Notes under the pieces: model-generated
Database searches by the model: none
What the model saw: only the letters and a program-made list of their open reading frames with translations
What the model was told of the DNA's origin: nothing
Program-made: the position numbers and the translations under genes
Shown: positions 1 through 64,000 of the stretch, piece after piece
How the letters are laid out: each line of letters opens with the position of its first letter
Position numbering within the stretch: position 1 is the first letter of the stretch
Assembly: GCA_041650995.1 (NCBI GenBank)
Contig: JBAZJZ010000001.1
Coordinates: 227,166-291,165, forward strand
Direction: 5' to 3'
DNA: 64,000 bases
DNA from: Patescibacteria group bacterium
Lineage (GTDB): Bacteria > Patescibacteriota > Patescibacteriia > XYB2-FULL-38-15

Positions 1-55
1 TCCGCCACTTTTTCAATCTACCAAACCGTGGTATAATTTAGAAACAAGATTTGAG

Positions 56-67
56 TTGTGGATAACT
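56..67. repeat. 12-bp direct repeat TTGTGGATAACT (left copy). It contains a perfect DnaA-box complement TGTGGATAA.
   Basis: An identical 12-mer recurs at 1996-2007. The two copies flank the integrase module. Confidence 0.5.
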
Positions 68-97
68 CTAAAAAAGACCTTTATGCTTGTCGGGGCC

Positions 98-126
98 TTG
101 ACAGAAAAAAAATACTTTGGTAAAAT
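98..126 (+). promoter_or_regulatory. sigma70-like promoter TTGACA-17-TAAAAT
   Basis: Perfect -35 at 98-103 and -10 TAAAAT at 121-126 with a 17 nt spacer. A stem-loop AACGGCCC..GGGCCGTT lies about 165-191. Confidence 0.4.
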
Positions 127-196
127 TGTGCATACCGATATTTTGTGTTTTGAGTAAAACGAAACGGCCCCCATTTTAGTGAGGGCCGTTAAGTGT

Positions 197-469
197 TTAG
201 CCGGCGGTGGAATCAGCAGTTTGCTCTGCTGGTTCTTTTTTTACATAACGCTTTTTGGCGTCAACATAAAAACAGAACGCACGCTTGCCATGGTCTTTCG
301 CATAAATGCGAACGCCATTGCGAAGCGTTATCCACGGACGGCAAATCATTGCCATACTCGTGTTTGTTATCCGGCGCTTAAACATGACCGGTTTGCCGTA
401 CCCCGGATTTAATTTAAGATAGATAACAAAACCACCGGGCGCAGACGCCCCGCCGTTTCTGTTTTTCAC
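197..469 (-). CDS. hypothetical 90 aa protein in a moderately GC-enriched segment next to the integrase. Possible element cargo.
   Basis: Open frame only. No recognised domain. Confidence 0.25.
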   Translation of the reverse strand: MKNRNGGASAPGGFVIYLKLNPGYGKPVMFKRRITNTSMAMICRPWITLRNGVRIYAKDHGKRAFCFYVDAKKRYVKKEPAEQTADSTAG

Positions 470-781
470 ATTTGCGGCGAGTGTTCATAGCACTCCACAA
501 ACCCGAAGGTCTGGCGGAGCGACCACGCTCGATGGTTTATCTCTTTTATGGCGATTGAGATAATCCTGCGCCTCGTCTATGAAACGAGAATAAATTGTTT
601 AACCAACTAATTTTAGATTAACACAACCCCTAAAAAAGCGCAAGGCCTATCAAGACCCTGGGAAGAAAATCGCTCTTAAAATCATAACCACTCCCGCGGC
701 AATTACAAACCATGCAAGAAGATCAAGAAAGCTGCGGCTGTCGCGCGTAAGTCGTGGCATATTCTTTAATTTTACCGCACC

Positions 782-1717
782 CTAAATTTTTATCAAGAGT
801 CCTTGCCGGAGATTTGATGAACCATAAATTTTATGGTACTCCCGCTCGATGTCTTTGTCTTCGGGATGAATGTAAATCTGGGTTGAGCGGATACTCGCAT
901 GGCCTAAGATTTTTTGTAAATATACCAAGTTAATATTATTCTTTGATCCCAGCGTGGCGAATCCGTGCCGGCAGGAGTGAGGAGTAATTTTTTTATCTAT
1001 GCCACATTTCGTGCGTAGCCGACGAAAGAGGCGCTGGACCGCGCAAGGGCTGATTCTGTTTCCATAATTATTGGCATCAAGCGCGATGAAAAGTGCTCCG
1101 GCTTCCACGTGCTCCCGCTCGAGCATTTTCTGCCGCACGTCGAGCCATCTATACAAAACATCGTTTGTCATCTCATCCCAGAAAATCTGACGTCTGTGAT
1201 TTTTTCTTTTGAACGTTTTGATCTCAGTCATTTTTTTATTAAGGTTTATGTCGTCAGCATTGATGCTTAAAAGTTCGCCAATCCGCACGCCGGTCGCAAA
1301 GAGTAAAGAGACGATTGTTTTGTCGCGCAGATCCCTGGGGAAAAACTCGTCGAAATAATTTATCATTCTTAAAAATTCATCGGGCGTTAAACATTCGTGA
1401 GATTTAACGTCGTATCTGTTCGGGATCGGGATCAGCCCTTCGGCATAGGGAACGAGGCCTTGCTGATGGAGCCAGTGCCAGAGGGAGCGCGTGGCCGTGA
1501 TGTAGTGATAGCGCGTGCCACTATGCAGCCCCCGGTTTTCAAGCCACAAAAGAAAATTGGCAAAATCAGAGACGGTCAATTTTAAAATTTCTTTTCTCGT
1601 CAGGTCGAGCCAAATCTCAAGCTGGCGCAGCGCCCAAAAATACGATGAGACGGTCGCTCCCGAATGGCCGGCGCGGAGCCACACTAAGAATTGACTGATG
1701 ATTTCTTTGTTGACCAT
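782..1717 (-). CDS. tyrosine site-specific recombinase of the XerC/XerD/phage-integrase family
   Basis: The C-terminal catalytic signature HSCRHGFAT...LGHASIRSTQIYIH carries the R..H-x-x-R..Y active-site residues. Confidence 0.85.
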   Translation of the reverse strand: MVNKEIISQFLVWLRAGHSGATVSSYFWALRQLEIWLDLTRKEILKLTVSDFANFLLWLENRGLHSGTRYHYITATRSLWHWLHQQGLVPYAEGLIPIPNRYDVKSHECLTPDEFLRMINYFDEFFPRDLRDKTIVSLLFATGVRIGELLSINADDINLNKKMTEIKTFKRKNHRRQIFWDEMTNDVLYRWLDVRQKMLEREHVEAGALFIALDANNYGNRISPCAVQRLFRRLRTKCGIDKKITPHSCRHGFATLGSKNNINLVYLQKILGHASIRSTQIYIHPEDKDIEREYHKIYGSSNLRQGLLIKI

Positions 1718-1810
1718 AGTTTTTGTTTTTGTTATTATTTAATTAAAGAACATTCAACTTTACAATAGGCAAGGAATTTGTCAAATAGTTTAGTTGATTT
1801 TTGGTTGATA

Positions 1811-1839
1811 TTGACTTTTAAAATTCAATTTATTATAAT
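1811..1839 (+). promoter_or_regulatory. sigma70-like promoter TTGACT-17-TATAAT
   Basis: Consensus hexamers sit directly upstream of the small HTH ORF. Confidence 0.4.
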
Positions 1840-1847
1840 AAATTTAT

Positions 1848-1994
1848 ATGAGAAAAAGTGCTTTACACAAAGCGATTATTTTCCTTTATTTTTGCGAAGG
1901 ATACACGATCACGGAGATTCACCGCGAGTTGAAAAAAATATCAAAACAGGCCGTCCATAAAGTTGTTAAAAATCGGTTGACGGAATTAAAATAG
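1848..1994 (+). CDS. 48-aa putative helix-turn-helix protein. It could be an Xis/regulator-like partner of the integrase.
   Basis: An ATG ORF, MRKSALHKAIIFLYFCEGYTITEIHRELKKISKQAVHKVVKNRLTELK, has a predicted HTH (YTITEI..ISKQAVHK). It ends 1 nt before the right direct repeat. It is too short for the ORF track. Confidence 0.35.
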   Translation: MRKSALHKAIIFLYFCEGYTITEIHRELKKISKQAVHKVVKNRLTELK

Positions 1995-1995
1995 A

Positions 1996-2007
1996 TTGTG
2001 GATAACT
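1996..2007. repeat. 12-bp direct repeat TTGTGGATAACT (right copy)
   Basis: Identical to 56-67. Confidence 0.5.
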
Positions 2008-2142
2008 TGTGATTTGACAGATCTTTGATGTAGGTGTAAAGTTGAAAAAGAAATTGACAATTGAAGTCCGGAAGTTAAAAAGAGTGTGTAGTGCACCGCA
2101 GTGGCAAAAGAGATAAAGAGCATTTTCATGTTATAATAAAAG

Positions 2143-2164
2143 GGACGTTAATTCGTCCTTTTTT
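2143..2164 (+). terminator. terminator-like hairpin GGACG-TTAATT-CGTCC followed by TTTTTT, immediately 5' of the queA start codon
   Basis: Seen in sequence. An extended -10 TGtTATAAT lies just upstream, about 2129-2137. Confidence 0.35.
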
Positions 2165-2167
2165 CGT

Positions 2168-3274
2168 ATGAAATTATCTGAATTTGATTTTAATCTTCCG
2201 AAAAATTTAATCGCCCAAAAACCTGTTTCACCACGCGATGCCTGTCGGCTTATGGTTTTAGATCGTGAAAAAAAATCCATTAAACACGACTGTTTTTGTA
2301 ATCTCGGGAAATATTTTCAGCCGGGCGATCTCTTAGTTTTAAATAATTCAAAAGTTTTGCCAGCGAGGTTGATCGGGAAAAAGGAAACAGGCGGTAGAGT
2401 CGAGATTTTATTATTAAAAAATCTTAAAGCCACTCTGTGGCAATGTCTTGTGGGTTTTGTTCCGGTTACTAAGCAGATTGGGCTGAAAATAAAATTTAGT
2501 AAAAAATTATTTGGTGAAATTATAAAGCGGGCGGGGGACACTGCCGTGATTAAATTTAATTTAGGCGGTGCGAAATTAATGGAACAAATTTTAAAGATAG
2601 GCCAGCCGCCCACGCCGCCATACATAAAAGTTAAAAGTGAAAAGTCAAAAGTGAAAAGTTGTTATCAAACGGTATACGCCGAGAAAATGGGTTCTGCGGC
2701 AGCTCCGACGGCAGGTATGCATTTTACGAAGTCATTGATGAATAAACTGAAGAAGATGGGCGTAGAGATTCAGTATGTTACGCTCCACGTCGGGCTTGGT
2801 ACTTTTCAACCGGTAAAAGAGGAAGATATTACCAAGCACAAAATTCACAGCGAATATTTTGAATTGGATAAAAAAACCGCCGAGCGGTTAAACAATGCCA
2901 AGCGCGCCGGTCGGCGGATTATTGCTTGCGGGACAACTACAGCGCGGGTTTTGGAAAGCTGTTCTAAATTATTCCCTGAGTCCTTCGACGCGGCTCAGGA
3001 TAAACTCCGCGTAGCGGTGGAGTCGAGGGGCGGCCTTCGACAGGCTCAGACCATAATAAAACCGCAAACCGGTGAGACAAATATTTTTATTTACCCCGGA
3101 TATAAATTTAAATTTGTTGACGCCTTGATAACTAACTTTCACGTGCCCAAATCAACTTTGATAATGCTCGTTGCGGCTTTCGCCGGGAAAAAGTTTGTTG
3201 ACCGCGCATATAAAATTGCTATAAAGAAAAAATACAGATTTTACTCCTTCGGCGATGCAATGCTGATTTTGTAA
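2168..3274 (+). CDS. queA: S-adenosylmethionine:tRNA ribosyltransferase-isomerase
   Basis: The N-terminal MKLSEFDFNLPKNLIAQKP and overall length match the QueA family. Confidence 0.9.
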   Translation: MKLSEFDFNLPKNLIAQKPVSPRDACRLMVLDREKKSIKHDCFCNLGKYFQPGDLLVLNNSKVLPARLIGKKETGGRVEILLLKNLKATLWQCLVGFVPVTKQIGLKIKFSKKLFGEIIKRAGDTAVIKFNLGGAKLMEQILKIGQPPTPPYIKVKSEKSKVKSCYQTVYAEKMGSAAAPTAGMHFTKSLMNKLKKMGVEIQYVTLHVGLGTFQPVKEEDITKHKIHSEYFELDKKTAERLNNAKRAGRRIIACGTTTARVLESCSKLFPESFDAAQDKLRVAVESRGGLRQAQTIIKPQTGETNIFIYPGYKFKFVDALITNFHVPKSTLIMLVAAFAGKKFVDRAYKIAIKKKYRFYSFGDAMLIL

Positions 3275-3275
3275 A

Positions 3276-3304
3276 TTGACTAAAAAATAAAAATAGGTTT
3301 AAAT
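3276..3304 (+). promoter_or_regulatory. promoter TTGACT-17-TTAAAT of cassette A1
   Basis: The -35 starts 2 nt after the queA stop codon. Confidence 0.45.
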
Positions 3305-3325
3305 GTAAGCAGAAGGAGGGCGCTG

Positions 3326-3529
3326 ATGGTCGAAAAAAACGAAGAATGTCCACGGGGCGAGAAGCAGCAACTGGTCGCGGAAAATATGCCCGAAGGATGG
3401 CGGTCCAGCACCAGGAAGGTGATGGTGGTCGTGGTTCCACTGAAACCGTCGCCGTTTGTCGTGCCCGAAGAAAGCTACGACTTCTCGCTCCCGCTTTTCG
3501 GAGGAACGATTCCGCACCGCGGGAGCTGA
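3326..3529 (+). CDS. hypothetical 67 aa protein, GC-rich (cassette A1)
   Basis: The RBS GAAGGAGGG sits 6 nt upstream of the ATG. There is an abrupt composition shift from the flanks. Confidence 0.4.
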   Translation: MVEKNEECPRGEKQQLVAENMPEGWRSSTRKVMVVVVPLKPSPFVVPEESYDFSLPLFGGTIPHRGS

Positions 3530-3550
3530 CAGTTTTTTTGTGCCATCACT

Positions 3551-3585
3551 GGCGCTGAGATGGAATTTGTCTCGCGCCTTTTTTA
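3551..3585 (+). terminator. intrinsic terminator GGCGC..GCGCC followed by TTTTTT
   Basis: GC stem with a T-tract. Confidence 0.5.
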
Positions 3586-3596
3586 TAAAATTAACC

Positions 3597-3624
3597 TTGA
3601 CAAATTATTTTTTTCTGTTAATCT
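3597..3624 (+). promoter_or_regulatory. promoter TTGACA-16-TAATCT of cassette A2
   Basis: Consensus hexamers. Confidence 0.45.
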
Positions 3625-3681
3625 AAAATTAGAACCTTAGGACAAAATTTCCCCATCAACAAAAAGAAGGGAGAGATTTTC

Positions 3682-4002
3682 ATGCGCCAGGAAACGACAG
3701 GAGCTCATTGTCTGGAGACTCGTTCCGATAACGGAGGTTCAAGGAAGAGAAGGGAGCTCATGGAAAAACGCCGCGTCTTACGCTTGCTGACCATCCCGGA
3801 AATCAAGCGAAAGCTTTTGCTGCGTAAGGCGTATAGGAGTCTTTCACGCTGGCAGCGCTTCATGCACGACATGGGTTTGGCCGAATTCCTTCTTAAAGAT
3901 GGAGAGATTCACCCAGAGTATCGCATAAACTGGGTTAGTGTCGTTGTTTGGGTTTTTACGCTTTGTCTTGCTGCGTTTTACATCTTCAGGATGCTTTTGT
4001 AG
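3682..4002 (+). CDS. hypothetical 106 aa protein with a C-terminal transmembrane helix, GC-rich (cassette A2)
   Basis: RBS AAGAAGGGAGAG. The C-terminal hydrophobic stretch is VSVVVWVFTLCLAAFYIF. Confidence 0.5.
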   Translation: MRQETTGAHCLETRSDNGGSRKRRELMEKRRVLRLLTIPEIKRKLLLRKAYRSLSRWQRFMHDMGLAEFLLKDGEIHPEYRINWVSVVVWVFTLCLAAFYIFRMLL

Positions 4003-4040
4003 CAAGGCGGAGAGGCCTAACCAACTCGAAGACACAACTA

Positions 4041-4071
4041 CCGACGCGGCTATTTTTGCGTCGGTTTTTTT
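4041..4071 (+). terminator. intrinsic terminator CCGACGC..GCGTCGG followed by TTTTTTT
   Basis: The same CGACGCG/CGCGTCG stem occurs at 5019 and 36463. Confidence 0.55.
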
Positions 4072-4072
4072 A

Positions 4073-4101
4073 TTGATTTTTTTCATCCATCGTGGTAAAG
4101 T
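4073..4101 (+). promoter_or_regulatory. promoter TTGATT-17-TAAAGT of cassette A3
   Basis: The flank resembles the wzx promoter region at 5049-5077. Confidence 0.4.
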
Positions 4102-4128
4102 AGGTTGATTTCCTAAAGGAGGAAGGGA

Positions 4129-5004
4129 ATGCGAAAACAGGAACCGCCTCTCGGCGATACGAGTGAATGTGCTCGCCTGACTAAGGCAGAACTCGTCAAT
4201 TTGGGTGTTGTACTTTCCGCCTTGCGCTCTTTTCGGGGTGACCGGCGGCAGCATATCGCCTATGTTACCATGCCAATCACCGGCGGCCGGCGCCTGTACG
4301 ACACTTTGAAAAAGCACGGCGCAAAAAGTGCTACTGAACTTGCGGTCAAGATCGGGGACGAGGCGTTTTACGGACTTGTGGTAAGGCCCAACATTGAAGA
4401 CGGGGTTGCTCTAGCTGATCGCCTCGGCAGCAGCAAGTCTCTGCTCTTTATCGCGCCTTCGGTTTTCGAAGCCAGGTGTTGGCAATGGTCGCAGGATGCC
4501 TACATGTCACTCTGGTATCGCGTTCTGGGCGAAATGGCTGGAGCGCACTACCTCGCGGATGGCTGGGAATACTGCGTCGGCGGCGTGAAAGAAGTAATGT
4601 TTTCTATGGCCATGCAGTGGCGTATCTTCAGGCGTTACAATATCCATGAGATGGCGAGAGCCTGGGGCCTGCAGAATTTCCTTCCCGGCATGAGCGCCAA
4701 AGAGGAAATGGCCGGGTTGGAGCGTATGTGGAGTATCCGCCTTTACGACGAGCGGGGCAAGGAACTTCGCATCGATCAAATTTTGGTAATGGTCGTTCGC
4801 GCAATCAAGGAGCTATCAAGAAACGGCTTGCCATACGAGGATCTGCTTGATCCCGCCTGGAACTTGAAAGCGATGCCAATCTTGTCGCCGATGCTTGGGG
4901 GCGGTTACGGAACTGTGCCGGCTATAACGAGTGTTTACCAAGAGGCGAGAGAAGAATTAGAAGTACTCCTTACCGCTCACAATCGTGGAGGGAAAAAGCG
5001 GTAA
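4129..5004 (+). CDS. hypothetical 291 aa protein, GC-rich (cassette A3)
   Basis: RBS AAAGGAGGAAGGGA. No recognisable family. Confidence 0.6.
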   Translation: MRKQEPPLGDTSECARLTKAELVNLGVVLSALRSFRGDRRQHIAYVTMPITGGRRLYDTLKKHGAKSATELAVKIGDEAFYGLVVRPNIEDGVALADRLGSSKSLLFIAPSVFEARCWQWSQDAYMSLWYRVLGEMAGAHYLADGWEYCVGGVKEVMFSMAMQWRIFRRYNIHEMARAWGLQNFLPGMSAKEEMAGLERMWSIRLYDERGKELRIDQILVMVVRAIKELSRNGLPYEDLLDPAWNLKAMPILSPMLGGGYGTVPAITSVYQEAREELEVLLTAHNRGGKKR

Positions 5005-5018
5005 TAGCGGAGGAGTTG

Positions 5019-5047
5019 CGACGCGGATAACGGTTCGCGTCGTTTTT
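5019..5047 (+). terminator. intrinsic terminator CGACGCG..CGCGTCG followed by TTTTT
   Basis: GC stem with a T-tract. Confidence 0.55.
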
Positions 5048-5048
5048 A

Positions 5049-5077
5049 TTGATTTTTTCTCTAAATCGCGGTAAAAT
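5049..5077 (+). promoter_or_regulatory. promoter TTGATT-17-TAAAAT for the flippase gene
   Basis: Hexamers and spacing. Confidence 0.4.
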
Positions 5078-5083
5078 TGGATA

Positions 5084-6571
5084 ATGCTTATGCCTCAAGA
5101 ATCAGAAAAAATCGCGAGAAATACTATCTATTTAACTATTGCCACGGTCGGACAAAAAGTCCTGGCTTTTTTGTATTTTATTTTAATTGCCCGCTTAGCC
5201 GGAGTTGAGGGCACGGGAAAATATTTTTTTGTTGTTTCTTTTACTACGATTTTTTCTATTTTTGTTGATCTTGGCCTTTCCTCAGTTTTGATTCGCGAGA
5301 CGGCGAAGAAGAGAGAAATGGCGGGAAAATATTTGGGAAATATTTTGGGAGCAAAAGTTGTTTTAGGTGTGCTCGCATATCTCGCGGTTGTTTTTGTGAT
5401 TAATATCATAGATTATCCGGCGGCGACCAAATTGATGGTTTATCTTTCCGGGATTGTGATGCTTTTGGATTCTTTCAACGTAACTTTTTACGCAGTTTTC
5501 CGTGGCCATCAAAATTTGCGATATGAATCAGTTGGCGTGGTTGTGAGTGAAATTTTGATAATCATCTTTGGCGGCGTAAGTTTAATTCTTCACGCGCCGT
5601 TATATTTTTTACTGCTTGCCCTAATGTCGGGCAGTCTTTTTAATTTTTTCTTTTCTTCAATTTTACTTTGGAAAAAAACCGACATCCGGCCGCGTTTGAT
5701 GATGGACAAAAGTATTTTAATATCACTTTTTAAAATTGCTTATCCTTTTGCGCTCGCGGGAATTTTTGTAAAAGTTTATTCTTATCTTGATTCAGTTTTG
5801 CTTTCAAAAATGGTGGGGGACATCGCGGTCGGGTTTTGGAGTGTGGCTTATAAACTTACTTACGCCTTTCAGTTTATTCCCATGGCTTTTGCCGCGGCCG
5901 TATTTCCAGCGATGAGCGCATATTATGTTTCTGATAAAACTATGCTCCGGAAAACTTTTGAGCGCGTACTTTTTTATCTAGCAATTTTGGCTCTGCCAAT
6001 TGCTTTTGGTATTTTTTCTTTGGCCGAACCTTTAGTTTTAAAAATTTACGGTGCTTCCTATATTCCGTCGATTTTACCGCTGCAGGTTGCTATTTTTGCC
6101 GTGGTTTTTATATTTTTAAATTATCCGGTCAGCTCGCTTTTAAATGCCACAGATCGCCAGATGGCCAATACTACCATTTTGGGCATTTCCATGTTCGTAA
6201 ATGTCGTTTTAAACGTAATTTTGATACCGAGGTTCTCGTATCTCGGAGCGGCAATTTCCACGGTGATATCCCATACATTACTTTTTATTCTGGGATTAAT
6301 TTTTGTCGGACGAGTGGTGGATTACAATAAAAAATTCATTTTTGGCGCTCTTTTTAAAATTGTTATTTCCGCCGGAGCGATGAGCGCGGTTATAATTTAT
6401 TTGCGGCCGTATGTTTATTGGATATTTTTAGTTCCGGTCGGGGCGGCGATTTATTTTTGCTTATTATTTTTGCTTCGCGGGATGGAGTGGCGCGATGTAA
6501 AAAATATTTTTAAAGCCTTGAAAAAGGAAGAGGCCATGGATATGATTGATGGGAGAAGCGAGAAAATATGA
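5084..6571 (+). CDS. MOP-superfamily polysaccharide flippase (Wzx-like)
   Basis: A 495 aa polytopic membrane protein. Its N-terminus, NTIYLTIATVGQKVLAFLYF, is typical of Wzx/PST-family proteins. Confidence 0.65.
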   Translation: MLMPQESEKIARNTIYLTIATVGQKVLAFLYFILIARLAGVEGTGKYFFVVSFTTIFSIFVDLGLSSVLIRETAKKREMAGKYLGNILGAKVVLGVLAYLAVVFVINIIDYPAATKLMVYLSGIVMLLDSFNVTFYAVFRGHQNLRYESVGVVVSEILIIIFGGVSLILHAPLYFLLLALMSGSLFNFFFSSILLWKKTDIRPRLMMDKSILISLFKIAYPFALAGIFVKVYSYLDSVLLSKMVGDIAVGFWSVAYKLTYAFQFIPMAFAAAVFPAMSAYYVSDKTMLRKTFERVLFYLAILALPIAFGIFSLAEPLVLKIYGASYIPSILPLQVAIFAVVFIFLNYPVSSLLNATDRQMANTTILGISMFVNVVLNVILIPRFSYLGAAISTVISHTLLFILGLIFVGRVVDYNKKFIFGALFKIVISAGAMSAVIIYLRPYVYWIFLVPVGAAIYFCLLFLLRGMEWRDVKNIFKALKKEEAMDMIDGRSEKI

Positions 6572-7692
6572 AAAAATTATTAATCGCAACAATTGAATTT
6601 CCGCCGCAAAGGGGCGGGATCGCGAATTATTTGGCTGGGGTGGCCGGAGCGTTGCCGGCTGATAAGGTCGCGGTTTTAGCGCCGCGACAGAAGGGCGAAG
6701 AAAATTTTGATAATCATGAGCCGTATAAAATTTACCGCAAAAAATTATTTGTGAATTTTTTATGGCCAAAATGGCTGCCGCTCGTTTGGCATTTATGGCG
6801 CGTGGCGCGGCGGGAAAAAATAGAAGTAATTTTAGTCAGCCAAGTTTTACCGGTTGGAACGGTCGCGATGATTGTGAAGAAAATTTTTAAGATTCCGTAT
6901 TTTATTTCCTGTCATGGCATGGATATTTTGACAGCCGCCGGAAATCCGCGGAAGAAAAAGTTGATGAACAAAATTTTAGAACAGGCGAGTGGTGTCGTAG
7001 CAAATAGTGAATTCACAAAAAAAGAGTTAGTAAAACTAGCCGTGCCGGAAAATAAAATCATTATTATTTATCCTTGTCCGGGGAGGATGTCCGGTATTGC
7101 ACCGGAAAGAATTTCTGAAATAAAAAATCGGCTGGGGTTGGCCGATAAAAAAATAATTCTCACGGTTGGGCGGCTCGTGGCGCGCAAAGGGCAAAATAAG
7201 GTAATTGAGGCGATGACAGAGATTTTAAAACATGTGCCAAACGCTATTTATGTAATTGTCGGTGATGGGCTGGAAAGCGAAAAACTAAAAATTCAGAGTG
7301 AAAAATTAAAATTAGAAAATAATATTTTATTTACCGGAGAGATTTCCGAAGAAAAAAAATTGGCCTTTTATCAATTGTGCGATGTGTTTATAATGACGCC
7401 GCGGCAGATTGGGGCGGATGTAGAAGGTTTTGGCACAGTGTATCTTGAAGCAAACCAATTTGGTAAACCGGTCGTAGCCGGAGGAAGCGGCGGCGTGGGT
7501 GAGGCGGTGGCGGACGGTGTGACGGGATTAGTTGTGGATCCGGAAAATATAACTCAAATTGCCGAAGCAGTGATTAAAATATTAACTGATGAAAATTTAG
7601 CAAAAAAAATGGGTGAAGAGGGGAGAGAAAGAGTGGAAAAAGAATTTGAGTGGGAAATTCAGACGGAAAAGTTGAAAAAATTTTTAGATTGA
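6568..7692 (+). CDS. GT4-family glycosyltransferase
   Basis: C-terminal GT-B motif FGTVYLEANQFGKPVVAGGSGG. The start overlaps the flippase stop. Confidence 0.8.
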   Translation: MKKLLIATIEFPPQRGGIANYLAGVAGALPADKVAVLAPRQKGEENFDNHEPYKIYRKKLFVNFLWPKWLPLVWHLWRVARREKIEVILVSQVLPVGTVAMIVKKIFKIPYFISCHGMDILTAAGNPRKKKLMNKILEQASGVVANSEFTKKELVKLAVPENKIIIIYPCPGRMSGIAPERISEIKNRLGLADKKIILTVGRLVARKGQNKVIEAMTEILKHVPNAIYVIVGDGLESEKLKIQSEKLKLENNILFTGEISEEKKLAFYQLCDVFIMTPRQIGADVEGFGTVYLEANQFGKPVVAGGSGGVGEAVADGVTGLVVDPENITQIAEAVIKILTDENLAKKMGEEGRERVEKEFEWEIQTEKLKKFLD

Positions 7693-7717
7693 CATATTAA
7701 AATATAAGTGATAATGT
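7689..7717 (+). promoter_or_regulatory. promoter TTGACA-17-TAATGT of cassette B. The -35 overlaps the GT4 stop codon.
   Basis: Seen in sequence. Confidence 0.45.
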
Positions 7718-7740
7718 GCTCACAGAAAGGAGGGCAAGCA

Positions 7741-8022
7741 ATGTCTTGTCATCACGAGGATTTAGGTCTCGAGGAACTGGAGCAGGTGGAACGAGCGGCG
7801 GTGGCGGCTGGGCTGACGGCTGAGCGGGCTGCGGCGGTCACCAGGGATATCAGGCCAGCGCGGGAATTGGCCAAAGAGACCATTGTTCGGTTGGAGCCGC
7901 GGCACATCAGCGGTTTCCAGACGCTCATCGCGATTTTGGAAACGGCTTTGCAAGAAGCGCGTGCCAAGCAGTGGATCAACGAGCCTCGCGACGAGCCGCA
8001 AGCATCTCGGACAGAATCGTGA
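7741..8022 (+). CDS. hypothetical protein of about 93 aa, GC-rich (cassette B). The track ORF 7708..8022 is trimmed to the ATG that has an RBS.
   Basis: RBS AAAGGAGGG sits 7 nt upstream of the ATG at 7741. The upstream ATG at 7708 would lie before the predicted TSS. Confidence 0.5.
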   Translation: MSCHHEDLGLEELEQVERAAVAAGLTAERAAAVTRDIRPARELAKETIVRLEPRHISGFQTLIAILETALQEARAKQWINEPRDEPQASRTES

Positions 8023-8050
8023 GTCGTGTCTATCCGACTACGCATGGTCA

Positions 8051-8080
8051 CTGGCGAACCTTTGGGAACGCCAGTTTTTA
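8051..8080 (+). terminator. intrinsic terminator CTGGCG..CGCCAG followed by TTTTT
   Basis: Stem with a T-tract. Confidence 0.5.
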
Positions 8081-8133
8081 TACAAAAAAATCTCTTCATT
8101 ACGGAGAGTTTTTACGTTTGCGCCAATTTACAT

Positions 8134-8475
8134 TTACAAATATCTTACAAATTTATTTTTTCTATCCACTAAAATATTTTTTTGCTTTATTGGTTTGCCA
8201 GTTAATTCAAAACCCATGATGATTATTTCCTCCCCAGTTTTGATGAGATGAGCCGCCGCGCCATTCATGCAAATTACGCCGGAATCGCGTTCGCCGGCAA
8301 TGATATAAGTTTCAAGCCGCGCTCCGGAAGTATTACTGACAACCAAAACTTTTTCGCCTGGCCAAAAGCCGGCTTTTTTAATTAAAATATTATCAATAGT
8401 AATACTTCCGATATAATTTAAATTCGCTTCAGTCACAATCGCTTTATGAATTTTTGAACGTAAAACCCACCGCAT
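8134..8475 (-). CDS. panD: aspartate 1-decarboxylase (pyruvoyl-dependent)
   Basis: [22 protein letters not shown] contains the Gly-Ser self-cleavage site. [22 protein letters not shown] is a PanD signature. Confidence 0.85.
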
Positions 8476-8481
8476 ATTTAT

Positions 8482-9438
8482 TTAACCCTTTATAACAAGG
8501 AAAGTGACGTACGAGATATATGTAATTAAAAAGAATATCCCTTGCCATCTTTCCAGGATGTGTTTTTTACCAATAAACATAAAAATAAACAGAGCAAAGC
8601 TGGCCATAATTACCATTCCAATATCCATGTTCATGTCTGTCTTAAAGGGGAGTGGCCTGATAATTGAACTTATTCCCAAAATCCAAAAAATATTAAAAAT
8701 GTTTGAACCAACCACATTGCCGACAGCGATATCAGCTTGTTTTTTATAAGCAGCTATCGCAGAGGTAGCAAGTTCCGGAAGCGATGTGCCGATTGCAACA
8801 ACGGTTAAACCAATCAAAGATTCGCTAATATCTAAAGTTGTCGCTATTTTAACCGCGCCGTCAACAATCCATTTGCCGCCAAAAAATAAACCAGCCAGAC
8901 CGGCTATAATAAAAAGAGTCGATTTAGTGTTGCTAAATTGTTTGATATCTTCATTTGCCTCATAGCCGCCGTCTCTGGACATGCCAAAAGTATAATATAT
9001 AAAAATAGTAAAGAAAGATAATAAAACCAATCCGTCAATACGAGTTAACGCAGAAAAAATTTTTTTATCAATTAAGGCGTCGTTAGCTAAAAAACCAACT
9101 ACCAATACAGCCAAAAGGGACAATGGGATCTCTTTCCATGTTGTATTTTTCTTAACCGCTAAGGGAAAAATAATGGCTGATATTCCTAAAATCAGAAAGA
9201 TATTAGAAATATTACTACCCAGAATATTACCGATAGCCAGTTCAGTGTTACCTTTGGCGCTGGCGATTATATTTACAATTAATTCCGGCGCGGAAGTGCC
9301 AAAAGCGACTATTGTAAGACCGATAACCAGACTGGATATTTTAAATTTTTTAGCCAAAGATGAGGCGCCATCCACCAAGAGGTCTGCGCCCTTGATCAAA
9401 AAAATAAATCCCAAGACAAAGAGAATGTAAGTTAGCAT
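8482..9438 (-). CDS. CaCA-family Na+/Ca2+ (cation) antiporter
   Basis: Duplicated alpha-repeats GNILGSNISNIF and GNVVGSNIFNIF. About 10 TM segments. Confidence 0.75.
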   Translation of the reverse strand: MLTYILFVLGFIFLIKGADLLVDGASSLAKKFKISSLVIGLTIVAFGTSAPELIVNIIASAKGNTELAIGNILGSNISNIFLILGISAIIFPLAVKKNTTWKEIPLSLLAVLVVGFLANDALIDKKIFSALTRIDGLVLLSFFTIFIYYTFGMSRDGGYEANEDIKQFSNTKSTLFIIAGLAGLFFGGKWIVDGAVKIATTLDISESLIGLTVVAIGTSLPELATSAIAAYKKQADIAVGNVVGSNIFNIFWILGISSIIRPLPFKTDMNMDIGMVIMASFALFIFMFIGKKHILERWQGIFFLITYISYVTFLVIKG

Positions 9439-9454
9439 TAATCTTTATTAATTT

Positions 9455-10402
9455 TTAAGATGCCAAATAAACAAGGAATATCAGCTGGCTTGATAAAAAT
9501 AGAAAATAAATACAAAGCAGGAAAATTCCTTCGCTGCGGCTAAACTCCTTTTTCGTTTTGTAAAAAACTAACAGACTAAGAAAAAGAACAAACAAGAAAA
9601 AGAGCAGCATATAGTAACCCAGATTTATTTCAGTTGATAAAGTTTTAATAACTGAAAAAATACCAATGATTAAAATATTTGCCATAGCCGATCCGACCAA
9701 GTTACTGATAGATAGTTCCTTTATGTTTTTGCGCCATGATTGAATGGTTACGATAATTTCTGGTAAATTAGTACCGATTGAAAAAAGAACCAGTCCAATA
9801 ATAAAACCAGGAATATCAAAATTATTCAACAGAATCGCGGTGAGGCGAACGATAAGATTGGAAAATACAATTATCAAAATAAGTCCGAGGAGGACAAGAA
9901 ATAAATCCTTCAAAATTTTACCATTTCTGATAAATTCAAAATGTATTGGGTTTGAATTTTTATGTTTTTTATATAAATAATAAAGCAGAGAAAAATAAGC
10001 AGCAACGAGGATTATTCCGTCGATAAAACCAATTTTTCCATCTAAACCGAAAAGTACGGGCAGAATAAGGTAAATTAAAATTGGCAAAAAATTTATTACT
10101 CGTCCGTCAGTTTCTATTTTTCGGTTTAGAATTAAACTGATGCCCAAAATAAGACCGAAGAGAACCATCAGACCGCCCAACAAATTTCCCAGAGAAATTT
10201 CCTGGACATTGTTTATAAGAGTATTAATACCAATCGCCAGCTCGGGCAGTGAGGTAAAAACTCCGAGTAAAAGACCTAAAAAGAAAATTTTTATTCCAAG
10301 TTTTTTTCCGATCTTTTTTATGCTATCAATGGTCAGTTCTGCCGCTTTGCCGAGGAGATAAAATAGGATTAAGATTAAAGTAAAAATACCTAAATTGACC
10401 AT
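9455..10402 (-). CDS. CaCA-family cation antiporter, a tandem paralog
   Basis: GNLLGG.. and LVGSAMANIL alpha-repeat motifs. Polytopic. Confidence 0.7.
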   Translation of the reverse strand: MVNLGIFTLILILFYLLGKAAELTIDSIKKIGKKLGIKIFFLGLLLGVFTSLPELAIGINTLINNVQEISLGNLLGGLMVLFGLILGISLILNRKIETDGRVINFLPILIYLILPVLFGLDGKIGFIDGIILVAAYFSLLYYLYKKHKNSNPIHFEFIRNGKILKDLFLVLLGLILIIVFSNLIVRLTAILLNNFDIPGFIIGLVLFSIGTNLPEIIVTIQSWRKNIKELSISNLVGSAMANILIIGIFSVIKTLSTEINLGYYMLLFFLFVLFLSLLVFYKTKKEFSRSEGIFLLCIYFLFLSSQLIFLVYLAS

Positions 10403-10422
10403 AGTTTATTTTGATTAGTTTT

Positions 10423-11403
10423 TTAACGATAGCTGCTTTTATTAGCGACGTAAATGTCTGCTTCGAGCATTTGGTCGTTTTTATAATAATGATGAATAAA
10501 GTAAACATTTCCCGCGGCGTCAATCGTGGCTTCGCCGGCGAGCGGTGAAAACGTTTGCACAGGTTTGGTCCACTCACCATCAATTTTTTTTGATCGCCAT
10601 AACCCATAATCCTTAGAAATCCATAATTCATCTTCGTTGGGAGAAAGAGCTGGCCAACCCTCATCGCGTTCGGTATTCACGGCGCTAACATTTTTCGGTT
10701 CCTGCCAGGCGCCATCAATCTTTTTTGAAACCCAAATATCCAACCCGCCTTCGCCGCCCGCGCGGTCGGAATGAAAATAAACTTCATTGCCATCAGAAGT
10801 AAAATGTAGTTCACCAACTTTATATTCTTCTGGAAAATTCGCGAGTTTCCAATTTTGCCATTTATCATTTTTAAATTCCGCGGTAAACCAATTGATGCCG
10901 TCGTACCCCTCGCGCACAGAACAAAAATACATTATATCGTTTTGCACAAATTCGCAGCCGTCGCTACCGGCGCTGCCAGGTTTGGATAAAAGTACGCGTT
11001 CGGGATTAAGCCATTCGTCGCCAGATTTTTTCGTGACATAAATTCCCGTCACATTATCAGTAATTTGTTTTTCAACAGGAATTTTGACATCAGGCGTAAA
11101 GAAAAAATAAAGTGTTTGGCCGTCTGGTAAAATAAAAGGGGAGTCCTCGCCGCCAGCAGTATTAACTGGCGCAGGCAGAGGAACTGGATTTCCGTATTCA
11201 GCAGAAAGTGATTTTGGCGGCGAAACATCTGTCGCCGGCGTAATTTTTACCGCGTCGGTTGGGATTTTACTTTCTCGGGATGGTGGTTCTGTTGGCGCCT
11301 GTCCGCATCCGGCGCCAAGGGCGGCAATACTGATTATTACGGAATAAAGTGATAAAAATTTATTCATTTTGGGGTTTTTCGTATTTGTATTTAAATTTAT
11401 CAA
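10423..11403 (-). CDS. lipoprotein with PD40 (TolB-like beta-propeller) repeats. The start is probably at the internal MNKFLSL.
   Basis: Lipobox LGAGC. Repeated DG..YF.SDR.GG.GG.DIW motifs. Confidence 0.6.
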   Translation of the reverse strand: MINLNTNTKNPKMNKFLSLYSVIISIAALGAGCGQAPTEPPSRESKIPTDAVKITPATDVSPPKSLSAEYGNPVPLPAPVNTAGGEDSPFILPDGQTLYFFFTPDVKIPVEKQITDNVTGIYVTKKSGDEWLNPERVLLSKPGSAGSDGCEFVQNDIMYFCSVREGYDGINWFTAEFKNDKWQNWKLANFPEEYKVGELHFTSDGNEVYFHSDRAGGEGGLDIWVSKKIDGAWQEPKNVSAVNTERDEGWPALSPNEDELWISKDYGLWRSKKIDGEWTKPVQTFSPLAGEATIDAAGNVYFIHHYYKNDQMLEADIYVANKSSYR

Positions 11404-11824
11404 ATTCGTTTTCGTACGCTTCGTCGCTTACTTTTTTAAAACCGGCGCGTTCGTGAGAAACAATTGACGGTCGGTTTTTCCTATCGATTGTGGCTATCAA
11501 TGTGTTCAGATCTTCTTTGCCCATCAGTGCCTCGTAAAATTTGGGTACCAGTCCTTTGCCGCGGTATTTTTGGTCAATGACAATATGGGTGATATTCTGT
11601 TCATCCTCGGTATCATAAACGCCGACAATGCCAAGTTTTTCTCCGCCTTCGCCAATAACAGTGTGATACTTCTGGTTTTTGCAATTTTCCTGGCCAAGCG
11701 CGATCCAGCCATCCTTGCCTTCGAGATTTTTAAAATATTCCATATCAAAATCGGCAAGTCCCTCGACTTTAATTTCTTTTTCTTGCGTTTCGGGCGTGGG
11801 TCCGCCCATTTCCGGATTAGCCAT
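11360..11824 (-). CDS. GNAT-family N-acetyltransferase
   Basis: HIVIDQKYRGKGLVPKFYE is an acetyl-CoA-binding motif. Confidence 0.6.
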   Translation of the reverse strand: MANPEMGGPTPETQEKEIKVEGLADFDMEYFKNLEGKDGWIALGQENCKNQKYHTVIGEGGEKLGIVGVYDTEDEQNITHIVIDQKYRGKGLVPKFYEALMGKEDLNTLIATIDRKNRPSIVSHERAGFKKVSDEAYENEFDKFKYKYEKPQNE

Positions 11825-11825
11825 A

Positions 11826-12197
11826 TTATTTATTTTTAAGAAATGATTTAACTTTAGCGAGCAGCAGGGGATAGGTTTTTTTGATTTGTGGCGCGGATAA
11901 GACCTCTTTGATTGACACTACGGTTCCTTTCGGAATGATGACGTTTTCAGGAAATTGGTCGCGGGTAAAATCAATTTCTTTTCCGTTTGGCAGACGGTTC
12001 CAAAAATGGGAAACAAACGGCAGTTTTTTGATAACGGCGTAAAGTATTTTTCCGCCGAGGAACGTGTGTGCCACTGCGGCGGTTACTCGGCATTGACCAG
12101 TGGCGGGATTTTTGGGATCAAACTTCTTGGTCCAGGAAGTTTCCGCGCTCCAGGTTGCCCGAAATGCACTCCTGAGATTTTTTATGTTTATTTTCAT
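11826..12197 (-). CDS. hypothetical protein, 123 aa
   Basis: ORF in native AT-rich composition, packed into a minus-strand operon. Confidence 0.4.
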   Translation of the reverse strand: MKINIKNLRSAFRATWSAETSWTKKFDPKNPATGQCRVTAAVAHTFLGGKILYAVIKKLPFVSHFWNRLPNGKEIDFTRDQFPENVIIPKGTVVSIKEVLSAPQIKKTYPLLLAKVKSFLKNK

Positions 12198-12200
12198 TTT

Positions 12201-12488
12201 TTATTTTTCTACATCGGCGGGTTCAAATTCAATGATGTGGTAAGGATCGTCGGGCAGTTGGGACGGTTCATTAGCTCCATATTTTTCCAGAACCTCCGCT
12301 TTATAATCCCAACCCGGCCCCGGCCCCTTTTCTGGAGTTGAATGAGAATAATATTGTCTAATAGTATATCCACTGTCGCGTGAAACCGCGCGGTAAATTT
12401 TTCCGTCAAACATCACAAGGTCTCCCGCTCTAATTTCGTCCCGCCCGAATTCCTTAATCGGCATAGATCCTTTTTCCAATTCGTTCAT
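12201..12488 (-). CDS. hypothetical protein, 95 aa
   Basis: ORF in native composition. Confidence 0.4.
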   Translation of the reverse strand: MNELEKGSMPIKEFGRDEIRAGDLVMFDGKIYRAVSRDSGYTIRQYYSHSTPEKGPGPGWDYKAEVLEKYGANEPSQLPDDPYHIIEFEPADVEK

Positions 12489-12501
12489 ATTTTTGGCTTA
12501 A

Positions 12502-15477
12502 TTGCGATTTTTATGTTATGATTTCTTAAAGAATTTTAGCAAAAATCAGGCAAAAAAGCAATTTATGGACGACTTATTAAAGGATTTAAATCAAGCGCAG
12601 AGAGAGGCCGTGGCGCATGATACTGGTCCGCTTTTGATTGTGGCTGGCGCGGGGACGGGAAAGACAACAGTCATCACAAGGCGGCTGGCTTTTTTGATTT
12701 TAGAAAAAAAAATCAAGCCGGACGAAATTTTGGCTCTGACTTTTACGGAAAAAGCGGCCGGGGAAATGGAAGAGCGCGCCGACCAACTTTTGCCATACGG
12801 TTATGTTGATCTTTGGATTTCCACATTTCACTCTTTTTGCGAGCGAATTTTGAAAGAACACGCGATTGATATTGGTTTGCCTGGGGATTTTAAACTTTTA
12901 AATCAAACTGAGCAGTGGTTGCTTGTCCGGCAAAATTTAGAGAGATTTAATTTGGATTATTATCGGCCGCTCGGTAATCCGACAAAATTTATTCATTCGC
13001 TCCTGAAACATTTCAGCCGAGCGAAGGATGAAGAAATTTGGCCGGAAACATATCTGGATTACGCGGAGAATTTAAAATTAAACAAAGACAGCACGATTAT
13101 TGAAGATAAAGATCGGCTGCTTGAAGTGGCGAGTGCGTACCACACTTACGATCAATTACTTTTAGAAAATAACGCCCTGGATTTTGGCGATTTGATAAAT
13201 TATACTTTAAAACTTTTTCGTACCCGGCCGGCGATTTTAGAAAAATACCGGCAAAAGTTTAAGTATATTTTGGTTGATGAGTTTCAGGACACAAACTGGG
13301 CGCAGTATGAGCTTATAAAAATGCTCGCTCTGCCCAAGAATAATTTAACGGTTGTCGGCGACGACGATCAATCAATATATAAATTTCGTGGCGCGTCGAT
13401 TTCCAACATCATGCAGTTTAAAAATGATTTTTCGGAATGCCGCGAAATTATTATCACGGATAATTATCGCACTAAACAAAATATTTTGGATTTGGCATAT
13501 AAATTCATAAAGCAAAACGACCCAAACCGGCTGGAAGCGAAATTAGGAATTGTAAAAAAACTTTCGGCAAAAAGAGATGGTGAGGGAATTGTTGAGCACT
13601 TGCATTGTAAAACCGCCGACCAAGAAGCACGGACCGTGGCCGAGAAAATTTTGGAATTGAAAAAAATTGACACGGCAATTAGCTATCAGGACTTTGCGAT
13701 TTTGGTCCGCGCAAATAATCAGGCGGAAATGTTCATGGGCGTTCTGGATCAGTACGGCATTCCATATCATTTTTTAGCTTCGAGCGGGCTTTATTCCAAG
13801 CCAGTAATTTTGGACATTATTGCATATCTCAAAACTTTGGACAATTATCATGAGTCAACAGCTCTATACCGCGTTTTAAATATGCCGTTTGTAGATTTAG
13901 TTTATGACGATCTTCTCGCTATGAATTTTTCAGTGAAGAAAAAGAACTGGTCGCTCTACGAAGCGATGAAACACGCGGCGGCGGTCGGCGTCTCTGGTGA
14001 TGGTCTTAGAAAAATTAATAAAATTTTAGGATTTATTGAGCGGCACACAGCAATTGCTCGCGAGTGGGGAGTGAGTAAAGTTGTTTTTAAATTTTTAGAA
14101 GATTTTCAATATCTTACTAATTTGACAAAACGCGCTGAGAAAGGGGATTCGCATGCGGCGGAAGACATCGGCTATATTAATAATTTTTTAAAAAAGATAG
14201 AAGAATTTGAAAGAGCAAATCCCGATAAGTCAATTAAAAATTTTATGGCTGAGCTTGATATGGCTCTTGAATCCGGAGAAGAAGGATCGCTTGCGGGAAG
14301 TTTTGATGAAGGACCGGACACGGTGAAAATCTTGACGGTGCATGGCGCAAAAGGTTTGGAATTTAAATATGTTTTTATTGTGAATTTAGTAGATTTGCGT
14401 TTTCCCTCAACCGACCGAAAAGAACCGATTGAAATGCCAACCGCGCTCGTTAAAGAAATTTTGCCGCAAGGCGACATTCATCTTGAAGAAGAGCGCAGGC
14501 TTTTTTATGTGGCAATGACCCGGGCGCGCGATGGATTATTTTTAACTTCAGCTTTGGATTATGGCGGACAGAGAAAAAAGAAATTATCACGCTTTTTGGT
14601 TGAACTCGGGTTTATTACACCAGAAGTGATTTCTCCGACCGGCCAGGTTTATTTTGATGAGGAAGCAGCGGCTGCGCCGAGTGAAAAAGGTATAAAAAAA
14701 TTATGGTTGCCAAGTAAATTTAGTTTTACTCAACTCAAGGCGTTTGAAACCTGCCCATTACAATATAAATTCGCTCATGTTTTAGTCGTGCCGACGCGGG
14801 GAAAATTTAATTTCAGTTTTGGGAAAACCATGCACAGCACTTTGCAGAAATTTTTTGATCAGATCTCAAAAAAAGAAAATAATAAACAGGCCGACCTTTT
14901 TGGGCAAAGTATAGCGATGGGAACGGCGCCATCGGTTGAGGAACTTTTAAAAATTTATGAAGAAACCTGGATTAATGATTGGTACGAAAGCAAAAGCCAC
15001 GAAGAAGAGTATAAAAAACGTGGGAGAAGTATGCTTCGTGAATTTTATAAAAAACACGAAGGCAATTGGCCCAAAACAAAATATCTGGAAAATGGTTTTA
15101 ATCTAAAAATTGGGGATTATACAGTGCGCGGAGCAATAGATAGAGTGGACGTTGTCCCGGGTGGTGTGGAAATTATTGATTATAAAACCGGCAGCGTGCC
15201 GAAAGATGAAAAATTTTTAGATAAAGACCAGCTCCTAATCTATCAGGCGGCGGCATCCGAAGTGCTTGGCGAAAAACCAATAATGCTCAGTTATTATTAT
15301 TTGGAAGCTAATGAAAAGATGTCTTTTCTTGGCACAGATAAGGAAGTCCAGGAAATTAAGGAAAAAATCGTGGAGACAATTCAAGAAATAAAAAAGAGCG
15401 AGTTTTCTCCCAAGCCAAGTTTATTCACTTGTAAAAATTGTGATTTTAAAGATATTTGCGAACACCGGATAATTTGA
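12502..15477 (+). CDS. UvrD/PcrA-like superfamily-1 helicase fused to a C-terminal RecB-family (PD-(D/E)xK) nuclease with a Cys cluster. The start is probably at the internal MDDLLK, about 12565.
   Basis: Motif I is LLIVAGAGTGKTTV. Helicase motifs run throughout. The C-terminus carries IIDYKTGS and the cysteine cluster CKNCDFKDIC. Confidence 0.8.
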   Translation: MRFLCYDFLKNFSKNQAKKQFMDDLLKDLNQAQREAVAHDTGPLLIVAGAGTGKTTVITRRLAFLILEKKIKPDEILALTFTEKAAGEMEERADQLLPYGYVDLWISTFHSFCERILKEHAIDIGLPGDFKLLNQTEQWLLVRQNLERFNLDYYRPLGNPTKFIHSLLKHFSRAKDEEIWPETYLDYAENLKLNKDSTIIEDKDRLLEVASAYHTYDQLLLENNALDFGDLINYTLKLFRTRPAILEKYRQKFKYILVDEFQDTNWAQYELIKMLALPKNNLTVVGDDDQSIYKFRGASISNIMQFKNDFSECREIIITDNYRTKQNILDLAYKFIKQNDPNRLEAKLGIVKKLSAKRDGEGIVEHLHCKTADQEARTVAEKILELKKIDTAISYQDFAILVRANNQAEMFMGVLDQYGIPYHFLASSGLYSKPVILDIIAYLKTLDNYHESTALYRVLNMPFVDLVYDDLLAMNFSVKKKNWSLYEAMKHAAAVGVSGDGLRKINKILGFIERHTAIAREWGVSKVVFKFLEDFQYLTNLTKRAEKGDSHAAEDIGYINNFLKKIEEFERANPDKSIKNFMAELDMALESGEEGSLAGSFDEGPDTVKILTVHGAKGLEFKYVFIVNLVDLRFPSTDRKEPIEMPTALVKEILPQGDIHLEEERRLFYVAMTRARDGLFLTSALDYGGQRKKKLSRFLVELGFITPEVISPTGQVYFDEEAAAAPSEKGIKKLWLPSKFSFTQLKAFETCPLQYKFAHVLVVPTRGKFNFSFGKTMHSTLQKFFDQISKKENNKQADLFGQSIAMGTAPSVEELLKIYEETWINDWYESKSHEEEYKKRGRSMLREFYKKHEGNWPKTKYLENGFNLKIGDYTVRGAIDRVDVVPGGVEIIDYKTGSVPKDEKFLDKDQLLIYQAAASEVLGEKPIMLSYYYLEANEKMSFLGTDKEVQEIKEKIVETIQEIKKSEFSPKPSLFTCKNCDFKDICEHRII

Positions 15478-15495
15478 AGACCAAAACCCAAAGCT

Positions 15496-15595
15496 CAAAT
15501 GTCAAATCAAATCCAAAATCCAAAACCCAAAACAATTTTTAGTCATTTGAACTTTAGTCATTGATTTGAAATTTGGATTTTGACATTTGGATTTG
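15496..15595. repeat. long interrupted inverted repeat built from CAAATGTCAAA and ATCCAAAATCCAAA units. A terminator-like hairpin after the helicase gene.
   Basis: The left arm CAAATGTCAAATCAAATCCAAAATCCAAA pairs with the right arm TTTGGATTTTGACATTTGGATTTGG. A T-run follows. Confidence 0.5.
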
Positions 15596-15902
15596 GAAAT
15601 ATATTTTTATGTTCACTCCATTAAAAAACATCCTAGAAAAAAATATCCGCCAATCCGGTATTTCTCACCAAGTTTTGGCCGCTCAGGCAATTGAAAAATT
15701 CAACCAAATTTTGGTAGAGATTTTTGGGCCGGGAGTGGGGCGGCGGGCGAGAGCGATGTATTTACGCGGAAAAATTTTAACTGTCGGTTGTCTGTCGTCG
15801 GTTGTAACACAAGAGATTTATTTAAAGCGTGGAAAAATTATGAAAGAATTGAATCGACGGCTCGGCAGGGAAGTAGTGGCTGATTTAAAATTTAAGATGT
15901 GA
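15573..15902 (+). CDS. DUF721 (DciA-like) protein. The start is probably at the internal MFTPLK.
   Basis: The C-terminal pattern ARAMYLRGKILTVGCLSSVVTQEIYLKRGKIMKELNRRLG matches the DUF721 consensus. Confidence 0.55.
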   Translation: MDFDIWIWKYIFMFTPLKNILEKNIRQSGISHQVLAAQAIEKFNQILVEIFGPGVGRRARAMYLRGKILTVGCLSSVVTQEIYLKRGKIMKELNRRLGREVVADLKFKM

Positions 15903-16012
15903 GGGGTCCGCTCCATACGAAGTAGAGGTTGTTGGATTTTTTAACAATACTTAGTCCCCCGATAATCGTTGCTCCTTCGAGTTTTCGAATTTACCGAAAC
16001 TTCGTATGGGGT
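15903..16012. repeat. palindromic element of about 110 nt closed by 11-bp arms CCATACGAAGT/ACTTCGTATGG. MITE-like or structured RNA.
   Basis: Seen in sequence. Inner sub-hairpins TTGTT..AACAA and TTCGAgttttCGAA. Confidence 0.35.
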
Positions 16013-16040
16013 TGACAAAAAGAAAAAAATATGTTAAGAT
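16012..16040 (+). promoter_or_regulatory. promoter TTGACA-17-TAAGAT
   Basis: Consensus hexamers. A structured leader of about 113 nt follows. Confidence 0.4.
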
Positions 16041-16159
16041 TTATTAAGGTACATAAAGTACCAAAAGGTATTTTTTAAACTAAAATTAACATTAATTGTC
16101 ACGCCGGTTTGGTCTTCGCCTAGACGATTTTCAAACCAAAATGTGACTTAAATAAATTT

Positions 16160-16828
16160 ATGGGAGAAACAATGAGATTTGCTCCTCCTGAGATGGAATC
16201 TGGCGAGAGAGCTGATCTAGAAGCGAAACTTGATCAATTAAGAGGTGAATCAGAAAAAGCAGTGGAGAAGATAAGAAAAGCCGAAAGTCCAGAGGAAACA
16301 TTAGCTGCTATTTTAAAAATGGAAGAGTTTAGAGTGCAAGCCGCTCCTCTTGAAGCGGACTTAAGAAAGATAAGAGTGTTAGAGCAAACCGAAGGAATTG
16401 AGGCTGGTTTGAAGGGTGAGGCTCTTAAAATGGCAGAGCAAAGAACTGAAAATGCGGAAGCTGTTAGGGCCATTGAAGAAAAAATTGAAAAGCGTTCAGC
16501 TGAACTTAAAGAAGCTGAAGCAACTTTGAAAGGTGGGAGCGGTGTAGAAATTTTAGATGCCCTCACGGCAGTTGATAGGATCCAGGCAGAGTTAAGGGAA
16601 CTTGAAGTCTCTGCCAAAAGGTTAGCTATTGATAATTTAGCTTTAGCTAGCGATCTTCATACCCTTAAAGAGCAGGGGATCACAGAAGAAGAAATACCCT
16701 TTACTGCTGCAGAAAGTGAATGGTTTAAAAGCGGAAAAAAGAGATCAGATCTCTGGGAAATGGGGGTAGCAGAAAGGGAAAGGAGAATTGATGAACTGGA
16801 AGAAGAATTTTTTGCAAAAGCTGCTTAA
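16160..16828 (+). CDS. coiled-coil protein, 222 aa, E/K/A-rich, of intermediate GC
   Basis: Heptad-rich sequence. No enzymatic motif. Confidence 0.5.
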   Translation: MGETMRFAPPEMESGERADLEAKLDQLRGESEKAVEKIRKAESPEETLAAILKMEEFRVQAAPLEADLRKIRVLEQTEGIEAGLKGEALKMAEQRTENAEAVRAIEEKIEKRSAELKEAEATLKGGSGVEILDALTAVDRIQAELRELEVSAKRLAIDNLALASDLHTLKEQGITEEEIPFTAAESEWFKSGKKRSDLWEMGVAERERRIDELEEEFFAKAA

Positions 16829-16840
16829 ACTCAAAAAATT

Positions 16841-16880
16841 AAAAAGAGAGACCCTGGTACGACCGGGGTCTCTTTGTTTC
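16841..16880. terminator. bidirectional terminator AGAGACCC..GGGTCTCT flanked by A- and T-runs
   Basis: Lies between convergent genes. Confidence 0.55.
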
Positions 16881-16899
16881 TGTCCTCCTTGTTGGGTAA

Positions 16900-17475
16900 T
16901 TACGCTGCCGCCTCCTTTTCCGGGAAGAAGATGGAAGCGTTGTCTCCGGGAAGGAAGCCCCTTGACTTGTCTCCAAGCCAAAGGGTGACGCGCGCGACGT
17001 TCTGCGCGCGATTGTCTTTCCAGACGATTCTCTTGGCGTAGGAGTGCTCATCGAACTCGGAAACCGGAGAAAGCGGCAGGATGTACTTCTGGCCGAAGAT
17101 CCTGACTTTCTTCAGTCCGTCCGTGACACACTCGATCCCGAGGTTCTGGCCTTGTGGAAAAACGACCACCCGCAAGTCGCGGAAGATACTCTCGTCTTGG
17201 GTGCTTGTCAAAACCAAAACGAGGCTGTAATGGCGCTCGAAGACGTAGAGCGCTAGGTATTCCGTTTCTTGGAGCCAGGTCTCATGCGTCGGCTCAGGTT
17301 CGAGGAATTCGATATCATCAACCGCCCTCGTGTACGGAGCGACGCAGGTTGCCGTGTGTCGCTTCTTGTTGCCCCTTCTGTCGCGCAAGGCGCGGATACA
17401 GACGGCAAGCGAAGAGACGAGCCAGGCGAAGAAAGTCGTGATCCCAGCCCAGATTCCGAGAAAGAACCGCTTCAT
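16900..17475 (-). CDS. hypothetical 191 aa protein with an N-terminal TM/signal segment, GC-rich (cassette C)
   Basis: RBS AAAGGAGGT sits 5 nt upstream of the ATG. The N-terminal hydrophobic stretch is FFLGIWAGITTFFAWLVSSLAV. Confidence 0.55.
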   Translation of the reverse strand: MKRFFLGIWAGITTFFAWLVSSLAVCIRALRDRRGNKKRHTATCVAPYTRAVDDIEFLEPEPTHETWLQETEYLALYVFERHYSLVLVLTSTQDESIFRDLRVVVFPQGQNLGIECVTDGLKKVRIFGQKYILPLSPVSEFDEHSYAKRIVWKDNRAQNVARVTLWLGDKSRGFLPGDNASIFFPEKEAAA

Positions 17476-17572
17476 CGTACACCTCCTTTACGATGGAAGG
17501 TGCGAGGCGAAATTGGCGTTGGCTAAAAGCAGAATCGCCCAGCCATACAAGCCACGCTTCGCAGCTGTTTAC

Positions 17573-17599
17573 TTTATATTATATTACGGGATTTGTCAA
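17573..17599 (-). promoter_or_regulatory. promoter TTGACA-15-TATAAA on the minus strand for cassette C
   Basis: Read from the reverse complement of GGGATTTGTCAAGGG. Confidence 0.35.
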
Positions 17600-17676
17600 G
17601 GGTAAATGAGGTTTGCTGGTTTATTCTTAATTTGCTATACTTTTACTAGAATTTAACGAGGCAGATTTAAGGCTTT

Positions 17677-18057
17677 ATGACCCTAAGGCAATATTTGATT
17701 TTAATGACAATCAGCGCCATTTTTTGTTGGATAATTTGGGGGTTTGTTCTTTACTCTGTTGATCCGACAACGGCTGGCATCCTGGGTTTTGTCTTTTTTT
17801 ATTTAAGTTTATTTCTGTCCGTAGTTGGAACTATGTCAGTTTTAGGATTAATTTTACGGATGAAATTTGGCAAAGAAGATTTAGTTTTTAAAATAGTGAC
17901 AACTTCTTTCAGGCAGGCGACCTTGCTTGGCTTTTTGACGATCGGCGGGTTGATTTTAAAAAGTCAGAGGATTTTAACATGGTGGAATATAGTTTTTTTA
18001 GTTTTAGCTTTGATTATCATGGAATTTTTCTTTATATCTTATGAGAAAAAAAGATAA
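17677..18057 (+). CDS. small integral membrane protein with 3-4 TM segments
   Basis: Hydrophobic segments. Confidence 0.45.
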   Translation: MTLRQYLILMTISAIFCWIIWGFVLYSVDPTTAGILGFVFFYLSLFLSVVGTMSVLGLILRMKFGKEDLVFKIVTTSFRQATLLGFLTIGGLILKSQRILTWWNIVFLVLALIIMEFFFISYEKKR

Positions 18058-18081
18058 TTAATCAATAAGATTTTTATAAAA

Positions 18082-19338
18082 ATGTTACAATCTAAACTTT
18101 TTTACAAAGCAACAAAAGAAATTTCAGAAGAAGAAAAAAGCGTTAACGCGCAACTGTTAGTGCGCGCGGGTTTTGTTGATAAATTAATGGCTGGAGTTTA
18201 TACCTATTTACCTTTTGGTCTGCGGGTTTTGAATAAGATTAAAAAAGTCATTCGCGAAGAAATAAACGCTATCGGCGGCCAGGAAATTTTGATGCCGGCC
18301 TTAACGCCAAAAGAAAATTGGATAACTACTGGACGTTGGGACACGATTGATGTTTTATTTAAATTGGAAGGTTCTGGCGGGAAAGAATACGCGCTTGGTT
18401 CAACTCACGAAGAAATTGTAACACCGCTTGTTAAAAAAATAGTGAATTCATATAAAGATTTGCCCGTTACCGTTTATCAGATTCAGGATAAATTCCGCGA
18501 TGAGCCTCGGGCGAAATCCGGACTTTTGCGCGGGCGGGAATTTTCCATGAAAGATCTTTATAGTTTTCACGCGGATGAAGCAGATTTGGATGCTTATTAT
18601 GAAAAAGCCAAAGAGGCGTATCTAGAAATTTTTCGTCGGTTGGGCTTGGATGCGATTGTTGTTGAGGCGTCGGGCGGAACTTTTTCAAAATATTCGCACG
18701 AGTTTCAAGTTTTGACGGAAAGCGGAGAAGATGTAATTTTTTATTGTGAAAAATGCCGCTATGCGCAAAACAAGGAAATTGCCGAATATAAAGCTGGCGA
18801 TAAATGCCCAAAGTGCGGCGGAAAAATATTGGAGGGAAAAGCGATTGAGGTGGGAAATATTTTTAAATTAAAAACAAAATTTTCTGAAGCTTTTGATTTA
18901 AATTTTTTAGATAAAGAGGGAAAGAAAAAATTGGCCGTGATGGGTTGCTATGGAATCGGGCCGAGCCGTGTGATGGGAGCGATTGCGGAAGTGAGTCATG
19001 ACGAAAAAGGAATTATTTGGCCGCCTGAAGCCGCGCCGTTTGATGTGCATCTAGTCGCGCTTTTTGGCAAAGATGAAGGGAAAAATAAGAAAATCAAAAA
19101 TGAATCAGAAAAGCTTTTGGAATCTTTACAAAAAGCCTGTTTTGAAGTATTATATGATGACCGAGAAGAGGCCAGTTCGGGCGTTAAATTAGCAGAAAGT
19201 GATTTGTTTGGCATTCCGTTTCGCCTTGTAATCAGTGAAAAAACATTGGATAAAAGCAGCGTGGAAGTTAAGAAAAGAAGTGAGCAGGAGGTGGAATTAG
19301 TGAAATTAAATAAAGTTGAAAAATTTTTGAAAAAATAA
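18082..19338 (+). CDS. proS: prolyl-tRNA synthetase, short bacterial form lacking the INS editing domain
   Basis: Class II motifs FRDEPRAKSGLLRGREFSMKDLYSF. There is a CxxC..CxxC insertion. Confidence 0.85.
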   Translation: MLQSKLFYKATKEISEEEKSVNAQLLVRAGFVDKLMAGVYTYLPFGLRVLNKIKKVIREEINAIGGQEILMPALTPKENWITTGRWDTIDVLFKLEGSGGKEYALGSTHEEIVTPLVKKIVNSYKDLPVTVYQIQDKFRDEPRAKSGLLRGREFSMKDLYSFHADEADLDAYYEKAKEAYLEIFRRLGLDAIVVEASGGTFSKYSHEFQVLTESGEDVIFYCEKCRYAQNKEIAEYKAGDKCPKCGGKILEGKAIEVGNIFKLKTKFSEAFDLNFLDKEGKKKLAVMGCYGIGPSRVMGAIAEVSHDEKGIIWPPEAAPFDVHLVALFGKDEGKNKKIKNESEKLLESLQKACFEVLYDDREEASSGVKLAESDLFGIPFRLVISEKTLDKSSVEVKKRSEQEVELVKLNKVEKFLKK

Positions 19339-19341
19339 AAT

Positions 19342-20397
19342 ATGTTTAATAATTTACTGGGTCGATTTTCAAGAGATCTGGGAATTGATCTTGGCACAGC
19401 CAATACAAAAGTATTTGTAAAAGACAAGGGTATTGTAATCAACGAACCCTCGGTTGTTGCTATAAATAATAAAACCGGACAGATTTTGGCGATCGGTGAA
19501 GATGCCAAAAAAATGCTTGGAAAAACTCCGCCGCATATTATCGCTTCCCGGCCGATAGTTGACGGTATTATTTCAGATTTTGAAGTGACGGAAAAAATGT
19601 TGAAATATTTTATTGATAAAGTTCACCAGGAAGGTTTTACAATTTTACCAAGACCCAGGGTTGCTATCGGAATTCCCCTTGACATTACTGAAGTTGAAAG
19701 AAAAGCCGTGGAAGACGCGGCGTTATCGGCCGGCGCCCGCGAAGTCTTTTTGATTGAAAAAGCAATGGCGGCGGCGATCGGAGCGAGGCTGCCCATTTCT
19801 GATGCGGTTGGCAATATAATTATTGATATAGGGGAAGGGACTACGGAAATTGCCGTCATCGCGCTTTCAGGAGTTGTCACCTGGAAAACTTTGCGCGTGG
19901 CCGGAGAAGAGATGAATAAAAGTATTATTCAGTACGCCCGCGACGTTTTCAACTTACTTTTGGGAGAAAAAATCGCGGAAGATATAAAAATAAAAATCGG
20001 CTCGGCTTCAGAAATTAAAGAGCCTCTCACAATGGAAATGCGTGGCAGAGATCTCCTAACCGGTCTTCCGAAATCAGTGACAGTAAATGATGTTCAAATT
20101 CGCGAGGCGCTTGGTCGTTCCGTAAAACAAATTATTGATGGGGTTAAAGCGACTCTTGAAGTAACGCCGCCAGAACTTTTGGCAGATATTTTTGAAAGAG
20201 GAATGGTTTTAACGGGCGGGGGAGCGTTGCTTCGAGGAATTGATCAAGCAATAACAAAGGCCACAGAAATTCCCGTTAGAGTTGCCGATGACCCCTTGAC
20301 CGCGACCGTTCGAGGAACCGGATTGCTTTTGGAAAATATTCCGTTACTTAAAGAAATTGCTGTTCCATCAACTCAAGAAGAAGAAAAGAGAAGATAG
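19342..20397 (+). CDS. mreB: rod-shape protein MreB (actin homolog)
   Basis: IDLGTANTKVF phosphate-1 motif. The second GGG motif VLTGGGALL is present. Confidence 0.9.
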   Translation: MFNNLLGRFSRDLGIDLGTANTKVFVKDKGIVINEPSVVAINNKTGQILAIGEDAKKMLGKTPPHIIASRPIVDGIISDFEVTEKMLKYFIDKVHQEGFTILPRPRVAIGIPLDITEVERKAVEDAALSAGAREVFLIEKAMAAAIGARLPISDAVGNIIIDIGEGTTEIAVIALSGVVTWKTLRVAGEEMNKSIIQYARDVFNLLLGEKIAEDIKIKIGSASEIKEPLTMEMRGRDLLTGLPKSVTVNDVQIREALGRSVKQIIDGVKATLEVTPPELLADIFERGMVLTGGGALLRGIDQAITKATEIPVRVADDPLTATVRGTGLLLENIPLLKEIAVPSTQEEEKRR

Positions 20398-20404
20398 ATT
20401 GGTT

Positions 20405-20455
20405 ATTAAAAAATCCAAATGTTAAAATCCAAAATAAAAAATTTGGATTTTAAGT
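20405..20455. repeat. AAATCCAAA..TTTGGATTT hairpin of the same repeat family as 15496-15595
   Basis: AAAAATCCAAATGTTAAAATCCAAAATAAAAAATTTGGATTTT. Confidence 0.4.
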
Positions 20456-20461
20456 TTATTT

Positions 20462-21259
20462 ATGCGCCTTAATGTTTCAAAGCCAGTTCTAATAATATTG
20501 CTAGTTTTTTTTCTTATGATGATTTTCCATTATAGCGGAATTATTTTTCCCGTGGAAAATTTTGCCATTAGAATTTTAAGTCCGGTGGGCGGGGGATTTT
20601 ATAATTTTGGCCAAAAAATTCAGTCATTTTTTAAGCCGGAGATATCTGCCACCGATTATGAAAAATTATTAGCGGAGAGAGATCAATTAATCGCCGAAAA
20701 AGCGGAATTGTTGACGCTCCAAAGAGAAAATGAAGAGCTTAGGTCATCTTTAAATTTTCAAAAAGAGAAACCATACGATTCCTTAATGGCAAATGTTATC
20801 GGTCGCGATCCAAATTTTTCTAATTATTTTATTTTAAATAAAGGGTCAAAGGACGGCGTTCTCGTTAATTTGCCAGTTGTTTCTCCGGAAGGAATATTGG
20901 TTGGAAAAATTTTAAAAGTTGAAGACAAACTTTCCATAATGCTGATCCCAACCGATACTAATTTTCAAACAGCCGCCGCGATTTTAGGCGAAACCAAAAA
21001 CAGCACAAGCGGTCTGGTGCATGGGGAGAAGGGGTTGGGCATTAAAATGGAGTTTATCCCTCAGGAAGAAGAAATTTCTCGCGATGATATTGTGGTAACT
21101 TCCGGCTTGGAACTTAATATGCCGAAGGGTTTGGTAATCGGCCGGATAGCCGAGGCTAAAAGAGAATCAAGGGATATTTTTGGAGAAGCGACAATTAGTC
21201 CGCTCGCGGTTTATGAAAATTTGGACGCGGTTATGGTTCTTCTCCCCTCCAAAGAATAA
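20462..21259 (+). CDS. mreC: rod-shape protein MreC
   Basis: N-terminal TM, then a coiled coil and beta domains. Positioned after mreB. Confidence 0.7.
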   Translation: MRLNVSKPVLIILLVFFLMMIFHYSGIIFPVENFAIRILSPVGGGFYNFGQKIQSFFKPEISATDYEKLLAERDQLIAEKAELLTLQRENEELRSSLNFQKEKPYDSLMANVIGRDPNFSNYFILNKGSKDGVLVNLPVVSPEGILVGKILKVEDKLSIMLIPTDTNFQTAAAILGETKNSTSGLVHGEKGLGIKMEFIPQEEEISRDDIVVTSGLELNMPKGLVIGRIAEAKRESRDIFGEATISPLAVYENLDAVMVLLPSKE

Positions 21260-21262
21260 ATT

Positions 21263-21820
21263 ATGAAAAAATTTGAACGTTTTAGGCATTTATTAAAAAT
21301 TATTGGTAAAGCTGCGGCGATAAGTTTATTAGTTTTGTTTCAAGCCAGTTTTATTGCTGCCCTGCCTTGGCCGTTTAATTATTTTAATTTTGTTCTCTCG
21401 GTTTTAATTTTTATCGCAGTAATTTTTAACTTTCGTCAAGCCCTTTGGTTTGCCCTTTTTTCAGGTTTAATTCTTGACATTTTTTCTTTTTCTGGTTTTG
21501 GAACAATGGCGGCAATATTAATTTTGAACGCGATAATCATAAATTTTCTTTTTAGAAATTTTTTTACCAATCGTTCATTGTATTCTCTAATTATAATAGG
21601 GCTTATAGGTAACGGAATTTATATTTTGTCGTTATTAATTTTTAATTTTTTATTTTTTATTTTTGGGGCGGCGGATAATCTTGAGAAGTTTTTTAGTCGA
21701 GAAAACATTTTTGGGCTCGGTTGGCAAGTAGTTTTTGGAGTTTTATTTTTAGCTATTTTATTTTTATTATTTAATTTTTTAAGTAAAAAGTTAAAATCGG
21801 TTTTTCTTGACGCGGGGTAA
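21263..21820 (+). CDS. mreD: rod-shape protein MreD-like membrane protein
   Basis: Polytopic small protein between mreC and the PBP2 gene. Confidence 0.5.
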   Translation: MKKFERFRHLLKIIGKAAAISLLVLFQASFIAALPWPFNYFNFVLSVLIFIAVIFNFRQALWFALFSGLILDIFSFSGFGTMAAILILNAIIINFLFRNFFTNRSLYSLIIIGLIGNGIYILSLLIFNFLFFIFGAADNLEKFFSRENIFGLGWQVVFGVLFLAILFLLFNFLSKKLKSVFLDAG

Positions 21821-21826
21821 AAAATA

Positions 21827-23809
21827 ATGAATATTTTTAAAAAAAATAATTTACGATCTAACGATCCCTTCGCCATCCACGAAATTCCCGAGAGAGATTT
21901 TCGTTTGAATGAGGATAGAAATTTAGATTGGGTTGAAGAAAGTTTCGAGGTTGGTAGTTCGGTTGAAATAGAAGCGGATAAAAGCGGGAATGGGCGAGGA
22001 ATTAGAAAAGAATTTTTGGGGTTAGCTCTGAATCAAAAGAGACTAGCCGTTTTTTTAATTTTTATTTTTGGAATTCTTGGGATTTTATTTGGCAGAACCG
22101 CGTATCTCCAGATTGTTAGAGGTGCGCATTACAGGCAAATAGCGGAAGGTAATCGCATTAGAACAATTTACACGGCTGCTGAACGAGGAATTATTTATGA
22201 TTGCAACTCAACAGTGCTTGTAAAAAACGTGCCTACCTTTTCGCTTTATTTAATTCCAACAGATTTTCCGAAAGATAATGAGGCGAGAACTGGTGCCATA
22301 GAAAATTTAGCAAACGTGATAAAAATTCAGCCGAAAGAGATAGAAGAAAAATTAGGGGGAGCATCTTCATATTCGTATTCACCGATAATGCTTCGAGAAA
22401 ATATTGAGTATGAAGAAGCCATCCGTCTTAAAATAGAAAGTTCATTTCTGTCGGGCATTGATTTGAAATTAGAAAGTCGCCGCGAATATTTAAATGGAGA
22501 AAATTTTGCCACAGAAAGTTTGTCTCATATTTTAGGTTATGTTGGCAAGGTTAATCAGGATGACCTTGAGAAATACGATGATTACAATTCAACTGATTTT
22601 ATAGGGAAAACCGGGTTGGAATTATTTTATGAAAATTTACTTCGTGGCCAAAATGGCAAAAGACAAGTGGAAGTTGACGCTTTGGGAAAAGAAAAAAGCG
22701 TGATCGCCAAGGAAGATCCGGTGCGCGGTAAAAATATTACGTTAACTCTTGACATTGAAGTGCAGAAAAAGATGGAGGAAATAATAGAAAAACATCTCGC
22801 CGCCACAAAAAAATCTCGGGCTGCGGCGATAGTGATCGATCCCCAAAACGGAAAAATATTATCAATGGTAAGTTTGCCAGCCTTTGATAACAATCTTTTT
22901 GCCAAAGGTATTTCTTCAAAAGATTATGAGGCGCTTATTAATAATCCAAATCATCCATTTCTTAACCGCGCAGTTATGGGCGAGTATCCGTCCGGCTCAA
23001 CAATAAAACCGGTTATCGCTGCAGCGGCGTTAGAAGAGGGGATTATTAATAAAAACACATCATTTTTAAGCACGGGCGGACTTCGGATTAGCAGTTGGTT
23101 TTTTCCGGATTGGTTGGGCGGCGGACATGGCCTGACAAATGTTACAAAAGCTATTGCCGATTCGGTTAATACTTTCTTCTATATTATCGGCGGCGGTTAC
23201 GACAAGTTTGAAGGATTGGGCGTGGCGAGAATTGTGGAATACGCCAAACTTTTCGGTTTTGGGGAAAGTTTGGGAATAGATTTGCCGAATGAATCGGAAG
23301 GATTTTTGCCAAGCGAAGAATGGAAAGAAAAAACAAAAGGAGAGCAGTGGTATATTGGCGATACATATCATTTAGCTATCGGTCAGGGCGACCTTTTGGT
23401 TACACCACTCCAGATCGCCGCCTCTACAACTGTTTTCGCGAATGGCGGCGCGCTTTATCGCCCGCATTTTCTGGAGGCAATTGAAACAGAGAAAGTTCCT
23501 GCGGAAAATTATTTGATTAGGGAAAATTTTATCAGTAAAGAAAATATTGAGATAGTTCGCGGGGGAATGAGACAAACGGTTACTTCCGGCAGTGCGAAAA
23601 AAATGCTTGATTTGCCCGTGACTTCTGCCGGCAAAACGGGTACGGCGCAATGGAGCACGACAAAATCTCCGCATGCCTGGTTTACAGCTTTTGCCCCTTT
23701 CAATAATCCGGAAATTTCCGTTACCGTGCTTGTCGAGGAAGGGGAAGAGGGGAGCAGAGTTGCGCTTGATATTGCCCGGGAATTTATGATGTGGTATTTT
23801 ACGAAATGA
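21827..23809 (+). CDS. mrdA: penicillin-binding protein 2 (transpeptidase)
   Basis: SGSTIKP and KTGTA motifs with an N-terminal TM. Confidence 0.85.
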   Translation: MNIFKKNNLRSNDPFAIHEIPERDFRLNEDRNLDWVEESFEVGSSVEIEADKSGNGRGIRKEFLGLALNQKRLAVFLIFIFGILGILFGRTAYLQIVRGAHYRQIAEGNRIRTIYTAAERGIIYDCNSTVLVKNVPTFSLYLIPTDFPKDNEARTGAIENLANVIKIQPKEIEEKLGGASSYSYSPIMLRENIEYEEAIRLKIESSFLSGIDLKLESRREYLNGENFATESLSHILGYVGKVNQDDLEKYDDYNSTDFIGKTGLELFYENLLRGQNGKRQVEVDALGKEKSVIAKEDPVRGKNITLTLDIEVQKKMEEIIEKHLAATKKSRAAAIVIDPQNGKILSMVSLPAFDNNLFAKGISSKDYEALINNPNHPFLNRAVMGEYPSGSTIKPVIAAAALEEGIINKNTSFLSTGGLRISSWFFPDWLGGGHGLTNVTKAIADSVNTFFYIIGGGYDKFEGLGVARIVEYAKLFGFGESLGIDLPNESEGFLPSEEWKEKTKGEQWYIGDTYHLAIGQGDLLVTPLQIAASTTVFANGGALYRPHFLEAIETEKVPAENYLIRENFISKENIEIVRGGMRQTVTSGSAKKMLDLPVTSAGKTGTAQWSTTKSPHAWFTAFAPFNNPEISVTVLVEEGEEGSRVALDIAREFMMWYFTK

Positions 23810-23891
23810 TTTGCCGCGGTCTGTTGCTAAGATTTTTAAACTCTATTATACTTAACAGCATATTGTGTATAACTTTTAAAAAGGTTTATCT

Positions 23892-24356
23892 ATGCAGGAT
23901 CAAAAAGTTTACGTGTCAAAAGAAGGTTTGGAAAAATTTAAGCAGGAATTAGACGATTTAGTGAACGTGAAAAGGAAAGAAATCATTGAGCGCATTGAAA
24001 GAGCAAAAGAACTTGGCGATTTGTCCGAGAACGCCGAGTACGCGGCGGCGAAAGACGAGCAGGCGTTTACTGAGGGTAGAATTCTTGAACTTCAAGACAT
24101 GGTTGCCCGCGCGGAAATTATAAACGGTTCGGGAAAAGTTGATTTGGTCCGCGTAGGATCAAAAGTAAAAGTGAAAAGCGACGGCACGGAAACGGAATAT
24201 GAAATTGTTGGGGTGGCCGAGGCAGATCCAGTGGCCGGAAAAATTTCTAATGAATCACCACTTGGTAGGTCATTTTTGGGTCGGAAAATTGGGGATAAGG
24301 TTCAAATTCAGATACCAAAAGGGACGGTTACATATACGATTTTGGAAATCAGGTAA
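23892..24356 (+). CDS. greA: transcription elongation factor GreA
   Basis: The coiled-coil N-terminus carries GDLSENAEY. A C-terminal FKBP-like domain is present. Confidence 0.9.
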   Translation: MQDQKVYVSKEGLEKFKQELDDLVNVKRKEIIERIERAKELGDLSENAEYAAAKDEQAFTEGRILELQDMVARAEIINGSGKVDLVRVGSKVKVKSDGTETEYEIVGVAEADPVAGKISNESPLGRSFLGRKIGDKVQIQIPKGTVTYTILEIR

Positions 24357-24382
24357 ATAAATAGAAAAATGTAACAAAAAAA

Positions 24383-24420
24383 CGCCGGCGTTTCCATTCC
24401 ATGGAATCGCCGGTTTTTTC
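24383..24420. terminator. bidirectional terminator CGCCGGCG..CGCCGG flanked by A- and T-runs
   Basis: Lies between convergent genes. Confidence 0.5.
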
Positions 24421-24435
24421 GTTATTCCTTCTCCA

Positions 24436-24780
24436 TTATCCCGAAGGAGTAGGCGGTGGTTGTGTAGGCATGAAGATTACGATGGTTTCTTTGCCTTGCT
24501 TGGTCAACTGGAGTCGGTAGCCCTGCTTTTGATAGCTGACAATACCATCGACTAGCCTAATCAGGTTTCTGATTGTTTCGCTGGTGGTCGGTGTGTGAAG
24601 TGCTTCCCTTAGAGCCTGAAGCATTTGCCAGTCAACATCGTTAAATTCTAATGTCGTTTTTCCTGGTTTCCTCCTCGCCACCTTACATTCCTCCCCCTCA
24701 CCTTTCGCGGTTACCCGAAAGGTGAAGTCTCTAATGTTAGAATAGTATCTAGGTGTTGTCAAGAGTTCCCTTTTTGACAT
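24436..24780 (-). CDS. hypothetical 114 aa protein of moderately elevated GC
   Basis: ORF only. Confidence 0.4.
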   Translation of the reverse strand: MSKRELLTTPRYYSNIRDFTFRVTAKGEGEECKVARRKPGKTTLEFNDVDWQMLQALREALHTPTTSETIRNLIRLVDGIVSYQKQGYRLQLTKQGKETIVIFMPTQPPPTPSG

Positions 24781-24836
24781 TATTCTAAAATTAAGATAAA
24801 ATTAATACAATAAATTGTTTAAAATTACTTTAAAAT

Positions 24837-26321
<1,485 letters not shown>

Positions 26322-26324
26322 TTT

Positions 26325-27191
26325 ATGATCGAAGAAGAAATATTAAAAGAAATCGCGGCAAGGGAGCATTTTGTTATAAGCCAATTTGAACGAGTTGGTT
26401 TAGATATTCGGCGATATCCAGAATTATTTGATAGATTAAAGCAACTCCATGGTCCAGAGTCAAAACACTTTGAGGACGCCGTGCAGATGGTGGAAATAAT
26501 TGAAGAAATTTGGGAAGAGTTGGACAAACAGCTACCTTTTAAATTGGAGAAAGAAAAGATGATTTTGGCTACACTTTTACACGATGTCGGAAAATCCGGA
26601 CCCAAGGAGGCGACCTCTGAAGAACAAAAATTGATTGTTACTCTTTTTGATCCAACTCATTATGAACGAATCGTGGCGGCTGGAAAAAATGTGGCAGAAG
26701 AAACTATTCTTCGCGCTCTTCGCGATTCTGATTTGGAGGATGGAGCGCAACGTAAGATTGCAAAATATCTAAATAGTTTGGGCATAGATATTTCAAGTGA
26801 AAAAATGATTGATTTCTGGCGTCGGCATGCTGATTGGACTTATGATATCTTGAAAGATTTAGAGGGTGAAAAAATTGATGATCGGTTGGCCGTGATGGCC
26901 GCGTCGCATCATATTTTAGACGGGAAAAATCCAGCGGGGATTAATTTAGAACAAATTCCCGAAGAAGCCAGAACAATTGAAATAATTGAAACTTACGAAG
27001 TTTTAACTATTGTTGATAAATTTCAAGCTTTTATAAAAAGAAGCGGGCTTGACCATGCTGCAGCAATAAAAATTTTACGGAGTATAATTATAAATCAGAA
27101 ATTTCCCAAGCGGGTGGAGGAAAGTTATCTTGCAATTCTCACAGTTATAGAAAATTCAAAAGATAAATTACAAGCTAAATTGAAGAAGTAA
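26325..27191 (+). CDS. HD-domain phosphohydrolase
   Basis: LLHDVGK HD motif. Confidence 0.6.
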   Translation: MIEEEILKEIAAREHFVISQFERVGLDIRRYPELFDRLKQLHGPESKHFEDAVQMVEIIEEIWEELDKQLPFKLEKEKMILATLLHDVGKSGPKEATSEEQKLIVTLFDPTHYERIVAAGKNVAEETILRALRDSDLEDGAQRKIAKYLNSLGIDISSEKMIDFWRRHADWTYDILKDLEGEKIDDRLAVMAASHHILDGKNPAGINLEQIPEEARTIEIIETYEVLTIVDKFQAFIKRSGLDHAAAIKILRSIIINQKFPKRVEESYLAILTVIENSKDKLQAKLKK

Positions 27192-27193
27192 TT

Positions 27194-27607
27194 ATGGCCA
27201 AGCCGAAAAAAAAAGTAATGGTCTTTGGCACTTTTGCAGTTTTGCATCCCGGCCATCTTTATTTTTTTCGCGAGGCAAAAAAGCGCGGCGATAAATTAAC
27301 TGTTGTCGTGGCGCGCGATCTAACGGTTAAAAAAGTGAAGGGTTTTTCGCCAAAATTAGACGAGCAGGCGCGGCAAGAAATGGTAGATGCTATAAAACTT
27401 GTTAATGTGGCAGTGCTTGGCGATAAAATTGATTGGTATAAAATAATTTTAAAATATAAACCGGAAATAATTTGTCTCGGCTACGATCAGGTAGCGCCAA
27501 AAAATTTTAGAGAAGAGTTGCGGAGGAGGGGAGTGGACGCGAAAATTTTCAGGTTAAAATCTTATAAACCAAAAAAATATAAATCTTCTAAAATTTTGAA
27601 TAAATAA
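27194..27607 (+). CDS. cytidylyltransferase-like nucleotidyltransferase with an HxGH motif
   Basis: GTFAVLHPGHLYFF. Confidence 0.6.
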   Translation: MAKPKKKVMVFGTFAVLHPGHLYFFREAKKRGDKLTVVVARDLTVKKVKGFSPKLDEQARQEMVDAIKLVNVAVLGDKIDWYKIILKYKPEIICLGYDQVAPKNFREELRRRGVDAKIFRLKSYKPKKYKSSKILNK

Positions 27608-27612
27608 AATTT

Positions 27613-28902
27613 ATGATGGATATAAAATTTATCCGAGAAAAGAAAGAATTAATGAAAGAAGTAGCAAAAAATAAAAATAGCAAAGTTGATATTGATAAAT
27701 TACTCGCGGTTGACGAAAAACGGTGTAATTTAATTTCTGAAGTAGAAAAATTAAAAGCGGATTTAAACAAACGATCAAAAACAAAACCTAGCCCAGAAGA
27801 GATTGCGGCCTTGAAAGAATTGAGTGGAAAAATTAAAAAAATGGATGAGGAGTTGGTCGCGGTGGAAAAAGAATATCACGACTTAATGCTTCTTGTGCCA
27901 AATATTTATTCTGCGGACACGCCGGTCGGACCGGACAATACTGCAAACCGCGAAGTAACGCGCTGGGGTAAACCGACAAAATTTGATTTTACCCCGAAAG
28001 ACCATATTACGCTTGGTAAAGAGCTTAATTTAATCGATCTTGAGGCTGGCGCTAAAACCTCGGGTTATCGCGGCTATTACCTTAAAAATGAGGCCGTATT
28101 GCTTCATTTTGCCCTTTTATGGCACGCTATTAATAAAATGCGGAAAAAGGGTTTCGAGTTGATATTAACCCCGACACTGCTTCGGGAATTCGCGCTTTTG
28201 GGTAGCGGCCATTTTCCAGAAGGAAAGGATGAAATTTATCAGATTGGAAATCCAGGACGCTTGGCCGACGGCAGTACAAAGGAGGAAATTTTTTTGGCGG
28301 GTACTTCCGAGCCGGGGCTTCTCGCGTATTTTTCTGACAAAGTTTTTGAAGAAAAAGATTTGCCAGTGAAAGTTTGTGGATTTTCTCCCTGCTATCGTTC
28401 GGAAATCGGCAGTTATGGCAAGGATACAAAAGGCCTTTACCGAATTCATGAATTTATGAAAGTTGAGCAGGTAATTTTATGTAAAAATAATTTGGAAGAA
28501 TCGCTTGAGTGGCTAGAAAAATTGCGAGGCATTGCAGAAGAGATTTTGCAGGATTTGAAATTGCCGTATCGCGTGATTCAACTTTCCACTGGCGATATGG
28601 GGACGGGAAAATACAAGATGTATGATTTGGAAACTTATATGCCGTCCATGACTTCAAGGAATTTTTACGGTGAAACACATTCTGACTCAAACCTGACCGA
28701 CTGGCAGACGAGAAGGCTGAATATAAAATATAAAACTAAAGAAGGGAAAACTGAATTTGCATACGCCCTGAATAATACGGTTATTGCATCGCCAAGAATT
28801 TTGATTGCCATTTTGGAAAATTATCAGCAAAAAGACGGCAGCATAAAAATTCCAAAAGTTTTGCAGAAATATTGCGGAGTGAAAGTTATCAAGAAAAAAT
28901 AA
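27613..28902 (+). CDS. serS: seryl-tRNA synthetase
   Basis: The N-terminal coiled-coil arm is followed by a class II core. Confidence 0.9.
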   Translation: MMDIKFIREKKELMKEVAKNKNSKVDIDKLLAVDEKRCNLISEVEKLKADLNKRSKTKPSPEEIAALKELSGKIKKMDEELVAVEKEYHDLMLLVPNIYSADTPVGPDNTANREVTRWGKPTKFDFTPKDHITLGKELNLIDLEAGAKTSGYRGYYLKNEAVLLHFALLWHAINKMRKKGFELILTPTLLREFALLGSGHFPEGKDEIYQIGNPGRLADGSTKEEIFLAGTSEPGLLAYFSDKVFEEKDLPVKVCGFSPCYRSEIGSYGKDTKGLYRIHEFMKVEQVILCKNNLEESLEWLEKLRGIAEEILQDLKLPYRVIQLSTGDMGTGKYKMYDLETYMPSMTSRNFYGETHSDSNLTDWQTRRLNIKYKTKEGKTEFAYALNNTVIASPRILIAILENYQQKDGSIKIPKVLQKYCGVKVIKKK

Positions 28903-28908
28903 TTATCT

Positions 28909-30036
28909 ATGAAAACATGGATTGAAATTAGCCGAGAGGCTCTGAATTATAATTTGTCCCAATTTAAAAAATTGGTTGGCGATAGCGTAAAAATAATGGG
29001 TGTGGTAAAAGCCAATGCTTACGGCCATGGCTTAACTGAAGTGGCTGGCATTATTTCCGATAAAGTTAATTGGTTCGGCGTAGATTCAATCTCTGAAGCA
29101 TTGAAATTGCGGCAGGCCGCCATTAAAAAGCCAATTTTAGTTTTGGGTTATACCGAGTTGGCCGACCTGAAAGAGGCAGTAAAAAATAGTGTAAGTTTAA
29201 CGGTTTACAATAGAGAGACAATTGAAAGGCTTGGTAAAATTCCAATCCATAATCCAAATTTAAATCCAAAAATTCACATCAAAATTGAAACCGGAACCTC
29301 AAGACAAGGCGTTTTGGAAAATGAAATTTTAGATTTTGTAAAATTTGTAAAACAATATCCTTCAATTGAAATTCAAGGACTTTCCACCCATTACGCCAAT
29401 ATTGAAGACACGACTGATTCAAGTTTTGCCATGGAACAGCTGTCAGCTTTTACTCGCATGGCGGAAATTTTAAAAAAAGAAGGTGTGACGCCGCTCCGGC
29501 ATACAGCGTGTTCTGCTGCCACGATTTTATTTCCGGAAACTCATTTTGAAATGGTGCGGCTTGGCATTAGTATGTATGGGTTTTGGTCTTCAAAAGAAAC
29601 AAAGGCCGTGGCAAAAACCAAAAATTTAGAATTGGATTTAAAGCCGGCCTTAACTTGGAAAACAATTGTTGCGCAAATAAAAAATTTGCCCTCTGGTACG
29701 CCAATTGGTTATGGTTTGAGTGAACGCACGGGCCGTGATTCAAAAATTGCCATTTTGCCGATCGGCTATTACGACGGCTACGATCGCAAACTCGGAAGTG
29801 TGGGGAATGCTTTAATTCGCGGCAAACGTTGCAAAGTTTTGGGAAGAGTTTGCATGAATATGATTATTGTTGACGCGACTGATTTAGAAAAAATTGAGTT
29901 GGAAGATGAAGTAGTTTTACTCGGCCGGCAGGGGAGAGAGGAAATAACCACGGAAGATTTAGCGGGCAAAATTGGAACAATTAATTATGAAGTTGTGACA
30001 AGAATTAATCCTAATATTTTGCGACACATAGTATAA
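28909..30036 (+). CDS. alr: alanine racemase
   Basis: The PLP-lysine motif VVKANAYGHG is present. Confidence 0.85.
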   Translation: MKTWIEISREALNYNLSQFKKLVGDSVKIMGVVKANAYGHGLTEVAGIISDKVNWFGVDSISEALKLRQAAIKKPILVLGYTELADLKEAVKNSVSLTVYNRETIERLGKIPIHNPNLNPKIHIKIETGTSRQGVLENEILDFVKFVKQYPSIEIQGLSTHYANIEDTTDSSFAMEQLSAFTRMAEILKKEGVTPLRHTACSAATILFPETHFEMVRLGISMYGFWSSKETKAVAKTKNLELDLKPALTWKTIVAQIKNLPSGTPIGYGLSERTGRDSKIAILPIGYYDGYDRKLGSVGNALIRGKRCKVLGRVCMNMIIVDATDLEKIELEDEVVLLGRQGREEITTEDLAGKIGTINYEVVTRINPNILRHIV

Positions 30037-30046
30037 TTTATAGAAT

Positions 30047-30916
30047 ATGGGGAGGATAAAAGATTATCATAAAAAGAGTTACCGGAACCCTTTTTTTGGT
30101 GGGGCCAAAAGGGGAGGCGGTTTCCGCAAGCACTTTGGCCGGCGGCGTAGCTGGCGCACAAAGCTGTTTGCATTTTTATTTTTTATTTTATTTTTTGGTT
30201 TAGTCTATTTTATTTTTTTCTCGCCGTATTTTAGCATAAAAGAAGTTGAAATATTTGGTTTGGAAAAAATTAATTATGATGAGGCGCGTGCAGTAGTTGA
30301 TAACCAGGTTCAAGGCCGGAGATTTTTTATTTTTAGTCAAGATAATATTTTTATTTTTGACGAAAAATTACTTCAGGAAACGTTAGATGATAAATATTCG
30401 CTCAAATTTTTAAAAGTGGATAAAAGTTTACCTGGAATTATCAAGATATCCTTCGAAGAAAAAAAACCAGCTATGATTTGGAAAACGGCGGAGAAATTTT
30501 ATTTAGTTGATTGGGACGGCGCAATAATTCGCGAAATTACGGATCCGGAGGTATCAGAGTACCTGGGAAATCAGGGAGGGGCAAAAATGGCGCGAGTTTT
30601 TGATGGCAGCAATGATTCAGTGGCAACTAAAAGTAAAATTTTAACAGCCGGGGTAGTTCATACTATAACTGACCTACAAAACAATTTGCCGCGCGCCACA
30701 GGGCTTAATATTGTAAATTTTGTAATGGATAATCACAATGAGTCTACAATAAAAATTTTAACTGGCGAGGGTTGGGTATCCTACTTTTCGCTTAAAAACG
30801 ATTTAAACGCGCAGATTTTAAAACTTAATGCATTTATGGGAGAAAGGAATGTAGAAGAAAGAAAAAGATTAGAATATGTTGATTTAAGGTTTGAAGATAG
30901 GGTTTATTTCAAGTAG
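30047..30916 (+). CDS. ftsQ: FtsQ/DivIB-like cell-division protein with a POTRA domain
   Basis: A basic cytoplasmic N-terminus is followed by one TM and a POTRA-like YFSIKEVEIFG motif. Confidence 0.55.
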   Translation: MGRIKDYHKKSYRNPFFGGAKRGGGFRKHFGRRRSWRTKLFAFLFFILFFGLVYFIFFSPYFSIKEVEIFGLEKINYDEARAVVDNQVQGRRFFIFSQDNIFIFDEKLLQETLDDKYSLKFLKVDKSLPGIIKISFEEKKPAMIWKTAEKFYLVDWDGAIIREITDPEVSEYLGNQGGAKMARVFDGSNDSVATKSKILTAGVVHTITDLQNNLPRATGLNIVNFVMDNHNESTIKILTGEGWVSYFSLKNDLNAQILKLNAFMGERNVEERKRLEYVDLRFEDRVYFK

Positions 30917-31036
30917 TAGCTACAAGATATTCTCGGATAAAGCTATCACAGCGTCGTATAAGGTGCATTGTGCGACGCATACCATATTATAAACTACCAC
31001 CTCCCTGTCAATTAAAGATCAGTTTTACGACAACAA

Positions 31037-31068
31037 AAAACCACGCCCAATTGGCGTGGTTTTAAAAT
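31037..31068. terminator. bidirectional terminator CCACGCC..GGCGTGG
   Basis: AAAAAACCACGCCCAATTGGCGTGGTTTT. Confidence 0.5.
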
Positions 31069-31079
31069 ATTTATTTTTT

Positions 31080-32336
31080 TTACGGAAGATAATCTAGCGG
31101 ATTAACCGGAATGCCGTCAAGACGCGTTTCAAAATGTAAATGTGGTCCCGTGGTAAAAGGTCCAGCTCCCGGCGTGCCAGGCATACCGCCGGAAAGGCCA
31201 ATAACCTGCCCCCTGATCACATATGTGTCTTCCTGAACACTAATTTTTGAAACATGTCCGTAAACAGTAGAAATTCCGTTAGCGTGGATTAACATAATAT
31301 AACTATATCCCTTTTGTCCCCCATTTTTGACCTTGCCAACGTAACCTGGGGCAGCAGCCTTAATTTGCGTGCCCTGATAAGCACGAATATCAATTCCGGA
31401 ATGTTCAAAAATATATCGATAAGGATAATCTGAATCGTGAAAGGTCGCAGTGATTCCCCTACTCGGATCAACTGGCCAGGAAAGAATAACTGAGCCGGAT
31501 TGTCCATTAGAAAAAGATTTATCGCTTTCTTCCAATCGTTGCCGGATTGATTTTTCGAGTGAAGTAATTTCTGAGTTTATTTGTTCTTCTTCGTATTTTG
31601 ATTGTAATAGCCAATTTTGAAACTGTTTTTCGGAAGCGGCTGTTCTATCAAGCAATACCTCCTTATTCATTATTTGTTCTTCAAGCGAACTTTGCATCTT
31701 TACCATTTCATTTTTTGAATTTTCTGCCTCATTTTTTTTATTCTCCAATTGTTTCTTTTGCTCTTCCAATGATGTCTTTAATTCCTGAATTTGATTTAAG
31801 GATTTTTGCAAATCAGCCTGCAGATTTTCAACATATTTCATCTGATTAAAGACTTCGGAAAAATATTGGTTGGTCGCGAGTACTTCAAGATAACCTTTTT
31901 GGTCATTCTTGTAAATCAATCGCAGGAATTCGGATATCCTATCTTTATTTAAGGTAATTTGATTTTCTTTTTCCTGAATTTGCGTTTCTAGATTTCTTAT
32001 TTCCAAAGTTATTGTTTCTATCTTTTTTTCCGTAGCTTCAATGTCTATTTTAATTTTAGCTATTTTATTAGATAGAATAGCGAGTTCAGTTGAAAGACTA
32101 ACGGATTTACGTTGGGCTTCTTCAATTTGTCTTTTATAGCTTTCTGATTTTTTTTGTAAAGCTTCAATCTCCTTCTTTTTTGCGTCTATTTCTCTATCTA
32201 AGTTAGAAATTTCTTGTACAAGTCCATTGGCAGGGGTGTTTTCGGCTTTTGCAGTATGAATTAAAGAAAAATTAAAAGGAACAATCAAACAGATTGCCGT
32301 TATAATAATCACTATTTTCCCGATTTTTTGTACCAT
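31080..32336 (-). CDS. M23-family peptidoglycan endopeptidase (EnvC/LytM-like) with an N-terminal coiled coil
   Basis: HSGIDI...HANG...GPHLHFE zinc site. Confidence 0.8.
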   Translation of the reverse strand: MVQKIGKIVIIITAICLIVPFNFSLIHTAKAENTPANGLVQEISNLDREIDAKKKEIEALQKKSESYKRQIEEAQRKSVSLSTELAILSNKIAKIKIDIEATEKKIETITLEIRNLETQIQEKENQITLNKDRISEFLRLIYKNDQKGYLEVLATNQYFSEVFNQMKYVENLQADLQKSLNQIQELKTSLEEQKKQLENKKNEAENSKNEMVKMQSSLEEQIMNKEVLLDRTAASEKQFQNWLLQSKYEEEQINSEITSLEKSIRQRLEESDKSFSNGQSGSVILSWPVDPSRGITATFHDSDYPYRYIFEHSGIDIRAYQGTQIKAAAPGYVGKVKNGGQKGYSYIMLIHANGISTVYGHVSKISVQEDTYVIRGQVIGLSGGMPGTPGAGPFTTGPHLHFETRLDGIPVNPLDYLP

Positions 32337-32358
32337 AATTTAATTATAGCACATTTTT

Positions 32359-33876
32359 TTAGGTCAGTAAATTTTTCGCTGCGGCGATTCTTTGCAAAGT
32401 TTTTTCTTTTCCCAAAATTTCAGCTACTTCAAAGGGCGGTGGAGAAGCTTTTAATCCGGTTAGAGCTACGCGAAGAGGCCACAGGGTCTCCCCCATTCCA
32501 AGATTTTTTTCGACAATTACTTTTTTGATATTTTCTTCCAAAAAACTTTTTATAAAATTTTCCGAGGAAGTTTTTTCTAGAAATTTTTCAATTTCGGATA
32601 AATGTTCCGCAACTTCTGCTGCCGTCATTTTTTTCCAAAATAAAAGCTCCTTGTCAAAAGCAAGATCTTTTTTAAAGAAAAAGGAGACGAGTCCCGGGAG
32701 ATCACTTAATCTAACAAGTCTTTCCTGTTCCAGGGCAAGTATTTTTTTCAATTGATCAAAAATCAATGGCTCGCCGGTATTCGCGACCTTCCACTCCGTA
32801 TCCCCCACTTTATTAATTAAATTTGCGTTTTCAAGATACGGAATACATTTTTCCGTTAATTCAGATAAATCCATTTTACGGATATAGTTGGCATTCAGCC
32901 AATTCAGTTTTTCAATATTAAAAATTGCCGCGGCTTTATTCATGTTGGATATAGAAAAATTTTTTGCTAATTCTTCTTTAGTAAAAAATTCTTGGTCGGT
33001 TTTGGGATTCCAGCCCAAAAAGGCCATAAAATTAATTAGAGCTTCCGGAAGGTAGCCCATAGCGCGATAATCTGCAATAGCCGTGGCGCCGTGGCGCTTG
33101 GATAATTTTGTCCGATCCGGTGCAAGAGTGAGTGGGATATGGGCATAGCCTAGTTTTTTGAAACCTAGGGCTTCAATTATGGCGATTTGTTTTGGCGTGT
33201 TGGAAATATGATCTTCGCCGCGGATAACATGGCTGATGTTCATTGTGTGGTCGTCAACGACTACCGCAAAATTGTAAAGTGGAGTTTCTAAATTTTTTGC
33301 GATTGTGATGTCGCCGATTAATTTTGTATCAAACTCCAGAACACCTTTTATTAAATCATTAAAAATAATTTTTTTAGACGGCATTCTAAATCGGATAATT
33401 GGTTTTCGACCTTCGTCAAGAAATTTTTTTATTTCCACTTCGCTCAAATTTGCGCAGCGTCCAGAATAAACCGGTGGCTCTCCCCTCTTTGTCATCGCCT
33501 CGCGCTCAGTTTCCAATTCCTCTTCGGTACAAAAACAATAATAAGCCTTATTTTCATTTAATAATTGCTGTAAATATTTTTTATAAGTTTCCAGGCGTTC
33601 ACTTTGCCGATATGGTCCAAAGTCTCCGTCGACGTCCGGCCCTTCATCATAATCAATTCCGAGCCAATGCAGACTTTCAATAATTTCTTTGGTAAATTTT
33701 TCATCAGATCGTTCTAAATCAGTATCTTCAATGCGTAAAACAAATTTTCCGCCCTGGTTTTTGGCGAACAAATAGTTAAAAAGCGCGGTTCTCGCTGTGC
33801 CAATATGTAAATATCCCGTCGGTGACGGGGCGATACGAACTCTAATTTCTTCTTTTTTAGGCATATTTTTTACCAT
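32359..33876 (-). CDS. gltX: glutamyl-tRNA synthetase
   Basis: HIGH-type motif HIGTART and KLSKR (KMSKS). Confidence 0.9.
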   Translation of the reverse strand: MVKNMPKKEEIRVRIAPSPTGYLHIGTARTALFNYLFAKNQGGKFVLRIEDTDLERSDEKFTKEIIESLHWLGIDYDEGPDVDGDFGPYRQSERLETYKKYLQQLLNENKAYYCFCTEEELETEREAMTKRGEPPVYSGRCANLSEVEIKKFLDEGRKPIIRFRMPSKKIIFNDLIKGVLEFDTKLIGDITIAKNLETPLYNFAVVVDDHTMNISHVIRGEDHISNTPKQIAIIEALGFKKLGYAHIPLTLAPDRTKLSKRHGATAIADYRAMGYLPEALINFMAFLGWNPKTDQEFFTKEELAKNFSISNMNKAAAIFNIEKLNWLNANYIRKMDLSELTEKCIPYLENANLINKVGDTEWKVANTGEPLIFDQLKKILALEQERLVRLSDLPGLVSFFFKKDLAFDKELLFWKKMTAAEVAEHLSEIEKFLEKTSSENFIKSFLEENIKKVIVEKNLGMGETLWPLRVALTGLKASPPPFEVAEILGKEKTLQRIAAAKNLLT

Positions 33877-34594
33877 TTTTAATTACTTTCCAGCTGAATT
33901 TTATCGTTGCGGTTAAAATTCTTTTCCAGCGCCAGGGCTGCATAAAAAGTCGCCAGAGCCATTCTAATCCAATTTTTCTCATCCATTTCGGCGCGCGTTT
34001 TATTTTGCCGGCAATAAAATCAAATGCTCCTCCGACGCCCATCGCGATTTTTATTGAGGAAATATTTTCTAAATTTTTTGCAATCCACTTTTCCTGCTTT
34101 CCCGCACCAAACGCCACAAATAAGATGTCGGGTTTTGCAAAATTTATTACTTGATTGTTTACGGTTAATTTTTGATCAGTAATTATGCCGCCGCTTTCCG
34201 CTCCAGCCATCCGCAACCCGGGAAATTTTTCCTTTAGTTTTTCCGCAGCTCTCTTGGCAATCCCCTCTCCTCCACCCAAAAGATAGATTGAATAATTTTT
34301 TTGTTCAGCAAGGCGGCAAAGATCTACCATTAGATCAACACCGTGAATTTTTTCCGGGAGTGGTCGCTTTAAATATCGTGAGGCAAAAATCAATCCCACA
34401 CCGTCCGGCACGGCTAAATCTGCGCGGTTTATAATTCCTAGAAATTCTTTGTCACTTTGTGCGGCCACCACTATTTCCGGATTGGGTGTGACAATATAAT
34501 GTTGCCGGTCGTCGGATAAAAACTTTTCTACTTTATCGAGAACATCAGCTTTATTCAAATTATCTATTTGAACTCCTAAAATGTTTACTTTCAC
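33857..34594 (-). CDS. WecB/TagA/CpsF-family glycosyltransferase
   Basis: Family N-terminus VNILGVQIDNL...YIVTPNPE. Confidence 0.75.
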   Translation of the reverse strand: MKVNILGVQIDNLNKADVLDKVEKFLSDDRQHYIVTPNPEIVVAAQSDKEFLGIINRADLAVPDGVGLIFASRYLKRPLPEKIHGVDLMVDLCRLAEQKNYSIYLLGGGEGIAKRAAEKLKEKFPGLRMAGAESGGIITDQKLTVNNQVINFAKPDILFVAFGAGKQEKWIAKNLENISSIKIAMGVGGAFDFIAGKIKRAPKWMRKIGLEWLWRLFMQPWRWKRILTATIKFSWKVIKNGKKYA

Positions 34595-34598
34595 AAAT

Positions 34599-35228
34599 TT
34601 ATTTCAAGGGAAAAGATTTAAGAACAGAGTAAACCGACCCGTCAGAAGTAAGTTCACTTTCCATAAGTTCAACACTTTTTACAGGAAAAGTCATGGACGG
34701 AATTTTTACGCTGGCGATTTTACATCTGGACCAGTCCTTAATTCTGCCCAGAGTTAGATGTCCCTGCCACGGACGCGTATCAACTTTATGGCCAAGATTT
34801 TCGAGCATTACTTCAAGTTTACCAATCAAATCATGGAGAGTTTCCGTATCTTCTACCGCAGTAAAAAACACCCGTGGTTCTCGTTCATTCGGAAAACAAC
34901 CAGAAGTTCCAATATTTAATTTAAAAGATTCAATACGTTTAGTTATTTCTTCAATCCCCTCTTCCACCAGAGCAATTTGCTTTTCGCTTAGATCACCGAA
35001 GAAATGCAATGTTAGATGAAGATTTTCTGGTTCAACCCACTTTATCCCGTAATCAGGATTTAATTTTTTCAATTCTTCAATAATAGGGTCGAATTTTTTC
35101 TTTATGTCGTCTGGCAGATTTATGGCGATAAAAGTGCGTTTAGTCATAAATTTTCCGAAATTATTAGTGTTAAAATTATAGCATTTTTTTGTTTTTAAGG
35201 CAAACTTTATGCGTTGACTAAAATTCAA
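34599..35228 (-). CDS. thpR: RNA 2',3'-cyclic phosphodiesterase (2H family, ThpR/LigT). The real start is probably the internal MTKRTFIAI, about 35147.
   Basis: Two HxT motifs, HLTLHFFG and HLTLGR. Confidence 0.75.
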   Translation of the reverse strand: MNFSQRIKFALKTKKCYNFNTNNFGKFMTKRTFIAINLPDDIKKKFDPIIEELKKLNPDYGIKWVEPENLHLTLHFFGDLSEKQIALVEEGIEEITKRIESFKLNIGTSGCFPNEREPRVFFTAVEDTETLHDLIGKLEVMLENLGHKVDTRPWQGHLTLGRIKDWSRCKIASVKIPSMTFPVKSVELMESELTSDGSVYSVLKSFPLK

Positions 35229-35242
35229 TTTTTTGGTAAATT
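35214..35242 (+). promoter_or_regulatory. promoter TTGACT-17-TAAATT of the island D operon
   Basis: Same architecture as the cassette A1 promoter. Confidence 0.45.
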
Positions 35243-35292
35243 TTAGGCAGTGAGGCGGAAGCCGGGGTCTCCGGGTAGTTGGGATTTTCTCC

Positions 35293-35715
35293 GTGGCTCG
35301 GAGGAGAGAGGAGAGTAAAATAATGGCAGCGGGAAATTCTCGAGTAAGGTATGGTTCAGGTCATTCGACAAGAGAAATGCCCGTTCTTCCGGATTGCCGA
35401 CGGGGCCATGTCTGTATTTCTTCGTCTCGTGGAGCGGGCCATTGTGGCCACTGTGATACGGATTTCATCTGTCCTTCATGCAAACATAATGGCATGAAGA
35501 CCAAGGATTGCGAACCGCCTGCCTTCATCCTGCAGTGTCCCCGATGTCAACACGAAGAACGGATTCACTGGGTTGAGTTTGACATCCAGTGTCCCCGATG
35601 CGGATGTAAAAACGCTTCCGGGACATATTCGAGGTTGCTGGAACCGATCATTCAATGCCCGGACTGCGGACCGAGTAGGGGGGGTGTCGGTCGTGCAGAA
35701 AAGGAGGGGAAATGA
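35293..35715 (+). CDS. multi-zinc-ribbon protein with five CxxC-type pairs, GC-rich (D1). The start is probably the ATG at 35323, behind a GGAGGAGAGAGGAGAG RBS.
   Basis: CGHC..CPSC, CPRC..CPRCGC and CPDCG pairs. Confidence 0.55.
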   Translation: MARRREESKIMAAGNSRVRYGSGHSTREMPVLPDCRRGHVCISSSRGAGHCGHCDTDFICPSCKHNGMKTKDCEPPAFILQCPRCQHEERIHWVEFDIQCPRCGCKNASGTYSRLLEPIIQCPDCGPSRGGVGRAEKEGK

Positions 35716-35933
35716 GCAAACTGCCTGGAAGGCAAGAAGAGGGAAAAATTCCATCCTGGTTTTTGGACGGTCAAGGCCAGATTGGTTGCACGGCAATCGG
35801 AGGCAATCCTCCGTCGACTCTTCTGCACATACCCCCTGTTTTAGAGGGTGTGGATGTGGAACAAGCCTGGTGGCCAAAAAATGGGCTGGGAGGCGATTAT
35901 GAGTTGCTTCCCTGGCTGACGCGCCCAATTTGA
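35712..35933 (+). CDS. hypothetical 73 aa protein (D2)
   Basis: Overlaps the D1 stop in an ATGA. RBS AAGGAGGGG. Confidence 0.45.
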   Translation: MSKLPGRQEEGKIPSWFLDGQGQIGCTAIGGNPPSTLLHIPPVLEGVDVEQAWWPKNGLGGDYELLPWLTRPI

Positions 35934-35954
35934 ACAAAAGAAGGGGAAGACAAG

Positions 35955-36221
35955 GTGGCAAGAAAATCTGGACGTCGTAAGAACATCTTCAGTGGTCTTG
36001 GAATCTCTCCTGAACAAGAAGCTGCGCTCAGAAGAAGGGCGCCGCCGCTTTCGGAGAGACGGTGGCTCGAGATACAACTGCTCATTGCGCGGGATGCGTT
36101 GGCCGACAGTTTTCCCCTGGAACCGATTTTTGTCGTTCCGCCAATCGTGGGACGCGAAGAGCGCAAGCCGCGAAGATCGATTCTGATCGACAACTTCTCC
36201 GGAGTAGAAAGGCTTCGCTAG
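35955..36221 (+). CDS. hypothetical 88 aa protein (D3), GTG start
   Basis: RBS GAAGGGGAAG. Arg-rich. Confidence 0.4.
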   Translation: MARKSGRRKNIFSGLGISPEQEAALRRRAPPLSERRWLEIQLLIARDALADSFPLEPIFVVPPIVGREERKPRRSILIDNFSGVERLR

Positions 36222-36234
36222 GGAGAAGAACTAC

Positions 36235-36462
36235 GTGAGTGAAGACGCTAATTTAAAAGAGCGCGAAGAAGCTTTGCGCCAACGACTTGTTACCTGGGCA
36301 GCACTTACTCCGGAGGAACGTCTGGATGCGAGGGTAAAAAGACTTCGTTTGTGGAAGCGACTCGAGGAAGAAGCCACCGGTGTCTGCAGTCGCGAAGCTG
36401 GTCTGCCCGGTGACTGGGATATTCCTTGCCGACCCGACGTGGAGTTTAAGGAGGTGGATTAG
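36235..36462 (+). CDS. hypothetical 75 aa charged helical protein (D4), GTG start
   Basis: RBS GGGAGAAG. Sequence EERLDARVKRLRLWKRLEEEA. Confidence 0.4.
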   Translation: MSEDANLKEREEALRQRLVTWAALTPEERLDARVKRLRLWKRLEEEATGVCSREAGLPGDWDIPCRPDVEFKEVD

Positions 36463-36493
36463 CCGACGCGAAAGAGGAAGCGTCGGTTTTTTT
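36463..36493 (+). terminator. intrinsic terminator CCGACGCG..CGCGTCGG followed by TTTTTTT
   Basis: Same stem family as 4041 and 5019. Confidence 0.55.
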
Positions 36494-36521
36494 ATTATCT
36501 GATTTTTGCTATAATTAAAGT

Positions 36522-37547
36522 ATGAAAGAGGCTTTATTTTACAAAAAATTATCCAAAAATCGCGTCCAGTGCCAGGCGTGTAGTCATTACTGTAAAATCG
36601 CGCCAGGCAATCGCGGGATTTGTGGCGTTCGGGAAAATCAGGACGGCAAACTTTATTCTTTGGTTTACGGAAAAATTGTCGCCAAAAATGTTGATCCAAT
36701 TGAGAAAAAACCACTTTTTCATTTTTTACCGGGAACAAAAAGTTTATCGATTGCTACGGTCGGCTGCAATTTCAGATGTCTCTATTGTCAGAACGCAGAC
36801 ATTGCCCAGATGCCGAAAGAAAGCGTTTTATTCCGAGAAGGCAACGTCCCAGGAATTGATCTGACGCCAAAAAATATTGTGAACGAGGCATTATTGATCG
36901 GCGCGCCGAGTATAGCTTATACTTATACCGAACCGACGATTTTTATTGAGTTTGCTCTGGAAACAATGAAGCTGGCGCGCCAGAAAAATTTAAAAAATAT
37001 CTGGGTGACAAACGGTTACGCGAGCAAAGAAGTTTTAAAAGAAGTAATCCCCTATCTTGACGCGGCCAATATTGATATAAAAGGTTTTACTGAAGAATTT
37101 TATAATAAAATTTGCGGCGCGAAGTTGCAGCCGGTTTTGGAAGCCGCAAAAATGATGAAGCGCGGCGGTGTTTGGGTAGAAATTACAACGCTTGTTGTGC
37201 CCGAGCAAAATGATACGAAAGAACATTTTGAAAGTATCGCTAAATTTATTGCTAAAAATTTGGGAAAAGAAACTCCGTGGCATATCTCTAAATTTTTTCC
37301 AACTTACAAATTAAAAAACTTGCCACCCACTCCCCAATCATCTTTGATTGAAGCCAGAGAGTTTGGAAAAAAATTCGGTTTGCGCTATATTTATTTAGGT
37401 AATGTGCCGCTCGCGGAAGGCGAAACAACTATTTGCCCAAAGTGCGGCGTTAAAATGATTGAACGTTCTGGTTATGAAATTGTCCGCTACGACAAAGACG
37501 GTAAATGCGCGAATTGTGGTGAAAATTTAAATTTAATTTTAAAATAA
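36522..37547 (+). CDS. amrS: AmmeMemoRadiSam-system radical SAM enzyme
   Basis: An N-terminal CxxCxxxC cluster, the radical SAM motif CNFRCLYC, and a C-terminal CPKCG..CANCG ribbon. Confidence 0.7.
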   Translation: MKEALFYKKLSKNRVQCQACSHYCKIAPGNRGICGVRENQDGKLYSLVYGKIVAKNVDPIEKKPLFHFLPGTKSLSIATVGCNFRCLYCQNADIAQMPKESVLFREGNVPGIDLTPKNIVNEALLIGAPSIAYTYTEPTIFIEFALETMKLARQKNLKNIWVTNGYASKEVLKEVIPYLDAANIDIKGFTEEFYNKICGAKLQPVLEAAKMMKRGGVWVEITTLVVPEQNDTKEHFESIAKFIAKNLGKETPWHISKFFPTYKLKNLPPTPQSSLIEAREFGKKFGLRYIYLGNVPLAEGETTICPKCGVKMIERSGYEIVRYDKDGKCANCGENLNLILK

Positions 37548-37564
37548 TTTTTAACTTTAAAATT

Positions 37565-37831
37565 ATGGCCGAACAAATAAGCGGAATTGAACGGGTGCAA
37601 GAATTGCGTTCAAGATTAGAAATTTTTTGGAGGAACGTTTTAGGGGAATATTTTGAACAACACCATGAGTATCCCCCGTTTGTGGATCGGGGAAAAGTTG
37701 GTGAATTTATTCAATTGGTTAGTAATAGGGATTCTCAATTTAGACAAAGCGTGGAGCAATTTAGGCCGATTCAAAGTGAAGTAGAAAAAGTAGCCATGGA
37801 AGTATATCGCGATCTCATAAAAGCAAAGTAG
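37565..37831 (+). CDS. hypothetical protein, 88 aa
   Basis: ORF in native composition. Confidence 0.4.
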   Translation: MAEQISGIERVQELRSRLEIFWRNVLGEYFEQHHEYPPFVDRGKVGEFIQLVSNRDSQFRQSVEQFRPIQSEVEKVAMEVYRDLIKAK

Positions 37832-37889
37832 AAAAAATCGTCCACGTCGAACTAAAGTCCCGCTTATTTCTGTGGGATTTTAGTTATAG

Positions 37890-37917
37890 TTGACAAGATT
37901 TTTGGTTGAGTTAAAAT
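37890..37917 (+). promoter_or_regulatory. promoter TTGACA-16-TAAAAT for clpB
   Basis: Consensus hexamers. Confidence 0.45.
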
Positions 37918-37921
37918 ATAA

Positions 37922-37948
37922 TTAGCACTCTAAACTTAAGACTGCTAA
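37922..37948 (+). promoter_or_regulatory. CIRCE-like inverted repeat (HrcA operator) TTAGCACTC-N9-GACTGCTAA
   Basis: One mismatch to the consensus TTAGCACTC-N9-GAGTGCTAA. It overlaps the predicted TSS. Confidence 0.55.
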
Positions 37949-37979
37949 TTTTTAAACATTTAAATATTGATTATAAAAT

Positions 37980-40613
37980 ATGCCAATGCTCCCGCAAAAT
38001 TTTACCACTAAATCTCAGGAAGCCCTGCAGGCGGCCCAGGGTTTGGTTTTTGAATATAACCATCAATATTTGGATCCTCTTCACGTTTTTTCAGCTCTTT
38101 TGGACCAGGAGGGCGGGATTGTTGGTTCGCTTCTTCAAAAACTGGGGATTAATATAGTTGATTTAAAACAAAGAATTTTAACAGAGTTTCAAAAATTACC
38201 AAAGCACGCCGGTCGGAGGCAAGGAGGTATGGCGCAAATGAATGTTGGGCAGGAAATGGTTCAAGTTTTTTATGCCGTGGAAAAAGAAGCCAAAAAAATG
38301 AAAGATGAATATATTAGCACTGAACATATGCTTTTGGGATTAGTAAGCGTGAAAAGCCGGGCTAGTGAAATTTTATCTGCGGCGGGCGTAACCTACGACG
38401 GAGCGCTTAAGGTTCTCGCTGAAGTTCGCGGTACGCAGAAAGTTGATTCACCGGAACCGGAAGCAAAATACCAAGTTTTGGAAAAATATACGATTAATCT
38501 TACAGAATTAGCTCGTCAGAAAAAACTTGATCCGGTCATAGGCCGCGATGAAGAAATCCGTCGCGTGATGCAAGTGCTTTCGCGCCGGACAAAAAATAAT
38601 CCGGTTTTAATCGGCGAGGCTGGTACGGGAAAAACCGCGATTGTCGAAGGTTTAGCGCAGCGAATCGTGGCCGGCGATGTGCCAGAAAGTTTAAAAGATA
38701 AAGAGTTGGTTTCCTTGGATTTGGGTTCACTTTTGGCTGGGACAAAATTTCGCGGTGAATTTGAAGACCGATTGAAGGCTGTAATTAAAGAAGTAAAACA
38801 AGCCAGCGGAAAAATAATTTTATTTATTGACGAATTGCATACAATCGTTGGGGCGGGCGCGCTTGAGGGAGCGATGGACGCTTCTAATATGTTAAAACCG
38901 GCTCTGGCTCGCGGTGAATTGCATACGATTGGCGCGACAACCATCAAGGAATATCATAAGTACGTGGAAAAAGACGCGGCCCTGGAACGGCGTTTCCAGC
39001 CAGTCTTTGTCGGCGAACCGTCGGTAGAAGATACGATTGCTATCTTGCGTGGCATCAAAGAAAAATATGAGGTTCATCACGGCGTAAAAATTACCGATGC
39101 GGCGATTATCGCGGCGGCAACTCTTTCGCATCGCTATATTTCAGACCGTTTTCTACCCGACAAAGCAGTGGACTTAATTGATGAAGCAACATCCGCACTC
39201 AGAATGGAAATTGATTCTATGCCGACCGAGCTGGATCAGCTGAAAAGAAAAATGATGAAATTGGAAATTGAGCGGCAAGCTTTGATGAAAGAAAAAAATG
39301 AAGACGTAAAAGATGAACTTAAAAAATTAACTAAAGAATTAGCCGAAACGCAGGAAAAATCAAAAGAATTAGAGATCGGCTGGCGTTATGAAAAAGATTT
39401 GATTAGCCAAATTAGAAAAGCGCAAAAACAAATTGATTATTTAAAACAACAAGCTGATATTGCCGAGCGAAAAAGCGAATTAGAAAAAGTCGCCGAGATT
39501 CGTTATGGCAAAATTCCGGAATTAGAAAAAGAAATCAAGACTTTGGAAAAAAAATTAAAAAAAGCGCCAGCAGACAAAAGAATTTTGCGCGAAGAGGTTA
39601 CTGACGAAGATATCGCGAAAGTTGTTTCCCGTTGGACCGGCGTTCCGGTTTCAAAAATGCTTCAAGGTGAGGTGGAAAAATTGGCACACGCCGAGGACGA
39701 ATTGAGCAAAAGAGTTATCGGTCAGAAAGACGCGATAAAAACTATTGCTAATGCGTTGCGTCGTTCACGGGCCGGAATTTCTGAAGAGAAAAAACCGATT
39801 GGCTCATTCATTTTTGTCGGCCCGACCGGCGTTGGTAAAACTGAACTTTCAAAAGCTTTGGCGGAATTTATGTTTAATGATGAAAACGCGCTTGTCAGGG
39901 TTGATATGTCAGAATATATGGAAAAACATTCCGTGGCGCGGCTCGTTGGCTCCCCTCCCGGTTACGTCGGCTATGATGAAGGCGGACAATTAACCGAAGC
40001 TATTCGCCGCCGGCCGTATTCTGTCGTTCTTTTTGATGAAATTGAAAAAGCCCATCCCGAAGTCTTTAATATTTTGCTTCAGATTTTAGACGATGGGCGT
40101 TTGACTGACGGTCGCGGCCGCACCGTGAATTTTAAAAATACGATTATTATCATGACCTCAAATCTTGGTAATCAGGTTATTCGAGATTTTTCTATTGGTT
40201 TTCAAGATGGAGAAAATCGTGAAATAAGCCGCGACAGCGAAATGCGCAGTAAGATTATGGACATTCTTCGAGAGACGTTTAAGTTGGAATTTTTAAACCG
40301 TATTGATGAGATTGTGATCTTCAAGAGTTTGGGAAAAACGGAAATCGGAAAAATTATTGAATTGCAGTTAGTCGAAGTTCAAAAACGGCTTAATGCTAAA
40401 AAAATAAAATTGGATATTGCCGATACAGTTAAAAAGATGCTCGCGGAAAAAGGCTTTGATCCGATTTTTGGAGCCCGTCCATTGAAACGTGTTATTCAAA
40501 ATCAGATTTTAGACGAGCTGGCGCTGCAGATTATTGAGGGAAAAATAAAAGACGGAGATAAGGTGGAGATTGACCTAGGTAAAGAGAAAAAAATTACATT
40601 TGCAATAAAATAA
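37980..40613 (+). CDS. clpB: ClpB disaggregase chaperone (AAA+)
   Basis: Two Walker A motifs, GEAGTGKT and GPTGVGKT, with a long M-domain coiled coil. Confidence 0.9.
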
Positions 40614-40628
40614 AAGTATTTAAAAATT

Positions 40629-40654
40629 ACGGCCGAAAAAGCCGTGGTTTTTTT
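40629..40654 (+). terminator. clpB terminator ACGGC..GCCGT followed by TTTTTTT
   Basis: Stem with a T-tract. Confidence 0.5.
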
Positions 40655-40656
40655 AT

Positions 40657-40704
40657 AAAAAAAGACCCGACTCGGAAGATATTTCAGTCTCTTCACGAGT
40701 CGGG
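40657..40704 (-). terminator. minus-strand terminator CCCGACTCG..CGAGTCGGG for the island E operon
   Basis: An A-run precedes the stem on the + strand, which gives a T-tract on the - strand. Confidence 0.5.
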
Positions 40705-40722
40705 GTGACTCCAGTCTGGGAG

Positions 40723-40914
40723 TCAGCAGGGTCTAAACGCGATGGGTTCGCGCCGCCAGCCGAAACCGTCCGTCATCTTCTCGCTTCTCCCCCCTTCGCG
40801 AAGCGCGCCGTCCTGTGGTGCACCACAAAAGGCAATCGCAACCGGCGGTGGGGACGAAAAGAGCCGTGCCAGGTTTCGCGTGACGAAGTGCGCGAACAGT
40901 CCAGCACTTAGCAT
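40723..40914 (-). CDS. hypothetical 63 aa protein (E3), GC-rich
   Basis: RBS GGAGGAGG sits 6 nt upstream of the ATG. Confidence 0.35.
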   Translation of the reverse strand: MLSAGLFAHFVTRNLARLFSSPPPVAIAFCGAPQDGALREGGRSEKMTDGFGWRREPIAFRPC

Positions 40915-41016
40915 GCCGGACCTCCTCCGTTCCCTCGGATTTGGGTCAGTGTTAGGTTCCCGCCATTCTTCTTTCTTCGCCCGGGTTTCAGCGCGACGGC
41001 TGACGCTGTCCCGGGC

Positions 41017-41217
41017 TTATGCAGCGAGCGAGCACTCTCCCAAGATCACCTTGGTGAAGACCGCGTCGGACGTGCCTCGGGTTCCAGCTGTTGGCTGGTT
41101 CCCGTGCGCACCAAAAGTGCCAAGGAAGATGTCGGGCAAGGGTTCGAGCCAGAGATCCGGAACGAGCGTCACAGCGACCGCGACGCCAATCATCGGACCG
41201 AGGAAATCCACCATCAC
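41017..41217 (-). CDS. hypothetical 66 aa protein (E2), coupled to E1 by an ATGA overlap
   Basis: An internal ATG of the 126-aa track ORF overlaps the E1 stop. Confidence 0.35.
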   Translation of the reverse strand: MMVDFLGPMIGVAVAVTLVPDLWLEPLPDIFLGTFGAHGNQPTAGTRGTSDAVFTKVILGECSLAA

Positions 41218-41450
41218 CGCTCTCCTTTCGCGAATCGCCTTCTCTCCCCTACGTTCCTTATCTTGCCCCAAACCCACATGATTCCGGAGAGGAATGAGAA
41301 AAAGCACAGGAAGTATGGCCACAGCAAGATCACGATAATGATGAGGGAGACGTCTGACAGATTGGACTTCAATTCCTTCCGGAGTTGCTTCCAACATACC
41401 ACGACTACTAGGGCCGCGACGATCCCGACGATCCAGATTGTGGTTGCCAC
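41214..41450 (-). CDS. hypothetical 78 aa small membrane protein (E1), GTG start
   Basis: Two hydrophobic helices. RBS GAGAGGGAAG. Confidence 0.45.
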   Translation of the reverse strand: MATTIWIVGIVAALVVVVCWKQLRKELKSNLSDVSLIIIVILLWPYFLCFFSFLSGIMWVWGKIRNVGERRRFAKGER

Positions 41451-41513
41451 GTTACTTCCCTCTCTATTTCTACGCGGGCAAAATGCCTCGCGTTAAGGTT
41501 TTAACCTTTTGAT

Positions 41514-41542
41514 TAGATTAAGACAGGATTAATTTTCTGTCA
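41514..41542 (-). promoter_or_regulatory. promoter TTGACA-17-TAATCT on the minus strand for the E operon. Coordinates are approximate.
   Basis: Reverse complement of CTGTCAAGAG...AGATTA. Confidence 0.35.
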
Positions 41543-41599
41543 AGAGATAATTTATAAATAAAAAGAGCCGACCCAAGGTTTGACAACCTATGGATCGGC

Positions 41600-41860
41600 G
41601 GATGACGAGAGTTGGCGTCCTCGAAGTAGTACCGTCAGGTTGACGGTCGCTGAGTAGCGTCAAGGTGTTTGACTACACCGAGGACAGAAGCCTGGTGGCG
41701 CCGGTGGGGTCCGGTCAGGTCGACGTGGACGTCGGGGAAGCGAACATGTGATTTCCGCTGTCGCGCGAACGCGCGAACGGACCGTACCTGATTCCCATCT
41801 GATCCTCCTTCTTCCGTAGGGGGGTTGCCTTTCACCGTGGAAGACTTCCCCACCCCATGA
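41600..41860 (-). other. GC-rich structured transcription unit with three tandem palindromes, a 27-codon ORF (MGIRYGPFARSRDSGNHMFASPTSTST) behind a GAAGGAGGA RBS, and its own imperfect terminator at about 41560-41600
   Basis: The palindromes are CCGTCAggTTGACGG, GACGCT..AGCGTC and GGTGTttgactACACC. Confidence 0.3.
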
Positions 41861-41866
41861 TGTCAA

Positions 41867-41895
41867 TATATTAACACAAGATTGTGTTGTTGTCA
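41867..41895 (-). promoter_or_regulatory. promoter TTGACA-17-TAATAT on the minus strand driving the structured unit
   Basis: It sits back to back with the + strand extended -10 (TGgTAAAAT) of the next gene. Confidence 0.35.
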
Positions 41896-41997
41896 AGAGG
41901 AAAATGTGGTAAAATAGAATCAGCAGTCATTTTGAATTATGGTTTTTGTTTTTAACTTAGCCATAATTCCCGATTCATAATTCATGACTAAAAACCC

Positions 41998-43392
41998 ATG
42001 AAAAATATTAAATTTAGAAAATTCATAAGTTTTGTTGCCCTTATTTCTATCTTTCTGCCCAATCTTGCTTTTGCCGAATTTAATCCAAACTATATTATTT
42101 CCGATCAGGAATTAACTGATCAAAATTCAATGTCTTTGACACAGGTTCAAAAGTTTCTGGAAGATAAGGGCAGTTCTCTCGCCCATTACGCGACAATTGA
42201 TACTGACGGCCTTGGCCGGACTGCCTCGGAAATTATCTGGCGAGTGGCCCAAAGTTATAAAATCAGCCCAAAGGTTTTGCTTGTTACCTTACAAAAAGAA
42301 CAAAGTTTAGTTACGACCGCTGTTCCAACACAAAAACAACTTGATTGGGCAACGGGCTACGGTATTTGTGATTCTTGTTCCATGTCCGACCCTACTCTTC
42401 AAAAATACAAAGGTTTTGCCACTCAAGTTGATTACGCAGCCGGCTGGAAAAGATGGTTTTTAGATAATGCCTTGACCCTCTCCTGGGTAAAACTTCCCGG
42501 CGTAACTTATTTAATTGATACTTACAAAATTACTCCGAGTAATTTGGCCACGGCGGCTTTTTACACTTATACTCCGCACTATCATGGAAATTATAATTTT
42601 TGGAAACTTTGGCAGGATTGGTTTGGAAAATTTTTCCCTGATGGAACAGTTTTAAAAGAAGCTGATGGAACTGGTATTTGGTTGCTTCAACGCGGACTAA
42701 AACGCCAATTTTCCAGTTACTCCGCTTTTATTTCCCGTTATTCTCCGGATAAACTAATTACCGTGTCAAAAAGCGAATTGGAAAATTATGAAACAGGCAC
42801 GCCAATAAAGTTCCCTGATTATTCTCTTCTCCGCTCACCCGCCGGCACGGTTTATCTTTTAGTCGGCGATACGCGACGCGGCTTTTCTTCAAACGAAGTT
42901 TTCCGGACAATCGGATTTAATCCTGATGAGGTCATGGACGCGACATGGGAAGATTTAAACGCCTACATTGAAAACGATCCAATCACTATGCAAAGCGTTT
43001 ACCCGACAGGCGCGCTTTTGCAGGATAAAACTTCGGGCGGAGTTTACTATGTGGAAAACGGAATAAAAAAGCCTCTTTGGGCAAAACAATTTTTAACTTT
43101 ATATTTTGCGAATAAAAAAATCACGGTTGTCTCTCCTGATGAATTAAAGAAATATCCGACGGGCGAACCGGTAAGATTCAAGGATGGCGAACTGGTTCTT
43201 GGAGAAAGTGCCCCAACAGTTTATTTTATTTCAAATGGTGAACGACGGCCGATTCCCACAGAACAAGTTTTTAACGGTCTTGGATTTAAATGGACGAATA
43301 TTATAAAAACCACGGATAAAATTTTATCCCTGCATCCGCTCGGTTCGACAATTTACCTTGGCGGCGCAGTAGAGACAACGGTCAACAATTAA
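41998..43392 (+). CDS. secreted protein with four internal repeats of about 45 aa in the C-terminal half
   Basis: Signal peptide FISFVALISIFLPNLAFA. The repeats follow the pattern G.VY...NG.RRPI....F..LGF. Confidence 0.55.
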   Translation: MKNIKFRKFISFVALISIFLPNLAFAEFNPNYIISDQELTDQNSMSLTQVQKFLEDKGSSLAHYATIDTDGLGRTASEIIWRVAQSYKISPKVLLVTLQKEQSLVTTAVPTQKQLDWATGYGICDSCSMSDPTLQKYKGFATQVDYAAGWKRWFLDNALTLSWVKLPGVTYLIDTYKITPSNLATAAFYTYTPHYHGNYNFWKLWQDWFGKFFPDGTVLKEADGTGIWLLQRGLKRQFSSYSAFISRYSPDKLITVSKSELENYETGTPIKFPDYSLLRSPAGTVYLLVGDTRRGFSSNEVFRTIGFNPDEVMDATWEDLNAYIENDPITMQSVYPTGALLQDKTSGGVYYVENGIKKPLWAKQFLTLYFANKKITVVSPDELKKYPTGEPVRFKDGELVLGESAPTVYFISNGERRPIPTEQVFNGLGFKWTNIIKTTDKILSLHPLGSTIYLGGAVETTVNN

Positions 43393-43411
43393 AATTAATA
43401 ATTAGAAAATT

Positions 43412-44203
43412 ATGCTGACTTTCGCGGCAATTACTCCTCATCCTCCAATTTTAATTCCTACAATCGGCCGAGAAAATACAAAAATAATTAAAAAAACCGC
43501 CGAAGCAATGGAAGAGTTGGAGAAAAAACTTTTCGAAGCCAAGCCTGATATCATAATTGTTATTTCTCCCCACGGCGTGCTTTTGCCGGACGCTTTTTCA
43601 ATTAATTTAAATCCTGAATACGTGAGTAATTTGGAAGAATTTGGTGATTTTTCTACTAAAATCAAATTTAAAACAAACACAGCTTTGGCTTTTCGTATCA
43701 AGGAATTGATGGAAGATAAAAATATTCCCCTAACTTTAACGAGCAACGTATTTTTGGATCATGGTGTAGTTGTTCCTCTTTATTTTTTGACAAAAAGGCT
43801 TTCGAAAGTTTCTATTTTACCTATCAGCTACTCATTGCTTGATTTTAAAACAAATTTTAATTTTGGAGATATTCTAAAGGAAATAATTTTAAATGAAGAT
43901 AAAAAAATCGCGGTCATCGCATCAGGAGATCTTTCTCATTGTCTTACTAAAGACGCGCCAGCAGGATATTCGCCGCGAGGTAAAGAATTTGATGATAAAT
44001 TGATTGAGCTTATCACTAATAAAAATACTGCGGGAATTTTAAAATTAGATACCGATCTAGTAGAAAAAGCCGGTGAGTGCGGTCTGCGCTCCATTTTAAT
44101 TCTTCTTGGATTGCTTGAAAGAATAAATTACACGCCAGAAATTTTATCATACGAGGGTCCATTTGGGGTTGGCTATCTCGTCGCCAATTTTAAACTTGAA
44201 TAA
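43412..44203 (+). CDS. amrB: AmmeMemoRadiSam system protein B-like (Memo/LigB superfamily)
   Basis: ITPHPPIL, ISPHG and SGDLSH motifs. It is adjacent to an AMMECR1 gene. Confidence 0.5.
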   Translation: MLTFAAITPHPPILIPTIGRENTKIIKKTAEAMEELEKKLFEAKPDIIIVISPHGVLLPDAFSINLNPEYVSNLEEFGDFSTKIKFKTNTALAFRIKELMEDKNIPLTLTSNVFLDHGVVVPLYFLTKRLSKVSILPISYSLLDFKTNFNFGDILKEIILNEDKKIAVIASGDLSHCLTKDAPAGYSPRGKEFDDKLIELITNKNTAGILKLDTDLVEKAGECGLRSILILLGLLERINYTPEILSYEGPFGVGYLVANFKLE

Positions 44204-44729
44204 AATGAATGCTCATGTAAAACTGGCCAAGGATACAATTGAAGCTTATCTTAAAACAGGAAAAATCCCTCCCCTGCCCGATAATTTGCCAAAAAATTTT
44301 TTGACTTCCCGGGCGGGGGTTTTTGTAAGTATATATAATGGCGATGATTTACGCGGCTGTATCGGAACATATCTTCCGACAGAGCAAAGCCTTGCGGAAG
44401 AAATTATCCAAAATTCACTTTCCGCAGCGACTAGCGATTATCGCTTTAAACCGATTACGGAGAAAGAATTACCAGATTTTTCTTATTCAGTCTATATTTT
44501 AAGCGAGCCGCGAAAAATAAAAAATTTGAAGGAGCTTAATCCAAAAAAATACGGCATTTTAATTAAATCGGAAACGGGAAAATCAGGACTCCTTTTACCG
44601 GATTTGGAAGGAATTAATACCGTAGAAGAACAGCTATCAGCTGTTTGTAGCAAATGCGGTGTAGATTTATCAAAAGAAAAAATCACCATTTTTAAATTTA
44701 GCGCTACAAAATACGATTCAAATAATTAA
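44163..44729 (+). CDS. amrA: AMMECR1-domain protein (AmmeMemoRadiSam system protein A)
   Basis: LRGCIGTY hallmark motif. Confidence 0.75.
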   Translation: MGLAISSPILNLNKMNAHVKLAKDTIEAYLKTGKIPPLPDNLPKNFLTSRAGVFVSIYNGDDLRGCIGTYLPTEQSLAEEIIQNSLSAATSDYRFKPITEKELPDFSYSVYILSEPRKIKNLKELNPKKYGILIKSETGKSGLLLPDLEGINTVEEQLSAVCSKCGVDLSKEKITIFKFSATKYDSNN

Positions 44730-44732
44730 ACT

Positions 44733-46676
44733 ATGTTTGTTGAAGTTATTCCCCTGGCTCGTCTACCTAAAAACCTTTCTTCTTTCGATTATGAAGTCCC
44801 TCAAAATCTTGAGGGACAAATTAAAATTGGCCAGATCGCGAAAATTCCTTTTCGCGGCAAAAAAATCAGCGGAATTATTATCGCTATAAAAAATCAACCG
44901 GCTGAAATTAAGGCCGCCATTAGGCCGATTTTAAAAATCATTGATTTTGAGGAAAATTTAGATAAAAAATATTTGGAACTTCTGCGTTGGCTTGCCGATT
45001 ATTATCTCGTTTCCTCCGCCCTTGTTTTAAAAACTCTTCTTCCCTCTCCGCCGCAGAAAATAAGTAATTTTAAAATTATTCCACGGCCGACACCTTCACC
45101 CCCAAGTGTCTCCAAAGTGGATTTAGAAGAAATTAAAAAAATCGTTAAGAAAATAATTTCTTCTAAAAAACATCATTTTCTTTTTCACTATAAAAATAAT
45201 AGAAATAAAGTTGCGGTATTTTTAAAGTGTGCGGAAAAAATAGTTTCGGAAGGCCATGGCGTTCTTATTCTTCTTCCTCAAATAAGTGATGTTTTAGAAA
45301 TTTTTTCCTATTTTTCCAGCTTATTTTCCGGAAAAATTTCTCTCCTCCACGGAGAACTATCTAAAACGGAGTATTGGCAAGAGTGGCAAAAAATAAAACG
45401 GAGAGAAACCAGAATTGCGATCGGCACAAGATCCGCGTTTTTTGTCCCCTTTAAAAATCTTGGGCTGGTTATTATTGATAATGAAGAAGCGCCAGATTTT
45501 AAGCAGTCAGATCAAAATCCTCACTACGACGCAAGAGATGCTGCGATGAAGCTATCAGAAATCACTGGCGCAAAAATAATTTTTGCAAGCCAAGCGCCGC
45601 GACCTGAAACATATTTTGAATCGCAAAATAATCCAGATTTTGATTATCTCCCTCCGGAAATCCCCTCCCCTCCCGTTTCTGATCTTATTGACATGAATAA
45701 TGAAATAAAAAATAAAAATTTTTCTTCTTTAAGCGGAAAAATAAAAGAAAAAATATCCGAAACTCTTTCCAAAAAACAAAAAGTTATTTTACTCCTAAAT
45801 CGCCGCGGGGCGGGAACCGCGATTATTTGCCGCGATTGCGATCATATTTTTAAATGTAAAACATGCGAAACCTCGCTCATTTGCCACGATGAAGGATGTA
45901 ATTTACCCAGCAGATTTGTTTGCCACAATTGCGGGGCGGAAGAATCAGCGCAACTTGTTTGCCCAAAATGTCGGGGCAGTAATATTAAATATCTTGGCGT
46001 AGGAACGCAAACCGTAGAAAAAGAAATTAAAAATTTATTTCCCAAAGAAAATATTTTAAGAATTGATAAAGACGCAAAATCTCTGAATCAAAATTTTCCC
46101 TCAGACGCAGAGATTTTTATTGGCACTCAATTCTTTATTAAAAACTATTTAGCGCGGGTTAAAAATATTGGATTGATCGGTGTCATTTCAGCGGATACAC
46201 TAATTTATCGACCAGACTTTCGCTCCGGGGAGAAAATTTTTTCTTGGCTGACAGGTATTATTAATTTTTCCCGCAGTATAAAAAGTCCCCTTATAATTCA
46301 AACTTTTTTTCCAAATAATTTTGTTATTCAAAGCGCTATTGGGGAAAGTCCAGAATCTTTTTATCTTGAAGAGTTGGATAATCGTCAAGTATTGAGTTAT
46401 CCGCCATTTGGTAAAATGATCAAATTGACTTATGGTAATACTGAAGAAAAAAAATGTTTTGATGAGTCGGATAAAATTTTTAAATTATTGAAAAATAGTT
46501 TAGAGGGAAAGGCGGATATTTTTTTTGAGTCCAAACCAAAAAGAGAAAAAAGAAAATTTTTTTCGAAAATTATTATTAAATTTTCTAAAGACTACGAACC
46601 AGTGATAAAAAATGTTATTATAAAAAATATCCCTGATTCCTGGACTATTGACATTGACCCGGAAAATATACTATAA
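44733..46676 (+). CDS. priA: primosomal protein N' (PriA)-like with a degenerate Walker A
   Basis: PriA N-terminus FDYEVPQ..IPFRGKKISGII and a Cys-rich zinc region CRDCDH..CKTCE..CHNCG..CPKC. No GxGKT motif. Confidence 0.6.
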   Translation: MFVEVIPLARLPKNLSSFDYEVPQNLEGQIKIGQIAKIPFRGKKISGIIIAIKNQPAEIKAAIRPILKIIDFEENLDKKYLELLRWLADYYLVSSALVLKTLLPSPPQKISNFKIIPRPTPSPPSVSKVDLEEIKKIVKKIISSKKHHFLFHYKNNRNKVAVFLKCAEKIVSEGHGVLILLPQISDVLEIFSYFSSLFSGKISLLHGELSKTEYWQEWQKIKRRETRIAIGTRSAFFVPFKNLGLVIIDNEEAPDFKQSDQNPHYDARDAAMKLSEITGAKIIFASQAPRPETYFESQNNPDFDYLPPEIPSPPVSDLIDMNNEIKNKNFSSLSGKIKEKISETLSKKQKVILLLNRRGAGTAIICRDCDHIFKCKTCETSLICHDEGCNLPSRFVCHNCGAEESAQLVCPKCRGSNIKYLGVGTQTVEKEIKNLFPKENILRIDKDAKSLNQNFPSDAEIFIGTQFFIKNYLARVKNIGLIGVISADTLIYRPDFRSGEKIFSWLTGIINFSRSIKSPLIIQTFFPNNFVIQSAIGESPESFYLEELDNRQVLSYPPFGKMIKLTYGNTEEKKCFDESDKIFKLLKNSLEGKADIFFESKPKREKRKFFSKIIIKFSKDYEPVIKNVIIKNIPDSWTIDIDPENIL

Positions 46677-46685
46677 TATTTTATT

Positions 46686-47159
46686 ATGATTTTACCTATT
46701 ATCACAACTCCAAATCCAATTCTTCGTCAACACGCGAAAGAAATAAATCCAGAAGAAATCAAAAGCGAGGCTATTCAAAAATTGATTTCCGATATGAAAG
46801 AAACCGTAAGGCCAGCTGGCGGGATTGGTTTAGCCGCTCCGCAAGTTGGAATTTCAATGAGATTAATTGTGGTTGTTACGCAAGAAAAAGTAATGGCTTT
46901 AATCAATCCGGAAATTATTAATTTTTCTTGGCGAAAAGAAGCTGCCGAGGAAGGTTGTCTTTCTGTTCCGGGAAAATGGGGTCCGGTAAAAAGATCAAAA
47001 ATTATTAAAGTTAAGGCGTTCGATGAAAACGGCAAATCTATAAAATTTAAGGCTAAAGATCTTTTTGCCCGCGTTATTCAGCATGAAGTTGACCATTTAA
47101 ACGGCGTACTCTTTATTGATCGGGCGAAAAAAGTTATTGAAGAAGCGCCGAAAATTTAG
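46686..47159 (+). CDS. def: peptide deformylase
   Basis: GIGLAAPQVG, EGCLSVPG and QHEVDHLNG motifs. Confidence 0.9.
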   Translation: MILPIITTPNPILRQHAKEINPEEIKSEAIQKLISDMKETVRPAGGIGLAAPQVGISMRLIVVVTQEKVMALINPEIINFSWRKEAAEEGCLSVPGKWGPVKRSKIIKVKAFDENGKSIKFKAKDLFARVIQHEVDHLNGVLFIDRAKKVIEEAPKI

Positions 47160-47168
47160 ATTAAAATT

Positions 47169-48113
47169 ATGAATTATAAAATATTATTTGCCGGTAGTGG
47201 GGAATTTGCCGCCGATATTTTAAACAGATTAGCCGATTCAGAATTTCGTCCAATTACTATAATTACTCAACCAGATAAACCAGTTGGTCGAAAAAAAACT
47301 CTCTCCCCTTCCCCGGTAAAAATTGAAGCACAAAAATTAGATCTTGAAATTTACGATCCAAGGAGTTTAAAAAATTTTGAAGCCGAAAAAACAATTAAAG
47401 ATTTGAAACCGGACTTATTGATTGTTGCTGATTATGGAAAGATAATTCCTAAAAATATTTTGGATATCCCAAAATTTGGCGCTCTAAATATTCACCCCTC
47501 CCTTTTGCCTCGCCATCGCGGCGCGGCGCCGATACAGTATACGATTTTAGAAGGCGATAAAAAAACAAGTGTTACAATAATTTTAATGGATGAACAAGTT
47601 GATCATGGGCCGATTGTAGCAATATCAGATTTGGACTTTGAAATTTCAAATTTAACACATACTGAATTATCGAAAAAATTATCAAAATTAGGTGGCGATT
47701 TATTGATAAAAATATTGCCTAAATGGTTTAGCGGCGAAATTAAGCCAATACCGCAAGATGAATCGCGGGCAACTTTCACAAAAATTTTAACGCGTGAAGA
47801 CGGAAAAATTGACTGGCAAAAATCAGCAGAAGAAATTGAGAGACAAATAAGAGCGCTCGAGGGGTGGCCGGGAACTTGGTGTGTATGGCCGGAGGAAAAT
47901 AAAAAATTGAAAATTTTACGCGCGGAAATTTTTGAAAATGATCCGACTGGCGGAGTCGGACAAGTTTCACTTTCTTCTGGCGGAGAAATAATAGTCACTA
48001 CGGGTAAGGGAACCTTAAAAATAAATGAGCTGCAGTTGGAAGGAAAAAATAAAGCAACAGGCCAAGAATTTTTGCGGGGTTATTCTAAAATCATCAGCGC
48101 TACTTTAATATAA
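47169..48113 (+). CDS. fmt: methionyl-tRNA formyltransferase
   Basis: Formyltransferase N-domain with SLLPRHRGAAPIQ. Confidence 0.9.
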   Translation: MNYKILFAGSGEFAADILNRLADSEFRPITIITQPDKPVGRKKTLSPSPVKIEAQKLDLEIYDPRSLKNFEAEKTIKDLKPDLLIVADYGKIIPKNILDIPKFGALNIHPSLLPRHRGAAPIQYTILEGDKKTSVTIILMDEQVDHGPIVAISDLDFEISNLTHTELSKKLSKLGGDLLIKILPKWFSGEIKPIPQDESRATFTKILTREDGKIDWQKSAEEIERQIRALEGWPGTWCVWPEENKKLKILRAEIFENDPTGGVGQVSLSSGGEIIVTTGKGTLKINELQLEGKNKATGQEFLRGYSKIISATLI

Positions 48114-48124
48114 ATTTATATAAT

Positions 48125-48160
48125 ACAAAACCAGTCGAATTAACGGCTGGTTTTGTATTT
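48125..48160. terminator. bidirectional terminator CAAAACCAGCCG..CGGCTGGTTTTG
   Basis: Seen in sequence. Confidence 0.55.
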
Positions 48161-48164
48161 ATCC

Positions 48165-48350
48165 TTATCTTGCAAAATTAGCTCTTCGCTTTTTGTTGCA
48201 TTCAAAGCAATAAATTGGTCGATCAGCGGCTGGCTTAAAAGGAAGCTCGGTGATCGGGGCGCCACAGTCAGCGCATTTGAGGTTCATGTCAGCGACATTG
48301 AACATCTGGCGCGGAGGTCTGGGGCCAAAGCCTTGATTGTTGAAGGCCAT
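48165..48350 (-). CDS. 61-aa zinc-ribbon protein (CxxC-x17-CxxC)
   Basis: CADCGAPITELPFKPAADRPIYCFEC. A leader of about 115 nt follows a consensus promoter. Confidence 0.55.
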   Translation of the reverse strand: MAFNNQGFGPRPPRQMFNVADMNLKCADCGAPITELPFKPAADRPIYCFECNKKRRANFAR

Positions 48351-48477
48351 AAGTTACTTGAAGTCTCGGTCATTTTAACTTATGACCTTTTGATATTATC
48401 TCAAGGATCTATCGTTAAAATTGTCCTACTCTTCTGCTCGCTCCCGTCTAAACGAGAGCTTATTTAATTATGTTTAC

Positions 48478-48505
48478 ATTATACACTATTCTATGAATTT
48501 GTCAA
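48478..48505 (-). promoter_or_regulatory. promoter TTGACA-16-TATAAT on the minus strand
   Basis: A perfect consensus. Confidence 0.45.
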
Positions 48506-48508
48506 GAT

Positions 48509-48542
48509 AAAAAGAAGTGGCGTCAACTTGCGTTAACGCCAC
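48509..48542 (-). terminator. minus-strand terminator GTGGCGTcAAC..GTTaACGCCAC for cassette F
   Basis: One mismatch in the stem. T-run on the minus strand. Confidence 0.45.
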
Positions 48543-48580
48543 TAAGAGAAATGATTTTGTAGTTCGGGTGAGGATTTGGG

Positions 48581-48973
48581 CTAGCCCCTCCATGAAACGT
48601 CGGTCAGGGGCACGCTGACCTCTACCTGGCGTTGCGGCCAGCCGTTCTCCGGACCGATCCTCCTGGCCGTCTCGCCCATCGTCTGGACGAATCGGCGAAG
48701 CGCGGAGTCGCTCCGACCCTCCCTCGTTTCGAAGGGAGGCGCGAGGTGCTCCAGAAGATCGGGCGAGAAGCCAATCGTGATCTGGAGCGGATCCTTGATG
48801 CCGTGTTCCTGGCTCGCAGGGATCGAGCTGTCGGGCATCACCGTGATGTCTTCCGGTTTCAATTTCAACCCGAAGTTGAAACGGCGGCATGCTTCGCGGA
48901 GCATCCGCTCGAGCCGTCCACAGCTGAACTCGTGGCTTCCTCCTCCTTTGACCAAAAATTTCACTTTGCCCAT
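48581..48973 (-). CDS. hypothetical 130 aa protein, GC-rich (cassette F)
   Basis: RBS GGGAAGGAGAAAG. The alternative 178-aa and 137-aa frames are R-rich or low complexity. Confidence 0.5.
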   Translation of the reverse strand: MGKVKFLVKGGGSHEFSCGRLERMLREACRRFNFGLKLKPEDITVMPDSSIPASQEHGIKDPLQITIGFSPDLLEHLAPPFETREGRSDSALRRFVQTMGETARRIGPENGWPQRQVEVSVPLTDVSWRG

Positions 48974-49032
48974 CTCTTGTCTTTCTCCTTCCCTTTCCCC
49001 CTACTGCCGCCCTATGCAGCAAACTCGATTAT

Positions 49033-49060
49033 ATTTTATACTTAATTGATATTTTGTCAA
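49033..49060 (-). promoter_or_regulatory. promoter TTGACA-16-TAAAAT on the minus strand for cassette F
   Basis: Consensus hexamers. Confidence 0.45.
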
Positions 49061-49111
49061 GATTAAAAACCTCCGCTTTCACGGGGGTTTTTGTCAAAAC
49101 TTTTGTCCCGG

Positions 49112-50815
49112 TTATTTTTTTAACTTTTGAATAAATATATCACAAAAAATTATATATCCAATTCCCAAAGGATGGTTCAAATATGGACTAAAAAAATTTG
49201 TGGCTAAAAGGGCGGCTAATCCGGCCAAAAACCCGAATGCTATAAATACCCCAGAACGCCCCAAACCCCAGCCAGAACGCCAAATTTTAGCGATAAAAAG
49301 AAGATAAACAACTAGTCCGGCCAAGCCAATTTTAAGCATTATATCCAAATATCCCCATTCAAAAGCGTAGGTTGTAAAAATCCCCCCTGGATTAACCTGA
49401 ACCGCGCGAGGATCACTGCTTTTGTAAGTGACTGTTGTCCCAAACCCTGAACCAATAATTGGATGTTTTATAATTGCTTGTCCAAGCGGTGGCAAAAGAT
49501 CCCAACGGCTCCGGACCGCGGCTTCGTCTAAATCGGTCAGGCGGTCGCTAAACATTGAAGCAAAAGAAATTCTTCCCGGCTCGGGAAATGGAAATTGCGC
49601 GGTCGCGAAAGTCGCGGACAAAGAAATTACTAAAATGGCGAGGCCGGCTAAACCAATTTTTACAATTTTTCCCAAAGAAAATTTTTGAATAATTAAAATT
49701 ATCAAAAGTGCGAGAAGTCCGACCGCGAGCCCAACCCAAAAACTTCGAGAAAAACTGATCAAAACCGAAGTCAATGATCCAATCGCCAATAACCAATATC
49801 TCTTGTCCTTTTTGTTTTGCCAAATTAAGAAAGCGGAAAAAATAAAAAACCCAATCAGTAAATAAATCTGCGACTGGAAAAATATTCGGTAAAAACCGCT
49901 TGGCATTAATGTAACTTCTCCGATTAAAAATTGCCGGAGCCAACGATAGATCGGAAGAACTGCGACTTCAAAACCATGAGAAAAAATGTAAAGGAAGAAA
50001 AAAGTTTTGATAATAATAACCGTAACGGCGGCGGTGAAAATTTGTAAAACATTTTCAATTTGTTCGCGCGATTTTATAACATCAACGAGCGGGAAAATAA
50101 TGCCAAAATAAAGCCAGCCATTAAAATCAAAAAATAAATTTTGGAAAGAGTTGCCGCGAATTAATCCCCAAATAAATCCCCAGATAATAAATGCAAACAA
50201 TATCCAATACCATTTATTTAGCGAAAATTTAAAATCCCGTTTTTCAATTCTTCTATATACCCAAACTGCCATCACAATTAAAAATAAGGCAATGCGCAGA
50301 GAGACCGAAGTTCCGCCTAAATCAAAATAAAATAAATATCCTTTTGAACCAATAAACAATTCTGCTAATAGGATATAAATTCCATATTCCAATTTTTCCA
50401 AAGTTAAAACTAAAGTCAGGCCAAGAATAACAAAAAATGATACTTTATTAAAGAGCGGGAAAAAATACGCGACAAAAGACAAAATTAACGCGAAAGAAAC
50501 GAAGAGCAGCGAGGTTTTAAAATATTTTCCGAATAAGTTCATATCTTGACAATTTATATTTTTATTGATAGATTGTAGTGTAGCCTGAACAATCTCGTTT
50601 AGGCCAGAAGGAGGGTATAAGGGATGAATTCCCGACTCGAAAGACTCAAGGTGACGATCGCGAAGTGCGAGAAGATCGAGGAGATTTTCGCCAAGCATCG
50701 CGTTCGCGGAACGGAGCCCACCCACTACGACGACGTGATCGCCGGCTTCGACACTCCGGCGCGAAGCGGCTTTCTCTTGAGGTGGGATCTCGTGGTTAAG
50801 GGTTCGGCCGGCCAC
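49112..50815 (-). CDS. O-antigen ligase/polymerase-like (Wzy_C-type) polytopic membrane protein. The true start is probably ATG at about 50542 (MNLFGKYF).
   Basis: About 12 TM segments. The N-terminal 95 aa of the track ORF are GC-rich and antisense to cassette H. Confidence 0.6.
   Translation of the reverse strand: MAGRTLNHEIPPQEKAASRRSVEAGDHVVVVGGLRSANAMLGENLLDLLALRDRHLESFESGIHPLYPPSGLNEIVQATLQSINKNINCQDMNLFGKYFKTSLLFVSFALILSFVAYFFPLFNKVSFFVILGLTLVLTLEKLEYGIYILLAELFIGSKGYLFYFDLGGTSVSLRIALFLIVMAVWVYRRIEKRDFKFSLNKWYWILFAFIIWGFIWGLIRGNSFQNLFFDFNGWLYFGIIFPLVDVIKSREQIENVLQIFTAAVTVIIIKTFFFLYIFSHGFEVAVLPIYRWLRQFLIGEVTLMPSGFYRIFFQSQIYLLIGFFIFSAFLIWQNKKDKRYWLLAIGSLTSVLISFSRSFWVGLAVGLLALLIILIIQKFSLGKIVKIGLAGLAILVISLSATFATAQFPFPEPGRISFASMFSDRLTDLDEAAVRSRWDLLPPLGQAIIKHPIIGSGFGTTVTYKSSDPRAVQVNPGGIFTTYAFEWGYLDIMLKIGLAGLVVYLLFIAKIWRSGWGLGRSGVFIAFGFLAGLAALLATNFFSPYLNHPLGIGYIIFCDIFIQKLKK
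50546..50574 (+). promoter_or_regulatory. promoter TTGACA-17-TAGATT for cassette H. It abuts the ligase start codon on the other strand.
   Basis: Seen in sequence. Confidence 0.45.
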
Positions 50816-51094
50816 AGAGAAAACCTCCTGGGGCGAGAACCGACCTGCATCGAGATTTCTCTCTCGGGCGGGGAACGGGGTGACCGGCTGATCATCCTCT
50901 CCTACCTCCCGGAGACCCGCGGCTGGACGATCGAAGGATCGACCGATATCGGTCTGGACGGGATTCCAGCCATTCGCAACCTGGCCGCCGACTGCAGGCT
51001 TTCGGCCGGCGAGGAGCGCCAGATCGGTGAGGACGAAGCGATGAAGATCATCGCCACGCTCGCCGTTTTCTATAAGAGCCAGCCCGTGGGCTAG
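50624..51094 (+). CDS. hypothetical 156 aa protein, GC-rich (cassette H)
   Basis: RBS GAAGGAGGG. Confidence 0.55.
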   Translation: MNSRLERLKVTIAKCEKIEEIFAKHRVRGTEPTHYDDVIAGFDTPARSGFLLRWDLVVKGSAGHRENLLGREPTCIEISLSGGERGDRLIILSYLPETRGWTIEGSTDIGLDGIPAIRNLAADCRLSAGEERQIGEDEAMKIIATLAVFYKSQPVG

Positions 51095-51121
51095 ACCTCG
51101 ACGGACGGAGGAACGAACTAC

Positions 51122-51165
51122 CGCCGACTAAAAAGCGAAAGCTAATTAGTCGGCGTTTTTTTATT
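51122..51165 (+). terminator. terminator CGCCGACTAA..TTAGTCGGCG followed by TTTTTTT
   Basis: 10-bp stem. Confidence 0.55.
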
Positions 51166-52009
51166 TTTTAAAACTTTGTGCAGACCAAGCAAGGATCAAG
51201 CTTAACGGTCGGAGAATCTGAATTGCAAGCCACTCCCCTTTTGTGCCGTGCTTTTTAAAATAATAAGATAAACTTCGGTTAAAATCTTTTTGTTTTTTAA
51301 TACCCATGGCTTGTTTAAAACTTTGCCCAAAATGATGAATAATTTTCGCCTCTGGAGTATATAAAATTTTAAAATCCGCCTCTTTCGCGCGTTTACAAAA
51401 ATCAACTTCCTCAAACCAAATCCAAAAATTTTCATCAAGCATCCCGATTTTATTTATCACTTCTCGGCGAATCAGCATAAACGCGCCCATTACCTGATCA
51501 GCTTCTTGTATTTTTTCATAATCAAAATCCTGAACTAAATATTTATACATCGTTTTGGAGTGTGGCAGGAGATGGTGAATTTTTAATAAAATGAAAATTT
51601 GCGAGGCCAAGTCTGGAAAAGCGCGAACTGACGGTTGAAGCGACAAATCTGGATTTAATAATTTACAGCCGCCGATGCCGCACTCGGGATGAGTGTCCAT
51701 AAATTGAACCATCTTGCCTAATGCGTTATCCAGAATTTCCGTATCCGGATTTAAAAGTAAAATATACCGACCACGAGATTTTTTTATTGCTAAATTATTT
51801 CCTTTGGCAAAACCCAAATTTTCCGCGCTCGCTGTTAAATCAACTTGGGGAAATTTTTCTCTTACCATTTCTACACTTCCATCGCCTGAATTGTTATCCA
51901 CGACAAAAACTTCAAAAGTAATATCTTTTGTTTGTTCAAAAATTGATTTCAAACATTTTTCTAGCAAATCCTTGACTTTCCAATTTACGATAATGATTGA
52001 CAAGTCCAT
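51161..52009 (-). CDS. GT2-family glycosyltransferase
   Basis: LSIIIVNWK..VVDNNSGDGS. Confidence 0.75.
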   Translation of the reverse strand: MDLSIIIVNWKVKDLLEKCLKSIFEQTKDITFEVFVVDNNSGDGSVEMVREKFPQVDLTASAENLGFAKGNNLAIKKSRGRYILLLNPDTEILDNALGKMVQFMDTHPECGIGGCKLLNPDLSLQPSVRAFPDLASQIFILLKIHHLLPHSKTMYKYLVQDFDYEKIQEADQVMGAFMLIRREVINKIGMLDENFWIWFEEVDFCKRAKEADFKILYTPEAKIIHHFGQSFKQAMGIKKQKDFNRSLSYYFKKHGTKGEWLAIQILRPLSLILAWSAQSFKK

Positions 52010-52010
52010 A

Positions 52011-52712
52011 TTATAAATGATGTTTTGCTTTGATAATTTTCAAAGCGGCACTGTATTTTTTTATCGCCTTTGGCGCCCAACCAATTTTTTCCCAAGGAAT
52101 TTTATACATAAAACTTGGCAGCCAAGAAGAAATTCCGGTTCGGCGAGGTTTTACAGTAAATAAAAATTCGGGCACCCAAATACCAACGTGTCCTTGCTCA
52201 GCCATCGTTAGCCACAAATCCCAATCCTGAAATTTTTTTAAACTTTCATCCCAGCCGGGAAAGTGTTCGCGACGAATAAGTGTTGTAGAAGTAATATAAT
52301 TCATTTTCTTAAGCGCCTCGCCATCAAACTCATGAAGACCAAATTTTTTTCTGCCCCACATAAAAGATGAATAGGCAAAAGATGCTTCGGGATGATTTAA
52401 AAGCGCGTCTAACATTTTTTGAAGCATTTCCGGTTTGGCGTCAATATCGGCATCAGCAAAAATTATAAACTGGCTGGTTGATTCCCTAAATCCCCTATTT
52501 CTTGCTGCCGGCGCGCCAAGATTTTTTTGGTTAATAATTTTTATTCGGTCTTTATATTTTTCCAAAACTTCAGCCGTGTTATCCGTTGAACCATCATTAA
52601 CTACAATAATTTCAAAATCTTTGAATGTTTGGTTAAACAATGATAAAAGACACGCTTCAATCGTGTCTCCGTGCTGGTAGGTTGGGATTATTACGCTTAT
52701 TTTTGGGAACAT
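52011..52712 (-). CDS. GT2-family glycosyltransferase
   Basis: ISVIIPTYQ..IIVVNDGSTDNT. Confidence 0.75.
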   Translation of the reverse strand: MFPKISVIIPTYQHGDTIEACLLSLFNQTFKDFEIIVVNDGSTDNTAEVLEKYKDRIKIINQKNLGAPAARNRGFRESTSQFIIFADADIDAKPEMLQKMLDALLNHPEASFAYSSFMWGRKKFGLHEFDGEALKKMNYITSTTLIRREHFPGWDESLKKFQDWDLWLTMAEQGHVGIWVPEFLFTVKPRRTGISSWLPSFMYKIPWEKIGWAPKAIKKYSAALKIIKAKHHL

Positions 52713-52742
52713 ATTTTTATAATTATAAAGGTTTTTGCTTTA

Positions 52743-52789
52743 AAAAACAAGATAAAAAGATCCACCAGGGCACAGCCAGTAGTGGATCA
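52743..52789 (-). terminator. minus-strand terminator GATCCAC..GTGGATC with a T-run
   Basis: Downstream of the GC-rich paralog. Confidence 0.5.
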
Positions 52790-52818
52790 GATGGAAAATA
52801 TTCGGTTGTACTGCTCGG

Positions 52819-53280
52819 CTACCTCACGGGTTGGAATTGGATCTTGCCCTCATCCCCGGTTCTGCTCACGATCTCCATGTAGTAGAGTTCGATCTCGAGC
52901 CTGGGGCAACGCCGTTGCAGCGTATCTCGCGCGGCTCGCATATCGTCCTCATGGGCCGCTCTCTCCGCTTCAAGGCTCGGGAACGCCTCCGAACCGCCCC
53001 AGGCCTTGCAGTCGCGATGGGCGATCAAGATGACCCGCGTAGCTTGGTGGTGATGGTCAGAGACCCTACTGAACGCACCCAGGAAAACGTTCCTTGTTTC
53101 TCGATCGGTGTAGACCCTCGGCCCAGAAGGAAAAGTGTAGGGCGTGTAGAATAGAATGCCCAGCTCGTGCCTCAAGAAATCCTGGTGCTGCTGGACAAAC
53201 CGATAGTCCAGACAGAAGACGGCTACTACCGGGACTCTCAGTTTGAGATCAACCAGGTACAACTTACTTGCTTCTCTCAT
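52819..53280 (-). CDS. beta-carbonic-anhydrase-like zinc-site protein, the GC-rich copy (cassette I)
   Basis: CLDYR (CxDxR) and HRDC (HxxC). RBS AAGGAGGAGGG. Homologous to the adjacent native gene. Confidence 0.55.
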   Translation of the reverse strand: MREASKLYLVDLKLRVPVVAVFCLDYRFVQQHQDFLRHELGILFYTPYTFPSGPRVYTDRETRNVFLGAFSRVSDHHHQATRVILIAHRDCKAWGGSEAFPSLEAERAAHEDDMRAARDTLQRRCPRLEIELYYMEIVSRTGDEGKIQFQPVR

Positions 53281-53372
53281 CTTCCCTCCTCCTTAACTCC
53301 TCCCCCTGTTTATTTTTTCAAAAAATTTAAAAAAATAAACCGAGAGACGTTATCTTTCGGCAAAGAATATTT

Positions 53373-53807
53373 TTACTCAACTGGATTAAATTCTATGTTT
53401 TCACCAATAATTTCCGCGTAAAACATACTGACCGAAATTTTTGGGAATTGCTCAAGCAAAATATCTCGGACAGTTTGTAAATCTTTTATTTGCGTTGCTT
53501 CTTCAGTCGCCAGATCCGGAAAAGCTACTGATCCACCGTAAGCGCCGCAATCGCGATGGGCAATTAAAATAATTTTTTCAATATGGTGCAAATTAATTGA
53601 CACATTTTTGAGCGCTTCAAGAAAAACGTTACGCGTTGGTTCGCTGACTAAGGCTTTTGGTCCGCCCGGAAAAACATATTGATCAAATTCTTCAAAGCCA
53701 AGTTCGCGCGAAATAAATTGTTCATGCTGAGTTCGAAATCTTGGATCAAGACAATAGATCGCGGCTACTGGAACATGATGAAAATTTTTAAAAGGATATT
53801 GTTGCAT
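53373..53807 (-). CDS. beta-carbonic-anhydrase-like zinc-site protein, the native AT-rich copy
   Basis: CLDPR and IAHRDCGAYGG. It aligns with 52819..53280 along its full length. Confidence 0.55.
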   Translation of the reverse strand: MQQYPFKNFHHVPVAAIYCLDPRFRTQHEQFISRELGFEEFDQYVFPGGPKALVSEPTRNVFLEALKNVSINLHHIEKIILIAHRDCGAYGGSVAFPDLATEEATQIKDLQTVRDILLEQFPKISVSMFYAEIIGENIEFNPVE

Positions 53808-53819
53808 AATATAAATAAA

Positions 53820-54266
53820 TTATTCTTCAACTTTAATGCTCGGCGCGGTGCGTGCCCGGCTTCTTTTTCTCGCGACCTTAAGACGCGCCAATTCGCGTTC
53901 AAGACTAGCCGCTGCATCAGCGTATTTTTCCGCATCAACATGTTTTTCTTCAAGAACTTTTTGCGCTCGCTCTCTGGCTTTTTCAATTTCTACTTCCACA
54001 AGTTCTTCCGCCTTTTCCGCGGTATCGGCCAAAATCAAAACTTTATCTCCAGTAACTTCAATAAATCCGCCAGAACAAGACATGGCGATTTCCTCTTTAT
54101 CTTTTTTGGCAACAATCTCTCCTGGACGAAGCATGGCAATCAAGGGAATGTGATTTGGCAAAATCGTAATCTCTCCTTCCGCCGTAGGAATAGTTATTTG
54201 ATCAACTTCATCTTTTAAGACAACTCTTTCGGGAGTAATGATTTCAAATTTTAATTTGGAGGCCAT
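53820..54266 (-). CDS. atpC: F1 ATP synthase epsilon subunit
   Basis: Position and sequence. Confidence 0.85.
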   Translation of the reverse strand: MASKLKFEIITPERVVLKDEVDQITIPTAEGEITILPNHIPLIAMLRPGEIVAKKDKEEIAMSCSGGFIEVTGDKVLILADTAEKAEELVEVEIEKARERAQKVLEEKHVDAEKYADAAASLERELARLKVARKRSRARTAPSIKVEE

Positions 54267-54283
54267 GTCAATTTTTTTAATTA

Positions 54284-55675
<1,392 letters not shown>

Positions 55676-55686
55676 TTAAATTAATG

Positions 55687-56595
55687 CTATTCCAGGGCCG
55701 CCTTGCCACTTACAATTTCCATAATTTCTTTTGTGATAGCCGACTGGCGAACTTGATTATACATTAAAGTTAAATCAAATATCATGTCTTCGGCAGAATC
55801 AGAAGCATTCTTCATCGCCACCATTCTGGCGGAATGTTCCGAAGCGTTAGATTCCAAAATTGCCTGAAAAATTTGCATTTCCACCATTTTCGGTAGCATA
55901 TATTCCAAAACTTGATCGGGCGACGGTTCAAATAAAAATTCATATTCTTTTTCTTCACGCTTTTCCGGCGTTTTTTCTTCACTCACTTTTCCCAAATCCG
56001 CGTCACGCTCCCGAGAAAACGGCAAGAGTTTTAAAATTCTCGGGCGCTGGGAAATTGTAGAAATAAAATCAGTATAAGCCAGATAAACTTCGTCGTACTT
56101 TCCCGCGGAAAAATCATCAATCACAATTTTCGCAATCGCTCTAATCTCCGCGAGCCGTGTCACGCTGGATAAATTCGTAAAATCCGCCACGAGTTTTATT
56201 TTGTGGCGCGCCGTAAAATCCCGGCTTTTTTTCCCGACAGTTAAAAACTCCATTTCAATTCCCTTGTCCATTAAACCTTTGGAAAATTCCGCGATTTTTT
56301 TAATAATTTGCGCGTTAAATCCTCCGCACAAACCGCGATCAGAAGAAACCAAAACCACGCAAACCTTTTTAACTTTATCTTTTTTAACTAAGAAAGAATG
56401 AAGTTTAGAATCGGTTTTTCCCGACAAATCAGAAATCAAAGACCAAGCCCGGTTGGCGTAATCGCGAGTGCGAAGCGTTGCCTGCTGGGCTTTTCTCATT
56501 TTTGAAGCCGCAACCATTTCCATCGCCTTGGTAATTTTTTTGGTGTTAGTGATGGATTTGATACGTCTTCGGATGATTTTTGTAGAAACGGCCAT
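55687..56595 (-). CDS. atpG: F1 ATP synthase gamma subunit
   Basis: Position and sequence. Confidence 0.85.
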   Translation of the reverse strand: MAVSTKIIRRRIKSITNTKKITKAMEMVAASKMRKAQQATLRTRDYANRAWSLISDLSGKTDSKLHSFLVKKDKVKKVCVVLVSSDRGLCGGFNAQIIKKIAEFSKGLMDKGIEMEFLTVGKKSRDFTARHKIKLVADFTNLSSVTRLAEIRAIAKIVIDDFSAGKYDEVYLAYTDFISTISQRPRILKLLPFSRERDADLGKVSEEKTPEKREEKEYEFLFEPSPDQVLEYMLPKMVEMQIFQAILESNASEHSARMVAMKNASDSAEDMIFDLTLMYNQVRQSAITKEIMEIVSGKAALE

Positions 56596-56610
56596 TGCTG
56601 TGCGTTAAAA

Positions 56611-58128
56611 TTATAAGCTTGCCTTAAAATCCGCGATAGTTGTTTTTAATTTTTCTTCAATTTCCGGAACTAACTCTTTCTTTTTCGCAATCTCTGCCAA
56701 AACGCCAGCCGGTTCGGATTTCAGATACGCATGGAATTTATCTTCCCACTCTTTTAATTTTTCCACTGGCACGTCATCCAAATAACCATTGATGCCGGCG
56801 TAAAGAATCGCGACCTGATTTTCCATAGACATCGGAACATATTGGCCTTGTTTTAAAACTTCAGTTAATCTTCTGCCGCGTTCAATTTGTTTTCTTGTTG
56901 CTTCATCAAGATCTGAAGCAAATTGGGCAAAGGCCTCAAGTTCACGGAATTGCGCCAAGTCCAAACGCAAACGGCCGGCAACTTTTTTCATAGCTTTAGT
57001 CTGTGCGGCGGAACCAACGCGGGAAACGGAAAGACCGACGTTTAGAGCCGGACGAATACCTTTGTAAAATAAATCTGATTCCAAATAAATCTGGCCGTCG
57101 GTAATGGAAATAACATTGGTCGGAATGTAAGCGGAAACATCTCCAGCCTGAGTTTCAATAATTGGCAAAGCGGTCAAAGATCCACCGCCAAAATCAGGAT
57201 TCATCTTTGCGGCGCGTTCCAAAAGGCGTGAATGCAAATAAAAAATATCGCCCGGATAAGCTTCACGTCCCGGAGGTCGGCGAAGAAGTAAAGAGATTTG
57301 ACGATAAGAGGCGGCGTGCTTTGAAAGATCATCATAAATAACAAGTGCGTCTTTGCCCTGATCCATAAAATATTCGCCCATGGCGCAGCCAGCGTAAGGC
57401 GCGATAAAAGAAAGTGAAGCGGGATCTGAAGCGCCGGCAGACACGACAATTGTGTGCTCCATAGCGCCAAATTCTTCAAATTTGGCTACAATTTTAGCAA
57501 TTTTTGATTCCTTCTGTCCGATAGCCACATAAATACAAACACAATTTTTCCCCTTTTGATTAATAATCGTATCAATCGCGAGGGCGGTTTTTCCGGTTTG
57601 ACGATCTCCAATAATTAATTCTCTTTGCCCGCGGCCGATTGGGATCATAGAATCGATAGCTTTAATGCCGGTTTGGAGCGGAGTCGCAACTTTTTGTCTT
57701 GTTATAACGCCCGGCGCAATTTTTTCTATCGGATAAAATTTACTTTCTTTTATAGCGCCTTTTCCATCTTTCGGCAGACCAAGAGAATCCACAACTCTTC
57801 CAATCAAATTTTCTCCGACAGGTACGGATAGAATTCTGCCAGTGCTTTTGACCGTATCCCCTTCTTTAATATGAATATGTTCACCCAAAATCATGGCGCC
57901 GATAATATCTTCTTCAAGATTTAGGGCAACGCCAAAAACCGACTCCCCTGATTTTTCACTGCTCACAAATTCAAGCATTTCTCCGGCCATGCACTCCGAG
58001 AGCCCAGTAATTCTTGCGATACCATCGCCAATCTCCGCGACATGGCCGACTTTTTCCACACCAGAGGAAACTTTTGCTTCGGCAATTTGTTTTTTTAAAC
58101 TTTCAATAATAAAATTCACGTCCGACAT
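56611..58128 (-). CDS. atpA: F1 ATP synthase alpha subunit
   Basis: GDRQTGKT P-loop. Confidence 0.95.
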
Positions 58129-58134
58129 AATTTT

Positions 58135-58545
58135 TTATTTAACAAATAAATGATTTTTTAATATTCTAAATTTATTTTTTAAACTACTGTCAAAAACCAT
58201 ATCTTCTGCTTCAAGAATAAAACCGCCAATTAAACTCGGGTCAACCTCTTTTGTAATATTTATTTTTTTAAAACTTTTTTTCAAAATAGTGGGAGCTGAT
58301 TGTTTTATTTTCTCCATTAAATCTTCTTTAATCGGTTCCGCACTTTTTATTTTTAAATCCACAATTCCTTCTGCATGATTAGCATATTTTATAAAGTACT
58401 CGATAATTTGCGGAGCAAAACGAAACGCATTATTTTTTGCGAGCGTCTTTATAAAATTGCCCAAAATACTCCGCACCTTTTCTTTGGGTGCGTCTTTTAC
58501 TGCTTCATACAGGGCAATCGCGTATTGTTTGGGTTTTATTTTCAT
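58135..58545 (-). CDS. atpH: ATP synthase delta (OSCP) subunit, short
   Basis: Position between atpF and atpA. Confidence 0.7.
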   Translation of the reverse strand: MKIKPKQYAIALYEAVKDAPKEKVRSILGNFIKTLAKNNAFRFAPQIIEYFIKYANHAEGIVDLKIKSAEPIKEDLMEKIKQSAPTILKKSFKKINITKEVDPSLIGGFILEAEDMVFDSSLKNKFRILKNHLFVK

Positions 58546-58552
58546 AAATCAA

Positions 58553-59053
58553 CTATTTTTTATCAACTTCTCGTAGGGTTTCTTCTATCAAACTTTTTTG
58601 TGCTTTTATATCAATTGTTTTACCAATTATTTTTTCTGCCACAGCTATAACCATCTCTGCCGCTTCTTTTTTAACTTCAGCCATCATCTTTATTTTCTCC
58701 TCGATCATTTGATTTTTTGCGACGGTAATTAGCTTTTCCACCTCAGCCTTTGTTTTAAGTTTTGTTTCCGCCCCAGCCACTTCAGCGCGCTTCCCCGCTT
58801 CTTCAATAATTCCTTTCGCTTCCTGCTTAGCTTTTTGAATTTCTGCGGCCTGAAGTTCTTTAGTTTTTTCCAATTCTACTCCAAGCTGTTCGGCGTCACG
58901 CAGGCCTTTTTCAATTTTTTCTTTTCGTCCCTCGAGCATTTTTAAAAGCGGTTTGTATAAAAATTTATACAAAATCAAAACCAAAATCAAAAAATTTACA
59001 AGTTGGGCGATTAAAAGTCGCCAATCAATGCCAAGTTTTTCTAATAATTCCAT
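58553..59053 (-). CDS. atpF: Fo ATP synthase b subunit
   Basis: N-terminal TM followed by a long charged helix. Confidence 0.75.
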   Translation of the reverse strand: MELLEKLGIDWRLLIAQLVNFLILVLILYKFLYKPLLKMLEGRKEKIEKGLRDAEQLGVELEKTKELQAAEIQKAKQEAKGIIEEAGKRAEVAGAETKLKTKAEVEKLITVAKNQMIEEKIKMMAEVKKEAAEMVIAVAEKIIGKTIDIKAQKSLIEETLREVDKK

Positions 59054-59116
59054 ATTTTTAATATTAGTTCAAAGTTTTAAGTCCACGGCTTTTTGCCATG
59101 GACTCCGAACCGTGGA

Positions 59117-59401
<285 letters not shown>

Positions 59402-59481
59402 TCATCCACTTTCGACGGAAATTTTTTTATTTAACGTCGGCGATTTACTGTCGTTATGTTAATTAATGATAAATAAATGAA

Positions 59482-60288
59482 TTAATGCGCTTCATGTTCC
59501 TCGTGTTCATGTTCCGTGACTGCCATTTTTAGAAATACTAAAGTTAACATCGCAAAAACCAAAGCTTGAACAAATCCCACAAAAATTTCCAAAAATAAAA
59601 ATGGCAAAGGCACAATATATGGTACGAGAAAACTAACTACTGTCAATAAAACTTCTCCGGCAAAAATATTTCCGAAAAGCCGAAAAGAAAAAGAAACAAA
59701 TTTCGCTAGTTCGGCAATTAATTCTAAAAAACCGGCAAAAAAATTAATAATTCCGTTAAAAGAAGGAACCGGTAAAAATCCGTATTTTATTTTAAATAAA
59801 CCGCCGAAGGGAAGAAATTTTTTTCCATATTTCCAAAGACCAATTCCAGCAATGCCGAAAATTTGAGTAGAAATTACAGAAACAATGGCGATCGCCAAAG
59901 TAACATTCAAATCAGCCGAAGCCGAACGAATAAAGGGAACTAAAATTGTTTTTCCGTGATGTTCTTCCCAAATGCCTATCGTCCCAAGTCCTGGAACAAT
60001 TTCAATCCAATTAGATAAAATTACAAAAATAAAAATTGTAAAAACTATCGGGAAAAATTTTTTGGCCTGTTTCCGGTCGCCCGTGATTGTTTCCATAAAA
60101 CTTAACGCCCCCTCCACAACTGTTTCCACAACATTTTGTAATCCTCTCGGTACTTCTTTTAAATTTTTTCGTACTACTAGCGCGATGATTATCAAAAATA
60201 AAATTATTACCCAAGCTACGAGCAAAGTATTTGTAACGGGAAAACTGCCGATATGGAAAATTGGTTCCGCGGCAAGGGAAATATTCAT
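59482..60288 (-). CDS. atpB: Fo ATP synthase a subunit
   Basis: LRLFGNIFAGE. Confidence 0.85.
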   Translation of the reverse strand: MNISLAAEPIFHIGSFPVTNTLLVAWVIILFLIIIALVVRKNLKEVPRGLQNVVETVVEGALSFMETITGDRKQAKKFFPIVFTIFIFVILSNWIEIVPGLGTIGIWEEHHGKTILVPFIRSASADLNVTLAIAIVSVISTQIFGIAGIGLWKYGKKFLPFGGLFKIKYGFLPVPSFNGIINFFAGFLELIAELAKFVSFSFRLFGNIFAGEVLLTVVSFLVPYIVPLPFLFLEIFVGFVQALVFAMLTLVFLKMAVTEHEHEEHEAH

Positions 60289-60294
60289 ACTTAT

Positions 60295-60579
60295 TTATTT
60301 TTGTTCAGTTTTTTCAGATTTTACCTTTTCGGAATCTGCCGTTCCTAAAATTTTTATTGTCTTAAAATAAACAGCAAAAGTTGAAATAACTAAAGATAAA
60401 AGCACTCCGGCCAATAAAAGCCAAGGTGAAGTGTCAAATCTTTTATCTAAAATTCTACCGAGCAAAGCAAGAAGAACTAACGGAACAGCAATAGAATAAC
60501 CAAGTTGCCAAGCCAGAGACAGCGCATACCAAACCTGACTTTTTTCTTTTGTTTTTTGGGAAGTTTCTAGCTTATCCAC
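60295..60579 (-). CDS. AtpZ/AtpI-like small membrane protein
   Basis: Two TM helices at the head of the atp operon. Confidence 0.5.
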   Translation of the reverse strand: MDKLETSQKTKEKSQVWYALSLAWQLGYSIAVPLVLLALLGRILDKRFDTSPWLLLAGVLLSLVISTFAVYFKTIKILGTADSEKVKSEKTEQK

Positions 60580-60619
60580 AGGTTTAATTTTTACTTAATC
60601 TTAATTTAAATATTTAGGT

Positions 60620-60648
60620 ATTCTAGAACATTTTTAAAAAATGGTCAA
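60620..60648 (-). promoter_or_regulatory. promoter TTGACC-17-TAGAAT on the minus strand for the atp operon
   Basis: Seen in sequence. Confidence 0.4.
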
Positions 60649-60649
60649 T

Positions 60650-60695
60650 GCTTTTTAAAAAAAATAGGGGGCCGCCAGAGATGGCAGGCCCCCTC
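60650..60695 (-). terminator. minus-strand terminator GGGGGCC..GGCCCCC for cassette G
   Basis: An A-run on the + strand gives a T-run on the - strand. Confidence 0.5.
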
Positions 60696-60703
60696 ATAGG
60701 GAA

Positions 60704-61798
60704 CTATCGAAAATGGGCTGCGTTGCATGCCCACCTCGCGTATCCCTCCCACACGGGTGAACATTCCAGTCCTCCTTCCTTGAGTAGCTGAATGAACTTC
60801 TTCCTTCGATTTTTGGACGGAGGAAGAAGGCTGATTTTGCTTGCGCCACATTCTGGGTTGATTCGCGAGATCCTCACCAAGATGTGCCTTCTCTGGGAAT
60901 GGAGTAAGCGGATTAATTTTTCCGCGTGAGAATCGGAATCGTTAACCCCTTGAATCAGTGCGTAGTGGATCACGAACTTTACGCGTACTGCTTCTGCGTA
61001 CGCTGTTCCTAGATCCACAATTTCCTGAACGGGGTCCCTGGCAGGAATGAAGTGTCTCCGTTCTTCATCAGTAGGAAAATGCATGGAGAAGCGGAGTTGG
61101 ACGCGGTACTCGTCGCAGAACCTCACGTCATTGAGCATCTGCTGGATACCACTCGCAATGCCTGATGTGCAGAGAGAGAAGAATACTTGAACGCCACGCT
61201 TGGCAAAAATCTCATCAAGTCTCGTAACGGTCTCCTTTACGGCCTCATACCGCAAGAGTGGCTCACCGGCAGCCGAGAAGGAAATCACGAGACACTTCCT
61301 CTCTCTTCTCCAGAAGCGGTTTGCGAGTGGCGATTTCCTGAGGATCAAGCCAATCAAGTTCAACATTTCGAATGGGCTGAGGTGATAACAGGAGGTAAAC
61401 CTCCCAATGTCACAGAACGAGCAACCACCCTGCCAACCTTGCTTCCTGCCCCACGCGGCCAATTCACAACCGCAGGACACTGGCACCTGAAGATTGGCGT
61501 GAACCCGCTTGTAGGGCAGATCCCGATAGATGATCGGCGTAATATTACGCCTCGTGACTCTCGCCCACAATTCTTCAGCTCCGGGTCGATCGTTAGAACC
61601 CTGGATGAGGCTCCGGTTTCTCACGATTTCCAGATCCTTACCTCCAAGTTCGCAGAGGATTTCGGCCCTCTTGCGGCATTCTTCTCTGGATTCCATTTCT
61701 TCACCATATGGCTCCACTTTTTCTCTGTAATCCACCCTCCGGCTATTCCCTAAGTGGTCCGCCGAAATTCGTCTTCCTGACGTTCTTCGGTAGACCAC
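60704..61798 (-). CDS. radical-SAM-like enzyme with a CX14CX2C cluster motif and GEPLL, GC-rich (cassette G). The start is uncertain: GTG at 61798, or in-frame ATG at about 61696.
   Basis: CELAAWGRKQGWQGGCSFCDIG and ISFSAAGEPLL. The rest of the window is AT-rich. Confidence 0.5.
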   Translation of the reverse strand: MVYRRTSGRRISADHLGNSRRVDYREKVEPYGEEMESREECRKRAEILCELGGKDLEIVRNRSLIQGSNDRPGAEELWARVTRRNITPIIYRDLPYKRVHANLQVPVSCGCELAAWGRKQGWQGGCSFCDIGRFTSCYHLSPFEMLNLIGLILRKSPLANRFWRRERKCLVISFSAAGEPLLRYEAVKETVTRLDEIFAKRGVQVFFSLCTSGIASGIQQMLNDVRFCDEYRVQLRFSMHFPTDEERRHFIPARDPVQEIVDLGTAYAEAVRVKFVIHYALIQGVNDSDSHAEKLIRLLHSQRRHILVRISRINPECGASKISLLPPSKNRRKKFIQLLKEGGLECSPVWEGYARWACNAAHFR

Positions 61799-61835
61799 TT
61801 AATCTTTAAATTTAAATTAAAGAACCCGAAAGATT

Positions 61836-61863
61836 ATCTTATAACATTTACACTATTTGTCAA
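61836..61863 (-). promoter_or_regulatory. promoter TTGACA-16-TAAGAT on the minus strand for cassette G. The -35 overlaps the histidine kinase stop codon.
   Basis: Seen in sequence. Confidence 0.4.
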
Positions 61864-63848
61864 CCATCTCCAAACTCGATTTTTTTATTCGGTAAGCGAA
61901 TAAAAAATTGACTACCCTCCCCCACTTTGCTTTGAACGTCAATAATCCCCCCGTGAGCTTCTGTAATTGATTTACAAATTGCCAATCCGAGCCCGCTGCC
62001 ACCAATTTTTTCTCTGGTACGAACTTTATTAACGCGATAAAATCTTTCAAAAATAAACGGCAATTCATCTTCGGGGATACCGATGCCGTTATCCGCAATA
62101 ATCACCTTAATTTCTTCGGCATTATTTTCCGCCGAAAGGCGGACCCGGCCATTGTTTTTTCCATATTTGATTGCATTAGATATCAAGTTCAACAATAATT
62201 TCAAAAATTTATTTTCATCAATCATGGCATTCACCCCGCTATTGACATTCACTTCTATTTTTATATTTTTTTCTTTAGCCAAGATTTCCATTGACTGAGC
62301 CGCTGTTTTTAAAAGATTTTCTAAATTTACGGTAGTTTTTTTAATATTAAGTTTTCCAGATCCGGCATGCGTTAAAACCATCAAATCAGCAAGAATTCCA
62401 GACATTCGCTCAACCTCCTCATCAATACTTTTTAAAGTTTCCTTGAGGTCCTTCACCTTCACTTTCTCGTCCAAAAGAGCAATATCAAGATTTCCTTTCA
62501 TGATGGTAAGTGGCGTTCTAAGCTCGTGTGATGCATCGGCAATAAATTGAGACTTCAACTCAATTGATTTTTCTAATTTTTGATTGGCAATCTTCAACTC
62601 TTCTGTTCTTAGCTGGACTTTCTCTTCCAAATTTTTATTTAAATCTTTTACCCTTTCATACAACTGACTATTAGAAATCGCCACCGCCGCACTATTAGCC
62701 AGAGTGACCATCAATTCCGCATCCTCGTCCTTAAATCTTCCTGTTTCATCACTATCAATTTTTATAATGCCGATAACCTCCTTTTCTAAAATAATCGGCA
62801 CGGCGAGTTCTGATTTAATATTTTCAATCTCTGGCCGGCTAATAAAATATGGATCATTTTTAAGATCATTACTATAATATGGCTGCTTGATAAAAGCGGC
62901 ATGGCCGCAAAGTCCTTGCCCAACTTTGATACGAACATTTTGCCAACCAGCAGGCATATTATATGCCTCTTTAATAACTAAGTCATCCCTATTTTCAAGC
63001 ATTAAAACAGCGCCGCTGACCGCGTTCGTCAATTTTACCGCGTTCCGAAGAATTAGCCAAAGAACTTCTTCCAGGTTCAACACAGAATTGATCGCTCTTG
63101 ATATTTGGTCTATTAAGTGAATCTGTTTAACTTTATTTCGTACCTGTTCCAAGGCAATAAATGTTTCGGTGTTGTCTTGAGCAACCGAGATAGCTCCCTC
63201 TACTTCACCCTTTTTATTTTTAAGTGGTACGGCGTAAAAATTTAAAAATTTTCTTGGAATCCAGGAACTGCGTGTGTAGTTAATATACTGAAATGATTCG
63301 CCGTTTTTTAATAAATTGTTATATCTAGATTGGAGCTCCTCTGATTCGTACACAAAACCAAAATTAAAAATACTCTTACCTATTTTCTCCGATACCAACT
63401 TCCCTGAAAGTTCGGTAAAGTATGGATTAGCTGAGATAACTTCACCTTTTTTATTAAGAGTTAAAATACTGACGGGAACATTTTCTAAAATCTTTTCGTA
63501 TTCTTCTTTTCGCCGCTGAAGTTCTTTTTCCAAAATATTTTTTTTTCTAAGAGCGACTCGGCCACTACAGTATAAGTAAGAACTTGCAATAAGCGCTGAA
63601 ACAACAAGGGCGACCCAAAAATAATTTACTATTTGAAAAAGAGAAATTCCTAAATTAAAAGGTTTGACATCTTCCCAAAAAGCAAACTGGTGATGGGTGT
63701 ATTGATATATAAAATAAAAAATTCCCAGCACTAAGCCAATGCTGGAAAGAAAATAAAATGAAAAATAATCGGAGAGATGAGACCCCGCCTTTTCGCAAGC
63801 AACTCTGCAGGATTCCACCAAATCAGTTTTTGATTTAGGTTTTAACAT
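61860..63848 (-). CDS. sensor histidine kinase with 2 TM, PAS, GAF, HisKA and HATPase_c domains
   Basis: ADASHELRTPL H-box and GSGLGLAICKSI G2-box. Confidence 0.85.
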   Translation of the reverse strand: MLKPKSKTDLVESCRVACEKAGSHLSDYFSFYFLSSIGLVLGIFYFIYQYTHHQFAFWEDVKPFNLGISLFQIVNYFWVALVVSALIASSYLYCSGRVALRKKNILEKELQRRKEEYEKILENVPVSILTLNKKGEVISANPYFTELSGKLVSEKIGKSIFNFGFVYESEELQSRYNNLLKNGESFQYINYTRSSWIPRKFLNFYAVPLKNKKGEVEGAISVAQDNTETFIALEQVRNKVKQIHLIDQISRAINSVLNLEEVLWLILRNAVKLTNAVSGAVLMLENRDDLVIKEAYNMPAGWQNVRIKVGQGLCGHAAFIKQPYYSNDLKNDPYFISRPEIENIKSELAVPIILEKEVIGIIKIDSDETGRFKDEDAELMVTLANSAAVAISNSQLYERVKDLNKNLEEKVQLRTEELKIANQKLEKSIELKSQFIADASHELRTPLTIMKGNLDIALLDEKVKVKDLKETLKSIDEEVERMSGILADLMVLTHAGSGKLNIKKTTVNLENLLKTAAQSMEILAKEKNIKIEVNVNSGVNAMIDENKFLKLLLNLISNAIKYGKNNGRVRLSAENNAEEIKVIIADNGIGIPEDELPFIFERFYRVNKVRTREKIGGSGLGLAICKSITEAHGGIIDVQSKVGEGSQFFIRLPNKKIEFGDG

Positions 63849-63905
63849 ATTTAAACCTATCCTAAATTATTCATTTAAAAGACTTCTGATAGTTATTAAT
63901 TCAAT

Positions 63906-64000
63906 TTTACCGAGGCTCCTGAATTATCTTATAACCAACATTACGAACAGTTTTAATCAGCTGTAACGGAAAATCCCCGTCAATTTTTTTTCTTAAATTA
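63906..64000 (-). CDS. response regulator, C-terminal fragment of an OmpR-type winged helix, truncated by the window end
   Basis: The reverse complement encodes ..QLIKTVRNVGYKIIQEPR*. Confidence 0.5.

Follow-up and report, generated by a model that had tools for sequence, protein, structure and literature searches.

A putative radical-SAM enzyme related to RlmN and Cfr, encoded by a multi-allelic cassette beside the ATP synthase operon of Patescibacteria

Results

Gene, promoter, leader and terminator

We analyzed a gene on the minus strand of a 64-kb stretch of patescibacterial DNA (the window), where it lies between the genes of a two-component system and those of the atp operon. The features of the locus are summarized in Table 1. 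As originally predicted, an open reading frame of 364 aa, read from a GTG codon, was found at 60704..61798, and it contains both VSCGCELAAWGRKQGWQGGCSFC, that is Cys-X14-Cys-X2-Cys, and the string GEPLL (61267-61253). The GC content of the gene block was 0.52 with a GC3 of 0.59, compared with 0.405 for the whole window and a GC3 of about 0.35 for the neighboring genes, in agreement with its description as a GC-rich island. Proteins of this family are labeled "hypothetical" in current annotation.

Table 1 Positions of the features identified at the locus (numbering of the window; residues numbered for the 330-aa protein).
Feature	Position	Strand	Remarks
Promoter-like site, TTGACA-16 nt-TAAGAT	61836..61863	-	Consensus scan, 10/12 matches
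5′ leader stem-loop, AAGTGGTC-UA-CCGAAG...UUUCGG-C-GGACCACUU	61751..61801	-	Left edge of variable block
Shine-Dalgarno-like GGTGA (61705-61701) and likeliest start ATG (61696-61694)	61694..61705	-	
CDS, RlmN/Cfr-like radical-SAM enzyme, "type A" allele	60704..61696	-	330 aa, stop codon included
Cluster motif C77-X14-C92-X2-C95	61412..61468	-	C77 codon at 61468-61466
G144-E145-P146, SAM-binding GEP motif	61259..61267	-	Invariant in family members and canonical relatives alike
C324 in C-terminal W-A-C-x3-H-F	60725..60727	-	Nearly invariant in the family
Intrinsic-terminator-like stem GGGGGCC..GGCCCCC followed by T-run	60657..60693	-	Sequence and RNAfold; right edge of variable block
Allelic cassette, approximate replaced block	60660..61745	-	Identity profile against loci L015 and L007

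The start codon had been left ambiguous between the GTG at 61798 and an ATG near 61696. The Met aligned with the ATG is the first residue of the homologues P0002-P0006, and related loci conserve an AAGGTGA-like Shine-Dalgarno sequence 5-6 nt 5′ of this start. Residues 1-33 of the long form were unstructured in the AlphaFold model (pLDDT below 50), and the stretch upstream of the ATG is conserved at the level of RNA structure, not of protein. Thus, the ATG at 61696 is most likely the true start and the protein most likely has 330 aa; the 364-aa reading is over-extended.

The −35 hexamer of the promoter-like site (61863-61836) overlaps the stop codon of the histidine kinase gene (TGA, 61862-61860), as had been proposed, and the −35 and −10 boxes keep their positions in related loci. 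Judged by its similarity to the consensus, this site may serve as the promoter of the gene. Downstream of the gene, a strong stem and T-run were found in all related loci. The terminator of the window was not flagged by the consensus scan because of an internal mismatch in the stem. A second promoter-like site, TTGACC-17-TAGAAT, lies directly after the stem at 60648-60620, so that the terminator abuts the atp operon promoter, as the original prediction had stated.

The arms of the leader hairpin, AAGTGGTC...GGACCACTT, form a 23-nt inverted repeat, and the leader folded with a z of −4.5 relative to shuffled sequences. Nine of the 21 pairs showed compensatory double changes among 11 loci; the hairpin that had been noticed in the leader is therefore real, conserved and covarying. 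It had no match in Rfam, no further copy within the window and no comparable counterpart beside the other islands. None of the 11 leaders shared a conserved short ORF or leader peptide, and a leader-peptide attenuator was rejected. In several loci, a small GNRA-capped hairpin overlaps the Shine-Dalgarno sequence.

We also evaluated RNA structure across the gene itself. No Rfam match at gathering thresholds was found in the window, searches around the gene at E up to 10 returned only noise, and the dN/dS ratio is that of a constrained protein; a non-coding RNA in place of the gene was therefore rejected. When the coding sequences of all types were folded together with RNAalifold, the energy was −44 kcal/mol and many pairs were broken, and the covariation term within type A was unfavorable (+4.7); there is thus no conserved fold spanning the coding sequence. 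Individual coding sequences fold better than shuffled ones. Excess mRNA folding as a trait of GC-rich islands was also rejected, as the ORFs of other islands gave z values of −0.2, −3.0, −0.6 and +0.9.

Relationship to RlmN and Cfr

RlmN/Cfr models were the only strong NCBIfam matches of the protein (E 2e-15). The PDB sequence search gave RlmN 6fz6 at E 1.8e-15 and also matched Cfr 9p0p, and hhalign against 30 canonical RlmN-like proteins gave a probability of 100% (E 6e-46). The AlphaFold model (pLDDT 71, pTM 0.74) is of low confidence in the cluster loop and the C-terminal tail. With this model, the top 10 Foldseek matches were all RlmN/Cfr (E 1e-13 to 2e-10), PFL-AE followed at 2e-6, and the fold matches were radical-SAM structures only. 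The prediction of a radical-SAM enzyme is thus supported. That its function is fully open can no longer be said, as its closest relatives are RlmN and Cfr.

The scores were nevertheless far below the family cut-offs, which span 290-633 bits (468-550 for Cfr). The window protein scored 56.6 against 290 for RlmN (TIGR00048), and 53.6 against 550 and 56 against 530 for Cfr (TIGR04432 and NF000424). Types B, C and D, other versions of the gene, reached 85.7, 90.4 and 184.5 bits against the RlmN cut-off of 290. For Pfam Radical_SAM (threshold 29.5 bits), types B (34.4) and C (45) passed, and the window protein (20.5) fell below. With its invariant C77, C92, C95 and GEP motif, the protein is nonetheless assignable to the radical SAM superfamily by sequence, and it probably binds a cluster. 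Its nearest description is a strongly altered relative of RlmN/Cfr, the class A radical-SAM methylases.

RlmN (TIGR00048; PDB 3RFA, 5HR7 and 6FZ6) was the best match in sequence, profile and fold. Common to RlmN and the family are a radical-SAM core to which a beta-strand extension is added, the GEP motif, the CxxC that closes the cluster motif and, where RlmN has its methyl carrier, a cysteine in the C-terminal tail. In contrast to the CX3CX2C of canonical RlmN/Cfr, every full-length member of the three types (37-45% identical) has exactly CX14CX2C. Alignment and hhalign against the 30 canonical proteins placed an insertion of exactly 11 residues between cluster cysteines 1 and 2, within which a G, a GW and a G are conserved across types. 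The cluster cysteines and the GEP motif are likewise invariant across types, so the cysteines on which the original prediction rested are conserved among homologues. Since the X14 spacing is fixed across divergent types and the leader hairpin covaries in 11 loci, both are more than chance.

By alignment, C324 is the positional equivalent of the methyl-carrier cysteine (C355 in E. coli RlmN, C338 in Cfr). Its distance to the last core strand equals that of the A-A-C-G-Q-L cysteine in canonical proteins, whereas the local motif, W-A-C-x3-H-F, differs. In the model, a single helix (long-form residues 38-51), followed by the beta extension, is all that remains of the helical (HhH2-like) RNA-binding domain at the N terminus of RlmN, and alignments to RlmN start after this region.

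All 30 canonical proteins carry the resolving cysteine (C118 in RlmN, C105 in Cfr), which precedes cluster cysteine 1 by 7 residues. Among the variant types, type C alone retains it. The window protein and the rest of type A have Q at this position and type B has L; the type B protein of L014, for example, contains just four cysteines in its whole sequence. In RlmN/Cfr, the C-terminal tail cysteine is the methyl carrier and the second cysteine resolves the enzyme-RNA adduct; RlmN C118 mutants accumulate the covalent RNA adduct, and Cfr likewise needs Cys105 (PMC9692996). From this mutagenesis, turnover would be expected to be blocked where the resolving cysteine is absent. In one Falkowbacteria locus (L011), an in-frame deletion takes out the entire cluster motif, suggesting that the gene can decay or that it may serve a function without the cluster.

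Genomic slot and distribution

Three clusters make up the whole family in a set of 1.84 billion representative proteins, and they come without exception from Falkowbacteria-like Patescibacteria. Of 185,579 species genomes, a pattern scan found the family in just 3. The slot of the gene is always between the histidine kinase gene and atpI. All relatives sampled, with kinase identities as low as 62%, have an RlmN-like radical-SAM gene in this slot, and in more distant relatives the occupants include a form with the canonical motif. The earlier description of the gene as inserted between the kinase gene and the ATP synthase operon is therefore misleading; its island-like aspect is the exchange of deeply divergent gene versions between otherwise near-identical strains.

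The canonical-motif form is represented by P0012 (L008, GCA_037440105.1), the best non-family match among the 1.84 billion representatives (108.8 bits), and by L021 (GCA_041737355.1). Both occupy the same order of response regulator, kinase, gene and atpI, and the L021 gene is GC-rich as well and has a homologous hairpin in its leader. They differ from types A-C (29-35% identity) in having CX3CX2C, Cys(−7), a C-G-Q tail and an N-terminal weak receiver (REC) domain of about 150 residues.

No relative was found in 2.9 million viral contigs, and a phage origin was rejected. None of types A-D matched a PADLOC-DB defense model at E up to 0.01, and membership in a known defense system was rejected.

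Allelic exchange and selection

Types A, B and C, which are about 40% identical, replace one another between inner-clade strains whose flanking ATP synthase and kinase genes are 85-97% identical. For example, the kinases of L013 and L014 were 94% identical and their radical-SAM proteins 42%; the corresponding values for the window and L015 were 92% and 40%. Identity between the window and L015 or L007 was 75-90% on both sides of the cassette and 20-60% inside it, and the drop was equally sharp between L013 and L014. The edges of the cassette are the conserved, covarying 5′ leader hairpin and the terminator. Deep alleles occur together in one metagenome on near-identical backbones; Ga0172379 and Ga0172380 are samples with more than one type.

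Within types, dN/dS was 0.05-0.12 with a dN like that of the neighboring kinase, and the gene is under purifying selection. Synonymous sites were saturated within types and GC3 nevertheless remained 0.58-0.68, compared with a GC content of 0.37 to 0.46 in the genome flanks. The GC richness is thus not due to recent unameliorated horizontal transfer.

Discussion

We favor, at slightly better than even confidence, a paralogue of class A radical-SAM methylases that is specific to this lineage, uses cluster, SAM and C324 chemistry, is swapped between strains as ancient alleles and carries its own expression signals. In this scheme, a [4Fe-4S] cluster would be coordinated by C77, C92 and C95, on a loop longer by 11 residues, and the GEP motif would bind S-adenosylmethionine. 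The residue methylated first would be C324, in the flexible tail at the C terminus; once activated by a 5′-deoxyadenosyl radical, the methylated C324 would attack a nucleobase at an sp2 carbon. The likeliest target base would be an adenine of an RNA. Since types A and B have no adduct-releasing cysteine, release would depend on another group, or the chemistry may differ there. The gene would be expressed from its own promoter, with a structured 5′ leader that may contribute to regulation and with its own terminator. Its probable origin is a receiver-domain-fused, canonical-motif RlmN-like gene, as found in distant relatives in the same slot 3′ of the two-component system. Three or more allelic types, ancient and functional, would be present in the inner clade and exchanged between strains by homologous recombination in the conserved flanks.

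Several other explanations were weighed against this one. A housekeeping RlmN (m2A2503 of 23S rRNA, m2A37 of tRNA) that is odd only through the fast protein evolution of CPR bacteria would fit the RlmN models and structures as best matches and the lack of another RlmN-like gene or canonical rlmN inside the 64-kb window. rlmN is also patchy in CPR genomes (PMC12641178), and a divergent form might thus escape notice. We regard this as quite unlikely, given the score far under the 290-bit equivalog cut-off, the loss of Cys(−7) from types A and B, the reduced N-terminal domain, the presence in so few species genomes and the deletion of the cluster motif in one lineage. Unlike RlmN, a housekeeping enzyme, the family is multi-allelic and strain-variable, and exchange of its types between near-identical strains is out of character for a housekeeping enzyme of rRNA. 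A Cfr-like resistance methyltransferase (PDB 9P0P), acting on C8 of A2503 or a neighboring rRNA position and exchanged horizontally with an inducible attenuator as in erm/cfr, is unlikely as well. It is of the same enzyme class, its models score about as well as those of RlmN, the unit of promoter, structured leader, gene and terminator is self-contained and exchanged between strains, and the GNRA-capped hairpin overlapping the Shine-Dalgarno sequence in several loci would suit it. However, attenuation of the erm/cfr type requires a leader peptide, the gene stays in a single chromosomal slot with no plasmid, transposon or viral contig context, types A and B have no equivalent of the Cys105 that Cfr needs, and the scores are far under the Cfr cut-offs. 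A decaying or non-catalytic remnant of an ancestral RlmN-like gene accords with the cluster motif lost in L011 and the catalytic Cys(−7) gone in two types, but appears very improbable against the low dN/dS within types, a dN equal to that of the kinase, the constant insertion length and the cluster cysteines, GEP and C-terminal cysteine kept across types of about 40% identity. Finally, the CX14CX2C spacing, which had been likened to QueE, does equal that of some 7-carboxy-7-deazaguanine synthases, where it results from the lengthening of a loop in a cluster motif that is canonical in other respects (PMC4389238). The spacing is the same, but the likeness is a mere analogy. QueE appeared in neither the NCBIfam nor the PDB search at E up to 1 nor among the fold matches, TLQGEG is missing from the ORF as had been noted, and no que genes lie near the locus. 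QueE enzymes with this spacing have no homology to the family beyond the superfamily, another fold subclass and no common motifs, and by sequence comparison the two insertions arose independently. As a canonical relative in the same slot has no insertion, the insertion is derived within the RlmN-like lineage, and we give a QueE function practically no credence.

The absence of the resolving cysteine leads to a further set of explanations. Types A and B might be natural "trap" enzymes that act for a single turnover and end as a covalent enzyme-RNA adduct, with the multi-allelic cassette reflecting an arms race with phage, host or competitor. The adduct accumulated by RlmN C118 mutants (PMC9692996), the four-cysteine proteins of type B and the co-occurrence of deep alleles on near-identical backbones, a pattern typical of balancing or diversifying selection, point in this direction. 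On the other side, type C retains the resolving cysteine with the same slot and leader, the base role could pass to the conserved His 4 residues after C324 or to the Glu after C77, the cassette has no partner gene, and the PADLOC models gave no match; as an account of these two types it is decidedly unlikely. In a broader form, the family could be an RlmN/Cfr-type lineage without the resolving cysteine in which either the product leaves by a new chemical route involving the 11-residue insertion or the enzyme ends bound covalently to a specific RNA after a single turnover. Its three ancient alleles, which are not alike at the resolving position and move between co-occurring strains, would then be kept by balancing or diversifying selection. 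We regard this form as doubtful though conceivable. If true, it would imply a role in conflict with phage, host or competitor instead of housekeeping modification of the ribosome.

The mechanism of RlmN and Cfr depends on two non-cluster cysteines, and mutation of the resolving cysteine traps the enzyme on RNA. The present locus offers a comparative series in one context: types A and B, which look functional and are without the resolving cysteine, type C with it and type D of a canonical, ancestor-like form. This series is suited to asking how the adduct resolves and what the insertion in the cluster loop does, and the three deeply different versions at one spot allow both enzyme mechanism and gene exchange to be studied in an unusual natural experiment. 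The locus is also a sharply bounded, multi-allelic cassette in uncultured Patescibacteria (CPR) with reduced genomes. Its GC richness, actively maintained in an AT-rich genome, is a test case for GC-biased gene conversion versus selection on the mRNA.

Identity of the encoded protein

We compared the protein of the rSAM gene, the radical-SAM gene between the histidine kinase and atpI, with profile and structure collections. The long form of the protein gave no significant match in Pfam, and the 330-aa form matched Radical_SAM below the threshold. The only NCBIfam matches were the RlmN and Cfr models (E ~1e-15), with scores of 52-57 bits against family cut-offs of 290-600. The closest solved relatives by sequence were RlmN 6fz6 (E 1.8e-15) and Cfr 9p0p, and profile-profile comparison with 30 canonical RlmN/Cfr-like proteins gave a probability of 100% (E 6e-46). 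An AlphaFold model was built from the family alignment (mean pLDDT 71, pTM 0.74); its ten best PDB structure matches were RlmN and Cfr (E 1.6e-13 to 2e-10), followed by pyruvate formate-lyase activase (E 2e-6). The radical-SAM assignment of the original prediction was thus borne out by profiles and predicted structure. Both motifs that it had named were found by sequence inspection: VSCGCELAAWGRKQGWQGGCSFC, which is Cys-X14-Cys-X2-Cys, and AAGEPLL. It had also likened the spacing to that of QueE, for which CX14CX2C has been reported (PMC4389238). The spacing is the same, but no QueE model or structure was among the NCBIfam, PDB sequence or fold matches; a relationship with QueE is therefore ruled out, and the spacing is an independent parallel.

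Alignments with RlmN and Cfr revealed an exact 11-residue insertion between cluster cysteines 1 and 2. Its length is constant across all full-length members, with G, GW and G conserved within it, and the CX14CX2C spacing is fixed in every one of them. The C-terminal tail cysteine, which carries the methyl group in RlmN/Cfr (PMC9692996), is common to both groups and corresponds to C324 (330-aa form) in W-A-C-x3-H-F. The second catalytic cysteine, seven residues N-terminal of the cluster motif, was present in 30/30 canonical proteins, and RlmN/Cfr without it do not release the enzyme-RNA adduct (PMC9692996). In contrast, this position is occupied by glutamine throughout type A, including the window protein, and by leucine in type B; among the CX14CX2C versions (types A, B and C), only type C has the cysteine. 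Some type B proteins contain four cysteines in total. The N-terminal helical domain of RlmN is cut down to one helix in the model. The protein lacks several features that define the RlmN/Cfr family, and it is best classified within RlmN/Cfr as a new branch that has been strongly modified. Its general mode of action is most probably that of the class; its substrate and biological role are inferred. No canonical RlmN is encoded within the 64-kb window.

Reading frame, start codon and leader

ORF calling confirmed the long reading, and the flanking signals were located as predicted: a −35-like hexamer on the kinase stop codon, a terminator-like stem abutting the atp promoter, and an inverted repeat in the leader.

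Features of the window and of related loci
Feature	Sequence	Position	Strand	Remarks
rSAM ORF, long reading	window	60704-61798	-	
Promoter-like TTGACA-16-TAAGAT	window	upstream of rSAM gene		first hexamer overlaps kinase stop codon
Strong GC stem + T-run	window	3' of rSAM gene		
TTGACC-17-TAGAAT, atp operon	window	directly beyond GC stem + T-run		
Leader hairpin AAGTGGTC...GGACCACTT	window	61801-61751		
Antisense ORF, 188 aa	window	61187-61753	+	inside rSAM gene
Divergent block	window	~61745-60660		
Further GC-rich islands	window	3950-5100, 16750-17650, 35200-36500, 40550-41950, 48400-49100, 50500-51250, 52700-53300		
Pro_CA_2 gene, GC-rich copy	window	52819-53280	-	GC3 0.69; after atpC
Pro_CA_2 gene, AT-rich copy	window	53373-53807	-	in tandem with GC-rich copy
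Island ORF, 140 aa	window	35293-35715	+	CPSC, CPRC, CPRC, CPDC
AT-rich imperfect inverted repeats	window	15469-15602		42-nt arms, 71% complementary; CAAAAYCCAAA-like units
Type D RlmN-like gene	L008	8001-9305		same slot
Type D RlmN-like gene	L021	6182-7471		same slot
Type A copy (P0008), Candidatus Falkowbacteria	L011	about 5920-6669		in-frame deletion
Extra ORF, 360 aa	L003	2377-3459		GC 0.62, GC3 0.77; between tRNA synthetase and cvpA
Extra ORF, 87 aa	L002	13203-13466		between atpA and atpG
GC-rich ORFs	L001	12120-13649		inside atpA fragments and between atpA and atpG

The start had been left ambiguous between GTG 61798 and ATG 61696. It is best placed at the ATG, giving a predicted 330-aa protein, because the homologues begin at an aligned methionine, an AAGGTGA-like ribosome-binding site precedes the start in related loci, the structure model shows residues 1-33 of the long reading as disordered, and the stretch upstream is kept as base-paired RNA, not as peptide. 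The GTG long form is disfavored. The antisense ORF is probably spurious; GC-rich DNA contains few stop codons.

The same long stem-loop lies ~50-90 nt upstream of the start in all type A-C loci and in one locus of type D, the canonical-motif RlmN-like gene fused to a receiver domain. The consensus of 11 leader sequences contains 21 pairs, nine of them with compensatory double changes, and the window leader folds with z = -4.5. The stem-loop matched no Rfam family, has no T-run and is associated with no leader peptide, and no further copies were found within the 64-kb window. Several loci have a small GNRA-capped hairpin over the ribosome-binding site. The stem-loop may act as a 5' stabilizer, a processing site or a binding site for a regulatory protein. 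Rfam search of the whole 64-kb window yielded no family at the gathering score, not even tRNA.

The rSAM gene is an allelic cassette

Mutual identity was 64-76% in type A (window, L013, L011, L001-L003), 78-84% in type B (L005, L012, L014, L015, L017, L020) and 75-89% in type C (L007, L018, L019), and only 36-45% between types. The types are out of step with their flanks. In comparisons using the C-terminal half of the kinase, L013 (A) and L014 (B), from one metagenome, shared 94% kinase vs 42% rSAM identity; the corresponding values for the window (A) were 92% vs 40% with L015 (B), 86% vs 37% with L007 (C), and 80% vs 69% with L001 (A). AtpB of the window was 96% identical to those of L014 and L015. 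Sliding-window comparison gave 85-97% nucleotide identity on both flanks, falling to 35-55% exactly from the leader hairpin to the terminator.

Within types, dN/dS was 0.05-0.12, and dN of the rSAM gene equaled that of the kinase for the same genome pair. Thus, the types are old, functional lineages moved between backbones and not products of runaway divergence. Most simply, the conserved flanks would have served as sites of homologous recombination for these moves. The gene is organized as a strain-variable allelic cassette. In the L011 copy, the deletion fuses the N-terminal helix to the region past the cluster motif and removes all three cluster cysteines; the remainder is 73% identical to the window protein.

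Ancestry of the slot

In every locus, the gene is flanked by an OmpR-type response regulator and a PAS-GAF histidine kinase and, at its other end, by atpI and the atp operon. P0012 (434 aa; type D, L008, GCA_037440105.1) occupies the identical slot of a more distant genome (kinase 62% identical), and a 429-aa homologue occupies it in another (kinase 65% identical). Both have canonical CX3CX2C, the cysteine at −7, a C-G-Q tail and an added weak N-terminal receiver domain. In a Falkowbacteria genome whose kinase shares only 56% identity, the slot holds other genes. As RlmN-like genes lie in the same slot of distant relatives, the slot was ancestrally occupied. The window gene is a derived form of this occupant, not a new insertion between the kinase and the atp operon as had been proposed. 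The RlmN-model score declines stepwise from type D (184 bits) through C (90) and B (86) to A (57).

The receiver domain of type D matched Pfam with E 0.0035 and NCBIfam ActR/PrrA with E 5e-4, and the type D genes lie directly downstream of the response regulator and histidine kinase, suggesting a phosphorylation-controlled RNA methylase. To our knowledge, an RlmN-like protein with a REC domain has not been described.

Composition and mRNA folding

The 1.1-kb rSAM block has a GC of 0.52 and GC3 of 0.59, compared with 0.405 for the window overall and GC3 near 0.35 in neighboring genes. All type A-C genes and the L021 (GCA_041737355.1) type D gene have GC 0.52-0.57 and GC3 0.58-0.68 between flanks of 0.37-0.46; the L008 type D gene is near its own background. 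Synonymous sites within types are saturated (dS 0.8-2.9), so the GC-rich composition is maintained, which rules out a relic of transfer as its cause. GC-biased gene conversion at a recombination hot spot, as hypothesized in PMC4450053, fits this composition, and so does selection on the mRNA; the two are not exclusive. The coding sequence is more stably folded than synonymous-codon shuffles in the window (z -4.3), L001 (-5.2), L003 (-2.7), L005 (-3.8) and L007 (-1.7), against -0.7 to +1.4 for control genes. No conserved RNA structure was detectable across the rSAM coding sequence.

Distribution

Word-indexed search of 5.8 billion clusters returned eight proteins. An exhaustive search with the profile across 1.84 billion representatives returned three family clusters and fragments, then one 434-aa protein (109 bits) and ordinary RlmN/Cfr-like proteins (<=88 bits). 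In pattern scans, family members occurred in 3 of 185,579 species genomes and on five JGI metagenome contigs; none of the viral contigs scanned had one. All records are Patescibacteria, and the named ones are Candidatus Falkowbacteria. The 886-kb chromosome OZ246416.1 (L002/L010), titled 'uncultured Gammaproteobacteria bacterium', bears the same Patescibacteria-type locus, with 74% (kinase) and 92% (AtpA) identity to the window, and its taxonomic label looks wrong.

Other GC-rich islands and repeats

At least seven more GC-rich islands occur in the 0.40-GC window, with GC 0.51-0.61 and GC3 up to 0.78 in some ORFs. Nine of ten island ORFs had no Pfam match, and, unlike the rSAM gene, they mostly fold no better than codon shuffles. 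The islands resemble a flexible pool of GC-rich genes within an AT-rich CPR genome. Differing GC-rich extra ORFs are also lodged among conserved genes of related genomes; the 360-aa ORF of L003 is absent at L001, L002 and L008, and atpA and atpD of L001 were called as fragments.

The AT-rich copy of the tandem Pro_CA_2 genes (putative carbonic anhydrase) is 53% and 69% identical to the single copies of L001 and L002, vs 45% and 46% for the GC-rich copy; both are about equally near the L008 gene (58% and 56%). The GC-rich copy is an extra paralogue and shares only 45% identity with the AT-rich one. The many CxxC pairs of the 140-aa ORF, which has no Pfam match, suggest a small protein rich in zinc ribbons. 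The AT-rich inverted repeats lie just beyond a 991-aa ORF ending at 15477.
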